Shown: positions 1 to 64,000 of the stretch, one piece after another
Layout of the letters: every line of letters begins with the position of its first letter
Position numbering within the stretch: the first letter of the stretch is position 1
IMG/VR virus record: IMGVR_UViG_3300028920_000038
Coordinates: 64,001 to 128,000 of that record
From: a virus
Reading direction: 5' to 3' (one strand)
Length of the DNA stretch: 64,000 nucleotides
Translations under genes and position numbers: made by a program
The notes under the pieces: model-generated
What the model was told of the DNA's origin: nothing
The model's input: only the letters and a program-made list of their open reading frames with translations
Databases searched by the model: none

Positions 1-1
1 A

Positions 2-100
2 TGTAAATATGAATTTAAAACAAAAGAATTTTTATCAGATGGTTGGGATTATAGAACTGCTGTCTTAAAAATTAAGAAAATAGTAAACGATATAAATTAG
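2..100 (+). CDS. Partial CDS (3' end); C-terminus of a probable zinc-ribbon protein similar to 3519..3734
   Basis: Open frame from the window edge: CKYEFKTKEFLSDGWDYRTAVLKIKKIVNDIN*. Resembles CSYKFKTWE of 3519..3734. Confidence 0.5.
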   Translation, partial: CKYEFKTKEFLSDGWDYRTAVLKIKKIVNDIN

Positions 101-110
101 GAGGATATAA

Positions 111-368
111 ATGGTTAAGATATCAGATGATAATACAGACAAAGGAAAAATTGAAGATAAAGTTTTAAAAACTATAAAGGATGAGAAAGATAATAGGAAA
201 ACTTTAGTTGATAAGATGAATGATATTATAGATCAAAATAAGGAAGATATCAAAAGACATCTATTAAAAGCCCAGAATTTAATTAAAGAGAATTGGGATC
301 AAAAGACATATAGTAAAAAAACCTTAGCTGCAATTGAAACTGCTTTAAATATATTAGAGGAATTATAA
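111..368 (+). CDS. Hypothetical charged helical protein (85 aa)
   Basis: ORF preceded by a strong GGAGG RBS at about 99-104; no recognisable motif. Confidence 0.6.
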   Translation: MVKISDDNTDKGKIEDKVLKTIKDEKDNRKTLVDKMNDIIDQNKEDIKRHLLKAQNLIKENWDQKTYSKKTLAAIETALNILEEL

Positions 369-370
369 AT

Positions 371-724
371 ATGTTCGATATTGATGATTTTGACGATATA
401 TTTAGAAATGTGGAAAGAATCATCGAAGATAGTTATACTGGAGGGTATTCTAGACAATCCAGACAAATAAATAGAATGATAGATGTTCTTGAGGATGATG
501 ATCATATATATATAACTGCAGAGATTAGAATTCCTGAAGAAGATATATCAGTAGAAGTAGAAGAGATGCATATAATATTTAATGTGATGGACGATGGAGC
601 TTGGCAAAGAAAGATACAACATCTTCCATGTAAGGTAAATAAGGATACTGCAAAGATAACTTATAATAATTGTATAATAGATATAATATTAGAAAAGAAG
701 GTTAATGATGGAGAGACATATTAA
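371..724 (+). CDS. hsp20: Small heat-shock protein, Hsp20/alpha-crystallin family
   Basis: Acidic Phe-rich N-terminus, then DVLEDDDHIYITAEI...EDISVEV...LPCKVNKDTAKITYNNCIIDIILEK, the alpha-crystallin domain pattern. Confidence 0.8.
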   Translation: MFDIDDFDDIFRNVERIIEDSYTGGYSRQSRQINRMIDVLEDDDHIYITAEIRIPEEDISVEVEEMHIIFNVMDDGAWQRKIQHLPCKVNKDTAKITYNNCIIDIILEKKVNDGETY

Positions 725-1061
725 AAAACCATGGGGATCTGAAGAGATCTTAGAAGCAAACCCTAGTTATGTAGTAAAATTGATAAAGATAAAAAAAGGT
801 AAAAAATTAAGTGAACAGTATCATATATATAAACATGAAACTATATATGTTCTAAAAGGGGATTTGGAATTATTTATTAAAGAACCAAGTTCCTTAGATC
901 CTATAGGGATAACCCATGAATTAAAGGTTGGAGATAGTTTTGTTATTCCTAATAGAACTATTCACAGATTTATAGCAACCAAAGATTGTATTTTGTTAGA
1001 GTGTTCTACACCCGAATTATGGGATGTAGTAAGATTGGAAGATGATTATGGCAGGTCTTAA
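705..1061 (+). CDS. Cupin-domain protein (mannose-6-phosphate isomerase type II C-terminal-like)
   Basis: KPWG...KLSEQYH..KHET.YVLKG and G.SF.IP..TIHRF...LLECSTP...DVVRLEDDYGR cupin motifs. Confidence 0.8.
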   Translation: MMERHIKKPWGSEEILEANPSYVVKLIKIKKGKKLSEQYHIYKHETIYVLKGDLELFIKEPSSLDPIGITHELKVGDSFVIPNRTIHRFIATKDCILLECSTPELWDVVRLEDDYGRS

Positions 1062-1953
1062 AAAAATTGTAATAACTGGAGTATCAGGATTTATAGGATT
1101 TAATCTTGCTAGATACCTAGGTACTGATTATGAAATAATAGGGATAGATAAAGAACCTTGGAAAGATTCAGCTTGTTATAAATTCTATCAACAAGATATA
1201 AATGATCCATTACCGAATATAAAAGATGTATATGCAGTAATTCATTTAGCAGCTAAAGCTGGTGTTAGAGAATCGCAAGATAACTTTGAACAATACGTAA
1301 AGGATAATATTCTAGGTACAAAAAATCTATTAGACAAATGCAAAGACTGGAAACCTAAGTTGATTCTATTAGCATCATCTTCATCAGTTTATGGAGATAG
1401 TAAAGAACCTTCTCATGAGATAGATAAACTACATCCAAAGTCTTTATATGCAGCTTCTAAAGTGGCTATGGAAGAAATTGGAAGTTCGTATTCAGAATCT
1501 ATTTTGGATTGTCCTATAACTTCTCTGAGATTCTTTACAGTATATGGACCTAATCAACGTAAGGGATTGGCCATAAGAAATTTTATAGACAATATATTAA
1601 GAGAAGTTCCTATTACTATTTATGGAGATGGATTCCAAAGAAGAGATTTTACATATATAGACGATTTGTGTTATATGATTGAATGCTTACTTGTTAATCC
1701 AGAGAAATTAAATAATATAAAAACTTTAAATCTCGGATATGGAATTACTCATTCCTTATATGATATCATTTACACAACCAGTAAATTAACTGGGAAGGTA
1801 GTTAGAATGAAATATGAACCTAAAGATCCTCATGATGTATACAAAACAGAGACAGATCCTTCTTTGTTAAGTTTTCTAATTGAATTGAATGAACCAGTAA
1901 GTTTAGAAGAAGGTCTTAAGAAACAAATAGAGTGGAGTAAGAAATGGAATTAA
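1042..1953 (+). CDS. NAD-dependent nucleotide-sugar epimerase/dehydratase (UDP-glucuronate 4-epimerase-like extended SDR)
   Basis: TGVSGFIG, HLAAKAGVR, ASSSSVYG, YAASK (YxxxK), RFFTVYGP, RDFTYIDD. Likely start is ATG 1048. Confidence 0.85.
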   Translation: MIMAGLKKIVITGVSGFIGFNLARYLGTDYEIIGIDKEPWKDSACYKFYQQDINDPLPNIKDVYAVIHLAAKAGVRESQDNFEQYVKDNILGTKNLLDKCKDWKPKLILLASSSSVYGDSKEPSHEIDKLHPKSLYAASKVAMEEIGSSYSESILDCPITSLRFFTVYGPNQRKGLAIRNFIDNILREVPITIYGDGFQRRDFTYIDDLCYMIECLLVNPEKLNNIKTLNLGYGITHSLYDIIYTTSKLTGKVVRMKYEPKDPHDVYKTETDPSLLSFLIELNEPVSLEEGLKKQIEWSKKWN

Positions 1954-2591
1954 ATATATTATATGATGATATTATAAAATATTTTAGATTTGGTAGTTTA
2001 GAAAAAAGATTAAAATATTTTGATACATTAAATATATCAGAAGGAGATACAGTTATGGATTGTGGTTCATACTTTGGATCTAATACAGTTTACCTCTCTA
2101 GAAAAGTTGGTAATAAAGGAAAAGTTATATCTATAGAAGCGGATCCAAACAATTTTAATATACTTATAAAAAATATTGAATATTTTAAATCAAAAAATGT
2201 AATACCTTTAAATATAGCAATTAGTAATAAAAGAGGATTTGAATATATATACCAATCCCTAGATGGATCATCTGCTAATTCTATAGTAAAAGAGTCTTCA
2301 AAGGTAGTTAACATTCCTTACGAAAAAACTAGATGTGATACATTCCTAAATATTATAAAGAGATGTCGTGTTAAGGACATACATTTTATATATTTAAATA
2401 TAGAGGGATCAGAGTATTATATATTAAAAGATATAGAAGAGATTATAAATAGATATAGACCGATATGGGTTATGCATGACCATGAAAAATATTTAAAAAA
2501 TCATAATTCATCAGAAATAGATAGTATATTTAATAACCATTCTTATAAAATTATAGAAGAACCATTTAAAACATTTATTCCATATGAATAA
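1944..2591 (+). CDS. FkbM-family SAM methyltransferase
   Basis: MDCGSYFG, VISIEADPNNF, LNIEGSEY.IL motifs. Confidence 0.8.
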   Translation: MELNILYDDIIKYFRFGSLEKRLKYFDTLNISEGDTVMDCGSYFGSNTVYLSRKVGNKGKVISIEADPNNFNILIKNIEYFKSKNVIPLNIAISNKRGFEYIYQSLDGSSANSIVKESSKVVNIPYEKTRCDTFLNIIKRCRVKDIHFIYLNIEGSEYYILKDIEEIINRYRPIWVMHDHEKYLKNHNSSEIDSIFNNHSYKIIEEPFKTFIPYE

Positions 2592-3516
2592 AATATTTGG
2601 AGTTGAAATAAAAATGAGTAAGTTTGATTTAACAATTGCATTTGATAAAGCTAATTATCTTAATCCACAACTTTATATGTTCTTTGACACACTTAAAGAC
2701 AATATTCCAGAAGATACAAAAGTTCATATAGTAACTAATAGAGGTAAAGAAGACCATATTAGAAAGTATATCAAAGAGAATATAAACTCAAAGATTTACT
2801 TTAATACTGGGTATAAAACACAACATCTAAATTCCAGATGTAGATACATGTTTAATTGCTTTGATATTAAATCTGATGCCGATTGGATTATTAAGATGGA
2901 AGCCGATATGCTAATACTTAAACATTTATCTGCATTGGAAAATATTCTAGAAGATAATTTAGATTGTGTTCTAGAAACAGAGAATAGAGTAATATTTGAT
3001 GAATCCACATCAAATAGACTTTGGAGAATGATGTATAGGGCTATGGATATTAAACCACCTGCATTCAAAATAGAATTTAGAGAGAATAAAGAAATGGGAT
3101 TACCATTATTTGGAACTGGTATGATATGTGTGAGAAATCGAACATTAAATAAAATTAATGAAAGATGGATAGATTTAACAAAGAAAGTAGAACCTTGGCT
3201 AAATTTGAATGTTCATCCTAACGAACAGGCATTTACTGGATTAGTTCTTGACGAAAATTGGAAGTGGAAGATATATCCAGCAAATTATAAATTCAATCCA
3301 ATTGGACATTTTAGAAAAGGATCATTTCCATCAATTGATTTGATAGAAAATTGTAAATTACCAGGCGATACAATAATACTTGATTATCATAGACCTCAAT
3401 GGCTATTTCATGTTGCTAAGTATAATCCACAAATTAAGACAATTATTCAAAAAAATAAACAACATATCCCAAAAGAATGGTGGAAATTAACTAATTTAGA
3501 CTTCAGAGAAAAATAA
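2584..3516 (+). CDS. Putative glycosyltransferase (GT-A/GT8-like)
   Basis: IIKMEADMLIL (DxD-like), FGTGMI, NEQAF and YNF..HY features typical of GT8-like proteins; sits in the glycan locus. Probable start is ATG 2614. Confidence 0.55.
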   Translation: MNKIFGVEIKMSKFDLTIAFDKANYLNPQLYMFFDTLKDNIPEDTKVHIVTNRGKEDHIRKYIKENINSKIYFNTGYKTQHLNSRCRYMFNCFDIKSDADWIIKMEADMLILKHLSALENILEDNLDCVLETENRVIFDESTSNRLWRMMYRAMDIKPPAFKIEFRENKEMGLPLFGTGMICVRNRTLNKINERWIDLTKKVEPWLNLNVHPNEQAFTGLVLDENWKWKIYPANYKFNPIGHFRKGSFPSIDLIENCKLPGDTIILDYHRPQWLFHVAKYNPQIKTIIQKNKQHIPKEWWKLTNLDFREK

Positions 3517-3518
3517 AT

Positions 3519-3734
3519 ATGAAATGTCCTAATTGTAATTCTAAAGATGTTATTACTAATACAACCCGGAAATCTAAAAAAGATTATCTTGTAATAAGAT
3601 ATAAGGAATGTAAAAGCTGTAGTTATAAATTCAAAACTTGGGAATCTCTAAATAATTTAAATTGGAAAATGAAATATAAAAAACTGTTAAATAATATAAA
3701 AGATCTATATGAAAGAGAAGATGACATGTCCTAA
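3519..3734 (+). CDS. Zinc-ribbon protein (NrdR N-terminal/Ogr-Delta-like), possible regulator
   Basis: MKCPNC...IRYKECKSCSYKFKTWE matches the NrdR-type zinc ribbon; no ATP-cone follows. Confidence 0.65.
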   Translation: MKCPNCNSKDVITNTTRKSKKDYLVIRYKECKSCSYKFKTWESLNNLNWKMKYKKLLNNIKDLYEREDDMS

Positions 3735-4158
3735 TTGCGAAAATGAAATGACTTGTACAGATTCATTAATATATCCTAATGGAGATACAAAGAAATATTA
3801 TAAATGCAAAAAATGTAATACCGCATTATTTTCTATATTGAGACCAGAGGAGATTATTAAAATATTTATACCATATGAAAAACCAGAAATTATAAATAAA
3901 GAAATTATAGAAGCAACTAGACAGTATGCTATAAGTGTATATGGAGATAGTTGCATACTATGTGGAGAAAATAGACTTGTAGATGTGCATCATCTAATTC
4001 CAAGAAGTAAAGGTGGAGAGGATAAAATAGAAAATTTAGTTGTTTTATGTCCAACTTGTCATTATTCAATACATAGAAATAAAATTTCTGAATCAGAATA
4101 TTTAAAATTATTAAAAAATCAGAGAAAAATATTGTACAAAATCTTGGAAAATAGATAA
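3709..4158 (+). CDS. Zinc ribbon plus HNH endonuclease
   Basis: CPNC...CKKC N-terminus; CILC...VHHLIPRSKGGEDKIENLVVLCPTCH HNH motif. Confidence 0.8.
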   Translation: MKEKMTCPNCENEMTCTDSLIYPNGDTKKYYKCKKCNTALFSILRPEEIIKIFIPYEKPEIINKEIIEATRQYAISVYGDSCILCGENRLVDVHHLIPRSKGGEDKIENLVVLCPTCHYSIHRNKISESEYLKLLKNQRKILYKILENR

Positions 4159-4300
4159 TGTACTACATATAGTACAAATTGAAATATATAACATTAGATA
4201 AACTATAGTACACTTTTGCTTATAATAATTTTTATAAGCAAAATCTATATACTTAACGTGTAAAAAGTACCTTTCTAAACAACTTTATAGGGAGAGAGAA
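4159..4300 (+). promoter_or_regulatory. Only sizeable intergenic gap of the + block; putative promoter with palindromic operator sites
   Basis: Inverted repeats TGTACTA-cata-TAGTACA (4159-4176) and TTTTGCTTATAA-6nt-TTATAAGCAAAA (4214-4243). The second is followed directly by TATA-like TCTATATAC. GGAGAG RBS before ATG 4302. Confidence 0.5.
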
Positions 4301-4301
4301 T

Positions 4302-4505
4302 ATGACATGGAAAATTGGTGACAAATTTAAATTCAAAAGACCTAAAAATTTATTAGAATTCACGGCAGAGATTATTGGTATATATAACGGTGAATTTGTG
4401 CAATTTAAAATAATAGAATGCAACCAAAAACATTTAATTGGAAAAGAAAAATTCTTTAAAATAGGACAAGAGGCAGAAAGATCTATAAAGAGGATTTGTG
4501 ATTAA
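4302..4505 (+). CDS. Hypothetical small beta-rich (SH3/KOW-like) protein
   Basis: ORF with GGAGAG RBS; WKIGDKFKF pattern. Confidence 0.5.
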   Translation: MTWKIGDKFKFKRPKNLLEFTAEIIGIYNGEFVQFKIIECNQKHLIGKEKFFKIGQEAERSIKRICD

Positions 4506-5422
4506 TGAATATAGGCCAGTTTAATGCAAGAGGACCTCATAATGGAGTGGAACATTGGTTTGATTTAATTCATGACGAATTAATAAATCAAGGCCATGAA
4601 GTTAGACAATTCTGGTTACGAGGAGATCAACCAACTAAAGAAGATAAAGAATGGATGGATTTCGCTTTATTTCATTTTTCACAAGTTGCTCTTCATTATA
4701 TGAGATTAGGAGTTCCTTATTGTATATTACCATCAGCTAACGATTGCTTTCCTGATAATGGAGCTAAGCTTAAAAAAGCAGCTTCACATAAGAATTGCAA
4801 GTTTGTGACTTATCAAAGTCAATATCACTTAGAAAAGTATAAGGAATGGAATATTCCCAAACCTAAGGTATATGTGCCTATGCCTGCTAGAATAGATTTA
4901 TTTAAAAGAACAAAACCAGTTGGCACTAAAATTATAGCAGGTGGTAGGTTGATACCAAAGAAAGGGTTAGATAAATTACCTAATAGATCAGATTTATATA
5001 TATTTGGTGATGGTCCTCTACGGACACGACTGGTGTGTCGCCTCCCGAAGGTAAACTTCGTGGGATGGTTAGAAGGTGAAGAGCTAAGAGATCTTATGGA
5101 AGACTCATGGCTCTTCCTTAATCCTTCTATTGAAACAGAAGATGGAGATAAAGAAGGTATACCAAATACATTGAAGGAAGCACTATTAATGGAATTGCAT
5201 GTGATATCTAGTCCAATAGCTGGAATCCCAGAACTTAAACATGTGAATCTTGTAAAAGATTGGTCAGATATATATATAAATGGATATATAAAAGATTTAG
5301 AAAAAATAAATCAAGGATATACATTTTATAAATTCAGAGGAAATTTAGAAGGTAAAGAAGAAATTAGGAATATATACTCTCCTGAAAATTGTGTAAATAA
5401 ATTATTGGAGATGATAAAATAG
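4505..5422 (+). CDS. Glycosyltransferase family 4 (GT-B)
   Basis: GGRLIPKKG, IFGDGPLR, V.FVGW, DKEGIPNTLKEA (Ex7E) motif. Confidence 0.85.
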   Translation: MNIGQFNARGPHNGVEHWFDLIHDELINQGHEVRQFWLRGDQPTKEDKEWMDFALFHFSQVALHYMRLGVPYCILPSANDCFPDNGAKLKKAASHKNCKFVTYQSQYHLEKYKEWNIPKPKVYVPMPARIDLFKRTKPVGTKIIAGGRLIPKKGLDKLPNRSDLYIFGDGPLRTRLVCRLPKVNFVGWLEGEELRDLMEDSWLFLNPSIETEDGDKEGIPNTLKEALLMELHVISSPIAGIPELKHVNLVKDWSDIYINGYIKDLEKINQGYTFYKFRGNLEGKEEIRNIYSPENCVNKLLEMIK

Positions 5423-5454
5423 AAAATGATGCATTTAATAATAATAAAATTTTA

Positions 5455-6432
5455 TTGCACGGAGACAAGTTAAAAGAATATATGGATAATAAAAAAACAT
5501 CCTCTCCTATAACTTTAACCATAGACCTTACTAATAAATGTAATAATAAATGTCCGAAATGCGTTACAAGATTTAAAAATAGTGAAACACTTAGTTATAA
5601 ATTTATAGTTAATTTACTATATGATCTAAAGAAATTAGGAGTTAGAGGAATTCAAATAACTGGAGGTGGGGAACCTTTATTACATCCAAGAATAGTGGAT
5701 ATCATAGAGTTAGGAAATAATCTAGGATTTAGTATAGGTTTAGTGACTAGTGGACAGTATGTAGATGGATTAGATAAAAAAAGACTATTAGAAAATCTTA
5801 AATGGATAAGAATTTCATTAGATGCTGGAACACCAGAACATTACAAAGAAACTCATGGATTAGAATCAGATAAATTCGATAGAGTAATAAAATTTATTTA
5901 TGATCTTTGTGACTTTAAAATAGAGAATAATATCCCTGTGACAATAGGAGCAAGTTATCTAGTTTCTCTATGGGATAAAGATAGGGAAGAAGAAGATATT
6001 CATAAAGCAGTTGAGATATTACAAATACCAGGTTTTGATTATTTACAGGTAAAACAATATCACGGAAATAAAATAGAAATAGATTATTTAGATAAAACTA
6101 AAATGATATCTAATATAAACTTATATAATACATTTAAGACTAGGAGATATAATAGAAATTATAAATATTGTCATGGAGCTCACTTTACTACATCAATATC
6201 TGCTGATGGAAAATTATATGTATGCTGTCATTTGAAGAATGAAGAATTATATCCAATAGCAGATTTAAACAAAGAAAGTATATTAGATGTTTGGAATAGT
6301 AAAAAAATGTTAGATATTATTAAAGATTTAGATATATCTAAATGTATATCTAATTGTAAATATAATACATTAAATTGTGTATTAGAAGATGCAATTAGAA
6401 AAAATAAATCATTCCATAAGGATTTTTTATGA
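5455..6432 (+). CDS. Radical SAM enzyme with SPASM/twitch domain
   Basis: CNNKCPKC (CxxxCxxC), TGGGEPLLHP, RISLDAG, C-terminal CHG...VCCH...CISNC. Frame is open from 5401, so the true start may be upstream of TTG 5455. Confidence 0.85.
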   Translation: MHGDKLKEYMDNKKTSSPITLTIDLTNKCNNKCPKCVTRFKNSETLSYKFIVNLLYDLKKLGVRGIQITGGGEPLLHPRIVDIIELGNNLGFSIGLVTSGQYVDGLDKKRLLENLKWIRISLDAGTPEHYKETHGLESDKFDRVIKFIYDLCDFKIENNIPVTIGASYLVSLWDKDREEEDIHKAVEILQIPGFDYLQVKQYHGNKIEIDYLDKTKMISNINLYNTFKTRRYNRNYKYCHGAHFTTSISADGKLYVCCHLKNEELYPIADLNKESILDVWNSKKMLDIIKDLDISKCISNCKYNTLNCVLEDAIRKNKSFHKDFL

Positions 6433-7235
6433 AAGATAAAATAACTATTGTTACATTTACACACTATTGGACAAATGCTCCAAGTACAGAATTGATAGAT
6501 AAAACATTTGATAGTCTATATAGTAGATTACCATTAACTGATTGTAGACATATTATAAATTATGATATGCCTGAAAATAATAAAAAGTATAGAGAATATT
6601 ATAATAATCTATTAAAATTAAAGGATAAATATAATAAGAATATAGAGATTACAACATTCTCTATAAAAAATAAAAAGCGTTCTTATATATATTCAGATAT
6701 AGTTGATACTATAACAACTCCTTATGTAATTCTTTGGGAGCATGATTTTGTTCTTTTACGGGATATAGATTTAGAATCTATTATAAATGCTATGGATTAT
6801 CATGAAGAGATAAATTATATAAAATTTAATAAGAGAATAAATAAACCTACTATAAATAGGAGAGATAGCACTAAAAAAACTATTGATGGATGGTTAGAAA
6901 AAGAAGATAGATACGAAATTCCTCTATTAAAAACTTGTGGCTATTCAGGATCTCCTCATATAGAAAGAGTTTCATGGTTTAAATGTGTATGTAAGAAATT
7001 AATTTATACCATACCTGTAAATAAACAAACATCTATAGAGAGAGCTATAAATAAATGGTTATTTCATAAAAGAAATAGATTTGGTGAAAAAAAATTTCAT
7101 AATAAAGTTGGATTATATATATATGGAAATATTAATGATAAACCTTATGTAAAAGAAATATATGACTATAAAAGTAAAGAAGCTTGGGGGAATAAACTAC
7201 CGAGTAAAACCTGGAGAAAAATTAATGAAAAATAA
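6429..7235 (+). CDS. Putative glycosyltransferase (GT-A/GT2-like)
   Basis: ITIVTFTH start and TPYVILWEHDFVL (ExD-type metal motif); glycan-locus context. Confidence 0.55.
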   Translation: MKDKITIVTFTHYWTNAPSTELIDKTFDSLYSRLPLTDCRHIINYDMPENNKKYREYYNNLLKLKDKYNKNIEITTFSIKNKKRSYIYSDIVDTITTPYVILWEHDFVLLRDIDLESIINAMDYHEEINYIKFNKRINKPTINRRDSTKKTIDGWLEKEDRYEIPLLKTCGYSGSPHIERVSWFKCVCKKLIYTIPVNKQTSIERAINKWLFHKRNRFGEKKFHNKVGLYIYGNINDKPYVKEIYDYKSKEAWGNKLPSKTWRKINEK

Positions 7236-7836
7236 TGAACTAATAAAAAATGATATAGATAAATATATTTATGACAATTTATTTTTAATGAAAGATTTAT
7301 GGACTAAAGGAAAGGAATTAGGTGGAAAACCTGTAATACAAATTTTTCCTCACGATATTTTGGTAATAGTTCAATGGTTAAAATTAATAAAACCAAAAAC
7401 ATTGTTAGAGATAGGTACAGCTTTTGGAGGAAGTGGTTGTATATTAAAAATGGCTTTTCCAGATCTAAAATATATAACATTAGATTTACCTCCTCCTAGC
7501 GATTGGGTGAGAACTCATAATCAAGCAGGAAGATTTTTACCTTCAGATGTTATAAAGGAATATGGAGACTCAAAAGATGTTCTGTCTGATCTTATTGATA
7601 AATATAAACCAGATGTAATATTCCATGATGGAGATCATTCAGAAGATCCAGTTAAAAGAGATATTAAAGTCTGTTACGATAAAAAAATAAAATGGGTAAT
7701 ATTACATGATTCTCATAAAACATATTTGAGACAATTCTTACTTCATAATAATTATTATGAAGAAGTTTATTTCATTCACCTTAAAGGATTTGTAACTCCA
7801 TCTCCAGGTATATCTATACTTAAATTGAAAGAATGA
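7225..7836 (+). CDS. Class I SAM methyltransferase (Methyltransf_24/CmcI-like)
   Basis: LLEIGTAFGGS, DVIFHDGDHS, VILHDS. Start placed at ATG 7225 behind GGAG rather than the track's 7162. Confidence 0.8.
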   Translation: MKNNELIKNDIDKYIYDNLFLMKDLWTKGKELGGKPVIQIFPHDILVIVQWLKLIKPKTLLEIGTAFGGSGCILKMAFPDLKYITLDLPPPSDWVRTHNQAGRFLPSDVIKEYGDSKDVLSDLIDKYKPDVIFHDGDHSEDPVKRDIKVCYDKKIKWVILHDSHKTYLRQFLLHNNYYEEVYFIHLKGFVTPSPGISILKLKE

Positions 7837-8459
7837 AAGAAACTATTTTATTTATAGGACCTCATCCAGATGATATAGAGATAAGTTGTGGAGGATCATT
7901 ATCTTATTTCAGCAAAGAATATTATACTGTATGTATATACCTAACTAAAGGAGAGATGGGTGGAGATCCTATAATAAGAGAAGAAGAGAGTAAATTATCT
8001 TGTGATATTTTAGGAGCAGATAAGATAATATTTGGAAATTTCAGAGATACATGTATTCCATATAATATTGAAACTATAAGTTTCTTAGAACAACAATACA
8101 ATAGGTATAAACCAAGTATTATATTTATTCCGAGTTCAAAAGATAGTCATCAAGATCATAGAAAAACAAATCTCTCTTGTAAAGCTGCATTTAGAAAAGC
8201 TAATAGAATATTAGAATATGAAACCTCTTCAGTAGATAATAATTATAATCCAGTATTTTTTATAGATATTAGTGAATTTATAGAAATAAAAGAAAAGGCC
8301 TTAAAAATGCATAAAACACAAATGCATAAAAATGCAATGGATTACAAAGCAATTATAAATTTGTCAAGTTTTAGAGGAAGACAAGTAAATGTAAACAATG
8401 CAGAAGCATTTGAAATAGTGAAATATTTATATGACAACTATAGCAATACATCAACCTAA
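7833..8459 (+). CDS. PIG-L/LmbE-family N-acetyl-sugar deacetylase
   Basis: GPHPDDIEISCGG, REEES, DSHQDH motifs. Confidence 0.9.
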   Translation: MKETILFIGPHPDDIEISCGGSLSYFSKEYYTVCIYLTKGEMGGDPIIREEESKLSCDILGADKIIFGNFRDTCIPYNIETISFLEQQYNRYKPSIIFIPSSKDSHQDHRKTNLSCKAAFRKANRILEYETSSVDNNYNPVFFIDISEFIEIKEKALKMHKTQMHKNAMDYKAIINLSSFRGRQVNVNNAEAFEIVKYLYDNYSNTST

Positions 8460-9117
8460 TTATCTACCTTATATTGGGTTTTTTCATAAAATCCTTATTA
8501 GTGATATTTTTATTATATATGATGATGCCCAATATTCTAGAAAAGATTTTCATAGAAGAAATAGAATAAAAATTAATTCAAAACAAAAGTGGTTATCAGT
8601 ACCATTGATAGGAAGTAGTTTTAATAAAATTAATGAAATGAGAATCAATAATAATATAGAATGGCAAAAAGAACATTGGAAATTTATAAACATATCATAT
8701 GAAAAATCTTCATATTTTCCAGAGATCATAGATGCATTTTATGATATTTATCATAAAGAATATAAATATCTCATAGATATAAATATGGATTTAATATTTA
8801 AATTAATGGATATTCTTGACTTAGATAATAATAAAATAGTATTTAGCTCAAAAATGAATTTAAAAAAGACCAAAGTGGATAGATTAATAGAGATGATAAA
8901 AAAGAAAGAAGGAACAACCTATTTTAGTGGAATAGGGGGTAAAAATTATATAGATGAAACATTATTTTTGGAAAATAATATAAATTTAATATACCAGAAA
9001 TTTGATCATCCAATCTATAAACAAATAAAAGGAGATTTTATACCAAATTTATCTATAATAGATATGCTATTTAACTGTGGTGAAGAATATACAAAAAATA
9101 AATTAAGAGAATTATAA
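8431..9117 (+). CDS. wbqC: WbqC-family protein
   Basis: AIHQPNYLPYIGFFHKI..SDIFIIYDDAQY, RNRIK, YFSG.GG..Y, F.PNLSIIDMLFN.G signatures. Confidence 0.9.
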   Translation: MTTIAIHQPNYLPYIGFFHKILISDIFIIYDDAQYSRKDFHRRNRIKINSKQKWLSVPLIGSSFNKINEMRINNNIEWQKEHWKFINISYEKSSYFPEIIDAFYDIYHKEYKYLIDINMDLIFKLMDILDLDNNKIVFSSKMNLKKTKVDRLIEMIKKKEGTTYFSGIGGKNYIDETLFLENNINLIYQKFDHPIYKQIKGDFIPNLSIIDMLFNCGEEYTKNKLREL

Positions 9118-9947
9118 TGGATGATTACAAAATATTTTATTCTTGCAATGCAAGTGAAGGAAAAATGTTAAAGTATTTATTTTATTCTATATTATCTGCT
9201 AGAAAATATATTAATAAAGAAGATGTATTAGTATATCTACACCCACCATATAATAATGAGAATACTGAATTAATAGATAAGATAAAGAAAATATCTAAAG
9301 TTACCAATTTGGATGATTACATTGGAATTCCATATTCTGTCCATCCAAAGTCAGATCCTAATAATAAAAGATATTTTGGAGAAAAATTAAATGTTATAAA
9401 TGTTGATTCTGATATAGTAATAGCATTAGATTGTGATACTTTTATATACAAAGATCCTATTATATTATTAGAAGGAGATTATGACTTTGGTGCAAATGCT
9501 ACAGATTTAACAAAAACTTCTTGGCAATCCAAGAATAATCTTATAGAAATTATGAGAAGAGTATATAAATTTAAACTAAGTGATGAAATACATTTATGGA
9601 ATGGAGGAACTTATATATTTAAAAATAGATCTCATAAGAAGATAGGAAAATATTGGTTAGATATTTTTAATAATGATAGAAATACTCTAGATTATTGTAT
9701 GAAACCAAATAGAAAAGTGTATGATCAAACTGCATTATCAGTAGCCACTGCTAAATACAGATTAAAATTAAAAACATTTTCTGATAAAGTCATATCAGAA
9801 GTAAGAGGAAAAGAAGGAAAATGGTCAAAAGACGATATCCCAGAAGAAAGTGTTATAGTACATGGGAATGGATTAGCAGATGGAATTGGAATGAAAGAAG
9901 AGTTAGATTTATTTTATTGTAAATTGATAGGTGATAGTCATGACTAA
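9117..9947 (+). CDS. Putative glycosyltransferase (GT8-like)
   Basis: VIALDCDTF (DxD), WNGGTYIF, DQTALS, IVHG. Confidence 0.65.
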   Translation: MDDYKIFYSCNASEGKMLKYLFYSILSARKYINKEDVLVYLHPPYNNENTELIDKIKKISKVTNLDDYIGIPYSVHPKSDPNNKRYFGEKLNVINVDSDIVIALDCDTFIYKDPIILLEGDYDFGANATDLTKTSWQSKNNLIEIMRRVYKFKLSDEIHLWNGGTYIFKNRSHKKIGKYWLDIFNNDRNTLDYCMKPNRKVYDQTALSVATAKYRLKLKTFSDKVISEVRGKEGKWSKDDIPEESVIVHGNGLADGIGMKEELDLFYCKLIGDSHD

Positions 9948-10947
9948 GATATCAGTATTATTAGCAACAAATAGAGTAAATAGGAATGTATTCCCATATA
10001 TACAAAAGTGTGTAGATGGATTAGATTATTTACAAGAAGATACATTTACAGATGAATTCTATGAATTGTGTAATAATACATTATTGAATATACAATACCA
10101 TTTCTTAGAGACTTCTCTTATATCTCTTTCAAATCAAAAATTCAAAGATTTTGAAGTTATTATATCTCATAGATATCCAAAAGATGCAGAGATGATAGTT
10201 AAGGAATATGTAGATAATTATAATGTCCCAATTAGATTAGTGAAAGAGAAGCATTCGGTATGGCATGATTTAGGAGAACAATACCATACAGTAGCTAATA
10301 ATAAGAATACCGCATTCATAAATTCATCTGGTGAATTGATATATCATATAGATGATCTTACATTTTTTAATGAAAATCTTTTACAAGAAGCTTGGGATGA
10401 ATATCAAAATGGTAATTATATGACTGGAAGAACGGTAAGGTGTATAACATATGATAAAAATTTAGAAAACTCGATAGATAAAGTGGGACCTAATAAGATA
10501 CAAATAACTAAGAATGGTTGGACTGGACAAAAGAAACCTTTAACTAACGATAAATACATTCCTATGAATATGTTTTGGACTTGCAGTGCATCTGTATCGG
10601 CAGAGGAATTATTAGAGATAAATGGATATGATGAGTTATATGATGGATCATTAGCTGGAATAGATATGGATGCTGGAAATAGGTTATCACGTATTAGTAA
10701 TTATAATAGAATAGCTAGCGAAAATTACCTATATGAAATAGATGATCCTACACCGAAGAATATGGTTAGAGATGATGTTCTTATGAGAAAGATATTTAGA
10801 GTAAGTCATATAAGAGCTAATTCTTGGAAACCTAAAAAATTTCAGATTAGGAGATATGAGAATTGGCATAAACATACATTAGGAGAATTAGATCCTAATT
10901 GGGATAAATTTATGGACATTCCATTTTATAATATAGAGAGAATATGA
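9931..10947 (+). CDS. Putative glycosyltransferase (GT2-like)
   Basis: KISVLLAT, QKFKDFEVII, NTAFINSSGELIYHIDD, INGYDE.Y.G...G.D. Likely start is ATG 9940 after a GGTGA RBS. Confidence 0.7.
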   Translation: MIVMTKISVLLATNRVNRNVFPYIQKCVDGLDYLQEDTFTDEFYELCNNTLLNIQYHFLETSLISLSNQKFKDFEVIISHRYPKDAEMIVKEYVDNYNVPIRLVKEKHSVWHDLGEQYHTVANNKNTAFINSSGELIYHIDDLTFFNENLLQEAWDEYQNGNYMTGRTVRCITYDKNLENSIDKVGPNKIQITKNGWTGQKKPLTNDKYIPMNMFWTCSASVSAEELLEINGYDELYDGSLAGIDMDAGNRLSRISNYNRIASENYLYEIDDPTPKNMVRDDVLMRKIFRVSHIRANSWKPKKFQIRRYENWHKHTLGELDPNWDKFMDIPFYNIERI

Positions 10948-11624
10948 AAATAGAAAATATTAAATATCATCTAGTTGCTAATCATAAAATAGCATACAAA
11001 TTAAATTCTGAAGAAATACTAAATGAAAATTCTGTAATTTTTGACTGTGGTGCATATGTTGGGAAATTTACAGAAGAAATATTTAGATTAATTAATCCTA
11101 ATATAAATATGTTTTTATACGAACCTAATATAATTTTATATAAAAAACTAGTAGATAAATTTGAAAATAAGGAGAATGTAAATATTTTTAATAAAGCAAT
11201 TTCAAATAAAGTTGGTTTTAATAATTTGTATTTAGGTAAAAATTTGAATGAGAGTAGTTTAAAAAAATCAAAGAAAGGATTGACTAATGATTATTTAAAT
11301 GTAGAAACAACAACTATACCGAATGAAATAATAAAATTAAATTTAAAGTATATAGATGTTATAAAATTAAATGTAGAAGGAGAAGAATTAGATATTATAA
11401 ATAATTTAGATAAAGGTGTTCTAGAGAAAATAGGACAATTTGCTGTTGCATTTCATTTAAATAATGGAATAAAAGATTATACACAAGAAATTCATGATAA
11501 TACTATAAAATATATGATAAATAATGGATTTACTTCTAGTAATTACTATAAAAATAAACATAAATTATTTTTTAATGAAAAGTGGTATAATACTGACAAA
11601 TATAAGGAGTTAAGATATGGATAG
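10944..11624 (+). CDS. FkbM-family SAM methyltransferase
   Basis: IFDCGAYVGKF, FLYEPN, IDVIKLNVEGEEL. Confidence 0.85.
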   Translation: MKIENIKYHLVANHKIAYKLNSEEILNENSVIFDCGAYVGKFTEEIFRLINPNINMFLYEPNIILYKKLVDKFENKENVNIFNKAISNKVGFNNLYLGKNLNESSLKKSKKGLTNDYLNVETTTIPNEIIKLNLKYIDVIKLNVEGEELDIINNLDKGVLEKIGQFAVAFHLNNGIKDYTQEIHDNTIKYMINNGFTSSNYYKNKHKLFFNEKWYNTDKYKELRYG

Positions 11625-12624
11625 AGAAATATTAATAACTGGAGGATGTGGTTTTATAGGACATCATCTAGCAGAGCATTTATTGAAAAACACTAATTGG
11701 AATATAAAAATACTGGATAGTTTGACATATGCAGGCATACAAAAAAGAATAACAGATATGGGAGCTTATAAAGATAATAAAGATAGAATAAAATTTATAT
11801 TTCATGATTTAAGAGCAGAATTAAATAAAACAACTATAAAAGATTTAGGACAATTAGATTATATTGTTCATATGGCTGCAGAGACACATGTAGATAATAG
11901 TTTAATAGATGCTAGACCATTTATAGAAACAAATGTTATTGGTACTATGAATTTATTAAATTATATAAAAGATAATGATATCGGATTAAAACGGTTTATT
12001 AACTTCAGTACTGATGAAGTTTATGGATCTGCTCCGGATGATTATGATTATAAAGAAGATGATAGATGGAGACCTTCTAATCCGTATTCTGCTAGTAAAT
12101 GTGGACAATCTGCATTAGGAATTGCTTATGCAACATCATTTGGTTTACCTATTATACATACTTATACAATGAATGTTTTTGGGGAGAGACAACATCCAGA
12201 GAAATTAATACCTAAAACTATAAGAACATTTAAAGAAGGGAAACCAATGACAATTCATTGTAAAAAAGAAGGAGATAAAGTTACAGAAATAGGAAAAAGA
12301 TATTGGCTCCATGCAAGAAATGCATCCGATGCAGTTCTATTTCTGTTAGATAAGGGTAAAAATAATGATCACTATAATATAGTAGGAGATATAGAATTAA
12401 CCAATTTGGAGATGACAGATAAAATAGCTAAATATATGGGATTAGATAATCCAAAGTATGATTTTGTAGATTTTCATAAAACTAGACCAGGCCATGATAG
12501 AAGATATTCTCTAGATGGAAATAAACTACGGAAAATGGGATGGAAAGCAAAAGTAGATTTTGAAGAATCTTTAGACAGAACCGTAAAATGGTCTATTAAT
12601 AATATGGATTGGCTATATTTATGA
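11617..12624 (+). CDS. rmlB: dTDP-glucose 4,6-dehydratase-like SDR
   Basis: TGGCGFIG, HMAAETHVDNS, STDEVYG, PSNPYSASK, RPGHDRRYSLD. Confidence 0.85.
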   Translation: MDREILITGGCGFIGHHLAEHLLKNTNWNIKILDSLTYAGIQKRITDMGAYKDNKDRIKFIFHDLRAELNKTTIKDLGQLDYIVHMAAETHVDNSLIDARPFIETNVIGTMNLLNYIKDNDIGLKRFINFSTDEVYGSAPDDYDYKEDDRWRPSNPYSASKCGQSALGIAYATSFGLPIIHTYTMNVFGERQHPEKLIPKTIRTFKEGKPMTIHCKKEGDKVTEIGKRYWLHARNASDAVLFLLDKGKNNDHYNIVGDIELTNLEMTDKIAKYMGLDNPKYDFVDFHKTRPGHDRRYSLDGNKLRKMGWKAKVDFEESLDRTVKWSINNMDWLYL

Positions 12625-13838
12625 AACATAAAATAAGGAATGAATGTCTAATATGTAAAAATAAGAATCTTCACAAATTTTTAGAATTAGGGAACATGCC
12701 TCTCCCTAATAAATTTATAGATAAAGAGGAATTTAATAATGAGGAGTTCTATCCATTAAATGTATACGTTTGTGATAAGTGTTTTCTTGTACAATTAAAG
12801 GATATTATAGATCCAAAACTTCTATTTGATGATTATTTGTATATGACAGGAACTTCAAAGCCATTGGTGGATCATTTAAAAACTTTAGCAAAAGATTCTC
12901 TGAAATATCATAAAGATGGTTTAGTTATAGATATAGGATGTAATGATGGAACTCTATTAAAACATTATAAAAAATTAAATTTTAATACTATTGGAATAGA
13001 CCCTGCAAAGAAAATAACAGATATTGGAAAAAAAGAAGGATTAAATATTATAAATGATTATTTTAGTAGTAAGTGTGTAAAAAAAATATTAGAAATGTAT
13101 GGGAAAGCTAATATAATAACAGCAACAAACGTATTTGCACATACAGAAGATATAAAAACTATAATAGAGGGAGTTCGTGATTTATTGACAGAGGATGGAG
13201 TATTTATTATAGAAGTTCATCATTTGATGAATCTTATATTAAATAATGAATTTGATACTATATATCACGAGCATATATCATATTTTAGTTTATCATCTCT
13301 AATTCATCTTTTTAATTTATATGATATGACAATAATAGATGTTAGAGAAATATCTAATCATGGAGGATCATTAAGAGTTTTTATTAAAAAAACTGGAACT
13401 CCTTCAGATAATGTTTTTAAAATAATTGATAAAGAAAAAGAATTAGGTTTGTATTCTTTAGATACATATAATAATTTCTCAGAAAAAGTTAATGATATAA
13501 AAGATGAATTGATTGATACATTAAAAAATTTAAAAGAAAATGGAAATAGAATTACTGGATATGGAGCTACAGCTAAAGGAAATATACTATTAAACTATTG
13601 TAATATTGGTCCTGATATTCTAGATTATATTAGTGATAGAACTCCATTTAAATGTGGGAAATATAGTCCAGGGATGCATATCCCTATAATATCTGAAGAT
13701 AAATTTCATGATGACAATCCAGATTATGTTTTATTATTGGCTTGGAATTATAAGGATAATATATTAATTAAGGAAGATAAATTCAGAAAAAATGGTGGAA
13801 AATTTATAATTCCTATACCTAAACCAGAAATATTATGA
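12609..13838 (+). CDS. NDP-hexose C-methyltransferase (Zn-binding N-terminus plus class I MT plus C-methyltransferase C-terminal domain)
   Basis: CLIC...LGNMPLPN...CDKCFLVQL, DIGCNDG, FDTIYHEH.SYF, HGGSLR, GYGATAKGNILLNY, LAWNY. Likely start is ATG 12621. Confidence 0.9.
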   Translation: MAIFMKHKIRNECLICKNKNLHKFLELGNMPLPNKFIDKEEFNNEEFYPLNVYVCDKCFLVQLKDIIDPKLLFDDYLYMTGTSKPLVDHLKTLAKDSLKYHKDGLVIDIGCNDGTLLKHYKKLNFNTIGIDPAKKITDIGKKEGLNIINDYFSSKCVKKILEMYGKANIITATNVFAHTEDIKTIIEGVRDLLTEDGVFIIEVHHLMNLILNNEFDTIYHEHISYFSLSSLIHLFNLYDMTIIDVREISNHGGSLRVFIKKTGTPSDNVFKIIDKEKELGLYSLDTYNNFSEKVNDIKDELIDTLKNLKENGNRITGYGATAKGNILLNYCNIGPDILDYISDRTPFKCGKYSPGMHIPIISEDKFHDDNPDYVLLLAWNYKDNILIKEDKFRKNGGKFIIPIPKPEIL

Positions 13839-14482
13839 TAGTTTATACTTCAATTTTTAATAATAATGATAGATTACCAGAACCATTAATTAAGAATAAA
13901 AATATAGAATATATTTGTTTTACAGATGGGCTCAAAAGAAGCAAAAAATCTATATGGAAAATAAAAACTGTGGATGGAATATACGATGGAACTAGGAATA
14001 ATAGATATTATAAAATAAATTCTCATTTATTTTTTCCATCAGAAGAGATTGTATTATATTTAGATCCAACATTTCTAATAATAAAGGATTTTTATAATAA
14101 AATTGAGGAATGGCTTGGAGATAAAGACATAGCTATTAGACCTCATCCTAAGAGAAAATCTATATATGAAGAAGCTGAATATTTAATAAATAATAAACCA
14201 CATAAGATAGATAGTAAAGAATTAATTATAAAACAAATGAATATGCTTAAAAATGAAGATTATCCTGAATCTGAACCTTTATGTGAAGGAGGATTTATTA
14301 TTAGAAGAAACACTGAACAAGTTAAGAAATTTAATGAGATGTGGTGGAATATAGTAAAGAATTATAGTAAGAGAGATCAATTGAGTTTTAATTATGTATC
14401 ATGGAAATTAGGAATAGGTTATAATTTAATAGAGAGAAAGGAAGTTGAAGAATATACCAGGAGAATAGCATGGCATCCTTAA
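13835..14482 (+). CDS. DUF616/TOD1-MUCI70-like glycosyltransferase
   Basis: IVYTSIF...D.L.EP, YICFTD, NRYYKI..H..FP, HP.R.SIYEEA, RDQLSFNYV.WK. Confidence 0.8.
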   Translation: MIVYTSIFNNNDRLPEPLIKNKNIEYICFTDGLKRSKKSIWKIKTVDGIYDGTRNNRYYKINSHLFFPSEEIVLYLDPTFLIIKDFYNKIEEWLGDKDIAIRPHPKRKSIYEEAEYLINNKPHKIDSKELIIKQMNMLKNEDYPESEPLCEGGFIIRRNTEQVKKFNEMWWNIVKNYSKRDQLSFNYVSWKLGIGYNLIERKEVEEYTRRIAWHP

Positions 14483-15210
14483 GAAAGTTAGTAGTATTAA
14501 CTACAGTTGGATTAACAGATTATGTTATAGGAGCATTAGAATCTCTTAAAGAAGAAGAAGCTGATATACTCCTTATAGATGATGGAAGTTCAGTAGATTA
14601 TTCTTATATAATTAATAATTATGAAATAGATTTAATACAAAAGAAAAAAGGTAAAGGAGTTACAGATTCATGGAATATAGCATATAAATTATTTAAAGAT
14701 AATTATGATTATTGTTTATTTTCTAATGATGATGTAATATTCCCAGGAAGAGTACCTCCTGATATGTGGAATGGTTTGGAGAAATATATATTTTTAGGTC
14801 CTTTATCTGATCCTATAGGAAGTGGTAGATTCATGGGTAATTTTCAGAATATTACTACGTATCTTAGAGGAGTAAAAGATTTTAAAGATGTCAAATTAAT
14901 TCAGAATAGATTACAAAAGATACATCCTAATAAAAAGTATCTAGAAATAGGTAAAGATATAGTATTTCAAAGAAAAGAACCTCCATATATTAATGGCTTT
15001 TGTTTTTCTTTTAATAAGGATATAATTGAATATGAATTTCAAAAGGATATTTTATTTAATCCAAAGTATACAAATTCTGGAAATGATAAAGAATTGCAGA
15101 GAGATCGATTAAATAAAGGAAAGGCAATATCTATTAAATCTTATATATTTCACTATAAAGGAGGAACAATAGACCCTTATAGTAATACAAGACAGGAGAT
15201 TATTAATTAA
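14470..15210 (+). CDS. Glycosyltransferase family 2-like
   Basis: LLIDDGS, G.T.SWN, LFSNDDV, INGFCF, FHYKG.T. Confidence 0.75.
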   Translation: MASLRKLVVLTTVGLTDYVIGALESLKEEEADILLIDDGSSVDYSYIINNYEIDLIQKKKGKGVTDSWNIAYKLFKDNYDYCLFSNDDVIFPGRVPPDMWNGLEKYIFLGPLSDPIGSGRFMGNFQNITTYLRGVKDFKDVKLIQNRLQKIHPNKKYLEIGKDIVFQRKEPPYINGFCFSFNKDIIEYEFQKDILFNPKYTNSGNDKELQRDRLNKGKAISIKSYIFHYKGGTIDPYSNTRQEIIN

Positions 15211-16025
15211 TGATAATAATTACGATAGATGGTTTAAATTGGGATACAGCTAATAAATACTGTAAAGATATATTTGAAAATCAAAATATGAAAAAAATAA
15301 AAAATAATGTTAGATTATTTACAAATACACCAGATTCGGGCCAACCTACTCTTGTCGGTCTTACGTGTCTTTGGAGTGGAGAAAAAATTAGAAACTTTGA
15401 TAAAAATTTATTTGCTAGGGTAAATCCAAAATACAATGAGAATTATAAACTCTCATTTAAAGATAAGAGTGGAAATGATTTTGATTTAATATTTAACTAT
15501 TTTAATAAACCAAAAATTCAACTATCTCATCATGGAGGAAATCCTTATTCAAATAATGAAAAATATTTTAAATACTGGACAACACTAGAACCAAAAGTAA
15601 GAATATGCCCATCTGAAGAATGGTGTATAATACCTGAATTATTAAAGAAAGATTATGATTTTTTTCATATTCATACAGAAATTGGTAAGATAGGAGTATT
15701 ACAACATGGTCCTTACGAACAAGGGAGAATGCCTGCTTGTATTCCTTATGATCAAATAAGACAAGATAAAGAATTAAAAAAAGAAGTATATTTATTTGGT
15801 CTTAAAAGATGGATATTTATTATTAAAGAATATTTATCAAAGATGATTGATGATACAATAATAATAACAGCAGATCATGGAACATCATTAGAAAAAATAT
15901 TCAAACCAGAATACATTGATGACATTCCATTAATAATTAATAGAGATGTAGATTTATCAAATGTGACATATCAATGGGAATTAAAAAATTTTATAGTCGA
16001 TTTAAATGAAAGATATAAAGAATAA
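15210..16025 (+). CDS. Alkaline phosphatase/sulfatase-superfamily protein
   Basis: ITIDG first metal motif, PT..G.T.L.SG (possible Thr nucleophile), IITADHG, then DIPLII. Confidence 0.6.
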   Translation: MIIITIDGLNWDTANKYCKDIFENQNMKKIKNNVRLFTNTPDSGQPTLVGLTCLWSGEKIRNFDKNLFARVNPKYNENYKLSFKDKSGNDFDLIFNYFNKPKIQLSHHGGNPYSNNEKYFKYWTTLEPKVRICPSEEWCIIPELLKKDYDFFHIHTEIGKIGVLQHGPYEQGRMPACIPYDQIRQDKELKKEVYLFGLKRWIFIIKEYLSKMIDDTIIITADHGTSLEKIFKPEYIDDIPLIINRDVDLSNVTYQWELKNFIVDLNERYKE

Positions 16026-16350
16026 ATTTGGAGTTCCTTGCAGTCAATTGAAAGAGTATTTAGATGGAACTGAAATACCTTGTACTTCTGAAGTTGAAGC
16101 GATGGCAATGGCTGCAGGAGCTTGGTTTGCAGGTAAAAAACCAGAAGTTTATATGCAAAATAGTGGACTAGGACATATAGTGGATATTGTGTCTAGTTTA
16201 TATAAACCTTATAAAATTCCATTACCAAGAATGTATTTGAGTATTAGATTCAAACCAAAACATCATTATGATATGTTTTTATATACTCCTTCTATTCTAT
16301 TATTAATGGAATATGATGATGTTTTTGAGATCATGCAAGATGACAACTAG
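16006..16350 (+). CDS. Phosphonopyruvate decarboxylase alpha subunit (TPP enzyme N-terminal/PYR domain; ComD-like)
   Basis: GVPCSQLK, SEVEAMAMAAGAWFAGKKPEVYMQNSGLG motifs; two genes upstream of PEP mutase. Confidence 0.85.
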   Translation: MKDIKNKFGVPCSQLKEYLDGTEIPCTSEVEAMAMAAGAWFAGKKPEVYMQNSGLGHIVDIVSSLYKPYKIPLPRMYLSIRFKPKHHYDMFLYTPSILLLMEYDDVFEIMQDDN

Positions 16351-16816
16351 AAAAAAATCTATAGAAAAAATTTTGGAATTAAATCAAAATTCATTAATTA
16401 TATCATCTGCAGGTTATACATCTAGATCCTTATATGAAGTTAAAGATGCTCCAAATCATTTTTATATGATGGGATCAATGGGATGTGCATTACCATTTGC
16501 TATTGGATTAGCTTTAAATACTGATAAGGAAGTGGTAGCTATAATCGGAGATGGAGAATTATTAATGAATTTTAGTTCTCTTATACAAACTGAGAATTTA
16601 AAATTAGATAATTTAACTATTTATATATTAGATAATAATATGTATCAATCAACTGGAGGACAAAAGACTATTAGTGAATATATTCCAAAGTGTGGATTTA
16701 ATGTATGGACTATTAGTATAGAAGATGATCATATACCTCCAAGGATTCCTATAAGTCATAAAGAAATATCGGAGAGATTCTATGAGCACATTAATGGTGT
16801 GCAGCAAATCAACTAA
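16340..16816 (+). CDS. Phosphonopyruvate decarboxylase beta subunit (TPP-binding PP domain; ComE-like)
   Basis: G.TSR.LY, FYMMGSMG, AIIGDGELLMN...ILDNNMYQSTGGQKT (GDG-x-NN TPP motif). Start placed at ATG 16340. Confidence 0.85.
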   Translation: MTTRKKSIEKILELNQNSLIISSAGYTSRSLYEVKDAPNHFYMMGSMGCALPFAIGLALNTDKEVVAIIGDGELLMNFSSLIQTENLKLDNLTIYILDNNMYQSTGGQKTISEYIPKCGFNVWTISIEDDHIPPRIPISHKEISERFYEHINGVQQIN

Positions 16817-17405
16817 AAAATATACTAAACTGTATAATTATGATGAATTATTAATAGTGAAAGAACCTCCAAATAAAGAAACTTTAAAAAAGAAAGATCT
16901 TTATCATAATGTTGTAGCAATAGGAGGAGGAAGTGTCATAGATACAGCTAAGATTTTAAGTATGAATTCAGTGATAGCTATTCCTACTACATATTCTGGA
17001 GCATCTGAGACTTCTCATGCAGTCTATTGGGATAATGGAATGAAATATGATATAGAATGTATTAAACCTATATCTGTTTTGAGAAAAGAATTTATAAATT
17101 TACCTAAACATATTGAAGTAGCTACTAAAATAGATTGCATTTCTCATATTATAGAAAGTTTAATTTCAAAGAATTCTACCATAGATTCTGATAAATACGC
17201 TCTTATAGCTATTAATTTTATAAAAGAAGATAAATGGTTAGAAGCAAGTATATATGCTGGTAAGGCTATTGATATAACTGGTACCAATATTATACATGCT
17301 ATGTCCTATTCATTAACTGGGGTATATGAATTACCTCATGGAGTATCTTTGTTAAAAATATTTGAATTAGCTAAACATTATAAGAAATTAGAGGAATTAT
17401 TATGA
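16782..17405 (+). CDS. Compact iron-containing alcohol dehydrogenase (probable phosphonoacetaldehyde reductase)
   Basis: [22 protein letters not shown], metal ligands in D..SH and H..SY.L...Y.LPHG; only 207 aa. Confidence 0.8.
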
Positions 17406-18673
17406 AAACCGTTTATGTAGGAATGTCAGCCGATTTTATTCATGATGGTCATATAAATATAATAAATATTGCTAGAAATTATGGTAATATAATAATAGGA
17501 CTATTAACTGATGAAGCTATAGCATCATATAAAAGAGTACCTTTATTGTCTTACGAAAAAAGGAAAAAGATATTAGAGAATATAAAATATGTATATAAAG
17601 TAGTGCCACAGAAAACATTAGATTATACCGATAATCTTAAGAAATATAAACCAAATTACGTTGTACATGGAGATGATTGGAAAAAAGGAATACAAAAAGA
17701 AATAAGAAATAAAGTTATAGAAACTTTAAAAGAATGGAATGGAGAATTAATTGAACCTGAATATACAAAAGGTATATCATCTACATTACTTATAAACGAT
17801 AAATTAAATCAAGGAGTTACACCTAATTATAGAAGAGGTAAATTGAAAAAGCTTCTAGAATTAAAGTCATACATAAGAATATTAGAAGCTCATAGTGGTA
17901 TATCTGGTATAGTTGTAGAAAGATCTAATTATAATGGAAAAGAATTTGACGGGATATGGATATCAAGTTTGACAGATTCTACTTCTAAAGGAAAACCAGA
18001 CATAGAAATAGTAGATTTTACATCAAGAATACAAACCATTAATGAGATATTAGAAGTAACCACTAAACCTATTATAGTAGATATTGATACAGGAGGTCAA
18101 ATAGATCATTTTGTATATATGATAAAAACCTTAGAAAGACTAGGAGTATCTGCAATTATAGTAGAAGATAAAACATTTCCTAAAAGGAATTCACTGTCAG
18201 AAGGAGAAATTCACATACAAGAAGATAAAGAGACATTTTGTAGAAAGATAAGAGCTGGAATACAATCTAGAATAACAGATGATTTTATGATAATAGCTAG
18301 AATAGAATCATTTATAACCGGAGAAGAAGTTGATCTTGCATTAAATAGAGCTAAAGACTACATAGAAGCTGGTGCAGATGGTATTATGATACATAGTAAA
18401 AAGAGTAATCCCAAAGATTTAATATTATTTTGTGATGAATATAAGAAATTTAAAAATAGAGTTCCATTAATTTTAGTTCCTACTACATATAATTGGATGA
18501 AAGAAGAAGAGTTAAATTCTTTAGGTGCTAATATTATTATATATGCTAATCATCTATTAAGATCATCATATAAATCTATGAAAGAAGTAGCTAAAGAAAT
18601 ATTAAAAAATGAAAGAAGTTTAGAAGTAAATGATATGTGTACAAGTGTTAAGGAGATATTAGAATTAATATGA
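17402..18673 (+). CDS. pepM: Cytidylyltransferase-phosphoenolpyruvate mutase fusion
   Basis: N-terminal HDGH (HxGH) NTP-transferase with VVHGDDW; C-terminal EAHSG, DIDTGG and the PepM-diagnostic EDK-x5-NS ([10 protein letters not shown]), [15 protein letters not shown]. Confidence 0.95.
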
Positions 18674-19503
18674 TAATTGGTATAATAGGATTCGGAATGG
18701 TTGGTAGAGCAATACATCATGGTTTTGCTCAAATATGTGATTTTAAAATTTATGATAAAGATAAGAAATTATCAGAAAATACATTAAAAGAAACTTTAGT
18801 AAATAGTGATTTTATATTTATATGTGTGCCTACTCCAATGAAAAAAGAAAATGGAGAAATAGATTTAAAATCTTTAGATAGTACATTGTCTTACGCTAAT
18901 AAATATATACCAAGAGAAGATAAAATATTGATTATTAAATCAACAATAGTTCCAGGTACTACAGATAGTTATATAAAAAAATATCCAAATCTAAATATTA
19001 TATTTAATCCAGAATTTCTAACAGCTCGTACATCTAAATTGGATTTTATTAATTCGTCTAGAGTCATATTGGGAGGGGATCCTAAATTAACCAGTAGAGT
19101 AGCAGATTTATATGGAAAAAGATTTACACATACTCCTATTTATCTAACAGACGCAAGAACAGCTGAATTAGTTAAATATACAGCTAATTGTTTCTTTGCG
19201 ACTAAGGTTTCGTTTTTTAACGAAATTTTTGATATATGCCGAAAGTTAGATATAAGATATGAAGATGTAAGAGATATGACATTAGCGGATGGGAGAATAG
19301 GCAATTCTCATACAGATGTTCCAGGTCATGACGGTTTAAGGGGATTTGGTGGATTATGCTTTCCAAAGGACCTTAATTCTATGATATACAAAGCTGAAGA
19401 ATTAGGTGTAGATCCTAAAGTTATGAAAGCTGTATGGGAAAAAAACATTGAAGTAAGAGAAAAGAAAGATTGGGAGAAAATCGAAGGTGCGGTCTCAGAT
19501 TAA
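18670..19503 (+). CDS. ugd: UDP-glucose/GDP-mannose dehydrogenase family, lacking the C-terminal UDP-binding domain
   Basis: [44 protein letters not shown]; 277 aa. Confidence 0.85.
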
Positions 19504-20194
19504 AAAAGCTGTAATTCCTGCAGCTGGTTTAGGTACTAGATTCTATCCTATAACCAAATGTATACCAAAAGAAATGTTACCTATAAAAAATAAGCCTATA
19601 ATTCATTATGTCATTGATGAAGCAATTCAATCTGGAATTACTGATATAGCAATTATAACAAGAAAAGGCAAAACAGTAATAGAAGATTATATAGATGAAA
19701 TGAATTTTGAGGCTAATTTCTATTACTTAAGACAGAAATACCCAATGGGATTAGGTCATGCAGTACTAACAGCAGAAGGATTTATAGGAGAAGAAGACTT
19801 TGCTGTACTTTTAGGAGATGATCTATTAGATAATAATAGGGATCTACAAAATATGATGAAATTAAATCACTGCATAGCAGTGGAATCTGTAGTAGATCCG
19901 AGTAAATATGGAGTAGTATCTATTAAAGATAATAAAATAATAGATATAATTGAAAAACCAAAAAAGAATGCTCCGAGTAATTACGGAGTAGTGGGTAGAT
20001 ACATTCTACCTTATAAAATATTTAAATATATTAAAAAACAAAAGACAGATGAAAATGATGAGATTCAACTAACATACGCAATTCGGGATATGATAAGAGA
20101 AGGATATTCTTTTAGTCCTTATTATCTAACCGGAAAGCGTTATGACTGTGGAACTCCAGATTCGTATAAGGGCTGTTTTTTGGACTATTTTTAA
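19487..20194 (+). CDS. galU: UTP-glucose-1-phosphate uridylyltransferase
   Basis: [47 protein letters not shown]. Confidence 0.9.
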   Translation: MRSQIKKAVIPAAGLGTRFYPITKCIPKEMLPIKNKPIIHYVIDEAIQSGITDIAIITRKGKTVIEDYIDEMNFEANFYYLRQKYPMGLGHAVLTAEGFIGEEDFAVLLGDDLLDNNRDLQNMMKLNHCIAVESVVDPSKYGVVSIKDNKIIDIIEKPKKNAPSNYGVVGRYILPYKIFKYIKKQKTDENDEIQLTYAIRDMIREGYSFSPYYLTGKRYDCGTPDSYKGCFLDYF

Positions 20195-20309
20195 GTACCC
20201 TTACCTATACCATTCGTTTTAAAAAAAGGTGTTATAGTAACTAATTTTGAGTCAATTTTTAGGAACTATTCCTAATTTTTGAGCTTTTTTTTAAATAGGG
20301 TCACCTTAA
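20195..20309. terminator. Convergent intergenic region; probable terminator(s)
   Basis: Gap between oppositely transcribed blocks. Hairpin TTAGGAA-cta-TTCCTAA (20259-20275) followed by T runs on +; A7 run at about 20221 gives a T run on -. Confidence 0.5.
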
Positions 20310-20795
20310 TTATAACCCTGAAGATCCACTAACAAACCCTTCTATTTTTGTGTGGATCCAATCTATAGTATCTAAAGTAGTTGTAGTTATATTTTTTACA
20401 TATAGGAGAGTGTTTTTTCTCATATTTTTTAGATTAGACCCATTCATAGCAGATGAGCTTGGTGTAGGATATAATCTTAAAGTATTCTCTCCAGTCCATG
20501 TCTGATCATAATAAGTAGGTCTACCAAGAATCTTATATAACTCTCCAGTTGCTCCAGGGGTTACATTAGACATTAGGGTATTTAATTGTGTTTCATCTAA
20601 CCAAGTTGAGACTGTTACAGAGTAATTCTCAACATCCCAGCGAGAACACTTACAATCTATAAAATCGTCTCCATCTAAGGAATTATAAAAAATAGCTAAA
20701 TCATTTTCAAATTTAAATAACGTAGGGATATCTCTAAAAGTGATACCTTCATCATCATCGAAATGATAAGTAAAAGAATAGTGACTTGTTGGCAT
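20310..20795 (-). CDS. Virion protein made almost entirely of a Dit/baseplate-like domain shared with 26574..27458 and 27458..28684
   Basis: IDCKCSRWD.ENYSV...TPGATGELYKILGRPTYYDQTWTGENTLR...KIEGFVSGSS is nearly identical to the C-terminus of 26574..27458. Confidence 0.55.
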   Translation of the reverse strand: MPTSHYSFTYHFDDDEGITFRDIPTLFKFENDLAIFYNSLDGDDFIDCKCSRWDVENYSVTVSTWLDETQLNTLMSNVTPGATGELYKILGRPTYYDQTWTGENTLRLYPTPSSSAMNGSNLKNMRKNTLLYVKNITTTTLDTIDWIHTKIEGFVSGSSGL

Positions 20796-20842
20796 ATTAA
20801 TCTAAATGTGGATATATTATGATATTACGATAATACCATAAT

Positions 20843-21061
20843 CTAAGTTATTACATCCTCATCTATTTCAGGACTTAATGATTCTTGTGCTATTCTTATT
20901 TTACCACTTTTATATATTCTCTTAATTGTAAAAACTATTTTATCTTTAATCCACTGATTATCAGTTCCTTCCCAATCGTCTGGTATTGGATATATTTTAA
21001 GGAATCCAGCTTTGAATTCTTCCAATTTTTCATCAGGAACTGTTAATGTTAATTCTACCAT
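20843..21061 (-). CDS. Hypothetical protein (72 aa), possible fibre chaperone
   Basis: ORF with GAGG RBS; function guessed from position only. Confidence 0.5.
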   Translation of the reverse strand: MVELTLTVPDEKLEEFKAGFLKIYPIPDDWEGTDNQWIKDKIVFTIKRIYKSGKIRIAQESLSPEIDEDVIT

Positions 21062-21099
21062 TTTAACCTCTTCTTTCTTTAATTTATAAACATATTAAA

Positions 21100-21777
21100 T
21101 TAAATATTATATGAACCTGAAACCCAAGCCCATGAAGTAGGGTTTCCACTTGGATAAAAATAATTCGAAGATGAACTAATAACTCCCCATTTCCAATTAG
21201 TCGGTTCATCTGAAGTTGCTCTAATTCCACTATCAACATTGAATTGACCTGAATTCCACACCCAAGATGTAGGAGAGCCAACAAGAGTTATGAATTTACT
21301 ATAATAACTGCCTTCCTCTTCACAAGTATAATATACGTACATTTTAACATAATCTACATACATACCTCCTTCATTGATATCTGTATTAGCAACAGCTTTT
21401 AATGCTATTCCAGATGGAAAATCAGATAGATCCTCACCCCAATCATCATCTTGTGCTCCAGCTGTCTCTATACTATGATCTGGATATTCAGTAAATTCTC
21501 CTGTTTCTTTACCGTCTGAAAAAGTCTGACCACTATCTATTGATATATACATTATTAAAGATGGAGAACTTCCTTCTACAGTTCCTTTAGCTTTAGCTTC
21601 TGCTACTATGCCATCTACTTGATAAATTTCACAATCAAGATTAAAATCATGTCCTCCTACTGTAACGTATTCTCCATCGGAAAGAATTGTTGAACAACCT
21701 CCATCCTCCAAAACGCAACCAGAATAATTTACATCAGAATCTATTACATTACTAAAAAAAGTGCTATCAGATGACAT
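21100..21777 (-). CDS. Putative virion fibre/decoration protein with a Trp-rich C-terminal module shared with 48744..51281
   Basis: C-terminal SPTSWVWNSGQFNVDSGIRATSDEPTNWKWGVISSSSNYFYPSG. Confidence 0.55.
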   Translation of the reverse strand: MSSDSTFFSNVIDSDVNYSGCVLEDGGCSTILSDGEYVTVGGHDFNLDCEIYQVDGIVAEAKAKGTVEGSSPSLIMYISIDSGQTFSDGKETGEFTEYPDHSIETAGAQDDDWGEDLSDFPSGIALKAVANTDINEGGMYVDYVKMYVYYTCEEEGSYYSKFITLVGSPTSWVWNSGQFNVDSGIRATSDEPTNWKWGVISSSSNYFYPSGNPTSWAWVSGSYNI

Positions 21778-21781
21778 AGTA

Positions 21782-22315
21782 TCAAATTAGATTAATTAAA
21801 TCGTTACTTAAATTTTGTCCATAGTAAATTTCATTGTTTACTACAGAACTCGATGCATTTGCATAATTGTAAAGCCAATGGAATTCATAAGTTTCTAGCA
21901 TATTATAAGATAGATATCCTTGTATTCTATCTACTTCTTCATTATATTTTAATGTACTAAAGCTATACTCTAACAGAGAATGAGCTTCGCTGATACCGCT
22001 AGAATTACCAAAATCATATAATATTAATTCACAAATAGCCAAATCATCTTTAATATCCCACTGAAAATAAGATGTCATATTAGAACCACTAAATGCACCA
22101 TAACCAACTTTATTAGCTGATGGATGGTTACATAAACTAACGTTAGATATATCACTAGAATAAATACGTTTTCCCTTCCACAAATCTACTAATTCATTAT
22201 CATCAAGATGTCTATTAGTATGGTTGGAATTACTACTTTGCCATGATCTATAATATTCATACAAATAATACACATCAACGATATCATCTTCAATTATTTC
22301 TCTATATGTAATCAT
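21782..22315 (-). CDS. Hypothetical protein, possibly GNAT fold
   Basis: ITYREIIEDDIVDV start and VGYGAF...SYFQW beta-strand pattern are GNAT-like; acetyl-CoA loop not clearly seen. Confidence 0.35.
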   Translation of the reverse strand: MITYREIIEDDIVDVYYLYEYYRSWQSSNSNHTNRHLDDNELVDLWKGKRIYSSDISNVSLCNHPSANKVGYGAFSGSNMTSYFQWDIKDDLAICELILYDFGNSSGISEAHSLLEYSFSTLKYNEEVDRIQGYLSYNMLETYEFHWLYNYANASSSVVNNEIYYGQNLSNDLINLI

Positions 22316-22327
22316 AATTAATCGTTA

Positions 22328-25300
22328 TTAAGTAGACAGACCTAGCTGTATCCATTCCCAGCTATTCGCATCATTCTTAACTGACATAAATATCCATGTC
22401 TTCTCATCAGTGCCACCAGATACTCTAATTATCTCACCCTTATGATTTGTAGCAGTAGGTTTAGATGAATATAGATTAGTTAATACCTGCATACCTGATA
22501 TTTGACTACTAGTTGCCATAGAATTAATAATAGATCCACTTATCTTCGTATTACCGGATAAATAGATATTTCCGTATCCACCAGTATTTATAGAAACTGA
22601 CCCACTACCAATAATATTAATATATGGATATGAATCTAATGTATCTCCATATAACCATAATTCACTTCCAGTAGATGAATCGCCCATAATAACAGATTGA
22701 TTTGCACCAGCATTATATTGAAATTTAAAAGATTGAGTATCTTCTTCATAAAATTTTATATCATTTTTTGTCCGTAATTCTATTTCCTCGTCTCCTTTTA
22801 GACGTATGTGTGGGAAATCAGTAGCAGTATTCGCATATATTCTCAAATCGTTTCCTGCTTCATCAGGTCCATATAATTTAGCAATTGTAGAAGTACCTGA
22901 GAATGTAAATTGAGTATCAGTCTTATTTCTTATTCTAAAGAATCCACCATCATTTGGCCCATAAGATGCAACAATAGAACCAGAACCATTCAAAGTTATA
23001 TATGGATAATCATCATCTGAGTTTGCTTTTATTTCTAAATCATCACTAGTATCAGCCCCTCCTTGGATAAAACTATCTGCGCCATTAAGATAAAATTTAG
23101 CAATCTGTGCTGCTTCATTAAAAATCTTAAAACTTGTAGCGTCTTGAATTTTTAAATAAGATGCATCTCCAATATTCATTTCGATACGTGGATAATTTGC
23201 ACCATCTCTTGCATAAATCCACAAATCAGCACTAGCATTTGTATTACCATAGAACTTTGAAATAGGATCATCTATAGTAAACTTGAACATTTGAGTAGAA
23301 CCGCTCTTGAAATAAATGTTTTCAGTTGTACCTATAACTGTATCTCCATCTGCTTGTATAGCAATTCCACTAACTCCACCAGCTACTAGATTTGCTTGGT
23401 CTGATTTTAATGCTAGGTAGGTATCTGAATCCCCTACGTGTTCTACTTTCTCAGTAGTTTTTAGATAACTACCTCGAATATTAACTCCGGATATATATGA
23501 GGCATTATGAATTCCTTTGCTATTCCAATCCTTATGGTCATCTATACTTAAAGCAGATAATGTAGATACACCACCACCTGAACCACCAGATGGCATAGCT
23601 ACCCAAGCTGAGCCATTCCACATAATACCGGAATTAGTAAATTCATCAGAATCCCATCCATCGATTTCAGTATCTTCACGGATATGATCTAAACTTCCAC
23701 CACCACCTGAACCAGCTCCACTTGCAGTTAAGGATATCCAATCACCAGAATTAGCACTACAGAGATATATATCGCAATTTGTAGTGGAACCTGACATCCA
23801 TAGATTACCTGCAATTTTTGAAGGTTCAGATCCACCAGGTTTAATATATACCATATTACTGGACATTCTAAATAATGTATCGTGATTATCATATATTCTA
23901 AATTGTTGACTACTTGGTATTGTAAGAACTGCATTACCAGAACCTAATAATTCCAATTGACATTTTCCTTTAGGTCCGTTATCCACACCATAATTAGGTT
24001 TTATTCTCATTCCACTGGCTGATTTATTGGTACCATATATATATGAATATGTTCCTACACGGTCAAATAGAAACATTACATTAGATCCATCACTCATGTA
24101 GATATCAGGATTACCAGCTACACCTTGAAGATTAATATAACTATTGCCTACCATATGTATTCTAGGCCAAGTATCAGTAGAATTTGCATTAATACGTAAT
24201 TTCTCACCAGTACCAGCACCACCTTCTAATATAGAACCAATACTAGAACCTGAGTAAAATTTGAATGCTTGGACTCCATTTTCATCTATACGGAAATCAT
24301 TGCCAGTACCATAGTTAATCTCTACAGAACCACCACCAAACATTCTTAACCAAGGTATCATATCTGTACTATTTGCATGAATATAAAGGTCTCCAGTAGA
24401 ATTACTTCTACCCTCTATTACAGAATTATCACTACCAGAAAGATAAAACTTAGCTATTTGAGTATCTTTACTCTTAATATAAACATTTCCAGATGCATTA
24501 ATATCGATATGAGAACTATCGTAAAGAGTTATTAGAGGCCAAAGTTTATCATCAGTTCCTTGTATGTTGAGATTACCAGCAGAGCCACCTTCTATGTAAT
24601 TATTACCACCTTGTTTATTAAATTTGAACATCTGCGTTGTATTATTAAGAAACTGTATGACACTTCCATCAGCACAACCCATCTCTACATTTCCACTACC
24701 GTATAAAAATAAACCTGCTCTTTTATCAGTATCATTTGCATAGATGTACAAGTCTCCTCCAGTAGGGTCTGGTCCTCGAATATATGAGTTACCAGCAGTA
24801 TAATTAAATCGAAACATCTGCGTGCCTTGTTCCTTGAAGTAAATATCAGCGTAGGAATCTATATTTATATTACTACTTCCAACCATATCAATATATGGAT
24901 ATGAATAATCTTCATGTGCTTTCCAATTAAATCGAGCTCCATTTGTTGCAGCTCCATCTAGATGAACATCACTATAATTATTATCTGTATAAACTCTAGC
25001 AGAATTATGACCTTGATTTCCAAATACTACTTTAGAATTACCAGATGCGGAAATATAAATATTTCCAGGTACTGTTGCATCACCATCTCCTATCATCCAA
25101 ATCATTGGATAGGAATCAACTGAATTTGCCTGTATGATTAAATCATTCTCGTTTGTAGAACCTCCATAAAGATAAGATTGATTAGTACCATAAACAAACT
25201 TAAATGACTGTGTGCCTTTGTCAGTGAAATAGATGTCATTATTAGAACCTAATATCAAATCACTATCAGAAGATATATAAGGGATATTAGTGATACCATG

Positions 25301-26554
25301 TCCATCCCAATCTTTATCTATATCTATAGATAAATCGCTTAAATTGGAAGCTCCACCTTCTGCTGCTTCTGTTAGAGATTTCCATTCACCTCCTGTACCT
25401 GATTTGTAGTATAAATCAGATGAGGATAAGCTTCCAGAGAACCAGATAACACCACCAACATTCGGTGGTTGATTACTAGATGGCATTATTCTAAAATATG
25501 AATAGTAAGGGCTAAAATCAAGTTTAGTAGATCCTTCTAACCATACTCTAAAATTGGAGTCCGTATTAGCTGGAATATCAAATCCTGCAATTCCATAACT
25601 AGTACCAGAACCATAAAGTCTTATCATTGGATATGTATTATTTTCACTTGCTATTATTTGTAAATTTCCAGATACATTAGATCCATATATTTTAGAAAGA
25701 GAAAGAGATTTAGCAAATTTAAACATCTGCGTGCCCTGTTCTCTAAAAAAGATGTCCGCTTCAGAATCTAAAATAAGATTAGTATTAGCAGTATCGGTAT
25801 TAATTATAGACTCTCCACCAACTAGCTTAAACTCAAACATTGGACTTGCTTGCTCATAAAAATTAATATTCTGATATGCAGCTAAAGTAATATCCCCCTG
25901 GCCATAAACACCAAGATATCCATTTGCGGCAGCATTAGTATTTGCTTGTATGACAACATCATGATTTGCATCAGTGCCTCCTTTAATATAGCTCTTATCA
26001 CTTCCATCCCATTCAAACTTAAACATCTGCGTATTCTGTTCTTTGAAGAGTATATCCGCATAGCTAGTTACAGTAATATTTTCTTGTCCTTCAATAAAGA
26101 TATTTCCATTTAATTGAGAATTACTATTAGCAGCTAACATTAAATTCATTGTTGCACTAGTACCACCATACATAATTTTATTACTTCCAGCAGATGTGAA
26201 TGTGAATATACGATTATCCTTTAATCTGAAATAAATATCTCCATAGGTATCTAGGTATATATTTCCACTACCTTCCAATATCATTCTACTATAAGGAGAT
26301 AATGAGTTCGCCATAATATGTATATCTTCTCTATAACTATCTGCTCCGTAAAGAATTGATTTAGTTCCTGCATCATATTCAAATTTAAAAAATTGGTTGC
26401 CATCATCTTCAAAGTAAATATCATCAGAAGTATTAAAATGTTTCCAGCGAGCAGACTCACTCGGATTATGACAAATTGCACCTGACATAGTATTCCAATT
26501 GGTATAGGTGATAGTATCACCACTAGCCATCGTATCGAACCAATTTGTAGCCAT
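22328..26554 (-). CDS. Long tail fibre-like protein (1408 aa) with about 16-17 imperfect repeats of roughly 55 aa
   Basis: Repeats of DIYF.EQGTQMFKF...SYI.GG....DL.I.ANS.D.YP.I.L.GSG.I; termini shared with 51593..53806; located in the tail-tip region. Confidence 0.7.
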   Translation of the reverse strand: MATNWFDTMASGDTITYTNWNTMSGAICHNPSESARWKHFNTSDDIYFEDDGNQFFKFEYDAGTKSILYGADSYREDIHIMANSLSPYSRMILEGSGNIYLDTYGDIYFRLKDNRIFTFTSAGSNKIMYGGTSATMNLMLAANSNSQLNGNIFIEGQENITVTSYADILFKEQNTQMFKFEWDGSDKSYIKGGTDANHDVVIQANTNAAANGYLGVYGQGDITLAAYQNINFYEQASPMFEFKLVGGESIINTDTANTNLILDSEADIFFREQGTQMFKFAKSLSLSKIYGSNVSGNLQIIASENNTYPMIRLYGSGTSYGIAGFDIPANTDSNFRVWLEGSTKLDFSPYYSYFRIMPSSNQPPNVGGVIWFSGSLSSSDLYYKSGTGGEWKSLTEAAEGGASNLSDLSIDIDKDWDGHGITNIPYISSDSDLILGSNNDIYFTDKGTQSFKFVYGTNQSYLYGGSTNENDLIIQANSVDSYPMIWMIGDGDATVPGNIYISASGNSKVVFGNQGHNSARVYTDNNYSDVHLDGAATNGARFNWKAHEDYSYPYIDMVGSSNINIDSYADIYFKEQGTQMFRFNYTAGNSYIRGPDPTGGDLYIYANDTDKRAGLFLYGSGNVEMGCADGSVIQFLNNTTQMFKFNKQGGNNYIEGGSAGNLNIQGTDDKLWPLITLYDSSHIDINASGNVYIKSKDTQIAKFYLSGSDNSVIEGRSNSTGDLYIHANSTDMIPWLRMFGGGSVEINYGTGNDFRIDENGVQAFKFYSGSSIGSILEGGAGTGEKLRINANSTDTWPRIHMVGNSYINLQGVAGNPDIYMSDGSNVMFLFDRVGTYSYIYGTNKSASGMRIKPNYGVDNGPKGKCQLELLGSGNAVLTIPSSQQFRIYDNHDTLFRMSSNMVYIKPGGSEPSKIAGNLWMSGSTTNCDIYLCSANSGDWISLTASGAGSGGGGSLDHIREDTEIDGWDSDEFTNSGIMWNGSAWVAMPSGGSGGGVSTLSALSIDDHKDWNSKGIHNASYISGVNIRGSYLKTTEKVEHVGDSDTYLALKSDQANLVAGGVSGIAIQADGDTVIGTTENIYFKSGSTQMFKFTIDDPISKFYGNTNASADLWIYARDGANYPRIEMNIGDASYLKIQDATSFKIFNEAAQIAKFYLNGADSFIQGGADTSDDLEIKANSDDDYPYITLNGSGSIVASYGPNDGGFFRIRNKTDTQFTFSGTSTIAKLYGPDEAGNDLRIYANTATDFPHIRLKGDEEIELRTKNDIKFYEEDTQSFKFQYNAGANQSVIMGDSSTGSELWLYGDTLDSYPYINIIGSGSVSINTGGYGNIYLSGNTKISGSIINSMATSSQISGMQVLTNLYSSKPTATNHKGEIIRVSGGTDEKTWIFMSVKNDANSWEWIQLGLST

Positions 26555-26573
26555 ATTTATCTATTTCCTATAA

Positions 26574-27458
26574 TTATAAATTAGAAGATCCCGAGACGAA
26601 TCCCTCTATTTTTACATTCAAAAAACCTGAAGGACCCTCGAAAGGAGAGTCGGTAATACTTTTAACATATATTAAACATTCTTTACGCATATTTTTAAGA
26701 TTTGAACCGTGTTCTGAATTTGGAACTATTCTTAGAGTGTTTTCTCCACTCCAAGTTTGATCGTAATAGGTAGGTCTTCCTAATATTTTAAAGAGTTCAC
26801 CAGCAGCTCCTGGTGTTATATTATTTTTTAAAGTTTGTAAATCGGATTTATTCATGAAGGTTTCTAATACAATAGAATAATTTTCTTGAGTCCATCGAGT
26901 GCAGAAACAGTCAATAAAATTACCCAAGGATAAACTAGAATAATATATTGCAATATCTTTTGAATGAAGAAAGTAGTTATATTGAGCATAGAAGAAATGT
27001 CCATAGTTATAAATATCATAATTAGTTTGACTATCCAAAGTTGGGTATTTGGAAGCAAAATCTCCACTATCGTTATCAGAGTAATCTTTACTATTATCGT
27101 ACCAGACCTTACCACCACCAGTAGTCCAGTAAATAAATTTACCGTTTTCATCACTCCAAATGGCTATAATATATGTTGTACCAGCAGTAATAGATGATGG
27201 CCCAAAGTTGGCAGTATTCCATGTATCATCAGTACCAGCTCCATCAATTTCACTTGTCTGAGCTACAATTTCTCTTGTACTAGACACATATACTGCTCCC
27301 CTAACTTTTTCTCCTGGATCCCAATCTGAATCTCCTCTAACGTACATTTTATCTAATGTACCTGTATATTTAGCAGTATCATAATGATATATTATAGTAT
27401 CTGTATAATTAAAAGAATCACCAGAACTACCAGATCGTCCAATTAAGTCAGTTGACAT
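26574..27458 (-). CDS. Tail-tip protein: N-terminal beta-sandwich plus C-terminal Dit-like domain
   Basis: C-terminal domain shared with 20310..20795; N-terminal domain aligns with 27458..28684 (AVY.SS.RE..AQT...FGPSSI.A..TYI.AIW.D). Confidence 0.55.
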   Translation of the reverse strand: MSTDLIGRSGSSGDSFNYTDTIIYHYDTAKYTGTLDKMYVRGDSDWDPGEKVRGAVYVSSTREIVAQTSEIDGAGTDDTWNTANFGPSSITAGTTYIIAIWSDENGKFIYWTTGGGKVWYDNSKDYSDNDSGDFASKYPTLDSQTNYDIYNYGHFFYAQYNYFLHSKDIAIYYSSLSLGNFIDCFCTRWTQENYSIVLETFMNKSDLQTLKNNITPGAAGELFKILGRPTYYDQTWSGENTLRIVPNSEHGSNLKNMRKECLIYVKSITDSPFEGPSGFLNVKIEGFVSGSSNL

Positions 27459-28684
27459 TATGTATCCAACCTAGTTCCTTCAATCTTTATATGGAACTTT
27501 TCCCAATTAATAAAATCGTCGCTTATATTTTTTACAGCTATTATACGTTTTTCTCTGAGAGATGATAATCCATAACCTGAAATTGGTTCTAAAATTAATG
27601 TATTTCCAGAAGAATATGTCGAATCTATAAAGGTGGGTTTGCCTAATATTTTATATAATTCACGGACTGCTCCAGGAGTTACATTTTTAAATAATGTATT
27701 TCTAGCTCCTGAAGATAGAAAAGTTTCTACTATAACATTATAATTATCCTCATCCCATCTTGTAGCCCAGCAATCTATATAATTAGCGGGATATTGATTG
27801 CAGGAGTAATGGATTCTAAGAGAGTTTCCTTCTTTGTATGTATATCCAGCGGAAGTACCGAAGGTAATAGTAGAATCAAACCAATCTTCACCTCCACCTA
27901 AGTTATTAGAAGATATATACACCCTATAACAATATGAGGTATTTGGATTTAAATCAGTTAATTGTTGAGTAAGATATTCTCCACTAGTTACAATTTCTTC
28001 ATATTGACTACTATAACGCCATTCACTTGGGTCAGTGCCTCCTCCAGTGCTTCCTGTTTCATAATAGAATTTTACATTACCTGGACCTCCTGTACATTTT
28101 GCTGATAAAGTGACAATTGATACTCCAGATGCAACACACCCACTAACATTTGTTATTGTAGCTGTAGGGTTTTCTAAATATGAAGCATACATTTGTATTA
28201 ATTTTTCTGAACCAATCTGAGTAAAGTCTGGATCTAAGGTAGGTAAATATAGAGAAAAATCTCCACTACTACTAGCATAAAAATTCCTACCTGAATCCCA
28301 CCAATAATATTTTCCAGCTACAGTCTCTATACCAAGGGTTTTAATACTATCATCACCCCAAATTGCAACAATATATGTCTCATTAGCAGATATAGAAGAT
28401 GGACCGAATTGACCAGAAACCCATTCAATATTTCCTCCAGATGGTCCACTAAATGGATCTGTTTGAGCAATTAACTCTCTATTAGATGATAAATATACTG
28501 CAGCTCTAGCAAATTCAGTATGGTCCCATCTTTGTGTTTCAGTTGCCCCACTATAAACTCTAAGGAAAAATTGGTCTAATATTCCCGCTGAATTACTAGA
28601 ACCATATATATACTTTATTTGATTACTAAGTGCAGTAAAGGTACTGCCTGCATTAGAACTAAATCCTATTTCATTATATGTCAT
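27458..28684 (-). CDS. Tail-tip protein: beta-sandwich plus FN3-like plus Dit-like domain
   Basis: LTDLNPNTSYCYRVY is FN3-like; IDCWATRWDEDNY...TPGAVRELYKILGKPT is the shared C-terminal domain; directly downstream of the hub gene. Confidence 0.55.
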   Translation of the reverse strand: MTYNEIGFSSNAGSTFTALSNQIKYIYGSSNSAGILDQFFLRVYSGATETQRWDHTEFARAAVYLSSNRELIAQTDPFSGPSGGNIEWVSGQFGPSSISANETYIVAIWGDDSIKTLGIETVAGKYYWWDSGRNFYASSSGDFSLYLPTLDPDFTQIGSEKLIQMYASYLENPTATITNVSGCVASGVSIVTLSAKCTGGPGNVKFYYETGSTGGGTDPSEWRYSSQYEEIVTSGEYLTQQLTDLNPNTSYCYRVYISSNNLGGGEDWFDSTITFGTSAGYTYKEGNSLRIHYSCNQYPANYIDCWATRWDEDNYNVIVETFLSSGARNTLFKNVTPGAVRELYKILGKPTFIDSTYSSGNTLILEPISGYGLSSLREKRIIAVKNISDDFINWEKFHIKIEGTRLDT

Positions 28685-31600
28685 TATCCTATCTCCTGTT
28701 TATGTTCTAATTCTGCAACTTTTCTAGCAATATCATAAGGTTGTTTACCATAATTAATTGTAGTTGTAAATCCATTTTGGTCTATTCTTTGAGTATATGA
28801 TACTACATCCCATATCTCATTGATTCCAAAATTAGTTAAATTAGAAGAAAATCTATAATATGTATCGATGTCTGTAATTCCTTCAATAGTAACTGAACCT
28901 TTTTTAGGAATTGTTTCCATTCCAGATACTTCCAATTCAGCTCTTGCTTGAGCCTGTTCAAATGTTGTATAGCTAGAATCGGATATTTTCTTAAAATGTT
29001 TTCCATATTTATTTATACTCGTTTGATTAGAGGCTCTATAAGATATTTCTCCTTGTCTCCATCCAAGTTGAAATGACATATTTCCATCAGGGATTGTATC
29101 TGGATTTGTAGCATTCGTGCTCCAATTTATTCCATTATCCCAGGAGTAAGCTATTTTTCCATTATAAGGTGAAGAAACATCATAATGGTAAGCCCAATAA
29201 TCATCAGTTGTATAAACTCCTATTTTCCTAATAAAAACTTGTTCATCCTCATAATCAGTTGGTTCAAATCTTAACCAAAAATCTGACGTATAATAAGAAG
29301 ATGGTATTTTATAAGAAAATTGTTGTTCAGGTGCTGAAGGATTGGCTGTAGCTAACTCTACCCAAGAACTACTTGATGTCTTTCTTATTTTGCAAGTAAT
29401 TGGATTTCCAGTAACATCTCCATCAGTACCACAAACTTCGAATTCTACATATGATACATTAACTGAGTCAAGATCTATATTTTTCCATATATGACTATTA
29501 GGCCATATACTAATTGGTTTAGGAGATCCTCCATAAGCAGTATAAGTAGTTACAGTACCTGCTTGTTCCCAATCATCCTTATCAGTAGTTGGTCCATATT
29601 CATAGGAAAAACCTGAATCATATTCAGGTGAAGTAAATATCATCCACCATGTATTATTCTCTAATTCATCTGGAGCTAATTTTGGTTCAGAATATGTCTT
29701 CCATGAAGAATAGCTCGGAGGATAAGGAACATCTCCAGGAGACCAAGAAATATCATCAGACCATTCTACTCTAGTTCCAGATTTCGGTACTCCTCCTCCA
29801 ATAACCTTTTGAGCGTATAGTTGAGTTCTTCCTATAGAAGGTGAATTGGTTATAGGATAAGGAGCCCATTTAACTTTATTACAAACTCCACTAGTTTGGA
29901 AGCAATACATAAGAACTGCATTTTTACCGTCATCAACATCGGTAACAGAATTAGCACTCATATGAGTCCATGAAGATCCACTATTTAAAGAACCAGAATA
30001 TGATATATATTGATTATAAGTTACATTTGTCGGTTTAACTTCTAAAAAACTCATGTCCATATTATTAGCAACAGTATAATTATTTGTCTTAAAACATTTT
30101 CTTAATCCACTATAATGAGAACCACTTCCTATTACTCTGGCAAGTATTCCATAACTCCAAAGGTTAGCACCTTCGTATCCACTAAATTGTCTCATTTGTA
30201 CTTTTATTTTTCTTATTCCACTATATATCCAATCATCATCAAATAAAATTTCAGCCCATTCATCTGGTTCAGTTTCTAAATCTATTGCTCCATCAAATAC
30301 ATGAATCCAATCACTCCATGTTGTAGATATATATATGTCTCTCATCTCAACATCAGAATGAGATTGTGCGTTAGCCTTTGCGTATATACCATCACACAAC
30401 ATTGGAGCATCAAATTCATATATATCTGTTATTGTTCTATTATTTCCACCACCATAATCCTGAGCATAAGTAAGTAAACTTCCATCTATCAAAGCACCTT
30501 CAATACTACCTGGATCTCCATTCCAATGTTTGTATCCATCATATATAGTATACTCACATCCAATTGGATTCTTTGTCCCGCTATAATATTCGTGCCTACT
30601 AGTAGATATGTATATAGCTCCATTATATATCTTAGCTCCAGTGGCTTGTGAGGATAAAAATGAATTGTCGTTGAAATTATCATCAAAAATCTCGTCTTCA
30701 AATCCTCCAGAATCGTCAGAAATCATTAAACTTGCACTACCGATCCTTGGTGTAAAGTGTCCATTAGAGGATAATTTATAGTATACAATACATCCATCAG
30801 ATGATTCACTACCAAAGTCAACCCATTCTCCATCTTTTAATGTAAGTCGAGAACTACCACCATCATTAGTACCAGAGATAAATATATGATTTGATGAAAC
30901 GACTCCAGTTAGGTCCAATTTCATATATCTACAATCATTAGGATATGAAATACTAGAAATATACCCAATAGTTTCATAGTTGCTCCAAGAATAATACAGA
31001 TGTCCATCTATATTATATTCCCAACCATGATAACTAAAATGAAAACCACTACCCCAAGATGATCCCTTTCCATGATACAATTTTCCTGGTATAATGTCTT
31101 GCGTATATGTAGTTTTCAAATAAACTCTAGCTTCTTCTGCACCATAAGGTCCATCGTTACCTTTAATTAAAAATGCATATGTCTCACCACTAATCATTCT
31201 AATATAACTATCACTAACATCCACTAATACAAGTCCATCCTGCGATGGTATAGTAGTAGACCATAGTATATTCTCATCTTCTAATGCTCCTTTTCTTAAT
31301 TCCAATAGATATTCCCAACACCACATATGATCCCATAAACCAAAACCTAATAAACTAAAAAATCCATTATTTGAAGGTATAAAAGTTTGTGCGAAATATT
31401 CATTGTGAGTTTGAACTTCTGCATTATATGGAGTATGTTCTGCAACATAATAATAATTGCTATCATCAGATGTGGCTAAATTTAAATCACTATTTCTAAC
31501 ACATATATTAGAAGAATAACTAAATAAATCTAAATTGTTAAAATCGTCCTCAAACAATTTCAATTCTGTATTTTCCCATATTTCAAATTCAAGAGTTCCA

Positions 31601-32394
31601 GGAGCATCTGGATCTGTACTTCTATCTAAATATAACTTAATAGCAGATAGTCTTGGATCTTCTCCATCAAATCTTTGAGCTACAAGAACTCCATTTGGAA
31701 AAGGTTTTGATTGTGGATGATTTGGAGATACTATAGTCTTTGCAGAATAATCTGTACCTCCTATAACTAAACAATCATTAATTAAGTCTTCATCTGCTTC
31801 TTCTATAGGTTCCATATTTATAATATCATCTTCTGTTATAGAAAATTTATATGTACCGGAATGATAATAATATCTTAAATTATCTTCATTATCTACATAA
31901 AAACTAAAACCATCTATATCAGATAATCTACTTATAGCATCTCCTACTTGGATATTTGTTAAATTAATTTCACTAGTTAATGATATTCCTTTAGAAGTAT
32001 CTATGTAATCAGAACTTATGCCATCACAATAGTCATTAACTAAAGATGCAACTATATTAGTAGTGGTTCCTGAGTATAAAGCATTTTCATCAGTAACGTA
32101 TCTCCAAAGATCATATGTTTTTCCAACTAATTGATATGTATCGAATTTAGTTCCTTTCTCTACAGTTTGCTGTCTTCTTGAAACGTATCCATTAAATTGT
32201 AAAGATCCATCTATGAAGATCATACATGTATCTCCAACATTTTGTGCAGATACTTTATATAATTGTACCACTCCATTTTGATAATATGAATCGTCTGAAT
32301 TTGTTATTTCTATGAAAGATATATTATCTCCAGGAAAATAATGTACAGTGCTAGCTCCTCCTGAATTAAAATATATATCATATTTATTTGTCAT
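28684..32394 (-). CDS. Baseplate hub/Tal-like protein with a large inserted region
   Basis: Follows the tape measure gene. N-terminal IDGSLQFNGYV...LVGK.YD, GFSFYVD..DNL.Y and C-terminal SINKYGKHFKKISD..YTT.EQA..RA..E...IPKKGSVTIEG hub patterns. Confidence 0.7.
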   Translation of the reverse strand: MTNKYDIYFNSGGASTVHYFPGDNISFIEITNSDDSYYQNGVVQLYKVSAQNVGDTCMIFIDGSLQFNGYVSRRQQTVEKGTKFDTYQLVGKTYDLWRYVTDENALYSGTTTNIVASLVNDYCDGISSDYIDTSKGISLTSEINLTNIQVGDAISRLSDIDGFSFYVDNEDNLRYYYHSGTYKFSITEDDIINMEPIEEADEDLINDCLVIGGTDYSAKTIVSPNHPQSKPFPNGVLVAQRFDGEDPRLSAIKLYLDRSTDPDAPGTLEFEIWENTELKLFEDDFNNLDLFSYSSNICVRNSDLNLATSDDSNYYYVAEHTPYNAEVQTHNEYFAQTFIPSNNGFFSLLGFGLWDHMWCWEYLLELRKGALEDENILWSTTIPSQDGLVLVDVSDSYIRMISGETYAFLIKGNDGPYGAEEARVYLKTTYTQDIIPGKLYHGKGSSWGSGFHFSYHGWEYNIDGHLYYSWSNYETIGYISSISYPNDCRYMKLDLTGVVSSNHIFISGTNDGGSSRLTLKDGEWVDFGSESSDGCIVYYKLSSNGHFTPRIGSASLMISDDSGGFEDEIFDDNFNDNSFLSSQATGAKIYNGAIYISTSRHEYYSGTKNPIGCEYTIYDGYKHWNGDPGSIEGALIDGSLLTYAQDYGGGNNRTITDIYEFDAPMLCDGIYAKANAQSHSDVEMRDIYISTTWSDWIHVFDGAIDLETEPDEWAEILFDDDWIYSGIRKIKVQMRQFSGYEGANLWSYGILARVIGSGSHYSGLRKCFKTNNYTVANNMDMSFLEVKPTNVTYNQYISYSGSLNSGSSWTHMSANSVTDVDDGKNAVLMYCFQTSGVCNKVKWAPYPITNSPSIGRTQLYAQKVIGGGVPKSGTRVEWSDDISWSPGDVPYPPSYSSWKTYSEPKLAPDELENNTWWMIFTSPEYDSGFSYEYGPTTDKDDWEQAGTVTTYTAYGGSPKPISIWPNSHIWKNIDLDSVNVSYVEFEVCGTDGDVTGNPITCKIRKTSSSSWVELATANPSAPEQQFSYKIPSSYYTSDFWLRFEPTDYEDEQVFIRKIGVYTTDDYWAYHYDVSSPYNGKIAYSWDNGINWSTNATNPDTIPDGNMSFQLGWRQGEISYRASNQTSINKYGKHFKKISDSSYTTFEQAQARAELEVSGMETIPKKGSVTIEGITDIDTYYRFSSNLTNFGINEIWDVVSYTQRIDQNGFTTTINYGKQPYDIARKVAELEHKQEIG

Positions 32395-32399
32395 ATTGT

Positions 32400-35300
32400 T
32401 TACCTCGATGCTCTAGACCTATATTTCAATTCTGACATAAATGCATCTGCATTAGTTACATTATTTAAATTGATAGGTCCATATACATTAACATTTTCAT
32501 TAGTAGTGTCTCCATAGTCTATTGGTCCTTCTCCTCCTGTAACTCCTCCTCTCTGAAGAGCTATTAAATCTGGATAATATTTTGGTATTATATATCTTAA
32601 TAGTTTTTCTCCATATTTTCTATTTATACCTTCCAAAGGAATTACTGCTTCTGCTCCTTTTTCACCTATCATAGCAAATGTAGGTCCACTTGTTTTCTTT
32701 ATTCCTTTTTGTAATCCTAGAATTCCACCTTCAGCATGATTTCCACCTTGGTATACATCTCTATGATATGTTGTGTGCATAGTACTAACATTTGCTGGAA
32801 TACTACCTATAAGTCTTATTATTTTAATTAGCTTGTTTTCTGAATCTCCAGTATCAGTTTTTACTTTAACTTTTCTTTCTATTTCACTAGGTATATCATC
32901 AGTTGTTCCATTCATCAAATTTGCACTTTTGTTTAGTACTGAGTTTATTGCATCTTGACTTGCTTGACTCCATAGGAAATTTAATGTTAGCTCCTTATCT
33001 AATGCTCCAAGGTCTGGTAGCATTGCATTAAATTCTTCCAGAGTTGGTGTCTTTATTAATTTAGTGATATTTAGTTTATCAGTACCAACCAAATTTCTGA
33101 AGAATGCAACTCCACCAAGTGGTGTAGATGGAAAGTATAGTTTCTTTTTATCTTCATCACTAAGAGATGTAAACAATGTATTTATATCAGATTGAGTTAG
33201 ATTTGGTCTTATTGATATTTCTTGAGGAGAAGCACTTTTTGTTGCTTCACCTATTTGATCTATAATTCCATCTTTATCAACAGTATACTCTAAATTACCT
33301 AGCATAAATGTAGTTCCCTCTACTGTAGTTTTAACAGTAGACATATCTGCAGCAAATGGAAGTTTTATTCCTTCAGGCATCATACCTTCTAAAGCTGGTA
33401 TATATTCAGTTGGTATAGCAGATAAGAATGTTTGCCAATTCTTACCGTCCCATTTAGTATCTAATTTAAATTCTGCAGAGAATCTATGAAATATGTCAGA
33501 TAATTGACTGATTTGAGTAGAAGTTAATTTTCCTATCCAAGTGTTCCAATCATATCCATCCCATTTTACATCAAAATCTAATAATTCTTCCATGCCTGCA
33601 AATGATTTAGTTATCCAGTCCTTAGCTTCTTCTGTATTAAATATCTCTTCCCAGTCATCTCCTTTCCATTCATTTATATTGCTTGGTACTTCCTTAAATA
33701 TATCTCCAAATTTCTTATTTAAACTCTTAGCAAATGATTTTCCTAATATACTAGTTCCTATTACTTCATCGAAAGTTTCCCAATCAGTTTCATCCCAACT
33801 AACAGTCATATCTGGTGTGAATATTACATCATTTTCTTCCATATCTTTTAGGAATGCATTAAAGTTATCTCTCCATTGTTGTAAATCAGCCATTTCAGTA
33901 AAGTTAATTTGTATAGCAGTTTCCATAGAATTTAGATCTACTCCTTGAAGTTTTAATATCATTTCTAATGTTTTCTGAAGAGAATCTCTGGTTTCTATTA
34001 GTATATCATTTGTTTTTTCTAATGTTTCATTAATTTCAGCTAATGTACCTACACCACCATCAGTAGTATCCCAAGCAGATGCAGCAGCATTACGAAATGC
34101 CTCCATGTTTTCTATGCCAAGTTCTTCCGCTAGAGCAGCCTCTGTCATTCCTTGTTCCCATACTCCAATAGCATTACCCATTTGTATCATTGAAGCAGCT
34201 GATATTATACCAGCCTGTCCATATTCTTCTAGTATTTGGTCCATATTCATTCCATAGAAGTTTTCTAGAGTAGAGATTACTCCGTCCATACTTCCACCAA
34301 ACTCATCCCATATACCTAGATTTTCTAGCATTACTTGTGCTACGGTTTTACCAGCATGTTCACTTCCCTCTCCATATACATCGAAAAGGTCTCTTTGTTC
34401 ATCTAGTAATCCACCAACAGAACTAGCATTTACTGTTGAGTCAATTAATGCTTTGCCCATTGTTGCAGCATTCTTTATTACTCCTTGCATTGATTCAGAT
34501 AGAGCGTTATTAGCTAAACCTAATTCTAGTTCTGCCTCTGCAGCTTCATAAGCATTATCAGCAATATCGTACCATGCTTCTGCTGCTTCAGAAGATATTA
34601 TTCCTTGATCAATTAAAGAATCCATTATTGGACCTAAAATATCTTTGTATTTTTGAGTTGTATTTGTTAGATTATCTTGTGCATCATTATAAGCAATTAT
34701 TGTATCTAATTCCTCTTGTGTTATTATTCCCTGAGAGACTAAGTCTTGTAAGTCAGCGAGCTCTTCAGCATACGCAGCAGTTCCTGCTTCTGTATTCATG
34801 AATTCTTCTACTTCTTCTCTTTGTGCATCGTTAAGTCCATCTATAGCATCCATAAATCCTTTGTTTAATTCAAGAACTTCTCCTTCTGCTTCCTTTAATT
34901 CCTTAAATCCTTCTATGATCTCATCATTTATCATTCCCTGCTCAGCTAGTGTCTCGAATAAATCTGATAATTGACTTCCTTCGTCTTTTCTTAATTTATA
35001 TAACTTTAGTTCAATTTCATATATTTTGTCTTGAGCTTCTAGATAATGTTTTAGGTGTTCATTAGTTATTTTTGTAGCTTCTTCTAATAATCTCATATAA
35101 GCAGCTTGTTGAGCTTCTAATTTCAACTGCTCCTCAGTTTGACTAGTTAGAGTCTCCCTTAACTCCATAAAGGCTTCAGTTATTTCCATTAAATCTCTTT
35201 CAGCTGCAGTTGCTTTTATAGTTACTATTCTAGCTTCATCTTTATTTTCTAACCACTCTGCCATTACATTTGTATTGCCTGCTACCATCTTAGTTATTTC

Positions 35301-38300
35301 TTGATAAGAATATCCCAAATCTATAAGTTCATTATATGTTTTATTTGCAGTATATCCAGTTTCACTCATCATAGTATTCCACATGCTTTGAGCTTGAGCT
35401 GCTGAAGTAGTAGCTTCTTCCTGTTCTATCATTCTATCTACAATATCTTTAGCTATACTTGCAAGTTCAACTTCTTTTTCTTGAGCTTCTTTAGAATTAG
35501 CTCCATATTTACCTAATGCTTCTGCATATTCTAATACAAGATCTGTTTCTCTTTGTCTTGCTTGAGCAATATCATCAATTATATTGCTTACATTATTTAA
35601 TGACTTATAATATTCTTCTAAATATCCAACTGCATCATCCATAGCTTCAGAATAATTTCTTACTTCCTGTAAGAGTCCTCCTATACTATTTATAAGATCC
35701 TGATTTACCTCATTCAATTTTTCTTCCGCTTCTATTAATTCATTCTCTGCATCTATAAATGCTTGAGAATCGCTGATGCCTTCAGCTTTCATATCATTGA
35801 CTTTCTCCAATGCAAGTCTATATACTCTAGAAGCATCAGATACTTCTCCTAATTTATCTTGTAAAACAGCTTCTTCTCCTATTAATAGATGTGTCATTCT
35901 TTTTAAATCTACTCCATAATTAACCAATTCTTCCATTGAATCAAACCTATCAGCATATGCCTTATCTGTCAGATGTAGAGCTTCTGCTATTCTTTTTGAA
36001 GCAAATTCAACAGTAGATGCAACCGCTTCTGAAGATATAGCTTCTTGTTGTGTATTTTTCATGAAAATTCCTGATAGTTCTTTTTTAGCCCAAGCTCCAA
36101 GAGATGCAAGTTGTCCTCCTATGCCTCCCATAGATTTTGACATCTGTTCTAAAGCTTCACCTTCTCTATATAAACTTTCTGAATCTAAAATTCCTCTTCC
36201 TAATATTCCTAATCCTCCAAAAGTTTCTGTTAACAAATCTAGAGGATTCATAAGCTCTTTAGTAGATTTTACTTGTTGAACATTCATAGCTGAAACTAAG
36301 GTTGACATTTCTGCTAAACTACCTAGTGACTCAGCTGCTCTTTCATTAACACTAACCCAGTCAAGTTCTTTATCACTGAGATATGCAACTGCATCAGCGA
36401 ATCCCATACTAGAGTTAGATGCAGCCCATGAAGCAACCTCAAGCATCGATAATTCAGTTGCTAAATAATCTAAATCAATGCCTGCTTTCTTTACAGTATC
36501 TCCTAAACTACCAAAATCTCTATTTAGAGTATTGAAATAAGCAGACACTGCTAATACTGCTACGGCTGCAGCTAATAAAACTGGAATTGCTACTTTTAAT
36601 GCCATTGCACTAGCAGCTGCTGTTTTTTGAGCTGCAGATAATTGTACATTAGCTATAGAAAGAGCTTCAGTTACAGGTATGTCCTCTTCTTTTGCTATAG
36701 TTAATGCTCTCTGTAGTAATGCTGTAGTAGCTAAATTAGGATTAAGTGACATTCTGGCAGCAGCTTCAGCAGTTAATTGTTTGTTGTATATTCCCATAAA
36801 GGCAGCCTTAGCTCTTAATGCTTGGTCTTCCTTAATTGATAGTGCTAAATAAGCTTGTTTTAAAACAGTTTGAGCCTTAGTTAATTTATTTGAAATTAAT
36901 CTTGCTGCTAATTCCTTTCCCAATGCACTAGTAAGTATTGCCTCTCTAGCAATCTCTTTTCCTAATAGTGCTAAATATAAAGTTTTTAATGTAAGGAGAC
37001 CAGAAACTATACCTCTAACAGCCATTAAAGTTCCTTTCCATGTTATATAAGCTACTATTAATGTCTTTATTATATTCCAATTTTTTTGAAGAAATCCGAT
37101 AAAAACTGATAGAGCTGGTAATACAGAATCCTTAATGAATCCAGCTAATTCTCTAAGAAATGGAGAAAGTTTATTTCCAATTTCTATAGCGGTTTCTGAG
37201 AAAGCATTCTGTAATAGTGTTAAAGAACCCCATAGAGTATCTGTTTGAGTTTGTGCAACTGATTTAGTAATTCCAGCTGAACTTTTAAGCATTGAATTAT
37301 ATTCAGATACTTTATCTGCTGAATCCACCAATACAGCAGCTGCAGCGGCAGTTCTTGCTCTAAACATATTAGCAGCAGTTCCAGCATCAAAATTAGCTGC
37401 TTTTAATTTATATAATATTTCTGTTAAAGAATATATTTCTGGGTTTAAATCTTGTACAGTCAATCCCATTCCTTCAAGCATCTCTACTGCTTCATCAGTT
37501 GGTTTTAATAATTTAGTAAATATCATATTTAGACGTTGACCAGCTTGCGATCCAGTCAAACCAGTGTCTGTTAAAACTGCAAGAGCAGCTGATACTTCTT
37601 CCAATTCTACACCTATTGCACCAGCTATTGGACCAACGTATTTCATAGCCTCTTGCATTTTCTCAAATGTCATAAATGAATTGGTAATAGTAGCTGTAAA
37701 TGTATCTACTATTCTTTCAGTATCTTCTATAGCTAATCCAAATGCTTTCATAGCTGTAGCAACAGAATATGTAGCTTCAGAAAGTTCTGATTGTGTAGCT
37801 GCTGCATAATCCAATATAGGTTGTAAATCTTTTTCTGTCATGTCTGCTACATCATAACCAGCACTAGCTAGATTATAGAATGCATCTGCTACTTTTTGTG
37901 CAGAGAATACTGTAGTTCTTCCAAGTTCTTGAGATACCTGCATAATATGATCCCTAACTTTTTCAAATGATGATCCTAAATATCCTGCTACTGTGGCTGC
38001 ATTTGTGGCTGACCTTTCAAACTCTGAAAATGTTTCTATCATCTGTTGGATACCATTCCGAAGGGCCATTACCATCTGAACACCAATAGTAAAAGTTAAA
38101 TAATGAGCAATCATACCAAATAGATTTCTTAAATTAAATGCCTTCTTTATTATAGAACCAAATGACTTACTAACTCCTTGATCCATTTTTATAGAACCTT
38201 GTATCATTCCATCCTTTAGGGTTCTGAAACTTACATTTGTCTTATCGTAAGCCATTCCCAATTCTAATATTCTTGGTTTTAATTGTTCCATTACTTCCAT

Positions 38301-38648
38301 TTGAGTTTTTCCCATAGCGACTCCAGGACCCGCTAAATCGGGTGCTGTAGTAGGAGCTATTGTTTCTTTAACTTTAGTAGCTCCTCCCATTTTAGCTAAA
38401 CCCATTTCTTTCATAGCTACAGCTGCTCTTTCAGTAGCTGTGGCTAATTCACTCATAGCTTTAGTGTGGATTTTAATTTGACTCATAAACCCTTGTGGAA
38501 ATGCAAAGGGTCCTCTCTTACCTGCTCCAGCAGCTTTTCTAATTTCTTGATTAAAACTACCTAAAGCTTTTTGGACTTTATTAATTTCACTAACGAATTT
38601 GCTAGCATTAGCAATTATATCAAATCTTATTTGGCCAATTGTTGCCAT
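32400..38648 (-). CDS. Tail tape measure protein (TP901-family core), 2082 aa
   Basis: ELGRTTVFSAQKVADAFYNLASAGY, MKYVGPIA...GVELEEVSAALAVL.D.G..GSQAG..L core; long Ala/Glu helical region; C-terminal AEGG...GPTFAMIGEKGAEAVIPL. Confidence 0.92.
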   Translation of the reverse strand: MATIGQIRFDIIANASKFVSEINKVQKALGSFNQEIRKAAGAGKRGPFAFPQGFMSQIKIHTKAMSELATATERAAVAMKEMGLAKMGGATKVKETIAPTTAPDLAGPGVAMGKTQMEVMEQLKPRILELGMAYDKTNVSFRTLKDGMIQGSIKMDQGVSKSFGSIIKKAFNLRNLFGMIAHYLTFTIGVQMVMALRNGIQQMIETFSEFERSATNAATVAGYLGSSFEKVRDHIMQVSQELGRTTVFSAQKVADAFYNLASAGYDVADMTEKDLQPILDYAAATQSELSEATYSVATAMKAFGLAIEDTERIVDTFTATITNSFMTFEKMQEAMKYVGPIAGAIGVELEEVSAALAVLTDTGLTGSQAGQRLNMIFTKLLKPTDEAVEMLEGMGLTVQDLNPEIYSLTEILYKLKAANFDAGTAANMFRARTAAAAAVLVDSADKVSEYNSMLKSSAGITKSVAQTQTDTLWGSLTLLQNAFSETAIEIGNKLSPFLRELAGFIKDSVLPALSVFIGFLQKNWNIIKTLIVAYITWKGTLMAVRGIVSGLLTLKTLYLALLGKEIAREAILTSALGKELAARLISNKLTKAQTVLKQAYLALSIKEDQALRAKAAFMGIYNKQLTAEAAARMSLNPNLATTALLQRALTIAKEEDIPVTEALSIANVQLSAAQKTAAASAMALKVAIPVLLAAAVAVLAVSAYFNTLNRDFGSLGDTVKKAGIDLDYLATELSMLEVASWAASNSSMGFADAVAYLSDKELDWVSVNERAAESLGSLAEMSTLVSAMNVQQVKSTKELMNPLDLLTETFGGLGILGRGILDSESLYREGEALEQMSKSMGGIGGQLASLGAWAKKELSGIFMKNTQQEAISSEAVASTVEFASKRIAEALHLTDKAYADRFDSMEELVNYGVDLKRMTHLLIGEEAVLQDKLGEVSDASRVYRLALEKVNDMKAEGISDSQAFIDAENELIEAEEKLNEVNQDLINSIGGLLQEVRNYSEAMDDAVGYLEEYYKSLNNVSNIIDDIAQARQRETDLVLEYAEALGKYGANSKEAQEKEVELASIAKDIVDRMIEQEEATTSAAQAQSMWNTMMSETGYTANKTYNELIDLGYSYQEITKMVAGNTNVMAEWLENKDEARIVTIKATAAERDLMEITEAFMELRETLTSQTEEQLKLEAQQAAYMRLLEEATKITNEHLKHYLEAQDKIYEIELKLYKLRKDEGSQLSDLFETLAEQGMINDEIIEGFKELKEAEGEVLELNKGFMDAIDGLNDAQREEVEEFMNTEAGTAAYAEELADLQDLVSQGIITQEELDTIIAYNDAQDNLTNTTQKYKDILGPIMDSLIDQGIISSEAAEAWYDIADNAYEAAEAELELGLANNALSESMQGVIKNAATMGKALIDSTVNASSVGGLLDEQRDLFDVYGEGSEHAGKTVAQVMLENLGIWDEFGGSMDGVISTLENFYGMNMDQILEEYGQAGIISAASMIQMGNAIGVWEQGMTEAALAEELGIENMEAFRNAAASAWDTTDGGVGTLAEINETLEKTNDILIETRDSLQKTLEMILKLQGVDLNSMETAIQINFTEMADLQQWRDNFNAFLKDMEENDVIFTPDMTVSWDETDWETFDEVIGTSILGKSFAKSLNKKFGDIFKEVPSNINEWKGDDWEEIFNTEEAKDWITKSFAGMEELLDFDVKWDGYDWNTWIGKLTSTQISQLSDIFHRFSAEFKLDTKWDGKNWQTFLSAIPTEYIPALEGMMPEGIKLPFAADMSTVKTTVEGTTFMLGNLEYTVDKDGIIDQIGEATKSASPQEISIRPNLTQSDINTLFTSLSDEDKKKLYFPSTPLGGVAFFRNLVGTDKLNITKLIKTPTLEEFNAMLPDLGALDKELTLNFLWSQASQDAINSVLNKSANLMNGTTDDIPSEIERKVKVKTDTGDSENKLIKIIRLIGSIPANVSTMHTTYHRDVYQGGNHAEGGILGLQKGIKKTSGPTFAMIGEKGAEAVIPLEGINRKYGEKLLRYIIPKYYPDLIALQRGGVTGGEGPIDYGDTTNENVNVYGPINLNNVTNADAFMSELKYRSRASR

Positions 38649-38656
38649 ATTTATAC

Positions 38657-38971
38657 CTACTTAATCTTAACTAATTGAATTGCTTCTCTATCAACCTTTG
38701 GGGAATAATCCCATGGATGTTCGTAATTAAACCAAGCTTTCCATTCACACACATATAAACCTAAGTCATCGGTTGATTGAGTCGATACATAATAATGATA
38801 TATCCCTGTAGATGCATGAGTTCCTGATACAGGTCCGAGTAGAACTGTTCCATCTGGTCGATATACTGTCAAATAAGCTTTATTACCAGAACAGTCTATA
38901 TAAGTGGATCCCGATGTGAATGTAACTTGCGATTTAAATGTACTTTCCCTTTCATATTTTGTTACGGACAT
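38657..38971 (-). CDS. Small Ig-like virion protein (BppU N-terminal-like), 104 aa
   Basis: Start placed at ATG 38971 (MSVTKYERE); TVYRPDGT...STGIYHYY...DLGLYVCEW pattern. Confidence 0.55.
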   Translation of the reverse strand: MSVTKYERESTFKSQVTFTSGSTYIDCSGNKAYLTVYRPDGTVLLGPVSGTHASTGIYHYYVSTQSTDDLGLYVCEWKAWFNYEHPWDYSPKVDREAIQLVKIK

Positions 38972-38978
38972 ATTTATA

Positions 38979-39437
38979 TCACTCTGATGTAGAAACAGTA
39001 GAAACAGTTCCCTCAGATGAGGACTGTCTAACATTTTTATCTTCAGAAGATGAAACAGAAGATTTCTTCTGTTCATCAGAAACTACTGAAGATTTTTTTA
39101 ATCTCGATGTAGTTACAATCGATTTTATTAAGTTTGAAATTGAATTAGAAATTCTATTAATTTCTGATGAAGTCACAGATATATTATGAAGATCTGATAC
39201 TTGAGATACTAAATTATATACTTCACTATCTGTTAATGAAGTAATATTTCTTTCAGAGAATTCCTGCACTAGATTATTTATTAAGGAATCTGAAGTAGTT
39301 ATGTTATAGATTTCAGTGAAATCTACAGTTATATCTGATGGTATGGTCGGTAATGGAGGTGCTGTCGGTTCTTCTAAAACATCAAATCTTGATGAATCGA
39401 ATCGTGCAGTGTCGAATCTAGCTGGAAAGAAAGTCAT
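38979..39437 (-). CDS. Ser/Thr-rich virion protein with an N-terminal RFD tripeptide repeat
   Basis: MTFFPARFDTARFDSSRFD followed by roughly 12-residue periodic S/T/I repeats; start placed at ATG 39437. Confidence 0.5.
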   Translation of the reverse strand: MTFFPARFDTARFDSSRFDVLEEPTAPPLPTIPSDITVDFTEIYNITTSDSLINNLVQEFSERNITSLTDSEVYNLVSQVSDLHNISVTSSEINRISNSISNLIKSIVTTSRLKKSSVVSDEQKKSSVSSSEDKNVRQSSSEGTVSTVSTSE

Positions 39438-39461
39438 TAAAAATTCCTCTATCACTTGCCA

Positions 39462-40016
39462 TTAATATGTTCCTGTATTTATATATATGTCATTACTTTG
39501 CTTAGATGTTTGAATATTCATACATTGTCCTAACTTTGATGATAATATTATCAAATCTGGTGGGGATATATCAATGGGAGGAGATGATATATCTCCATAA
39601 GCATCAAATATAGTAAAAGGAGATGCTCCATTTCCCCAAAAACACCAATGATTATATTCACTATCAATAACTTCAACATATATGTATCTGCCATCTTTGT
39701 CAGTAGAATCTACTTCTGCCCAATCACTTGTATCTTGCCAAGTAGAAATACCCTCAGCAACTGCAGTTCCCCAAGTCCCCTTTATATCACTAACGTAGAT
39801 ATCCACATCTATAGGATCTATACCAAGTTGGGAACGGCCTCTAAATTTAGTTATAGTATATGTTTGTCCTAAATCAATAATAAACCAATGAGTTTCTGAT
39901 ACTGAATGGGCCCAATAATTTGTTCCATCTAATGCATCTACTAGGTCAAAACCTTCATTTTGCCCACAACTACTATCATATTCATCACTACTTATTTCTA
40001 ACCAATCTTCAGCCAT
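39462..40016 (-). CDS. Discoidin/F5-8 type C (CBM32-like) domain protein
   Basis: ALDG..YW...HWFIIDLGQTYTITKF...IYVSD..GTW...GRYIYVEV. Confidence 0.75.
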   Translation of the reverse strand: MAEDWLEISSDEYDSSCGQNEGFDLVDALDGTNYWAHSVSETHWFIIDLGQTYTITKFRGRSQLGIDPIDVDIYVSDIKGTWGTAVAEGISTWQDTSDWAEVDSTDKDGRYIYVEVIDSEYNHWCFWGNGASPFTIFDAYGDISSPPIDISPPDLIILSSKLGQCMNIQTSKQSNDIYINTGTY

Positions 40017-40017
40017 T

Positions 40018-40419
40018 TTATATCTCTAATTCTTCTTCGATACTTGTAGCTAAATTATCTCTATGAACCTGACTAATATTAGTAATAACTGGAACATCTA
40101 ACTCTGAATCCCAATAATAATTCTGCAAACCAGTCATAATTATATTATTTATATTCTGTAGTGAAGTTATTGAACCTGATATTGCAGTAGCAAATTCTGG
40201 ATATCTTGATGCAAACCAATCTCCATGAGTAGTATTAAAGTTATTAAGCATGGCATAATTATTCACAAACCTATCTCTCAAATCCATCAACTCCATAGTA
40301 GAATAAGTTCTATTAGTATCCCGTAATTGAATTACTAGATGATTTATACTATTCCAAAGTCTAGGTAATTGTTTAATTATAGTTTGAGCTGTAGATTCTC
40401 TTTGAAGTTTATATATCAT
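40018..40419 (-). CDS. Hypothetical helical protein (133 aa)
   Basis: ORF with GGAGG RBS; no motif recognised. Confidence 0.55.
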   Translation of the reverse strand: MIYKLQRESTAQTIIKQLPRLWNSINHLVIQLRDTNRTYSTMELMDLRDRFVNNYAMLNNFNTTHGDWFASRYPEFATAISGSITSLQNINNIIMTGLQNYYWDSELDVPVITNISQVHRDNLATSIEEELEI

Positions 40420-40474
40420 TTTATCCCTCCTTTAGTAGACATATTGAACATTAAAGCATAATAGGTAATATCGC

Positions 40475-41038
40475 TCATGCTATAGTAACCCGATGTCCCT
40501 TTCCTGAAAACATTATTCTCTTACCGGGTACCTTATTAAATTTAGTAACTCCAGCTGCCTCTCCCTCTTCAGAACTTTCTGTATAATTAGCATAGATTAA
40601 TAAACTAACAGTTGAATATCCGTCATCAAATGATTCTATTGGATCTTCTGGTGTCGGATATGTCATAAATTCATAGTATAAACCACCAGTTCCATCTGCT
40701 TCATTCTCTGAATTAAAATTGACAGCAAGTGTATCATCAATAAAAACACCAATATAATATAATGTAGATGCTGTTACTGTTGGTTTTGGTTCACTAAAAT
40801 TAAATGTAATCCAACCAGAACCTCCATCTGTTTTTTCTTCAGTGGAATCTATTAGATTTAAATTTTCATCATATAATAAACATGTTACTTCTTCCCCAGA
40901 ACTCCAACCACTTGTAAAATACACAACTATATTATCAACGGTACCGTCACTTGTTGGTGTTCCCTTACAAAATCTACCTTGATTAGCTGATACTGATAAT
41001 TGGTTTTCTGCTGAACCATTATAACCAAATATTGCCAT
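40475..41038 (-). CDS. Beta-sandwich virion protein (DUF4082/choice-of-anchor-like)
   Basis: DGTVDNIVVY...W..GE.V.CLLYD...W.TFNF...TVTAST.YYIGVF resembles the N-terminal domains of 26574..27458 and 27458..28684. Confidence 0.5.
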   Translation of the reverse strand: MAIFGYNGSAENQLSVSANQGRFCKGTPTSDGTVDNIVVYFTSGWSSGEEVTCLLYDENLNLIDSTEEKTDGGSGWITFNFSEPKPTVTASTLYYIGVFIDDTLAVNFNSENEADGTGGLYYEFMTYPTPEDPIESFDDGYSTVSLLIYANYTESSEEGEAAGVTKFNKVPGKRIMFSGKGHRVTIA

Positions 41039-41040
41039 AT

Positions 41041-43323
41041 TTAATACACCGAAATTTGCATAAATCCAGTTCCATACTGATACCCAGATAAGGATGCACC
41101 ACCGGAATACATGAACCGTATTTCTGTATTTCCACCATCTGATTTGGCTAATGGATATCCTTGTTGTAATATAGATGATGATGTTTTATAGACCGATGTG
41201 GAACCGCTTAGAAGTTCTACACATAAACCACTAACTGATGTTCCACCTGAATTACAGGCTGCTGCTTGCCATACATATACGTTTTTAGATCCTGCATCAA
41301 ATCTAGTTAGATTAATATTATGATTAGCTGATATTTCAATGTTACCTATATTAAAGGTCATTGGTGGTAATTCATTTTCCCATCTAGAATTATCCGCCTT
41401 GTATACTAAAATTTCTCCAGAAGCTGGGGATGACAATTCAGCTTCTTCAAATGCAAGTTGTCTAAGAGATTGTGATGAAACTACAGAATGAACAATGTCC
41501 TTTGCAGATGCATACAATGTTGATTCATATTGAAGATTACCAGATAAATAAATATTTTTGATTCTTTTACCACCAATTCCAGCTGAACCTATATTAACAT
41601 TTCCATCAGTAATTGGAGTTATATCATTTACTACATCCAAAGAATTAACAGTTAAAGTATGTGAAGTGGAATCGTCTGTATCTTTTCTTAGATATGTTCC
41701 GGATGGTTCTAAATAATAATCTGCATCTTCTGTTGTAGAACTAATATGATAAATTATAAGCTCATCATAAGAACCTCCACTAATTATTGCCATGTCTCCT
41801 GTATTATGCGGAATATTATCCCAAACAGATTTATCCATGACTGGAAGTTGAGTTATTCCTCTATATTTAGTATTTAATTGGTGTCTATTACTAAAGTATG
41901 AATTTTGAGGTCTAAAACTACAATTAATATATTGTATATCACAATAAGGAGGAGAATCTGTACTTTCTTCATATATATCATATTCAGTTCCTTTATTAGC
42001 TTCAGCCTTGAAATATGTATTTGCATAAATAACTACATCAGCATCTGAAGATTGTTTAGAATATAATCCATACGCTAATCCAGTAGGAGAATATGATTCA
42101 ACAAAAGAATTATTAACTGTAATTCCATGATTACTAAGCATGGTTCCACCAAAATAAAGACCTCTTGTAGTTCCACCTAAATTATTTTTAGCATATATAG
42201 TACAATTATTCAAATAGCTTTGACCTACTCCTCCTTTCTTTATTCCAGTAGTTTCAGCTCCTTGTCCAGATATATCACTTATCACTCTAATATATGAATT
42301 AATTATATCTACTCTAGGATCTTCACCAAGAGATGATCCAGGTCTGTATATACCAATTGTACTTCCATTTCCAGTAGGTCTATATAAGTTAATAAATGAA
42401 TTTTTTATTATAAGAGGCTCGTAATCTATTAAAGATGCACCTGAAGATAATATATGAATACCGTAAGAATCTTGATTACCTGAAGGTTCTACTTTAATTT
42501 CAACATTATTTATTATAGAATTTCTCCAAGACTTTATTGTATTTTCATTTCCTATACCTTCTTTTTTAGCATAGATATAAAGATTATCTAGGTAAACATC
42601 ATTTACATTAGTAAAAGCTTTTATAGCTATAGATCCTGAACCTTCTGCATTTATAGTTAAATTTTGTATACTAGAATTAGATGAAACTCCTATAAATGGA
42701 TCTTCTCCAGCTGTAGTTGATTGAATGATAGTTCCGTTTCTAGATTCACCTTCTAAATGTACATAAGAGCAAACTGGTAATGCAGTTTCAGTATATGTTC
42801 CATTAGATACTTTTACCGTTATTGGCCAGGAAGAGGATGCTATAGAAGCAGCCTCTGTTAATCCTTTAGACACTGTTAAAAATGCATTATGAGGAGATAA
42901 TCCATCATTAGAATCGCTCCCATTCTTTCCTACATAGATAGAACCTGAGAAATCTGTATCCCCAATTTCACTATCTACATAATGCTTATTAGTCGCACAA
43001 CTTGGATATGAAGGATCTATAAGTCCAGAAATGGTATTAGCATTAATTGTTAAATCGCCAGTACTGATAGAACCTGAAACCTTTTGAGATGATAAATAAG
43101 TAATATCATAAATACCATAAGTAGATTGACCATCTAAATCTCCACCTAATTGAGGAGAATCATCTTCTACTACACTACTTAATCCTCCAGCTGCTTCTAC
43201 ATTTACAGCTATCCATTTTTTAGTTCCATCATCCCATTTTATTCCTGAGCTATCATAAGTTGTAGAATCCCAGGAAGTAATATCGGCTGCTCCAGTTATA
43301 TTGTAAATTTTTAATTTAGTCAT
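41041..43323 (-). CDS. Tailspike-like protein with right-handed beta-helix (pectin lyase-like)
   Basis: IYVGKNGSDSNDGLS..AFLTVSKGL beta-helix cap, I.V.NGTY.E, then Asn/Ile/Gly ladders; N-terminal fibre motifs. Start placed at ATG 43323. Confidence 0.7.
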   Translation of the reverse strand: MTKLKIYNITGAADITSWDSTTYDSSGIKWDDGTKKWIAVNVEAAGGLSSVVEDDSPQLGGDLDGQSTYGIYDITYLSSQKVSGSISTGDLTINANTISGLIDPSYPSCATNKHYVDSEIGDTDFSGSIYVGKNGSDSNDGLSPHNAFLTVSKGLTEAASIASSSWPITVKVSNGTYTETALPVCSYVHLEGESRNGTIIQSTTAGEDPFIGVSSNSSIQNLTINAEGSGSIAIKAFTNVNDVYLDNLYIYAKKEGIGNENTIKSWRNSIINNVEIKVEPSGNQDSYGIHILSSGASLIDYEPLIIKNSFINLYRPTGNGSTIGIYRPGSSLGEDPRVDIINSYIRVISDISGQGAETTGIKKGGVGQSYLNNCTIYAKNNLGGTTRGLYFGGTMLSNHGITVNNSFVESYSPTGLAYGLYSKQSSDADVVIYANTYFKAEANKGTEYDIYEESTDSPPYCDIQYINCSFRPQNSYFSNRHQLNTKYRGITQLPVMDKSVWDNIPHNTGDMAIISGGSYDELIIYHISSTTEDADYYLEPSGTYLRKDTDDSTSHTLTVNSLDVVNDITPITDGNVNIGSAGIGGKRIKNIYLSGNLQYESTLYASAKDIVHSVVSSQSLRQLAFEEAELSSPASGEILVYKADNSRWENELPPMTFNIGNIEISANHNINLTRFDAGSKNVYVWQAAACNSGGTSVSGLCVELLSGSTSVYKTSSSILQQGYPLAKSDGGNTEIRFMYSGGASLSGYQYGTGFMQISVY

Positions 43324-43342
43324 ATTTATCCTCACTTAAAAT

Positions 43343-45232
43343 CTAAACATCTTCATATATAGAGAGACTTTTATTTCCTCCATAAAATTTTAATCGTCCT
43401 GGTCCATAAATATTTAAATAATAAACAGATTCCTCTTCTTCTTCACCGAGGGTTACATCTAAATGTCCATATCCAACTAAATTTAGACTGGATACAACTA
43501 TTAATCCATTATTTTGAGTATAGGATTCAGCTTCTTCATCATTCCAATTCACAGTATATGTTTCTGTAGTATCTGGCATTTGAAATCTAATATTAGCAAT
43601 TCCTTCTCCAGAAATTTCTATTAGAGATTCTGTATCATCAGTAGTTGGAGATGTAGCTGATAATATATATATATTTTTATTCGAAAGATATTCTATTTTT
43701 GGATGAGATGTATGTTGTGATGAATATATAAAACTTGTAGACGATGCAAGATATGATCCAGATATATATACATGAGGACTAGCTATACTATCTGCTTTAT
43801 ATACCCAAGATAGAAAATTCCAAGAGTGTGGATAATCCATAGACCAATTTATCCCACCAAGATAATATTCATATTTTGTTATAACATCACTAGTATCTGC
43901 AACGGGAAAACTTATATCTCTTCCATTAGCATAAGTAGACACTCTTTTAAAACCTGCATCTCCATCATCCCCGACTTTGTATATAATTTTATTATAACAA
44001 CCAGAGAACACACAAAGATTTAAGTCTGGAACTGATGAATTAAATGCAATTACATAAGTACCACAAGTTAAATCTCCATCATCAGTAGGAGGATCTTCTG
44101 TTAATCTGAATGCATCTGTACCATAATGACCACCTAATGTAGTTCTTCCAGTGTTTAGATACATATTACCAGAATTACTCTGAGCTGACACGAATATAGA
44201 ATATTTTCTTATAATTCTATTTGACGATGAATCGGTGAATTCAAGGAATAATGAATGAGTTCCATATCTATCTAATGTTAAATTACCTGATATTAGACTT
44301 CCATTCTGTCCTGAATATGAAAATGTATCAGTATCTGGATAAGAATATACTTTCCAATCCGGATTCTCTTCCATTTTAAGATCTGGTTTTCTAGTTCTAA
44401 ATGAATAGGATATTGTGCTGTTTACTGATGGGACTATATTACTTATAGAAAGACCACTGATTTCATACCCTTGAATTGGGTGATATAAATAATTATGATG
44501 AATATTTGGTCCACCAGTATTAGGATAATTAGTAAATATTATGCATTTACCACAATTTTTGAAAGTATTGTAACAAATCTCATTAGTATAACAAAGTTCA
44601 CTTTCTTTTATACCATAGTTGCATTCTTCAAATGTATTACTAGAGAATATATTATTATCTGCTGCATGAGCTTTAGAAGCTATTCCGCATCTATAGAAAG
44701 TGCAATTTGAAATTGTATTATCATCTGAACCTGTTACTAAATCAATTCCTTGAGATAATCCAGAAAATGTACAATATTCAATTATAGAATCATCGTCAGA
44801 TATACTAACTCCTGGCCAGGTTCCAACTCTAAAACTTGAATTATCTGTAAATGTACACCCACTAATAGTAATATATTGACCTTGTATATTTATACCATAA
44901 TCGCATTTCCTAAATGTACAATTATTTATGTGAGTATGAATTCCATAACTTCTTATTGCACTTCTATAATTAGCATTATATCCTATGAAATCTATATCTT
45001 TTATAGTGTTATAACCGCTATCGTCATATAGATAAAATATGAAACTAATAGAATCACTAGTAGATGACATATAATAATTATTACCACTAAATGTTATACC
45101 ACTAACAGCAGATAGTTTAATTTGAGAACTTAGCTTAATATTATCTGTAAGAGTTATTGTATCTCCAGATACTGCTATATTATGAGCAGTTGATGATAAT
45201 TCATACTGATTAATTACATCATAATTTGTCAT
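43343..45232 (-). CDS. Right-handed beta-helix (NosD/CASH-like) virion protein
   Basis: Stacked repeats INNCTF.KC.YGI, ISGCTF, IEYCTFSG, ISNCTFYRC, FSSNTFEEC, ICYNTFKNC. Confidence 0.7.
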   Translation of the reverse strand: MTNYDVINQYELSSTAHNIAVSGDTITLTDNIKLSSQIKLSAVSGITFSGNNYYMSSTSDSISFIFYLYDDSGYNTIKDIDFIGYNANYRSAIRSYGIHTHINNCTFRKCDYGINIQGQYITISGCTFTDNSSFRVGTWPGVSISDDDSIIEYCTFSGLSQGIDLVTGSDDNTISNCTFYRCGIASKAHAADNNIFSSNTFEECNYGIKESELCYTNEICYNTFKNCGKCIIFTNYPNTGGPNIHHNYLYHPIQGYEISGLSISNIVPSVNSTISYSFRTRKPDLKMEENPDWKVYSYPDTDTFSYSGQNGSLISGNLTLDRYGTHSLFLEFTDSSSNRIIRKYSIFVSAQSNSGNMYLNTGRTTLGGHYGTDAFRLTEDPPTDDGDLTCGTYVIAFNSSVPDLNLCVFSGCYNKIIYKVGDDGDAGFKRVSTYANGRDISFPVADTSDVITKYEYYLGGINWSMDYPHSWNFLSWVYKADSIASPHVYISGSYLASSTSFIYSSQHTSHPKIEYLSNKNIYILSATSPTTDDTESLIEISGEGIANIRFQMPDTTETYTVNWNDEEAESYTQNNGLIVVSSLNLVGYGHLDVTLGEEEEESVYYLNIYGPGRLKFYGGNKSLSIYEDV

Positions 45233-45235
45233 CTA

Positions 45236-48200
45236 TTATACTCTCGCCATCCATGAGAAGTCTTCTGATTCATCCGAAGTATGATATACTGTAACATCTG
45301 ATGCATCTACAGTAAATGAATAAGCTATAGGATTAGCTCCAGAAGGAGTTAGATTAACATAACTTGGTTTTGCAGAGCAATTATGAGCAAATGTTCCTCC
45401 ATCAGCTACGTTTGCCCAGCCAGTTCTTGTTTCTGTTGATGGAGAAAATCTACTTATAGAATTTGAAGATGTTATATATAGAGTATGATCAAATTCGTCA
45501 TATCCTTCTAAAGTATCTATACGAGAATCTAAATTGCTTGAGATAGAATTAACTAACGCCCTATTAATATTGGAAGATCCTGCATAATTGTCATTAAGAA
45601 CTGAAGTAAGATCTGATTCTTGATAATAGAATTTATTGATAGCTACAGAAGAAGCTATGTAATCATCTACATCTATAGTTAAGCTTCCAGATATTTTACC
45701 ATCACCAGTTGTTGATATTCCTAATCCAGCAGTAAGTGCAGTCCATGAAATATCTTCTATACCAGCTTCACCCTCTAAAGTATCTAAACGGGTATCATGA
45801 GCAGATGAAGTATTAAATAAAGAAGTGATATCATCACTTATATTAGATGAGAAACCATAATAGTCAGCTGCTCCAGACCATGATGACGGTTCTTGAGATT
45901 CCAAAGCTTCTAATCTAGTATCTATGCTACCAGATAGAGTATCAATCCATGTTTGATTATATAAATTGGATGATAAAGAGTATAGAGTATGATCGAATTC
46001 ATCATTGTCTTCAAGATCTTCAAGACGTGAATCTATATTCCCTGAAAGACTATCTATCCAAGTCTGAGTATACATATTAGAAGATGCCCAAGAACCAGCT
46101 ACTGCATTGCTTGATATAGTTGAATATCCAAGTACTGTGACATCATGATCTCCAGATCCACTAACACCAACTCCTGTAATAGATGCAATTCCTGTACCTT
46201 CTGTTAATGTACCCCAATTAGAAGGAGTATCTGATACAGCATCTATCTTAGCATCAAGATTAGATGATATTGTATCTATATAATGTTTGTTGGATACTCC
46301 AGAAGCGTAAGTTGGATCTGCTATTCCAGAAATCTCTCCAATGAAAGTTACAGAACCGCTAAAGTATGAATCCCCAGATACTTGAAATTGATAAGGCCCT
46401 ACATCAAAATTAGCATGACCTACTGTAACTTCATTAGCATAGTAAATTCCTCCAGTTCTTGTATTCCATTGTCCTGCTCCTTCACCTCCACTTCCTCCAC
46501 TAGGCATCGCAACCCAATTGGAGCCATTCCATAATATTCCAGAATTGAGGAAAGTATCAGAATCCCATGAATCTATTCCATCCGATATTTCATACATTGC
46601 AACTTGAGCTGAAGCGTATGCTTGACTATATTTTTGACCAGAAATAACATAACCAGATGGATGGTAATTATCATCTAATACTGATGTTAAATCTCCTTCT
46701 GATGAATAAGTCTCACTATACAAAGCTATTTGTGTAGAAGCGTATGCTTTTGAATATTCTTGTCCTGATATTACAAAACCAGATGGATGATAGTTGTCAT
46801 CTAAAATTGCTGTTAAATCACCCTCTGAAGAGTAAGTTTCAGTGTATAATGCAATTTGTGCAGAGGCATAAGCTGCAGTATATTTTTGAGAAGAAGCTGA
46901 AAACCAATCACTAAGAGTTTTTACATTGCTACTTATTCCTTTCCCTAATGAAGAGGGATAGTATTCAGATCCATCTAAAGAATCTTGTTTGCTATCTATC
47001 TTTGTATCTAAATTGCTAGAGATGGAATTTATTAAAGATATATTCACATTTGAACTGCCAGGATAATTATCATTTAATGCAGCAGTTAAGTCATTTTCTG
47101 TGGAATATGTTTCGGAATAAAGAGCAACTTGTCCAGATAGATAACCTTTCCAATAATAAGAACCAGATTTAAGTATATTTTGAGGTATATCAACAAGTGA
47201 TAACGTGCCTGCAATTCCATCATGTCTAATAGTTACTGTACTAGTTAATCCTGAAGCTATAGATAAAATTGCAGAAGAATCGCTACCAGCACTTGAAGGA
47301 GTAGGAATCCATTTCTGAGAACCTTTATCCCATTTAATTCCAGAATTATCAAAGGTATCGCTATTCCAATCTATATCTGATGCTCCTGTTATTGCAAAAG
47401 AACCTACAGCACCTGTAGCTGCATATATAGTATCTAACCAACTTCTTATATTACTAGAAGGAAAGTGTATATCAGAATCATTTTTATGAGTTTGAAATGC
47501 TCCAGATCCTGCATAGTTATCATTTAATATTGATATTAAATCATCTTCCGATGAGTATGTCTCACTATATAGAGCTATTTGCGCTGATGCATAAGCTTTT
47601 GAATATTGTTCTCCAGAAATTACATATCCAGATGGGTGATAGTTGTCATTAAGAACTTCAATTAAATCTGATTCGTTAGAATATGTTTCAGAGTATAAAG
47701 CAATCTGTGCACTTGCATATGCTTTGGAGTATTTATCTCCAGAAATTATAATATCTGAAATTGTTGAAGATGAATTATTAAACCAATTATATGATTGTGT
47801 ATATTTATTTCCTGAAGATAGTAAATCTTCATATCTCTGAGAAGAAGCATTTATCCAATTATAAGAATCTTTTGCATTCGAAGAAATTGTGGTATATCCA
47901 TCAACAGATACAGTTAATGAAGAATCTCCACTAATAGCATAGGTTCCTGTAAATCCTCCGATACCAGTTCCAGCAGAAAAAGACTGCCATCCTGAAATAC
48001 CTCCACCAGCAACTGGAGTTTGAGAAGACCACATACTTTGGGTATCGTCCCAAGTTAATACATCGCCATCACTTGGAGTCATATTCGTAACAACATCTGT
48101 AAGGCCAGATATTGTATTATCTCCAGTGGAGTAACTCAATGAATTCCAGGAATTAGAACCGTCTCCAATTTTGATTTTTCCTGTATCGGTTTCACATCCA

Positions 48201-48280
48201 AATTCTCCTGCTGCTAATGTTGGATCATTATTTGTCCAATTAGCTGCGGTATCATGTCTCAGTTGAATTTTTACAACCAT
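45236..48280 (-). CDS. Fibre protein with Mtd-like N-terminal domain and 42-aa repeats
   Basis: KIQLRHDTAANWTNNDPTLAAGEFGCETDTGKIKIGDG..SWNSL.Y is the Mtd_N/hyaluronidase N-terminal motif; YHPSGYVISG..YS.AYASAQIALY repeats follow. Confidence 0.75.
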   Translation of the reverse strand: MVVKIQLRHDTAANWTNNDPTLAAGEFGCETDTGKIKIGDGSNSWNSLSYSTGDNTISGLTDVVTNMTPSDGDVLTWDDTQSMWSSQTPVAGGGISGWQSFSAGTGIGGFTGTYAISGDSSLTVSVDGYTTISSNAKDSYNWINASSQRYEDLLSSGNKYTQSYNWFNNSSSTISDIIISGDKYSKAYASAQIALYSETYSNESDLIEVLNDNYHPSGYVISGEQYSKAYASAQIALYSETYSSEDDLISILNDNYAGSGAFQTHKNDSDIHFPSSNIRSWLDTIYAATGAVGSFAITGASDIDWNSDTFDNSGIKWDKGSQKWIPTPSSAGSDSSAILSIASGLTSTVTIRHDGIAGTLSLVDIPQNILKSGSYYWKGYLSGQVALYSETYSTENDLTAALNDNYPGSSNVNISLINSISSNLDTKIDSKQDSLDGSEYYPSSLGKGISSNVKTLSDWFSASSQKYTAAYASAQIALYTETYSSEGDLTAILDDNYHPSGFVISGQEYSKAYASTQIALYSETYSSEGDLTSVLDDNYHPSGYVISGQKYSQAYASAQVAMYEISDGIDSWDSDTFLNSGILWNGSNWVAMPSGGSGGEGAGQWNTRTGGIYYANEVTVGHANFDVGPYQFQVSGDSYFSGSVTFIGEISGIADPTYASGVSNKHYIDTISSNLDAKIDAVSDTPSNWGTLTEGTGIASITGVGVSGSGDHDVTVLGYSTISSNAVAGSWASSNMYTQTWIDSLSGNIDSRLEDLEDNDEFDHTLYSLSSNLYNQTWIDTLSGSIDTRLEALESQEPSSWSGAADYYGFSSNISDDITSLFNTSSAHDTRLDTLEGEAGIEDISWTALTAGLGISTTGDGKISGSLTIDVDDYIASSVAINKFYYQESDLTSVLNDNYAGSSNINRALVNSISSNLDSRIDTLEGYDEFDHTLYITSSNSISRFSPSTETRTGWANVADGGTFAHNCSAKPSYVNLTPSGANPIAYSFTVDASDVTVYHTSDESEDFSWMARV

Positions 48281-48320
48281 ATAATCATAACCTATATATT
48301 AACATATTATATATAAACAT

Positions 48321-48734
48321 TTAAGATCCACCACAATCTATCCCAGAAATTCCACCATAAGTGGAATCTGATAATCCGCCATCTAAATTGGGGGAACCTT
48401 GTACATTTCTATCAATCCAATATGTTCCGTCATAAGTAAGAGAATTTCCAGATGTAGGGGCTGGTACATTAGTATCAGTTAAATCCTCTAAGGTGCTTGA
48501 AGCACCACCTGCTGCTACTGATGAGGGTATCCAATGAGTTCCATCCCATCTTAATCCTGATCCTACTCCAGGTGATATTATCTCTACATCAGCTAAACTA
48601 GAAAGGTATGCCCATGAGATGTCTCCACTAGGAGCAAATGTCTTATCTACATATCCTTTATTAGCTGCACCTGAATAGTAGGTGGGATCTATTAATCCTG
48701 ATATTTCTGTTGCTCTAAATATATTTCTTGTCAT
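48321..48734 (-). CDS. Short fibre/collar protein
   Basis: Two L.DL.D....P..G..L.(W/Y)DG..W fibre repeats; DP.Y.S.AANKGYVD; C-terminal LDGG...IDCGG. Confidence 0.6.
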   Translation of the reverse strand: MTRNIFRATEISGLIDPTYYSGAANKGYVDKTFAPSGDISWAYLSSLADVEIISPGVGSGLRWDGTHWIPSSVAAGGASSTLEDLTDTNVPAPTSGNSLTYDGTYWIDRNVQGSPNLDGGLSDSTYGGISGIDCGGS

Positions 48735-48743
48735 ATTAATTTA

Positions 48744-51281
48744 TTATTGTCCAGCTCCACCTTGACTTCCGGATACCCATTTCCATTTAGTAGATAGGTT
48801 TCCTATTCCAGATGGGTAGTAATAATTACTGGATGAACTTATAACATACCAATTCCATGTATTTGGATTTGAAGATGTAGCTCTCATACTACTATCTACA
48901 TTATATTGACCAGAGTTCCATATCCATTTTGTAGTAGGAGAATTTACAGAAATCATGGTACTAAAATATGTATATCCAGCTACTTCTGGAGGTGCAGAAG
49001 GTACAAGAGTATCTAAATTTAATGCACAGAATCCACACTGATTAGCTTGAGTTTCATCATCTCCTGAACCTCCTTGACCATCATCGAATTGTTGTACACA
49101 CACTTTATAATTAGATGATATTTTCCATATACCAGCTGGATTTAATGATCCATTAAATGTATCATATGAACTCTGTTCTCCTCTAAGATATGTACCATGT
49201 TGTCCTCTAGTTTGTGCAACTCCGCTTATAAAGAATCTAGCAGCTGTTGTTAAACGGGTTCCATTAGATTCGGTCTGTCTTTCTAAAAGGCCATTTCCTA
49301 ATAATAAGACATCACATGTCTTTTCAACATTCATACTACTTATTGATGCTTGAGTAAATGCAGCAGAATCATTATGATCCACATCTCTCATCCATTTCAT
49401 ATAAGTAGTTGTATCACCGACTGCTTCTCCACCAGTTGAATCATGACTTATAAATGTCTCAGCTTCAGAAGGTAATTCCATTACGAATACTGCAGATTGA
49501 CTACTAGCAAATCCATCTCCTGAAGAATCTACATCAGCATTTCCTCGTTGGCATTGAATAACTAGTTTCTCATTATTTGATGTAGTTTTGTGTATGAACC
49601 AAGCATTAGTTTCTCCATACTGATTTTCATCATCTCTTATATATGTATAACCATAAGATTGAGGTATTTCAGATTCAAATGAAGAACTTGATACAATAGC
49701 TCTAGATATTCTTTGAGTTCTAACATCTCCTGCACCCAAATTATGTGCAAAGCTATATAATATTAAGAATTTACTTCCAGATGTATTAAGTGTAATGGTT
49801 TCTCCACCAGCTAATGCAGCTGATGTATCAAATCCAGTAAATGTATGACTATATGGGGGACTATCATCAGGACCTGCTATATTATCAGCAGTTATTCCAG
49901 CATCCCAGTTTACTCCATTAGAAGTTCCAGTACCCCTTTCAACTATAATATAATCTATTCGAGTATCTATACGAGTATCATCAGTATCAGCTCCATTATG
50001 TCTACCAACATAGCAATTTGTTGTAGTTGGAGTGCCACTTTGTGTTCCATCAGAACACCAAGCTTGTAAGAATTTGTCTTCTGGACATCCATGGATTTGA
50101 GTTAGTACGGTTAAATTAGAATATGAACCTTGAAGAGATACTTGCTCCATAGTTCCTGGCCAAGTTGGTGCCAAATGGGAACTAGATGGTTTATAACTAG
50201 CTTCGCATTCATCTCCTCCTGGAAGAATATGATTACCTGATTCCATTACAAGAAAATATATAGTATTTGCATCAGCAGAATCTGCACTAGCAGCATCTAA
50301 TCTTAATTTGAAGGATATAGGAGTAACTCCACTAATTCTAGCTGTTACAGGTGGATTACTAGCACTATTTATGGAAGGTGTACAAATTATAATAGGTTCT
50401 TTATATGATTTAACTAAATTAATATCAACCCAAGATTCATCTACATTTGTTTGAGAACTATATTCACCAATTACTACAGAATTCTCATCTAATATGGTAC
50501 CAGCTTTATAATTGAAAGCCCAATACATCATATCCTCTGTAGTATGATTTCTTTCTGTATCTCCTATATTATCTTCATCACAAACTACATTCATAGTTCC
50601 TGCAGTTATAGGATTTGAACCATAGAACGTAGGGAGATATCCATCTCCTCCATCTTCTCCACAATGAGTTAAGACTCCAAAGTGACTTACTCCTATAGCT
50701 GTACCTGTACCTCCAGATATAATATTATCATTAGTTTGTACTATCTTATGTTCCCATATTCCATTCTTCCAAGATGTACCATCAAAATTATCAGTACCAT
50801 AAGTACTTCCGTAATGCCCATAAGCAACATCGCTAGAATCTGTAAGTCTAACAAGCATTATTTCGGAGTAATTAGCAACTGCAGTATTAGATATGCTATC
50901 AGAATCTCGTCTTGCTTGAACAGTTACTATTTGACCAGATTTAGCTCCAAGAATCATACAAGAGGCTCTAGTATATATTGCATTATTATTTGTATCTCTC
51001 TGATATCCAGCTCCTCTTGAACCTTGAACTTCAACACCATCCAGTAATGTTCTACTCTGCATATTTTCACGATTATTTCCACCTTCACCGTGAATATAAG
51101 TTAAACAAAGATAATTACCATCTTCAGTTAATTGAAATCCTTTACCAGATCCAGATACATTGTATGTACCATCGTTTCTATATTCTGTATTAAATGGAAA
51201 TTGAACAAATGAAGTTGTCCAAGTTTGAGTACCAGCAGAATCGTACCAGATTCCTATATCACCAATAGCCAAGAATATCAC
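48744..51281 (-). CDS. Multi-domain beta-rich virion protein (lectin-like domains probable)
   Basis: H-type-lectin-like segment W..INL..SY..P.IICTP...RI.GVT...F.LRL; shared Trp-rich C-terminal module. True start is probably TTG 51272 behind GGTGA. Confidence 0.55.
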   Translation of the reverse strand: MIFLAIGDIGIWYDSAGTQTWTTSFVQFPFNTEYRNDGTYNVSGSGKGFQLTEDGNYLCLTYIHGEGGNNRENMQSRTLLDGVEVQGSRGAGYQRDTNNNAIYTRASCMILGAKSGQIVTVQARRDSDSISNTAVANYSEIMLVRLTDSSDVAYGHYGSTYGTDNFDGTSWKNGIWEHKIVQTNDNIISGGTGTAIGVSHFGVLTHCGEDGGDGYLPTFYGSNPITAGTMNVVCDEDNIGDTERNHTTEDMMYWAFNYKAGTILDENSVVIGEYSSQTNVDESWVDINLVKSYKEPIIICTPSINSASNPPVTARISGVTPISFKLRLDAASADSADANTIYFLVMESGNHILPGGDECEASYKPSSSHLAPTWPGTMEQVSLQGSYSNLTVLTQIHGCPEDKFLQAWCSDGTQSGTPTTTNCYVGRHNGADTDDTRIDTRIDYIIVERGTGTSNGVNWDAGITADNIAGPDDSPPYSHTFTGFDTSAALAGGETITLNTSGSKFLILYSFAHNLGAGDVRTQRISRAIVSSSSFESEIPQSYGYTYIRDDENQYGETNAWFIHKTTSNNEKLVIQCQRGNADVDSSGDGFASSQSAVFVMELPSEAETFISHDSTGGEAVGDTTTYMKWMRDVDHNDSAAFTQASISSMNVEKTCDVLLLGNGLLERQTESNGTRLTTAARFFISGVAQTRGQHGTYLRGEQSSYDTFNGSLNPAGIWKISSNYKVCVQQFDDGQGGSGDDETQANQCGFCALNLDTLVPSAPPEVAGYTYFSTMISVNSPTTKWIWNSGQYNVDSSMRATSSNPNTWNWYVISSSSNYYYPSGIGNLSTKWKWVSGSQGGAGQ

Positions 51282-51593
51282 CTACGTACAAGTTTCTGAG
51301 CAGCATTCACAATTATTATAATAGCATTCTTTTTGTAATGTATGTCCACATATCTTACATGGACATGAACATAATAAAGTTGTAATACCTTCAGTCTTAT
51401 TTCCTGTATCTATAGTTAATTCATTAGGTGGATATTTTTCTGGATGGAATGTATGAGCATATCTATAATAGAACTTGTCTTTGTATTTTTCTAATAATTC
51501 CCCAAATCTTTTATGCATTAATTCTTTTTCTTCATCTGATTCACTAAATTTATGCTTATTGATCCAATCTTCTACATTCTTATATTTTATCAT
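51282..51593 (-). CDS. Hypothetical protein with Cys-rich C-terminus
   Basis: CSCPCKICGH...EC...CECC..TC; start placed at ATG 51593. Confidence 0.55.
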   Translation of the reverse strand: MIKYKNVEDWINKHKFSESDEEKELMHKRFGELLEKYKDKFYYRYAHTFHPEKYPPNELTIDTGNKTEGITTLLCSCPCKICGHTLQKECYYNNCECCSETCT

Positions 51594-53806
51594 TAATTTC
51601 CTGTGAGATAAGTTAATAACATCCAATCATATGAACTACCGCCATATATTGATACCCAAACCCAAGTTCCATCTGAATTACCAGAAGTTCTTATAAGTTG
51701 ACCTGGTCTTGTTGAGGCTGATCCTGCATCTGTTAGATTACCAAATAATGGTAAATGCCAATTACCAGATATTCCAGCTTGAGACGAAACACTTGCAAAT
51801 ACAGCATGTGTTGTATCTTTCACATGAATATCAGAGTTTGATGAATGTAAATAAGCCTGAGAATATTCCGCACCAGATATAACAAAGCCAGATGGATGAT
51901 AATTATCGTCAAGGTCAGAAGTTAAATCACTTTCATTACTATAAGTTTCAGTGTAAATTGCTATTTGTGCAGAAGCGTAGGCTTGCGAGTATTCCTGACC
52001 AGAAATTACGTACCCAGAGGGATGGTAGTTATCATCAAGAACAGATGTTAAGTCTGATTCATTGGAATACGTTTCTTCATATAGAGCAATCTGAGCAGAC
52101 GCATAAGCTTGTGAGTATTCAGAACCTGATATTACGTAACCTGATGGGTGGTAGTTATCATTTAATTCAGATGTTAGATCATTCTCAGATGAATATGTTT
52201 CCTCATATATTGCAATCTGAGCGGATGCATATGCTCTACTATATTCAGATCCAGATATTACATATCCTGATGGATGATAATCATCATCTAAAACATCTGT
52301 AAGATCTCCCTCTGAAGAAAATGTTTCTTCGTATATAGCTATTTGTGCACTTGCATATGCATTTGAATATTTCTGAGATGAATTATCATACCAAGAATTT
52401 AGCACATTAACTAAACTTGAAACTGTATAAAATTCTGCAGATCCTGACCATGAGCTAGGTTCTTGTGATTCTAAAGAGTCTATCCTTGTATCTATATTTC
52501 CTGAGAAAGAATCTATCCAGCTTTTATTATATAAATTAGAAGATATTATATAAAGAGTATGATCAAATAAATCTTTCACTCTTTGAGCTGAAGCATATGC
52601 TTGAGTATATTTAGTACCAGAAGCTAATAATTCTTCGTATCTCTGAGATGAGGCATTAACCCATTCATAAGCAGAAGTCCATTGAGAATCTTCTGTTAGA
52701 GATACATGAACATCTGTATTACTTGAATGGCCTATATAACCTGCAGCACCGGACCAAGAAACATCAGATCCTGCAGTACCAGATTCTTGGTATTCACTAT
52801 TTAACCAAGCTAATAAACTTGATGAAGGGAAGTGAATATCAGAATCAGATTTGTGTGTAGAATAATTAGAGGAATCTGCAAATCTGCTAATAGCATTAGA
52901 ACTTGTTATATAATTCTCTTCATTAAATTGATCGTATCCTTCTAATGTATCTATTCTAGAGTCAAAATTAGAAGAGGTGTCGAATAATGCAGTTAAATCA
53001 TCCTTAACATTTGAAGAGAATCCATAAAAATCAGAAGCACCTGACCAGGCTACATCTGATCCTCCTACACCTGTAGATGACGATATAATTATTGTATTAT
53101 TTCCAGAATATATATAAATTCCATTCTGTCCTGAGAAATAGATATTATCATCATCATTTTTAGTTATCTGTTGATTTTGTGGATATGCAAAGAAATTATA
53201 TTGATATGTAGAAGGTCCTCCAGCAAACCAGTTAACACAATGTTTACCAGCTATAGATAAGTATACTATAATATAAGTATCATCATAAGAAACTGAATAT
53301 CCATAAGTATCAGTACCACTTGGAGATATTCCAACTATAGTAGGAGTACTCCCAAAATTGTGTGTGATTTTAGATTGTGAAGAGACTAGAGCCCAACCAG
53401 CTTGATAATCTGCAGTTGTACCCCCACCTCCACTTCCAGCATTATCGTCTACATACTTTTTTGTAGCAGGTTCATAATCTCCATCTGGAGTAAATGGAGT
53501 TATGTTTTCTTTATATAGATATAAATCATGATGAGTATGAGATGATGCTCCGAATAAATTAATGGCATTAGAGCTAAATCCATAGAAAGATGAAGCGCCA
53601 GACCAGGCTACATCAGCTCCAGCTGCTCCAGTAGGAGCATATACACTATCAAACCAACTTCTGAGTAAAGAAGAAGGGTAATGTATATCTGCATTGGATG
53701 AATGTCCATATGCATTACTAGAGATTAATTCAGTAAAATCTACGAATGCATTCCAATCTGCAGAATATATTACATCTCCCGATGCTTTAGTATCATTAAA
53801 TGCCAT
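51593..53806 (-). CDS. Fibre-like protein with four tandem 42-aa repeats
   Basis: MAFNDTKASGDVIYSADWN anchor, PATKKYVD fibre motif, repeats shared with 45236..48280. Confidence 0.65.
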   Translation of the reverse strand: MAFNDTKASGDVIYSADWNAFVDFTELISSNAYGHSSNADIHYPSSLLRSWFDSVYAPTGAAGADVAWSGASSFYGFSSNAINLFGASSHTHHDLYLYKENITPFTPDGDYEPATKKYVDDNAGSGGGGTTADYQAGWALVSSQSKITHNFGSTPTIVGISPSGTDTYGYSVSYDDTYIIVYLSIAGKHCVNWFAGGPSTYQYNFFAYPQNQQITKNDDDNIYFSGQNGIYIYSGNNTIIISSSTGVGGSDVAWSGASDFYGFSSNVKDDLTALFDTSSNFDSRIDTLEGYDQFNEENYITSSNAISRFADSSNYSTHKSDSDIHFPSSSLLAWLNSEYQESGTAGSDVSWSGAAGYIGHSSNTDVHVSLTEDSQWTSAYEWVNASSQRYEELLASGTKYTQAYASAQRVKDLFDHTLYIISSNLYNKSWIDSFSGNIDTRIDSLESQEPSSWSGSAEFYTVSSLVNVLNSWYDNSSQKYSNAYASAQIAIYEETFSSEGDLTDVLDDDYHPSGYVISGSEYSRAYASAQIAIYEETYSSENDLTSELNDNYHPSGYVISGSEYSQAYASAQIALYEETYSNESDLTSVLDDNYHPSGYVISGQEYSQAYASAQIAIYTETYSNESDLTSDLDDNYHPSGFVISGAEYSQAYLHSSNSDIHVKDTTHAVFASVSSQAGISGNWHLPLFGNLTDAGSASTRPGQLIRTSGNSDGTWVWVSIYGGSSYDWMLLTYLTGN
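51851..52372 (-). repeat. Coding tandem repeat, 4 x 126 bp plus a partial copy
   Basis: GATGG(A/G)TG(A/G)TA.TTATC-like units recur every 126 bp (about 51891, 52017, 52143, 52269); synonymous divergence between copies. Confidence 0.9.
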
Positions 53807-53954
53807 ATATAATCCTTATATCAATTAATCTAAGTAAACAAAAAGAAAAACATAGGTTAATAATCCATACAATCTAAGCGTCTCCTTAAAAAAAATTCTG
53901 TGCATTAGATTATAATGAGATTATTACCAACATTAAACATAAATTATAACATTA

Positions 53955-54161
53955 CTACCTACGGTGACCTCGTTTCGACTTGGCCTTTCTTTCCATTTCT
54001 TTATATTGTTTTTCTTTTTCAGTTGCTTTATGGATTATATGTCTCTCAAGAAATGAAACCCCAAGAGGATCATCCTTTCTTAATTTTCCAAGCTGCATTG
54101 GCGTTACATGTAAAAATGAACACATTTCAGCTTCAAGATAACCTAAATTAGATTCAACGAA
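53955..54161 (-). CDS. Tail assembly chaperone frameshift extension (gpT-like), 68 codons in the +1 frame; absent from the ORF track
   Basis: FVESNLGYLEAEMCSFLHVTPMQLGKLRKDDPLGVSFLERHIIHKATEKEKQYKEMERKAKSKRGHRR*; overlaps the end of 54154..54651. Confidence 0.75.
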   Translation of the reverse strand, partial: FVESNLGYLEAEMCSFLHVTPMQLGKLRKDDPLGVSFLERHIIHKATEKEKQYKEMERKAKSKRGHRR

Positions 54162-54165
54162 AGGA
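54154..54165 (-). other. Putative +1 ribosomal frameshift site TCC TTT CGT TGA
   Basis: Last codons of the chaperone gene. The +1 frame has a TAG eight codons upstream, so any shift is confined to this short window. Confidence 0.7.
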
Positions 54166-54651
54166 TTGTAATTGATCTTCTTCTAGGGGTCCCTCCTGAG
54201 TAGCCTTGATTAGGCCAGCTATGAAATTCTGTAAGGTAGTAAACGAAACATTAGATCTCCAGAATTTTTCATCTAATGATGGATCCACACAGAGCTTTGC
54301 TGCTAATTTTGGAAGTGATTCATAAATTGATACCATTTTTTGTAAAGATTTAGAATCTAGTTTACCTTCATACATAGAGGCTTCTGCTGATAGTTTCATT
54401 ATTATTATCATCTCTTCTTGAGTTGGTCTTCGAGATTTAACAGTTCTCTTAGTTTCTGGTGAAGAGTAAAATGTTATTTTTAACAGATCTTCTTTATAGT
54501 CTCTTTCTAGAATACCACGGGTTGTTATTTGCTTTATGATATCTTTAGAATCATTCTTCTCTTTCTTTTCAATTTTTTCTCTTAGCTCATCAAAATTTTT
54601 GGGTTCTTTATTTTCTTTATTCTTATCATTAGATTCTTTATTTTCTACCAT
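54154..54651 (-). CDS. Tail assembly chaperone (gpG-like)
   Basis: Directly downstream of the tail tube genes; charged helical protein with overlapping alternative-frame extension; GGAG RBS. Confidence 0.75.
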   Translation of the reverse strand: MVENKESNDKNKENKEPKNFDELREKIEKKEKNDSKDIIKQITTRGILERDYKEDLLKITFYSSPETKRTVKSRRPTQEEMIIIMKLSAEASMYEGKLDSKSLQKMVSIYESLPKLAAKLCVDPSLDEKFWRSNVSFTTLQNFIAGLIKATQEGPLEEDQLQSFR

Positions 54652-54692
54652 ATTTGTCTCCTCGAATAGAAAGAATTAAAACATTAAAACAT

Positions 54693-55169
54693 TTATGGAT
54701 AGTCTGTAATATATGTTCCTTGAGTAGTACTATCTACAGTTACTGAAGATACTTTATAAGGATATAACAAAGTAAAATCTATAGATCCTTCTGTAATTTC
54801 ATCTGCAGTTCCAATTGAAAAATCAAATCCTGTTATCTGACAACTCTTGAAATAAAAGTGTAACGAATTATCTCCAACTGAACCTGAAATTTGCACATTA
54901 GATGCACCTATTAAACCAGATACTAGAATACTACCTAAACCTGTATCAGTTAATTTACAGGCTGTTAATGATCCTTCGATGCTTCTAGACCCAGCTAGGA
55001 AGAAATTCCCAGTTTCACCTACAAGTTCTTGTTCTGCAGTTCCCCTACTAATAGTAAGAGAAACATCAGATATAGCAAGTGTAGAATGAGTTTGGGTAGA
55101 TCCATATCCTGCACTAGCTATTACAATTTTTGCATTATTTCCCCTATAAGTTACAGGTGTTGCTCCCAT
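54693..55169 (-). CDS. Tail tube (major tail) protein, paralogue 2
   Basis: VSLTISRGTAEQELVGETGNFF..G.RSIEGSLT...CQITGFDFSIG.ADEITEGSIDF; aligns with 55176..55649. Confidence 0.75.
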   Translation of the reverse strand: MGATPVTYRGNNAKIVIASAGYGSTQTHSTLAISDVSLTISRGTAEQELVGETGNFFLAGSRSIEGSLTACKLTDTGLGSILVSGLIGASNVQISGSVGDNSLHFYFKSCQITGFDFSIGTADEITEGSIDFTLLYPYKVSSVTVDSTTQGTYITDYP

Positions 55170-55175
55170 TGTCTA

Positions 55176-55649
55176 TCACGCATCCGATATTAATCCAGCT
55201 TTATAGGTGACATTTTGTGGATCTAGTAAAGCAAAGTCAATGCTAGCTTCACTAATAGTATCTGCATCTCCCATGCTCACATCATATCCAGTAATTTGAC
55301 ATGAGACTAAGAACCAATGAATTGGGCTAGTACTTCCTACTGAACCTGATATTGCTATGAGTTCATTTGTTGAAGTTCCTTCTATAATATTATTTAAAAC
55401 ATCAGAACTACCAGATGAACCAAATCTACTAAGTGTAAATGATCCATCCATAGAAAGAGCTCCTTGAGCAAAATAATTACCAGGTAATCCTATGAGATCT
55501 TGTTCTACTGTTCCTCTGTCAAGTGTTAATGAGAATGATCCCATTCCCCAAAATGAATGCAATTTAGAAGCACTCATAGTAGGTGCTGATCCAGCTGCAT
55601 GAGCTTGTAAGAATATCGCGGCATTTTCTCCTGTTACAGTTCCTGCCAT
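55176..55649 (-). CDS. Tail tube (major tail) protein, paralogue 1
   Basis: FSLTLDRGTVEQDLIG.PGNYF.QG.LSMDGSFT...CQITGYDVSMG.ADTISEASIDF; follows the tail terminator; GGTGA RBS. Confidence 0.75.
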   Translation of the reverse strand: MAGTVTGENAAIFLQAHAAGSAPTMSASKLHSFWGMGSFSLTLDRGTVEQDLIGLPGNYFAQGALSMDGSFTLSRFGSSGSSDVLNNIIEGTSTNELIAISGSVGSTSPIHWFLVSCQITGYDVSMGDADTISEASIDFALLDPQNVTYKAGLISDA

Positions 55650-55689
55650 ATAATATCACCTTATTCTTTTATTAAATTATAAACATACA

Positions 55690-56091
55690 TTAATCATCGT
55701 GATGTAATTTATACCTATAAGTTTGCATTTTTCTATATACATTCATATCATTATCAAATAAATCTATATCCCCCTCTTTTCTACAAGCCCCAGATACTAT
55801 AAATAATGGAGTAATAACATCAGCTATTTGATATGTCTCCATTCTACTACTTCTTGAGAATATATCTACTGTGAATACAGCATCTTCAAGTCTTAATCTA
55901 GAGCCTGCCGGAGCTGATTTGTAACCTAAATAACCAGTATCTGTACCACCTGTTTGAGTTAATATAATACATGGAAAAGAATCTAAAGTTTTAGTCCATC
56001 CAACTTTTATATTATTTTCTGAAACTAAAGATGTTACTGATGATGAACTTCTCATGAACCAATACAGGTCAGCTATAGATGTTAATGACAT
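55690..56091 (-). CDS. Tail terminator (DUF3168/SPP1 gp17-like)
   Basis: L...V...I..GW....FPCIIL...FTVDIFSRS..E..QIAD.I; position before the tail tube genes. Confidence 0.7.
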   Translation of the reverse strand: MSLTSIADLYWFMRSSSSVTSLVSENNIKVGWTKTLDSFPCIILTQTGGTDTGYLGYKSAPAGSRLRLEDAVFTVDIFSRSSRMETYQIADVITPLFIVSGACRKEGDIDLFDNDMNVYRKMQTYRYKLHHDD

Positions 56092-56621
56092 TATCGTAAC
56101 CTCATAGAACCAACTTCTCTTAGTATTCTATTTTTATAATTTATTTCTATCATAGATACACTTTGATTCATAGCATTTGATAGATAATGTTTACCATCTT
56201 GTAATTTTACTATTCTTGGATAATGAATCCCATCGTGTTTTCCCTGAGATTTTCCTACGGGCCATCCTTTATGACCGTAATTATCAGCATCTATAAATCC
56301 TTGAACTGGAGTTCCTGTATCTGATTGCATGAATCCTTGAGTACCTCCAAGTTCAACTATAGCAGCATGATTTGAATTATATCCTAATCCCATTTTTATG
56401 GAATAGCCTTGAATTTCTGGACTTGTTATAAATTTACTATCTCTTATTTTATCATCTCCTATGGAATGTCCCCATTTTAAAGTAGAATCTATATTATTCA
56501 TCGCTTTCTCATGAACTTTATCTAAAGAAGTTATAGTTTCGTCATTAAGATAATTTACTATACTACTCTTTAATAAATTTATATTTCGAATAGCTACATC
56601 TAATCCTTCTATTTTTATCAT
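56091..56621 (-). CDS. HK97 gp10-like neck/tail-completion protein
   Basis: IKIEGLD...NI, HAAIVELGG and HYLSNA motifs; position. Confidence 0.65.
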   Translation of the reverse strand: MIKIEGLDVAIRNINLLKSSIVNYLNDETITSLDKVHEKAMNNIDSTLKWGHSIGDDKIRDSKFITSPEIQGYSIKMGLGYNSNHAAIVELGGTQGFMQSDTGTPVQGFIDADNYGHKGWPVGKSQGKHDGIHYPRIVKLQDGKHYLSNAMNQSVSMIEINYKNRILREVGSMRLR

Positions 56622-56935
56622 TGTAACACCAAATATGCAGTTTTATGATGAGATGAGGAATCAATAACTACTTCTCTTACTTTATAGGTTTCATCATTAT
56701 AAGTAATTCTATCTCCTCTAGTAACTGTAGAAGAGGATTTCATATAGCATTTATGTTTAACATCGTCGTAGATGCCTGCTAATTGAGTCATTTCAGCTGC
56801 TGTTAAAGGATTTATTCTACAAGGTATAGATGTAGAACCAGCTGTATAAGTATGAGTCCATTCACCGAGCATATTCTGTGATGATACTACAGAATGTTTT
56901 GTTATATTATGAATCATTAAACTATCGAAAGTCAT
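56618..56935 (-). CDS. Head-closure protein (SPP1 gp16-like)
   Basis: Q...GEW...IPCRI.P...GDRI.Y....Y.V..V......H..A.L pattern; position. Confidence 0.7.
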   Translation of the reverse strand: MTFDSLMIHNITKHSVVSSQNMLGEWTHTYTAGSTSIPCRINPLTAAEMTQLAGIYDDVKHKCYMKSSSTVTRGDRITYNDETYKVREVVIDSSSHHKTAYLVLQ

Positions 56936-57170
56936 TTATTCTCATCTTTTTATTTCTAAAATGCACATCATAGTGACATTCACTACATAAAGGAATTAGA
57001 TTACTTTTGCTATTAGATCCTCCTCTTCCAAGGGGGATTATATGATGCAAATGTAAATTACCTTTAGAAAATCTTTGACACATTGCACATCTATATCCAT
57101 ATTCTTTAAAGATCGCATATCTTAATGCATTCCAATTTGAAGGATATCTATCATCAGGACCACTATACAT
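56922..57170 (-). CDS. HNH endonuclease (HK97 gp74-like)
   Basis: W..LR.AI...GYRCAMC...LHHIIPLGRGGSN..SNLIPLCSECH..VH. Confidence 0.85.
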   Translation of the reverse strand: MYSGPDDRYPSNWNALRYAIFKEYGYRCAMCQRFSKGNLHLHHIIPLGRGGSNSKSNLIPLCSECHYDVHFRNKKMRINDFR

Positions 57171-57581
57171 TTAATCATTAGCTTTGTATAAATCCCATCT
57201 ATGTGCAGCTTTAGCATTAAGAATATCTAAAGCCATCTTCTCCCAAGTTTTTGATATTACAAATGGAGATGATTGAATATCTGTACCTCTAGATATAGGT
57301 TGAGCTAATGCGTATCTATAGTCTCCTAATTGCTCTTCACTCAGTGTATAATATTTTTTAGCTAGAGCTGGAGTATGAATAATCTTTGATGCTATTAATA
57401 GTAAAGCTGCTATTCTACCATCAGTTGATGATGTTATTCCATACACATGATTTATATATGTCTCTACAGATTCTATTTTTATTAATATCTCTGCTGTACT
57501 TATATCATCATAATCTAGAGGTGGTGTAAAGAAGTTCCTTACATCCATTTCCCTTAACATTGTTGGTGTATAATCTGACAT
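57171..57581 (-). CDS. Head-tail adaptor/connector (gp15/gp6-like)
   Basis: Helical protein with I...E.YI...R.AALLLIA..I and EEQLGDYRY.L; position between capsid and closure genes. Confidence 0.6.
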   Translation of the reverse strand: MSDYTPTMLREMDVRNFFTPPLDYDDISTAEILIKIESVETYINHVYGITSSTDGRIAALLLIASKIIHTPALAKKYYTLSEEQLGDYRYALAQPISRGTDIQSSPFVISKTWEKMALDILNAKAAHRWDLYKAND

Positions 57582-57583
57582 AC

Positions 57584-57844
57584 TTAATCACTCATTTCTC
57601 CTAAAGTTGGATCTATTTTTCTTATATCAACTTTTTGTTTACTTCTAACGGTAGAATCCACGGGATATGGAAATTGTTTTATGATAGTATTAGTTGGATT
57701 AGTTCTTCCTGATCCTTCGTCTTCTATTATTTCTAATTCTTCTAAATCTTCTTCATTGTATTTACTTCTATCTAATAGAGCTTTTCGTCTATCTTCCAAG
57801 TAAGATTTTTTAAGAAATTTTTGATTACCATATCCATGTAACAT
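57584..57844 (-). CDS. Hypothetical protein (86 aa)
   Basis: ORF tightly packed within the head operon. Confidence 0.5.
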   Translation of the reverse strand: MLHGYGNQKFLKKSYLEDRRKALLDRSKYNEEDLEELEIIEDEGSGRTNPTNTIIKQFPYPVDSTVRSKQKVDIRKIDPTLGEMSD

Positions 57845-57850
57845 AATTAT

Positions 57851-58120
57851 CTATAACCTTGTATTTCTAGACCTGAAAACTGGAACATAGTATGCTGCTC
57901 CTGTAGGACCGAATGTACTACCAGAAATAATATGAACTTTTAACCATCCTGCAGAACTAACTGTATTAAGAAAATGCCTACCTCCAACAGTACCTCCTGA
58001 ATAACTATATCCATACCAATCATGAGTCATTCTTCCGGATTCGTGAAATAAGAATCCTCTTCCATCATCATTAATTAGTAATTTTTCTACTTCCAATTCT
58101 GGAATCTTAGACCCAGCCAT
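57851..58120 (-). CDS. Small virion protein, paralogue of 58130..58411
   Basis: MAGSKIPELEVEKLLI..GRG...SSAGWLKVHIISGSTFGPTG..YYVP; GGTGA RBS. Confidence 0.6.
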   Translation of the reverse strand: MAGSKIPELEVEKLLINDDGRGFLFHESGRMTHDWYGYSYSGGTVGGRHFLNTVSSAGWLKVHIISGSTFGPTGAAYYVPVFRSRNTRL

Positions 58121-58129
58121 TTAAATCAC

Positions 58130-58411
58130 CTATGATGATAGGTTGGTATCTAAATTGCTATATAATGGTATGTAATAAAGTTGACCTGTAGGTCCGTAAC
58201 TACTTCCAGATATAACATGAACACCAATATATCCAGATGAACTAGCAGCTGGAAAGAATTTTTTACTAGCATTAGATGCTTGAGATGAAATACCAGTCCA
58301 ATCTTGACCTAGATGAAAATTAGTACCGTCATTATATACCAATATTCCTCTACCATTTTTAGTGACTAATAAGTTCTCTACTTCTAATACTGGAATTTTA
58401 GCTCCTGCCAT
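58130..58411 (-). CDS. Small virion protein, paralogue of 57851..58120 (possible capsid decoration)
   Basis: MAGAKIPVLEVENLLV..GRG...SSSGYIGVHVISGSSYGPTG..YYIP. Confidence 0.6.
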   Translation of the reverse strand: MAGAKIPVLEVENLLVTKNGRGILVYNDGTNFHLGQDWTGISSQASNASKKFFPAASSSGYIGVHVISGSSYGPTGQLYYIPLYSNLDTNLSS

Positions 58412-58494
58412 AATTCCAACCTCTTATTTAACATCGAAATTTTAACATAAAATATAAAAGAACATTAAAACATATTTGTAATAATAGATCATTA

Positions 58495-59466
58495 TTACTT
58501 ATGATAAATTATACAACCAGCGGTTTCTCGAAGAACATCAGTTCCAAATCTCATAGTAACAGAGATTCCCATGAGGTCATGGATAGGATCATCATATTCT
58601 TCTACGGTAAGATCTCTTCGCATGCAGATAGCAGCTAGATCAGCTTTTGAAAATACTAATCCAGTTACGTCAGATCCAGCAGTTGTGTCGTCCCAAGTTG
58701 GTGATGAAGCATCTGTTGCTGAACAAGTGTATGGTGCTAATCCCATAAGTTTAGGAACTTCTCCACCAGTTAGAGGGCCTGAACTTCCTGCATATGAAAC
58801 ATATGCTAGATTTGAATCTTGTAATAGATACCCCTCTGCAGTTGGATGAGTCACTAAAATGTCTGGAAGATATCTCTGTGATTTGACTTTGCTTACAGCA
58901 AATGCAATATCAGATACCGCAATATGAGGTCCAGCTGGGTTTACGGTGTTGGTTGATATTTTATTAGATCCCTGTAGAATTGCATAAAGAACTTCTCGAT
59001 TGAGTTTGTTTTCCATACGAGCGCCTGCTTTCTTAAGTTCCAACTCTACAATATCGAAGAGTGAATCTTCAATAAGTTCATTGGTAATCAATGGGCGAGT
59101 ACCGTATTTGCTAATTGTAATATCCTGTTTTGTATATTCCTCAGTATCGATTGGAATCTTAGCTCCTTCAGCCATTTTTTCTGCATAGTTATTCCCTTCA
59201 CTCTTTACAAAGCGAACTGAATATGAATTTGCATTGATGACTGGAACAACTTCTCTCATACATTTGAAAGGTTCTGCACCTTCAATAATAGTTTTGTAAA
59301 CTTCTTCCTGTACAAGAGTTGAATCGTTTATAGCATCAGCTTCAGATTGAAGAAGTTTGTGTGTATCTTTTCCGATAATGTTTCTGAATGCCTCTTTGTT
59401 CAACATCCTTGAACGTTCTGAATTGCCTGCGAAACCGTATTCTAAAAGTTTAGTTAACTTACTCAT
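58495..59466 (-). CDS. Major capsid protein, HK97 fold (323 aa)
   Basis: LVQEEV...IIE, ISKYG.RP.ITNELIEDS.FDI...L..AG..M..K.N..L, P.ILV.HP, LMG, D..GISVTMRFG..VL. Start placed at ATG 59466. Confidence 0.88.
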   Translation of the reverse strand: MSKLTKLLEYGFAGNSERSRMLNKEAFRNIIGKDTHKLLQSEADAINDSTLVQEEVYKTIIEGAEPFKCMREVVPVINANSYSVRFVKSEGNNYAEKMAEGAKIPIDTEEYTKQDITISKYGTRPLITNELIEDSLFDIVELELKKAGARMENKLNREVLYAILQGSNKISTNTVNPAGPHIAVSDIAFAVSKVKSQRYLPDILVTHPTAEGYLLQDSNLAYVSYAGSSGPLTGGEVPKLMGLAPYTCSATDASSPTWDDTTAGSDVTGLVFSKADLAAICMRRDLTVEEYDDPIHDLMGISVTMRFGTDVLRETAGCIIYHK

Positions 59467-59556
59467 TTTATTTCCCTTTATTTTATTATTATAACATACT
59501 GTAAAATTACAGTGAACATAGGACAAATAAACATAAAAAAACATAAAGTTTTAAAA

Positions 59557-59940
59557 TTATTTTAGAAGAACTCTAACTGCTCCATTATTATCTGCATTTT
59601 CTAAAGCGACACCTACACAAACTGCAGTTCCGCCCATAGTACCATGATCATCTACTTTACCAGTTGTGGTTGCATATAAGTCATCTCCAGAATGGATAAC
59701 ACCAGATGCACAACACCTTACGATATTACCAGGTCCATAGACAGCAACTGGTTTTCCAGCAGCTGCTCTATAAGCTGCAACACCAATAACATTATCAGCA
59801 TCATGCGATGCGTGAGCTACACTCATAGTACCAACAGGTGCAACCAAAGCTCCACCAGAAACTGCACTCGATGCTATAAAGCTATAAGCAAAAGTTCCTT
59901 CTTGTACAATGATATCATCACTGGGAGTTACAATAGCCAT
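59557..59940 (-). CDS. Capsid cement/decoration protein (DUF2190-like)
   Basis: F.ASSAV.GG.LV...NVIGVAAY.AAAG..VAV...G.V...A.G.I..GD.LYA...GKV...VGVALE.A....VRVLL; lies between protease and capsid genes. Confidence 0.75.
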   Translation of the reverse strand: MAIVTPSDDIIVQEGTFAYSFIASSAVSGGALVAPVGTMSVAHASHDADNVIGVAAYRAAAGKPVAVYGPGNIVRCCASGVIHSGDDLYATTTGKVDDHGTMGGTAVCVGVALENADNNGAVRVLLK

Positions 59941-59971
59941 ATTTATTTCCTCTTTTTATTTTTTACAGAAT

Positions 59972-61531
59972 TTACATAAACGCTCTAGAGGTGACAATGC
60001 CACGCTCTACGACAATAGGACTCTCTTTCTCTAGTTCCTCTTCTTCATCTTCTGACTTATTAACCGTTTTTGGTTTCGGTTCCTCTTTCTCTTCTTCATC
60101 AGAAGACTTATTTAAGAGTTCTACCTTTTGTTCAAGAGAATTAATAGCATCATCTTTAGCTTTAAGCGAAGCTTTAAGTTCATCAATTTCCTTAGTCTTT
60201 GTTATTTCCTTCAATAGATTATCGATTGAATTCTGTAAACTTTCAATTGCTTTACTGTCTGGATATGGATATTTAGAAGGCTCTTCTTCCTCTTCCTCGT
60301 CCTCTTCTTCATCCTCTTCCATTTTCTCCTCCTCTTCCTCTTCTTCCATAGGTTCTTCTTCTGGCATTTCTTCTTCTTCTGGCTCTTCTTTTTGAACAGT
60401 TTGTTGTACTAGTTCTACTAGAGATTCAATTGTTTTTTCGATGTTTTCTAATCGCTCTTCAACTGATAATTCTTGCACTTCTGATTCGGTTTCTTCAGTT
60501 TCTTCTTCATCGATCTCCTCTTCAGATGTTTTTTCTTTTTGTTCTTCTATTTCTTCGTTCTCTTCTTCTTTCATAGTATCTAACTCATTTGACATACAAC
60601 ATACAGATTTATTCTCTTCCTTACATTTTGAAATAACTATAAAGCCTGATTTAGGATTGACAGGTTCATTGCAAACTGATACTTCGACTATATTAATTTC
60701 ATCTAGGTGTTCCACGCAGGTTTTATCGTCACATTCTTCGTGTGAAAGTAATACTTCACATCCAATTGAGAATCCACTGATATTTTTATTAAGAATTTCT
60801 TCCCAAACTTCATCAGCGGTTTTAATATCTTTCCTAACTTCGGCAACTACAAATAGTCCTTTATCATCCACATGTGTCTTGTATTTACCAAATCCCTCAA
60901 GGATTTTTCCAATTTGTACATTTTGATGGACTAACATCAAGTTCGCGTAATGTGGATCGTCAAGTAAAGTCTTTAATCCTTTTTTAAGAACTTCAGTAGA
61001 TATGAATTGATTATCTTTATCTATAATAGCTACATTAGCATATCCTGCTATAATTCGTCGTTTGCTATTAGCTTTATTAATTACTCTAAGATTACCTTTT
61101 AAATTTAATTTTATATTTCTTGACATATTTATCACATCCATATTTTCTATTGGTACTAGATTTAATTCAAATATTGGAATATAACTGGTATATGATCCAG
61201 TATTATTATAATGAATATGAACATATTTTTTTATATCATCATATTCACATCCTAATATATGCGTGAATAATCGGTAGATTCTAAAATCTACGGCTTCTTT
61301 AACTTTGTCTGAAAGATCTTCACCTCTAACTACTATATCAATATCATTATTACTGAAACCTTCAGTTGCTACTGATCCTACAATCATTGCAAAAGGTTTT
61401 CTTAATGATATATTCTTTATATTTTTTAATATATTCTCTTTTTTAATAAGACTAGATTTCTCTCCTCTACCTGATGGAGGAGTTGGTGCATATTCTATTT
61501 CAGCTTTTTCAGTTAATTCCTTAAGATTCAT
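59972..61531 (-). CDS. Fusion protein: Pol-beta-type nucleotidyltransferase + HK97 prohead protease + acidic scaffold
   Basis: IVGSVATEGFSNNDIDIVV (hGS-x9-DhD); RIIAGYA...D.D.....LVHQ..QIGK...GLFV.AE...ISGFSIG...EVSVC..P.NP protease motifs; Glu-rich coiled-coil tail. Confidence 0.85.
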   Translation of the reverse strand: MNLKELTEKAEIEYAPTPPSGRGEKSSLIKKENILKNIKNISLRKPFAMIVGSVATEGFSNNDIDIVVRGEDLSDKVKEAVDFRIYRLFTHILGCEYDDIKKYVHIHYNNTGSYTSYIPIFELNLVPIENMDVINMSRNIKLNLKGNLRVINKANSKRRIIAGYANVAIIDKDNQFISTEVLKKGLKTLLDDPHYANLMLVHQNVQIGKILEGFGKYKTHVDDKGLFVVAEVRKDIKTADEVWEEILNKNISGFSIGCEVLLSHEECDDKTCVEHLDEINIVEVSVCNEPVNPKSGFIVISKCKEENKSVCCMSNELDTMKEEENEEIEEQKEKTSEEEIDEEETEETESEVQELSVEERLENIEKTIESLVELVQQTVQKEEPEEEEMPEEEPMEEEEEEEKMEEDEEEDEEEEEEPSKYPYPDSKAIESLQNSIDNLLKEITKTKEIDELKASLKAKDDAINSLEQKVELLNKSSDEEEKEEPKPKTVNKSEDEEEELEKESPIVVERGIVTSRAFM

Positions 61532-61758
61532 GTGAATACACCAGATATTAATAGTGTGATTAGTGTAACTCCTAAGGATAATACAACTGATAGACCTCCA
61601 TACAGCGCTGCGTTTTTAAGTCTCATATTTGTAAGTTTATCATTTATCATCTTGATTTCTTTCTTAACTTCCTTAATATCATCATTCATGTATTTTAATG
61701 TAGTTTTGAATTCCGAATTTAAACCTAGCTGTTTCTCGAGAAGTGTTTCATAGTCCAT
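61528..61758 (-). CDS. Coiled-coil protein with C-terminal transmembrane helix (holin/XhlA-like)
   Basis: DIKEVKKEIK coiled coil followed by LYGGLSVVLSLGVTLITLLISG. Confidence 0.5.
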   Translation of the reverse strand: MDYETLLEKQLGLNSEFKTTLKYMNDDIKEVKKEIKMINDKLTNMRLKNAALYGGLSVVLSLGVTLITLLISGVFT

Positions 61759-61761
61759 TAA

Positions 61762-62190
61762 CTATACCCTCACCCACATTTCAATAACAGACGATACCCC
61801 ATTATATTTAAGAGGCATACATGTAACATTATACATGTAATCACTCAAAGGACTTTTAACATTACATCTAGTTACAATTTTATTATATTTTATAGATTCT
61901 TCTAATGGACAATCATGTATTAAACCACAATTTCCCTGAATTCCAGCACATGGAGCCATTATAAATTTATCTGAATCTTGATTAATCTCTTTAAATCTTT
62001 CTCTTATAGATTGATTCAGAAATAATACCAGTTTATCTGTATTTACTATAGCAACACATGTATCTAATGTATCAAAATATTTAGCGAATGAATGAAATAA
62101 AGGACCTCCTTCTGGGGTTTTTTTCAATTCCAATGCTAATTGTTCCATCATTCCATCTATTTTTTTAAGTTTTTTTTCTATTTTATCCAA
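61762..62190 (-). CDS. Stand-alone PAS-like domain protein
   Basis: FDTLDTCVAIVNTDKLVLFLNQS...C......C.....CPL......YNVTCMPL...GV.SVIE PAS pattern; TTG start behind GGTGA. Confidence 0.55.
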   Translation of the reverse strand: MDKIEKKLKKIDGMMEQLALELKKTPEGGPLFHSFAKYFDTLDTCVAIVNTDKLVLFLNQSIRERFKEINQDSDKFIMAPCAGIQGNCGLIHDCPLEESIKYNKIVTRCNVKSPLSDYMYNVTCMPLKYNGVSSVIEMWVRV

Positions 62191-62200
62191 GTACTTTCAC

Positions 62201-62383
62201 CTAAGGCTGTGTCATTGGGATCCAAGTATCACTAGTTGCATCCCATACATATAAACAGCAAGCCAAACCAGCTGAACTAGATAATCCAGATAGACGAAAT
62301 GCTGATATATTGTATATAGAATCTCCTACTGCAGTGGCTCCTGATGTACTTGAACTATATCTAAAACTTCCTAATACGCTCAT
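62201..62383 (-). CDS. Small Ser-rich probable virion protein (60 aa)
   Basis: ORF with GAGAG RBS; C-terminal LYVWDATSDTWIPM fibre-like turn motif. Confidence 0.5.
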   Translation of the reverse strand: MSVLGSFRYSSSTSGATAVGDSIYNISAFRLSGLSSSAGLACCLYVWDATSDTWIPMTQP

Positions 62384-62415
62384 TTACTCTCTCTTTTTTA
62401 TTTGTACATATAACA

Positions 62416-63657
62416 TTATTTTAATTTACTTGAAAATAACTTTATAGAATCTTCTCGATAATCTTCTCTGCCAAATCCATCCACTTTGTCCGATGGAACT
62501 AAATAGTGATAGGATATGTCAGAATGCTGTATACTATCCATAGGTCTTGAATCTGATATAGCTTTCCAAATTTCCCATCTTGAAGTTCCTTCATTATCTT
62601 GAAGACATTTTATTATGAATTTACCATCATATATATCGGATTTACCTTCTTTTTTATACATGAATAGTTCGTGAAGATCATGACGTTGACATCCTGTTAT
62701 TACTTCTCCAGACCAGATATGCATCATATAAGAATATGTGTTTTTAGTTGCTCCTATTCCACCAGGTTCTATCCAATAGGAGGATTCACCTAGGTCTAAA
62801 GACTCTGCTAATTTAGCTCCTTCTTCATCTATGGATGGAGTGTATTCAGAAGGTTGAGATGATTCTGGATCTACCTTATAGAATTTCTCAGGACTTTCAT
62901 CTGGAGGTTCACCCGATGGTTTTGAAACTACTTTAGAATGCTGTACATTCATAACTCCTCCAGCAGTTTCTCTTTTTTCTCCTTTCATCATTCGGACCAT
63001 TGATTGGATATCATTTTCAGTTATTACATATTGAACTAATTTTTCTAATCCATCATAATCTATGCGAAGATCTATATGAACAGAATTACCTAAGAATGAT
63101 TCCCAGAGTTTCATTTTACCAGATTTTACTTTTTCATAATCTTCTGGATCTATACCTCTGAGATGGATTTGAGCCCAAGCTTTACCTTTCTTTTGATCAG
63201 TATATAACATTTTCGGTAGAGGTAACTTTTCTTTAGCTAATTCATTATAGATTTTTTTAGGAATTCTTTTTTTATTTACCCATTCTAAAACTTCATCTTT
63301 GGCTATTTCAGCTAGTTCTATGATTGAAGATATACTAATAGGATATTTATACGATAATTCTTTTAAATCTTCTTCTGTTGGTAATTCTAATTCATCTAAT
63401 TTACATAGATGATAATCTCTTGAATTTGATATTATATATTTCTTCTCCGAAAGTTCTTTTTGTTTTTCTAAATATTTCTCTTCTAAATCTATATATTCTT
63501 TTCCTATTTCTTCTAATTCTTCTCGTTGTTTATGAAGCTTCTTGGAATCCTCTTTAAAGAATTCCTTGAGCTTATCTAGCTGTTCGCTAATTATACTATA
63601 TTCTTCTTTAACTTTTTCTATTCTTCTATTATATTCAGTTAATAATATATCTTTCAT
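62416..63657 (-). CDS. Coiled coil plus LigD 3'-phosphoesterase (PE)-like domain
   Basis: AQIHLRG...SVHIDLR (QxH...HxDxR metal motif) and PGGIGAT...IWSG...DGKFIIK, like the PE C-terminal strands. Confidence 0.55.
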   Translation of the reverse strand: MKDILLTEYNRRIEKVKEEYSIISEQLDKLKEFFKEDSKKLHKQREELEEIGKEYIDLEEKYLEKQKELSEKKYIISNSRDYHLCKLDELELPTEEDLKELSYKYPISISSIIELAEIAKDEVLEWVNKKRIPKKIYNELAKEKLPLPKMLYTDQKKGKAWAQIHLRGIDPEDYEKVKSGKMKLWESFLGNSVHIDLRIDYDGLEKLVQYVITENDIQSMVRMMKGEKRETAGGVMNVQHSKVVSKPSGEPPDESPEKFYKVDPESSQPSEYTPSIDEEGAKLAESLDLGESSYWIEPGGIGATKNTYSYMMHIWSGEVITGCQRHDLHELFMYKKEGKSDIYDGKFIIKCLQDNEGTSRWEIWKAISDSRPMDSIQHSDISYHYLVPSDKVDGFGREDYREDSIKLFSSKLK

Positions 63658-63659
63658 AT

Positions 63660-63998
63660 TTACTCTTCATCTATTTCAAAATTCCGAAGAAACTTTTCAA
63701 GAGATTCGTCATCTAATGTAGTAATTACCATTTGCATCATTTTATTTATTTTAGTATCTAATTTTTCGAATTCCTTTTCATTAGTTTTTTCCATAATTTC
63801 TTTAGACATATTTTTGAGTTCATCTATAGAATCGTCTATTATTTTAGTAGCTTCACTATAATTCTTGTCAGAATTTTTTATATTTTTCTTTATTAAATTT
63901 AACTTTTCTGTTAGTCTATCTATTTGTAGAATTATCTCATCTTTGGATTCTTCTATTGTTTTGATTTCATCTTTGTGTTTTTTATTTGTAGATTTCTC
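63660..63998 (-). CDS. Partial CDS (3' end of a coiled-coil protein running in from the window edge)
   Basis: Open frame EKSTNKKHKDEIKTIEESKDEIILQIDRLTEK...ESLEKFLRNFEIDEE*; stop lies 2 nt before ATG 63657. Confidence 0.7.
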   Translation of the reverse strand, partial: EKSTNKKHKDEIKTIEESKDEIILQIDRLTEKLNLIKKNIKNSDKNYSEATKIIDDSIDELKNMSKEIMEKTNEKEFEKLDTKINKMMQMVITTLDDESLEKFLRNFEIDEE

Positions 63999-64000
63999 TA

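Follow-up and report, generated by a model that had tools for sequence, protein, structure and literature searches.

A compact predicted route to an activated phosphonate in the glycan gene island of a large tailed marine-sediment virus

Here we report a cassette of predicted phosphonate biosynthesis genes from marine sediment, carried by a large tailed dsDNA virus whose hosts are most likely archaea. In our reading this virus probably supplies its own compact pathway to an activated phosphonate, which would cap a glycoconjugate. The window, a stretch of 64,000 nucleotides, is part of an IMG/VR virus record of 137,847 bp that is linear and rated 87% complete; genes absent from the record, such as a transferase or an aminotransferase, could sit past its ends.

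In Streptomyces, the early fosfomycin pathway uses Fom1, a fusion of a cytidylyltransferase (CyTase) and a PEP mutase (PepM), the phosphonopyruvate decarboxylase (Ppd) Fom2 and the Fe-dependent alcohol dehydrogenase (Fe-ADH) FomC to produce CMP-2-hydroxyethylphosphonate. The Pnt pathway, which leads to 2-aminoethylphosphonate (AEP) glycans, involves PepM, Ppd, an AEP transaminase, PntC and LicD. Cellular phosphonoglycans include the 2-hydroxyethylphosphonate (HEP) exopolysaccharide of Stackebrandtia nassauensis and the methylphosphonate adduct of Nitrosopumilus maritimus (cited in PMC8942020). Among viruses, Li and Horsman (2022, PMC8942020) describe a giant-virus (NCLDV) metagenome contig that encodes a Ppm-Ppd fusion and the AEP pathway, and they found no Ppm in RefSeq viruses or among 364 genomes of huge phages. 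In our literature search, that contig was the sole published viral phosphonate case, and no paper on a pathway of this kind in a bacterial or archaeal virus was found, which for these viruses agrees with the original prediction, whose author knew of no characterised virus with the full route.

Organization of the phosphonate cassette

The cassette is embedded in a co-oriented gene island located between the replication genes and the virion module:

371..20194, + strand: glycan/sugar-nucleotide island of about 20 kb, 26 co-oriented genes (gene families, G+C)
15210..16025, + strand: alkaline-phosphatase (AP)-superfamily protein, 271 aa, candidate phosphonyl transferase or phosphodiesterase (AF2, Foldseek, VIA)
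16006..16350, + strand: predicted Ppd alpha, TPP pyrimidine-binding half, 114 aa (TIGR03297, PDB 9IZ3)
16313..16816, + strand: predicted Ppd beta, TPP diphosphate-binding half, 167 aa (Pfam, NCBIfam)
16782..17405, + strand: mini Fe-ADH, predicted phosphonoacetaldehyde reductase, 207 aa (Pfam, NCBIfam, AF2)
17402..18673, + strand: Fom1-type cytidylyltransferase-PEP mutase fusion, 423 aa (Pfam, NCBIfam, PDB matches)
17441..17452, + strand: HDGH (HxGH) nucleotidyltransferase motif, residues 14-17 of the fusion (read in sequence)
18164..18193, + strand: EDK-x5-NS PEP-mutase signature, residues 255-264 of the fusion (read in sequence)
18670..19503, + strand: short NDP-sugar dehydrogenase-like protein without the C-terminal domain, 277 aa (PF00984, PF03721)
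19487..20194, + strand: sugar-1-phosphate nucleotidylyltransferase, GalU/RmlA-like (PF00483, 5.5e-35)

The original prediction assigned the interval 15210-18673 to PepM, Ppd, Fe-ADH and cytidylyltransferase. This set is indeed complete, lies entirely on the + strand with each gene where it had been placed, and has the checked residues in place; the ORF that opens the interval (15210-16025), however, is none of these enzymes and belongs to the AP superfamily instead.

The fusion protein combines the Pfam domains CTP_transf_like (residues 9-131, 2.2e-16) and PEP_mutase (residues 148-401, 4.5e-53), and its score against the NCBIfam PEP_mutase model TIGR02320 (366.6 bits) is over the curated cut-off of 319.55. 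Its PDB matches are the Mytilus PEP mutase 1M1B (1.3e-48) and 5X3D (1.8e-48), an entry deposited as PEP phosphomutase that matches the N-terminal cytidylyltransferase domain and that we take to be the CyTase domain of Fom1. H14, G16 and H17 are invariant in 23 homologues, as are E255, D256, K257, N263 and S264 in the homologue alignment; with both motifs read and TIGR02320 above its cut-off, the proposed fusion of an EDK-x5-NS PepM to an HxGH cytidylyltransferase is confirmed.

The adjacent alpha and beta subunits of a TPP decarboxylase and the Fe-ADH were also correctly recognized. The alpha half, for which the Pfam search gave no match, matches the Ppyr-DeCO2ase model TIGR03297 (8.9e-15, tied with the sulfopyruvate decarboxylase alpha model) and the solved Ppd alpha subunit 9IZ3 (2.2e-06), and is 63% identical to its counterpart in L002, a 144.5-kb viral contig from another IMG/VR data set (UViG 3300030616). 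The beta half contains TPP_enzyme_C (PF02775, 1.4e-17), with GDG-x26-NN read at residues 79-109, and matches TIGR03846 (8e-35) and TIGR03297 (4.5e-30); both halves score far under the NCBIfam cut-offs. The dehydrogenase matches Fe-ADH Pfam families (1e-10), and its top NCBIfam match is the phosphonate-linked TIGR03405, under cut-off. Its AF2 model (pLDDT 95) resembles the solved Fe-ADH 1o2d in Foldseek (TM 0.83 by query). We found 277 homologues; across 40 aligned homologues GGGS (residues 48-51) and the metal ligands D118, H172 and H186 are invariant, and the metal ligand H122 is present in at least 90%.

Elsewhere in the island we identified epimerases/dehydratases, FkbM and C-methyltransferases, GT1, GT2, TOD1/MUCI70, radical SAM-SPASM, PIG-L and WbqC families. 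The NDP-sugar dehydrogenase-like protein matches TIGR03026 (8.5e-53, model positions 66-296 of 413) and in L002, L118 and L120 its homologues (53-65% identity) lie a few kb downstream of PepM; the nucleotidylyltransferase matches GalU at 1.4e-68, under cut-off. The only pointers to a possible acceptor on the virion are that the virion block is next door, that sugar enzymes surround the cassette and that the island has no membrane protein.

Predicted product and its destination

As predicted from these gene identities, the PEP mutase domain would convert host PEP to phosphonopyruvate, the two-piece decarboxylase would take this to phosphonoacetaldehyde and so draw the unfavourable equilibrium forward, the Fe-dependent dehydrogenase would yield HEP, and the N-terminal Fom1-type domain would join HEP and CMP into CMP-HEP. 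No class-V (Aminotran_5) or DegT aminotransferase was found anywhere in the 137.8-kb record, and neither was LicD, so that CMP-2-hydroxyethylphosphonate is the predicted product. That HEP and CMP-HEP would be made rather than AEP is a reasonable prediction, and on this point the original one, which had seen no aminotransferase, holds for the whole record. Because the cassette lies inside a 20-kb soluble sugar-nucleotide/glycosyltransferase island, CMP-HEP would most probably act as a glycoconjugate-capping donor.

Since the record has no LicD, the best candidate to carry out the transfer is the adjacent 271-aa AP-fold protein. It had no match in Pfam, NCBIfam and PDB sequence searches and represents a rare, mostly viral family, for which a set of 1.8 billion proteins contains only about 5 full-length cluster representatives. 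The top Foldseek matches of its AF2 model (pLDDT 76, pTM 0.80) are EptC, MCR-1 and EptA (E about 1e-6; VIA Z 14.6-15.0 for transferases of this type), and its core fold is the same as that of the AP-superfamily transferases EptA, EptC, MCR-1, LtaS and GacH. Unlike the Ept/MCR-1-type enzymes, it is only 271 aa long and has neither a membrane domain nor a Pfam match, and its presumed donor would be a CMP-linked phosphonate, whereas theirs is a phospholipid. VIA gives Z 15-16 to many AP-superfamily chains, a value at which transferases, sulfatases, phosphodiesterases and mutases tie; structure fails to separate the protein from sulfatases, NPP phosphodiesterases and phosphonate monoester hydrolases, and it could be a hydrolase. 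D7-G8, P46 and D222-H223-G224 are invariant, with T47 next to P46; the Asp, the Thr at a helix N-terminus and the DHG triad presumably occupy the typical metal-ligand and nucleophile positions of the superfamily. A homologue with 46% identity immediately follows PepM in L002, linking this partner to the cassette in two viruses, and sulfatase-type AP proteins flank the cassette in other contigs too.

A less likely but possible reading is that the pathway works while host membrane machinery takes the activated phosphonate, and the host surface is remodelled without coating of the virion; an altered S-layer glycan, capsule or lipid might, for example, prevent superinfection or hide receptors. In cells, relatives of the cassette do neighbour flippases, membrane sulfatase-type proteins and polysaccharide genes, and no flippase, polymerase or oligosaccharyltransferase was found in the viral island, so any export would need host parts. 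Phosphonates have also been linked to cell-surface glycoproteins, with protection from phages and grazers suggested (Acker et al. 2022, PNAS, preprint version). However, candidate transmembrane segments are lacking in all 26 island proteins, which cytoplasmic acceptors fit at least as well, and the island adjoins the virion module.

It appears improbable that the cassette instead yields a free small-molecule phosphonate, either HEP or a further-tailored fosfomycin-like metabolite, serving as a weapon or phosphorus sink with no glycan decoration. The four activities correspond to the opening steps of fosfomycin biosynthesis, 5X3D is matched by the cytidylyltransferase domain as given above, and related viral contigs have B12-radical SAM genes, reminiscent of Fom3, beside the cassette. 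Yet there is no B12-radical SAM gene in the window and no epoxidase or HepD/MpnS-size protein among the annotated island ORFs, glycosyltransferases and NDP-sugar enzymes surround the cassette, and HEP-glycan conjugates are known in bacteria (PMC8942020).

Recurrence and size of the viral enzymes

In IMG/VR, a pattern scan for the fusion returned 28 viral loci, one of which belongs to a genome of 189,182 bp that has terminal repeats and is rated 100% complete. In 25 of the 28 the decarboxylase is small and split and the dehydrogenase is small as well, whereas the 80 closest cellular loci (80/80) have full-size enzymes wherever the genes are present and complete. The dehydrogenase is small in 26/26 viral cases and full-size in 52/53 cellular ones, and 32 of 33 small dehydrogenases fall into one clade. 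Compared with a normal enzyme of about 380 aa, the viral dehydrogenase is about half the size, missing about 45 N-terminal, 100 C-terminal and 22 internal residues, and its cofactor binding or oligomerisation may therefore differ; the decarboxylase, at 281 aa in two pieces, is about three quarters of the normal size (about 380 aa).

Such sizes, and scores under the curated NCBIfam cut-offs for all the small enzymes, might be expected of decaying remnants in a cassette that is dead or in which PepM and cytidylyltransferase alone work. We consider this quite unlikely, as the small forms persist without internal stops in more than 25 viral contigs at 38-65% identity, the small dehydrogenases form a single clade with GGGS and the metal ligands conserved, and the dehydrogenase fold is predicted with a high pLDDT. 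The gene overlaps of the cassette are also kept in a related viral contig, and the gene set is shrunken yet apparently intact.

It is very improbable that the TPP enzyme acts as a sulfopyruvate decarboxylase and the dehydrogenase as a sulfoacetaldehyde reductase, making sulfonates rather than phosphonates. The beta half does score higher on the sulfopyruvate beta model (120.4 bits) than on the Ppd model (104.9 bits), and sulfoacetaldehyde reductase is among the model matches of the dehydrogenase. But in every contig examined the genes overlap or directly abut one whose protein passes the equivalog model for PEP mutase, the phosphonate-linked TIGR03405 is the model that the dehydrogenase fits best, and among the annotated ORFs we saw no genes for sulfolactate or coenzyme M.

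Viral origin and relation to known systems

The island is flanked by terminase, PolB, RNR and primase genes on one side and by head and tail genes on the other:

20195..20309, no strand: convergent junction of glycan island and virion block (bridged by contig; kept in L002)
20310..64000, - strand: virion module with several very large ORFs (PHROGs)
45236-48280, - strand: fibre (PHROGs)
58495-59544, - strand: major head protein (PHROGs)
59972-61531, - strand: head protease (PHROGs)

The host is probably archaeal, because the replication and capsid genes point there; the major head protein is nearest to those of haloarchaeal tailed viruses and 74% identical to its L002 counterpart. Misjoined cellular DNA, or a cellular contig misfiled as viral, is a scarcely credible source of the island: its G+C does fall to 0.25-0.27, against 0.29-0.35 in the rest of the genome, and Logan contigs of the source run leave positions 17537-18282 uncovered, a hole within the conserved PepM gene, but depth is equal on either side of that hole (84 vs 88), an independently built 4145-nt Logan contig (18283-22427, 0 differences) bridges the island/virion junction at equal depth, L002 keeps the same gene order across both hole and junction, viral genes lie on both flanks, and the fusion recurs in IMG/VR, once in a complete genome. 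The virion module adjoining the cassette, the viral origin and the continuity of the contig thus stand as originally proposed, and the check for a chimeric join between the + strand block and the virion block found none.

The viral cassette is similar to the start of the Streptomyces fosfomycin pathway in its four activities, fusion architecture and lack of an aminotransferase. It differs in the split Ppd and short dehydrogenase, in having no Fom3, Fom4 or FomD equivalents, and in lying among glycan genes, not in an antibiotic cluster. As in cellular phosphonoglycan clusters, PepM, Ppd and Fe-ADH adjoin sugar genes, and in the cellular contigs examined the cassette adjoins sulfatase-type proteins of the alkaline-phosphatase superfamily, to which the viral 271-aa protein also belongs; the cellular clusters, in contrast, have full-size enzymes, flippases and membrane proteins, and there is no MpnS in the viral set. 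With the Pnt pathway it would share nucleotidyl activation of the phosphonate followed by transfer to a glycan, whereas the viral record has no AEP transaminase, LicD-family transferase or PntC-type (PF12804) domain. In the cultured but uncharacterised Vibrio phage Va2 (MW073017), the genes for an annotated PEP mutase and for a TPP-binding protein are separated by about 3.7 kb; this PEP mutase shows about 30% identity over half the protein, its motif is EDK-x6-NS rather than x5, and no Fe-ADH or HxGH cytidylyltransferase was seen. The giant-virus contig likewise places a viral PEP mutase beside aminosugar genes, which its authors interpret as a viral phosphonoglycan system, but it derives from a eukaryotic giant virus and has the AEP branch and another fusion (PMC8942020). 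In the virus described here, CMP-HEP would be the donor for capping a glycoconjugate produced during infection, for which an acceptor on the virion and one on the host surface, reached via host machinery, are equally possible.

Organization of the predicted phosphonate cassette and its genomic setting

Five tightly packed genes on the plus strand occupy 15210-18673, within a plus-strand block that encodes 26 sugar-nucleotide and glycan enzymes plus an HNH endonuclease. The original prediction had described a C-P gene set on viral DNA: a PEP mutase (PepM) with the EDK-x5-NS motif fused to an HxGH cytidylyltransferase (CyTase), adjacent alpha and beta subunits of a TPP-dependent decarboxylase next to PepM, and an Fe-dependent alcohol dehydrogenase (Fe-ADH) in the same gene run, all beside a virion module. 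Genes, motifs and model scores agree with each of these points, and the four enzymes are indeed present in the interval, which also contains a fifth gene, for a 271-aa protein, that had been left undescribed.

371-20194 (+): glycan island, with epimerases/dehydratases, FkbM, C- and other methyltransferases, GT1, GT2, TOD1/MUCI70-like, radical SAM-SPASM, PIG-L deacetylase, WbqC, short NDP-sugar dehydrogenase and GalU/RmlA-like transferase
15210-16025 (+): predicted alkaline-phosphatase-superfamily protein, 271 aa, by modeled fold and conserved residues
16006-16350 (+): predicted phosphonopyruvate decarboxylase (Ppd) alpha, 114 aa, matching the Ppd model and the solved Ppd alpha subunit 9IZ3
16313-16816 (+): predicted Ppd beta, 167 aa, TPP-binding domain with GDG-x26-NN at residues 79-109
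16782-17405 (+): Fe-ADH, 207 aa, best NCBIfam model the phosphonate-linked TIGR03405
17402-18673 (+): CyTase-PepM fusion, 423 aa, CTP_transf_like at residues 9-131 (2.2e-16) and PEP_mutase at 148-401 (4.5e-53)
18670-19503 (+): short NDP-sugar dehydrogenase-like protein, 277 aa, matching positions 66-296 only of a 413-position model
from 20310 (-): virion module with major head protein, head protease and fibre

The EDK-x5-NS motif sets PepM apart from other members of the isocitrate lyase superfamily. In the translated fusion, it lies at residues 255-264, while the HxGH motif occurs as HDGH at residues 14-17 and is accompanied by a GISST motif; the HDGH and EDK-x5-NS motif residues are invariant among 23 aligned homologues. 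The fusion scores 366.6 bits against the NCBIfam PEP mutase equivalog TIGR02320 (cut-off 319.55), the runner-up model, phosphonopyruvate hydrolase, reaches 157.9 bits and stays below its own cut-off, and the Mytilus PEP mutase 1M1B aligns at 1.3e-48. By signature and equivalog score, the 423-aa protein is thus a predicted PEP mutase. Its N-terminal part matches PF01467 (2.2e-16) and, across residues 3-130, PDB 5X3D (1.8e-48), which is deposited under the name PEP phosphomutase and which we take to be the Fom1 cytidylyltransferase domain. The HxGH motif, the fold family and the location N-terminal to PepM are those of a predicted Fom1-type cytidylyltransferase.

The decarboxylase is split in two. 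Ppd alpha has no Pfam matches, and its conserved MQNSGLG block aligns to 9IZ3, as does the Glu of a SEVEAM stretch with a 9IZ3 Glu, which in our reading would be the cofactor-activating residue. Together with the GDG-x(24-27)-NN motif in beta, this pyrimidine-binding domain with its conserved Glu identifies the pair as a putative Ppd. The NCBIfam models failed to separate phosphonopyruvate from sulfopyruvate decarboxylase for the 114- and 167-aa proteins: the respective scores were 54.5 vs 54.2 for alpha (against the sulfopyruvate decarboxylase alpha model) and 104.9 vs 120.4 for beta, all below the cut-offs because the proteins are short. The Ppd gene adjoins or overlaps PepM in the window, in the related 144.5-kb viral contig L002, and in three other cassette contigs (L003, L009 and L091), and a Ppd-type gene is located beside PepM in 25 further IMG/VR loci.

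Standard Fe-ADHs of phosphonate pathways (PhpC/FomC/Pdh) have two domains and about 360-400 aa. The 207-aa protein departs from this architecture in length and in its TIGR03405 score (60 bits; cut-off 423.7), lacking ~45 N-terminal, ~22 internal and ~100 C-terminal residues of a 379-aa relative, and we file it as a probable reduced variant, not as a standard member of the group. An alignment of 40 homologues shows no variation in the GGGS cofactor motif (G48-G50) or in the metal ligands D118, H172 and H186, and at least 90% of them have H122; the cofactor motif and the predicted Asp/His/His/His metal site appear to be in place. Its AlphaFold model (pLDDT 95, pTM 0.90) overlays solved Fe-ADHs with a TM score of 0.83 by query (1o2d). 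The 277 homologues span 113-363 aa with two size classes of ~207 and ~253 aa, and the ~32-35 nt overlap between the Ppd beta and Fe-ADH genes is also present in a relative at 51-56% identity. The half-size enzymes of the cassette look intact.

The virus record, of which the window covers bases 64001-128000, is linear, 137,847 bp long and rated 87% complete in IMG/VR. A chimeric join between the island and the virion block, raised in the original prediction, is contradicted by the gene order of L002 and by a bridging contig. L002 (UViG 3300030616), which comes from another IMG/VR data set and has a major head protein 74% identical to that of the window, carries the same alpha/beta/ADH/PepM set, the same short sugar dehydrogenase closes its plus-strand block, and its first minus-strand gene is 61% identical to 20310-20795. 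The stretch occurs in a single public run, a marine sediment metagenome that is probably the source, and its independently built Logan contigs cover 14500-17536 and 18283-22427 with zero differences at depths of 84 and 88, the second one bridging the island/virion junction. The interval uncovered by these contigs, 17537-18282, falls inside the conserved PepM gene. In our view, this gap reflects a break of the assembly graph at a conserved gene and does not speak for a misjoin. Given the conserved order and the bridging contig, the low G+C of the island (0.25-0.27 at record positions 66001-84000, window ~2000-20000, vs 0.29-0.35 in the remaining genome) likewise fits a swappable island rather than a misjoin.

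Several other features of the region were observed. The HNH endonuclease gene (3709-4158) is flanked by unusually long gaps (3517-3708 and 4159-4504) and may be a homing element or a sign of a mobile island. The 277-aa NDP-sugar dehydrogenase-like protein lacks the C-terminal domain, and its homologues (53-65% identity) are encoded a few kb downstream of the cassette in L002 (15342-16130) and in the cassette contigs L118 (12118-12909) and L120 (13585-14376); the protein could represent a further case of miniaturisation or hint at the sugar acceptor. On the minus strand, the products of 20310-20795, 26574-27458 and 27458-28684 all match one L002 ORF at 44-61% identity and therefore share a common repeated domain. 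The virion block also contains very large ORFs at 22328-26554 (1408 aa), 28684-32394 (1236 aa) and 32400-38648 (2082 aa), the first two of which have no PHROG match.

Host affiliation and recurrence of the small module

The genome upstream of the window encodes terminase, PolB, RNR and a PAPS-reductase-ligase fusion. This last protein (718 aa; 7515-9671 of G000, the whole record, in its part L004) combines PAPS-reductase (PP-loop) and ATP-dependent DNA ligase domains, and a stand-alone PAPS_reduct gene is found near the phosphonate cassette in L091. The major head protein is nearest to those of haloarchaeal tailed viruses (26-30% identity) and PolB to those of Halorubrum viruses, and the record (part L006) encodes an archaeo-eukaryotic primase large-subunit domain (46817-47707) and a Rad51/RadA-type recombinase with a SWIM finger (40693-41733). 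An archaeal host is suggested by the primase, the recombinase, and the affinities of the capsid and PolB, and we take the virus to be, probably, a tailed virus of archaea. The terminase is no guide to the host, because the archaeal virus ANMV-1, which tops the coverage-ranked list (26.5% identity, E 6e-27), is beaten on E-value by Bacillus-group phages (1e-34 to 4e-40). GGAG-type ribosome-binding motifs precede many starts. A whole-genome scan found no tRNA genes and so gave no host clue; in 13500-21000, a search for sigma-70 promoters gave fewer promoter-like sites than shuffles and a terminator scan gave chance level, an uninformative outcome of the kind expected if the host is archaeal. The PepM phylogeny was rejected as a pointer to donor or host; the fusion retains 55-62% identity between numerous bacterial and archaeal phyla.

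As a protein, the CyTase-PepM fusion is both common and promiscuous: more than 8000 proteins match at E up to 1e-20. A single-protein scan of IMG/VR gave only 2 relatives, and an alignment-based pattern scan was needed to recover 28 viral loci with the fusion, one of them in a 189,182-bp genome with direct terminal repeats that is rated 100% complete. In 25 of these loci, the small decarboxylase in split form occurs together with the small dehydrogenase, and the cassette also occurs in L009 and L091, two virus-like ENA contigs with PolB (and, in L009, a clamp loader). The 80 closest GTDB loci have a one-piece decarboxylase of ~375-400 aa and a dehydrogenase of ~360-400 aa, where present and complete. 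In FastTree phylogenies with local supports, all 26 viral dehydrogenases are small and 52 of 53 cellular ones are full-size, with 32 of the 33 small forms in one clade (local support 100). Viral PepMs fall into at least three clades: that of the window (19 members, from 4 viral contigs and 15 metagenome proteins), a virus-only clade of 19, and a third containing L003. Small forms were also found on two cellular-looking contigs, one with an archaeal prepilin peptidase and DnaJ, the other with a flippase and a transposase; therefore the small module is virus-enriched, not proven virus-exclusive.

In related viral and archaeal cassettes (L009 6654-8702, the P0030 contig and L010 5901-7373), a B12-binding radical SAM protein and LicD are encoded beside PepM, which hints at methylated (2-hydroxypropyl-type) phosphonate head groups there; neither is found in the window.

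The survey of Li and Horsman 2022 (PMC8942020) covered RefSeq viruses, 364 huge-phage genomes and 501 giant-virus MAGs; the first two sets yielded no PEP mutase (Ppm), and the sole viral Ppm was on a giant-virus contig with a 2-aminoethylphosphonate (AEP) pathway, whereas the window has a predicted 2-hydroxyethylphosphonate (HEP) route in a tailed virus, probably of archaea. A related fusion occurs in an archaeal Borg element. Among 50,697 phage records, a full-length relative of the fusion is present only on two short unannotated faecal contigs (47-50% identity). In the same collection, the cultured Vibrio phage Va2 (MW073017; L093) has a gene, unique among those records and apparently unstudied, for a PepM-like protein (1089-2189), ~3.7 kb from that of a 366-aa TPP-binding protein (5890-7194); the PepM-like protein is divergent, with EDK-x6-NS in contrast to the EDK-x5-NS of the window, and has a long extra C-terminal region. 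In the searchable literature, we found no HEP route described for viruses that infect bacteria or archaea, only the giant-virus AEP contig, in line with the earlier statement that no characterised virus was known to have the full route. Text matches to pepM were PepMap chromatography columns in two papers, and a third paper considers pepM only as a P-cycling gene of communities. The chemistry itself is known; its carrier is new, the half-size enzymes are distinctive, and the candidate transferase is new as well.

A candidate phosphonyl transferase of the alkaline phosphatase fold

The 271-aa protein has no Pfam, NCBIfam or PDB sequence matches, PF00884 included, and HMMER, run in full against 1.8 billion cluster representatives, gave only about five full-length relatives. 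Proteins of the alkaline phosphatase superfamily have an alpha/beta core and share an Asp in the N-terminal part, a nucleophile placed where a helix starts, and a DH(G) metal triad. Seven aligned sequences of the 271-aa family retain D7-G8, P46 and D222-H223-G224, with T47 beside P46, and in the AlphaFold model (pLDDT 76, pTM 0.80) T47 opens helix 46-56. By its modeled core fold, Asp, helix-start nucleophile position and DHG, the protein is a predicted member of this superfamily. The top Foldseek ranks were the phosphoethanolamine transferases EptC, MCR-1 and EptA (E ~1e-6, probability 1.00). In VIA-align, many superfamily chains, including sulfatases, NPP phosphodiesterases, phosphonate monoester hydrolases and cofactor-independent mutases, tie at Z 15-16 over 200-226 residues, so structure comparison gave no subfamily. 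An independent placement in the ESM Atlas has as neighbours a mostly viral 283-aa cluster and small archaeal NPP-type proteins. The obvious alternative to a transferase role is that the protein is a phosphodiesterase.

In EptA/MCR-1 proteins, the lipid donor is bound by a membrane domain of several helices at the N-terminus. The 271-aa protein has no hydrophobic or membrane segment and so is not a member of that family, but it may work in an EptA/MCR-1-like manner with a soluble donor. A 46%-identical homologue is encoded directly after PepM in L002, a 66%-identical one adjoins a stand-alone cytidylyltransferase on a short contig, and other contigs, viral as well as cellular, have sulfatase-type proteins of the superfamily on the flanks of the cassette. 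LicD (PF04991) had no matches at E up to 0.01 in the record, which is rated 87% complete, and by analogy we therefore regard the 271-aa protein as the best candidate for the step in which an acceptor would receive the phosphonyl group of CMP-HEP.

Duplication of the family occurs in some genomes: the 2.2-kb contig L092 has two tandem copies (1-1397) followed by a PP-loop (SGGLDS) protein. Its 113- and 147-aa ORFs after the homologue were considered as decarboxylase halves and ruled out by BLAST and translation; L092 therefore provides no linkage evidence.

Predicted product, acceptor and implications

In the proposed route, the mutase domain would convert PEP to phosphonopyruvate, the split decarboxylase would yield phosphonoacetaldehyde, the mini Fe-ADH would reduce it to HEP, and the HxGH domain would use CTP to form CMP-HEP. 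The phosphonyl group would then pass to a glycoconjugate built by the soluble enzymes of the island, possibly via the 271-aa protein. These steps follow the established enzymology of Fom1, Fom2, FomC and PhpC (PhpC named in PMC8942020). PF01467-Ppm fusions occur in AEP clusters too (PMC8942020). No class-V (Aminotran_5) or DegT aminotransferase is encoded anywhere in the record, which supports HEP over AEP, as originally predicted; by this context and the presence of the Fe-ADH, HEP may also be the substrate of the CyTase. Sequence, fold, context and conservation give the pathway reading good support.

None of the 26 island proteins has a candidate transmembrane helix, and an all-soluble island weakly favours a cytoplasmic acceptor, for example virion proteins not yet assembled or a sugar linked to a nucleotide or lipid. 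Remodelling of the host surface as the destination of the predicted phosphonate has similar weight, and the proposed phosphonoglycan coat of the virion is a hypothesis. We consider improbable, as a whole, the joint reading in which a lineage of large archaeal and bacterial viruses has a virus-specific mini module (split 280-aa Ppd, 207-250-aa Fe-ADH of single origin and CyTase-PepM fusion), all-cytoplasmic here with soluble sugar enzymes, and the alkaline-phosphatase-fold enzyme moves the phosphonyl group of CMP-HEP to virion-protein glycans, so that the virion would have a C-P coat resistant to phosphatases.

Marine organic phosphorus includes a large pool of phosphonates, which fuel methane release; to our knowledge, the known makers of phosphonates are cells. 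A predicted full HEP route in a tailed virus, probably of archaea, that recurs in at least 28 IMG/VR loci makes it testable whether viruses produce C-P compounds during infection, and on which acceptor. The 207-aa Fe-ADH and the 281-aa split decarboxylase can be tested as the smallest working versions of these enzymes, which is of interest to enzymologists, and the soluble alkaline-phosphatase-fold protein as one that moves a phosphonyl group from a CMP-linked donor. If the joint reading is true, the alkaline phosphatase fold would gain a new transferase chemistry, and phosphonates in sediments and the sea would have an unrecognised source in virions.
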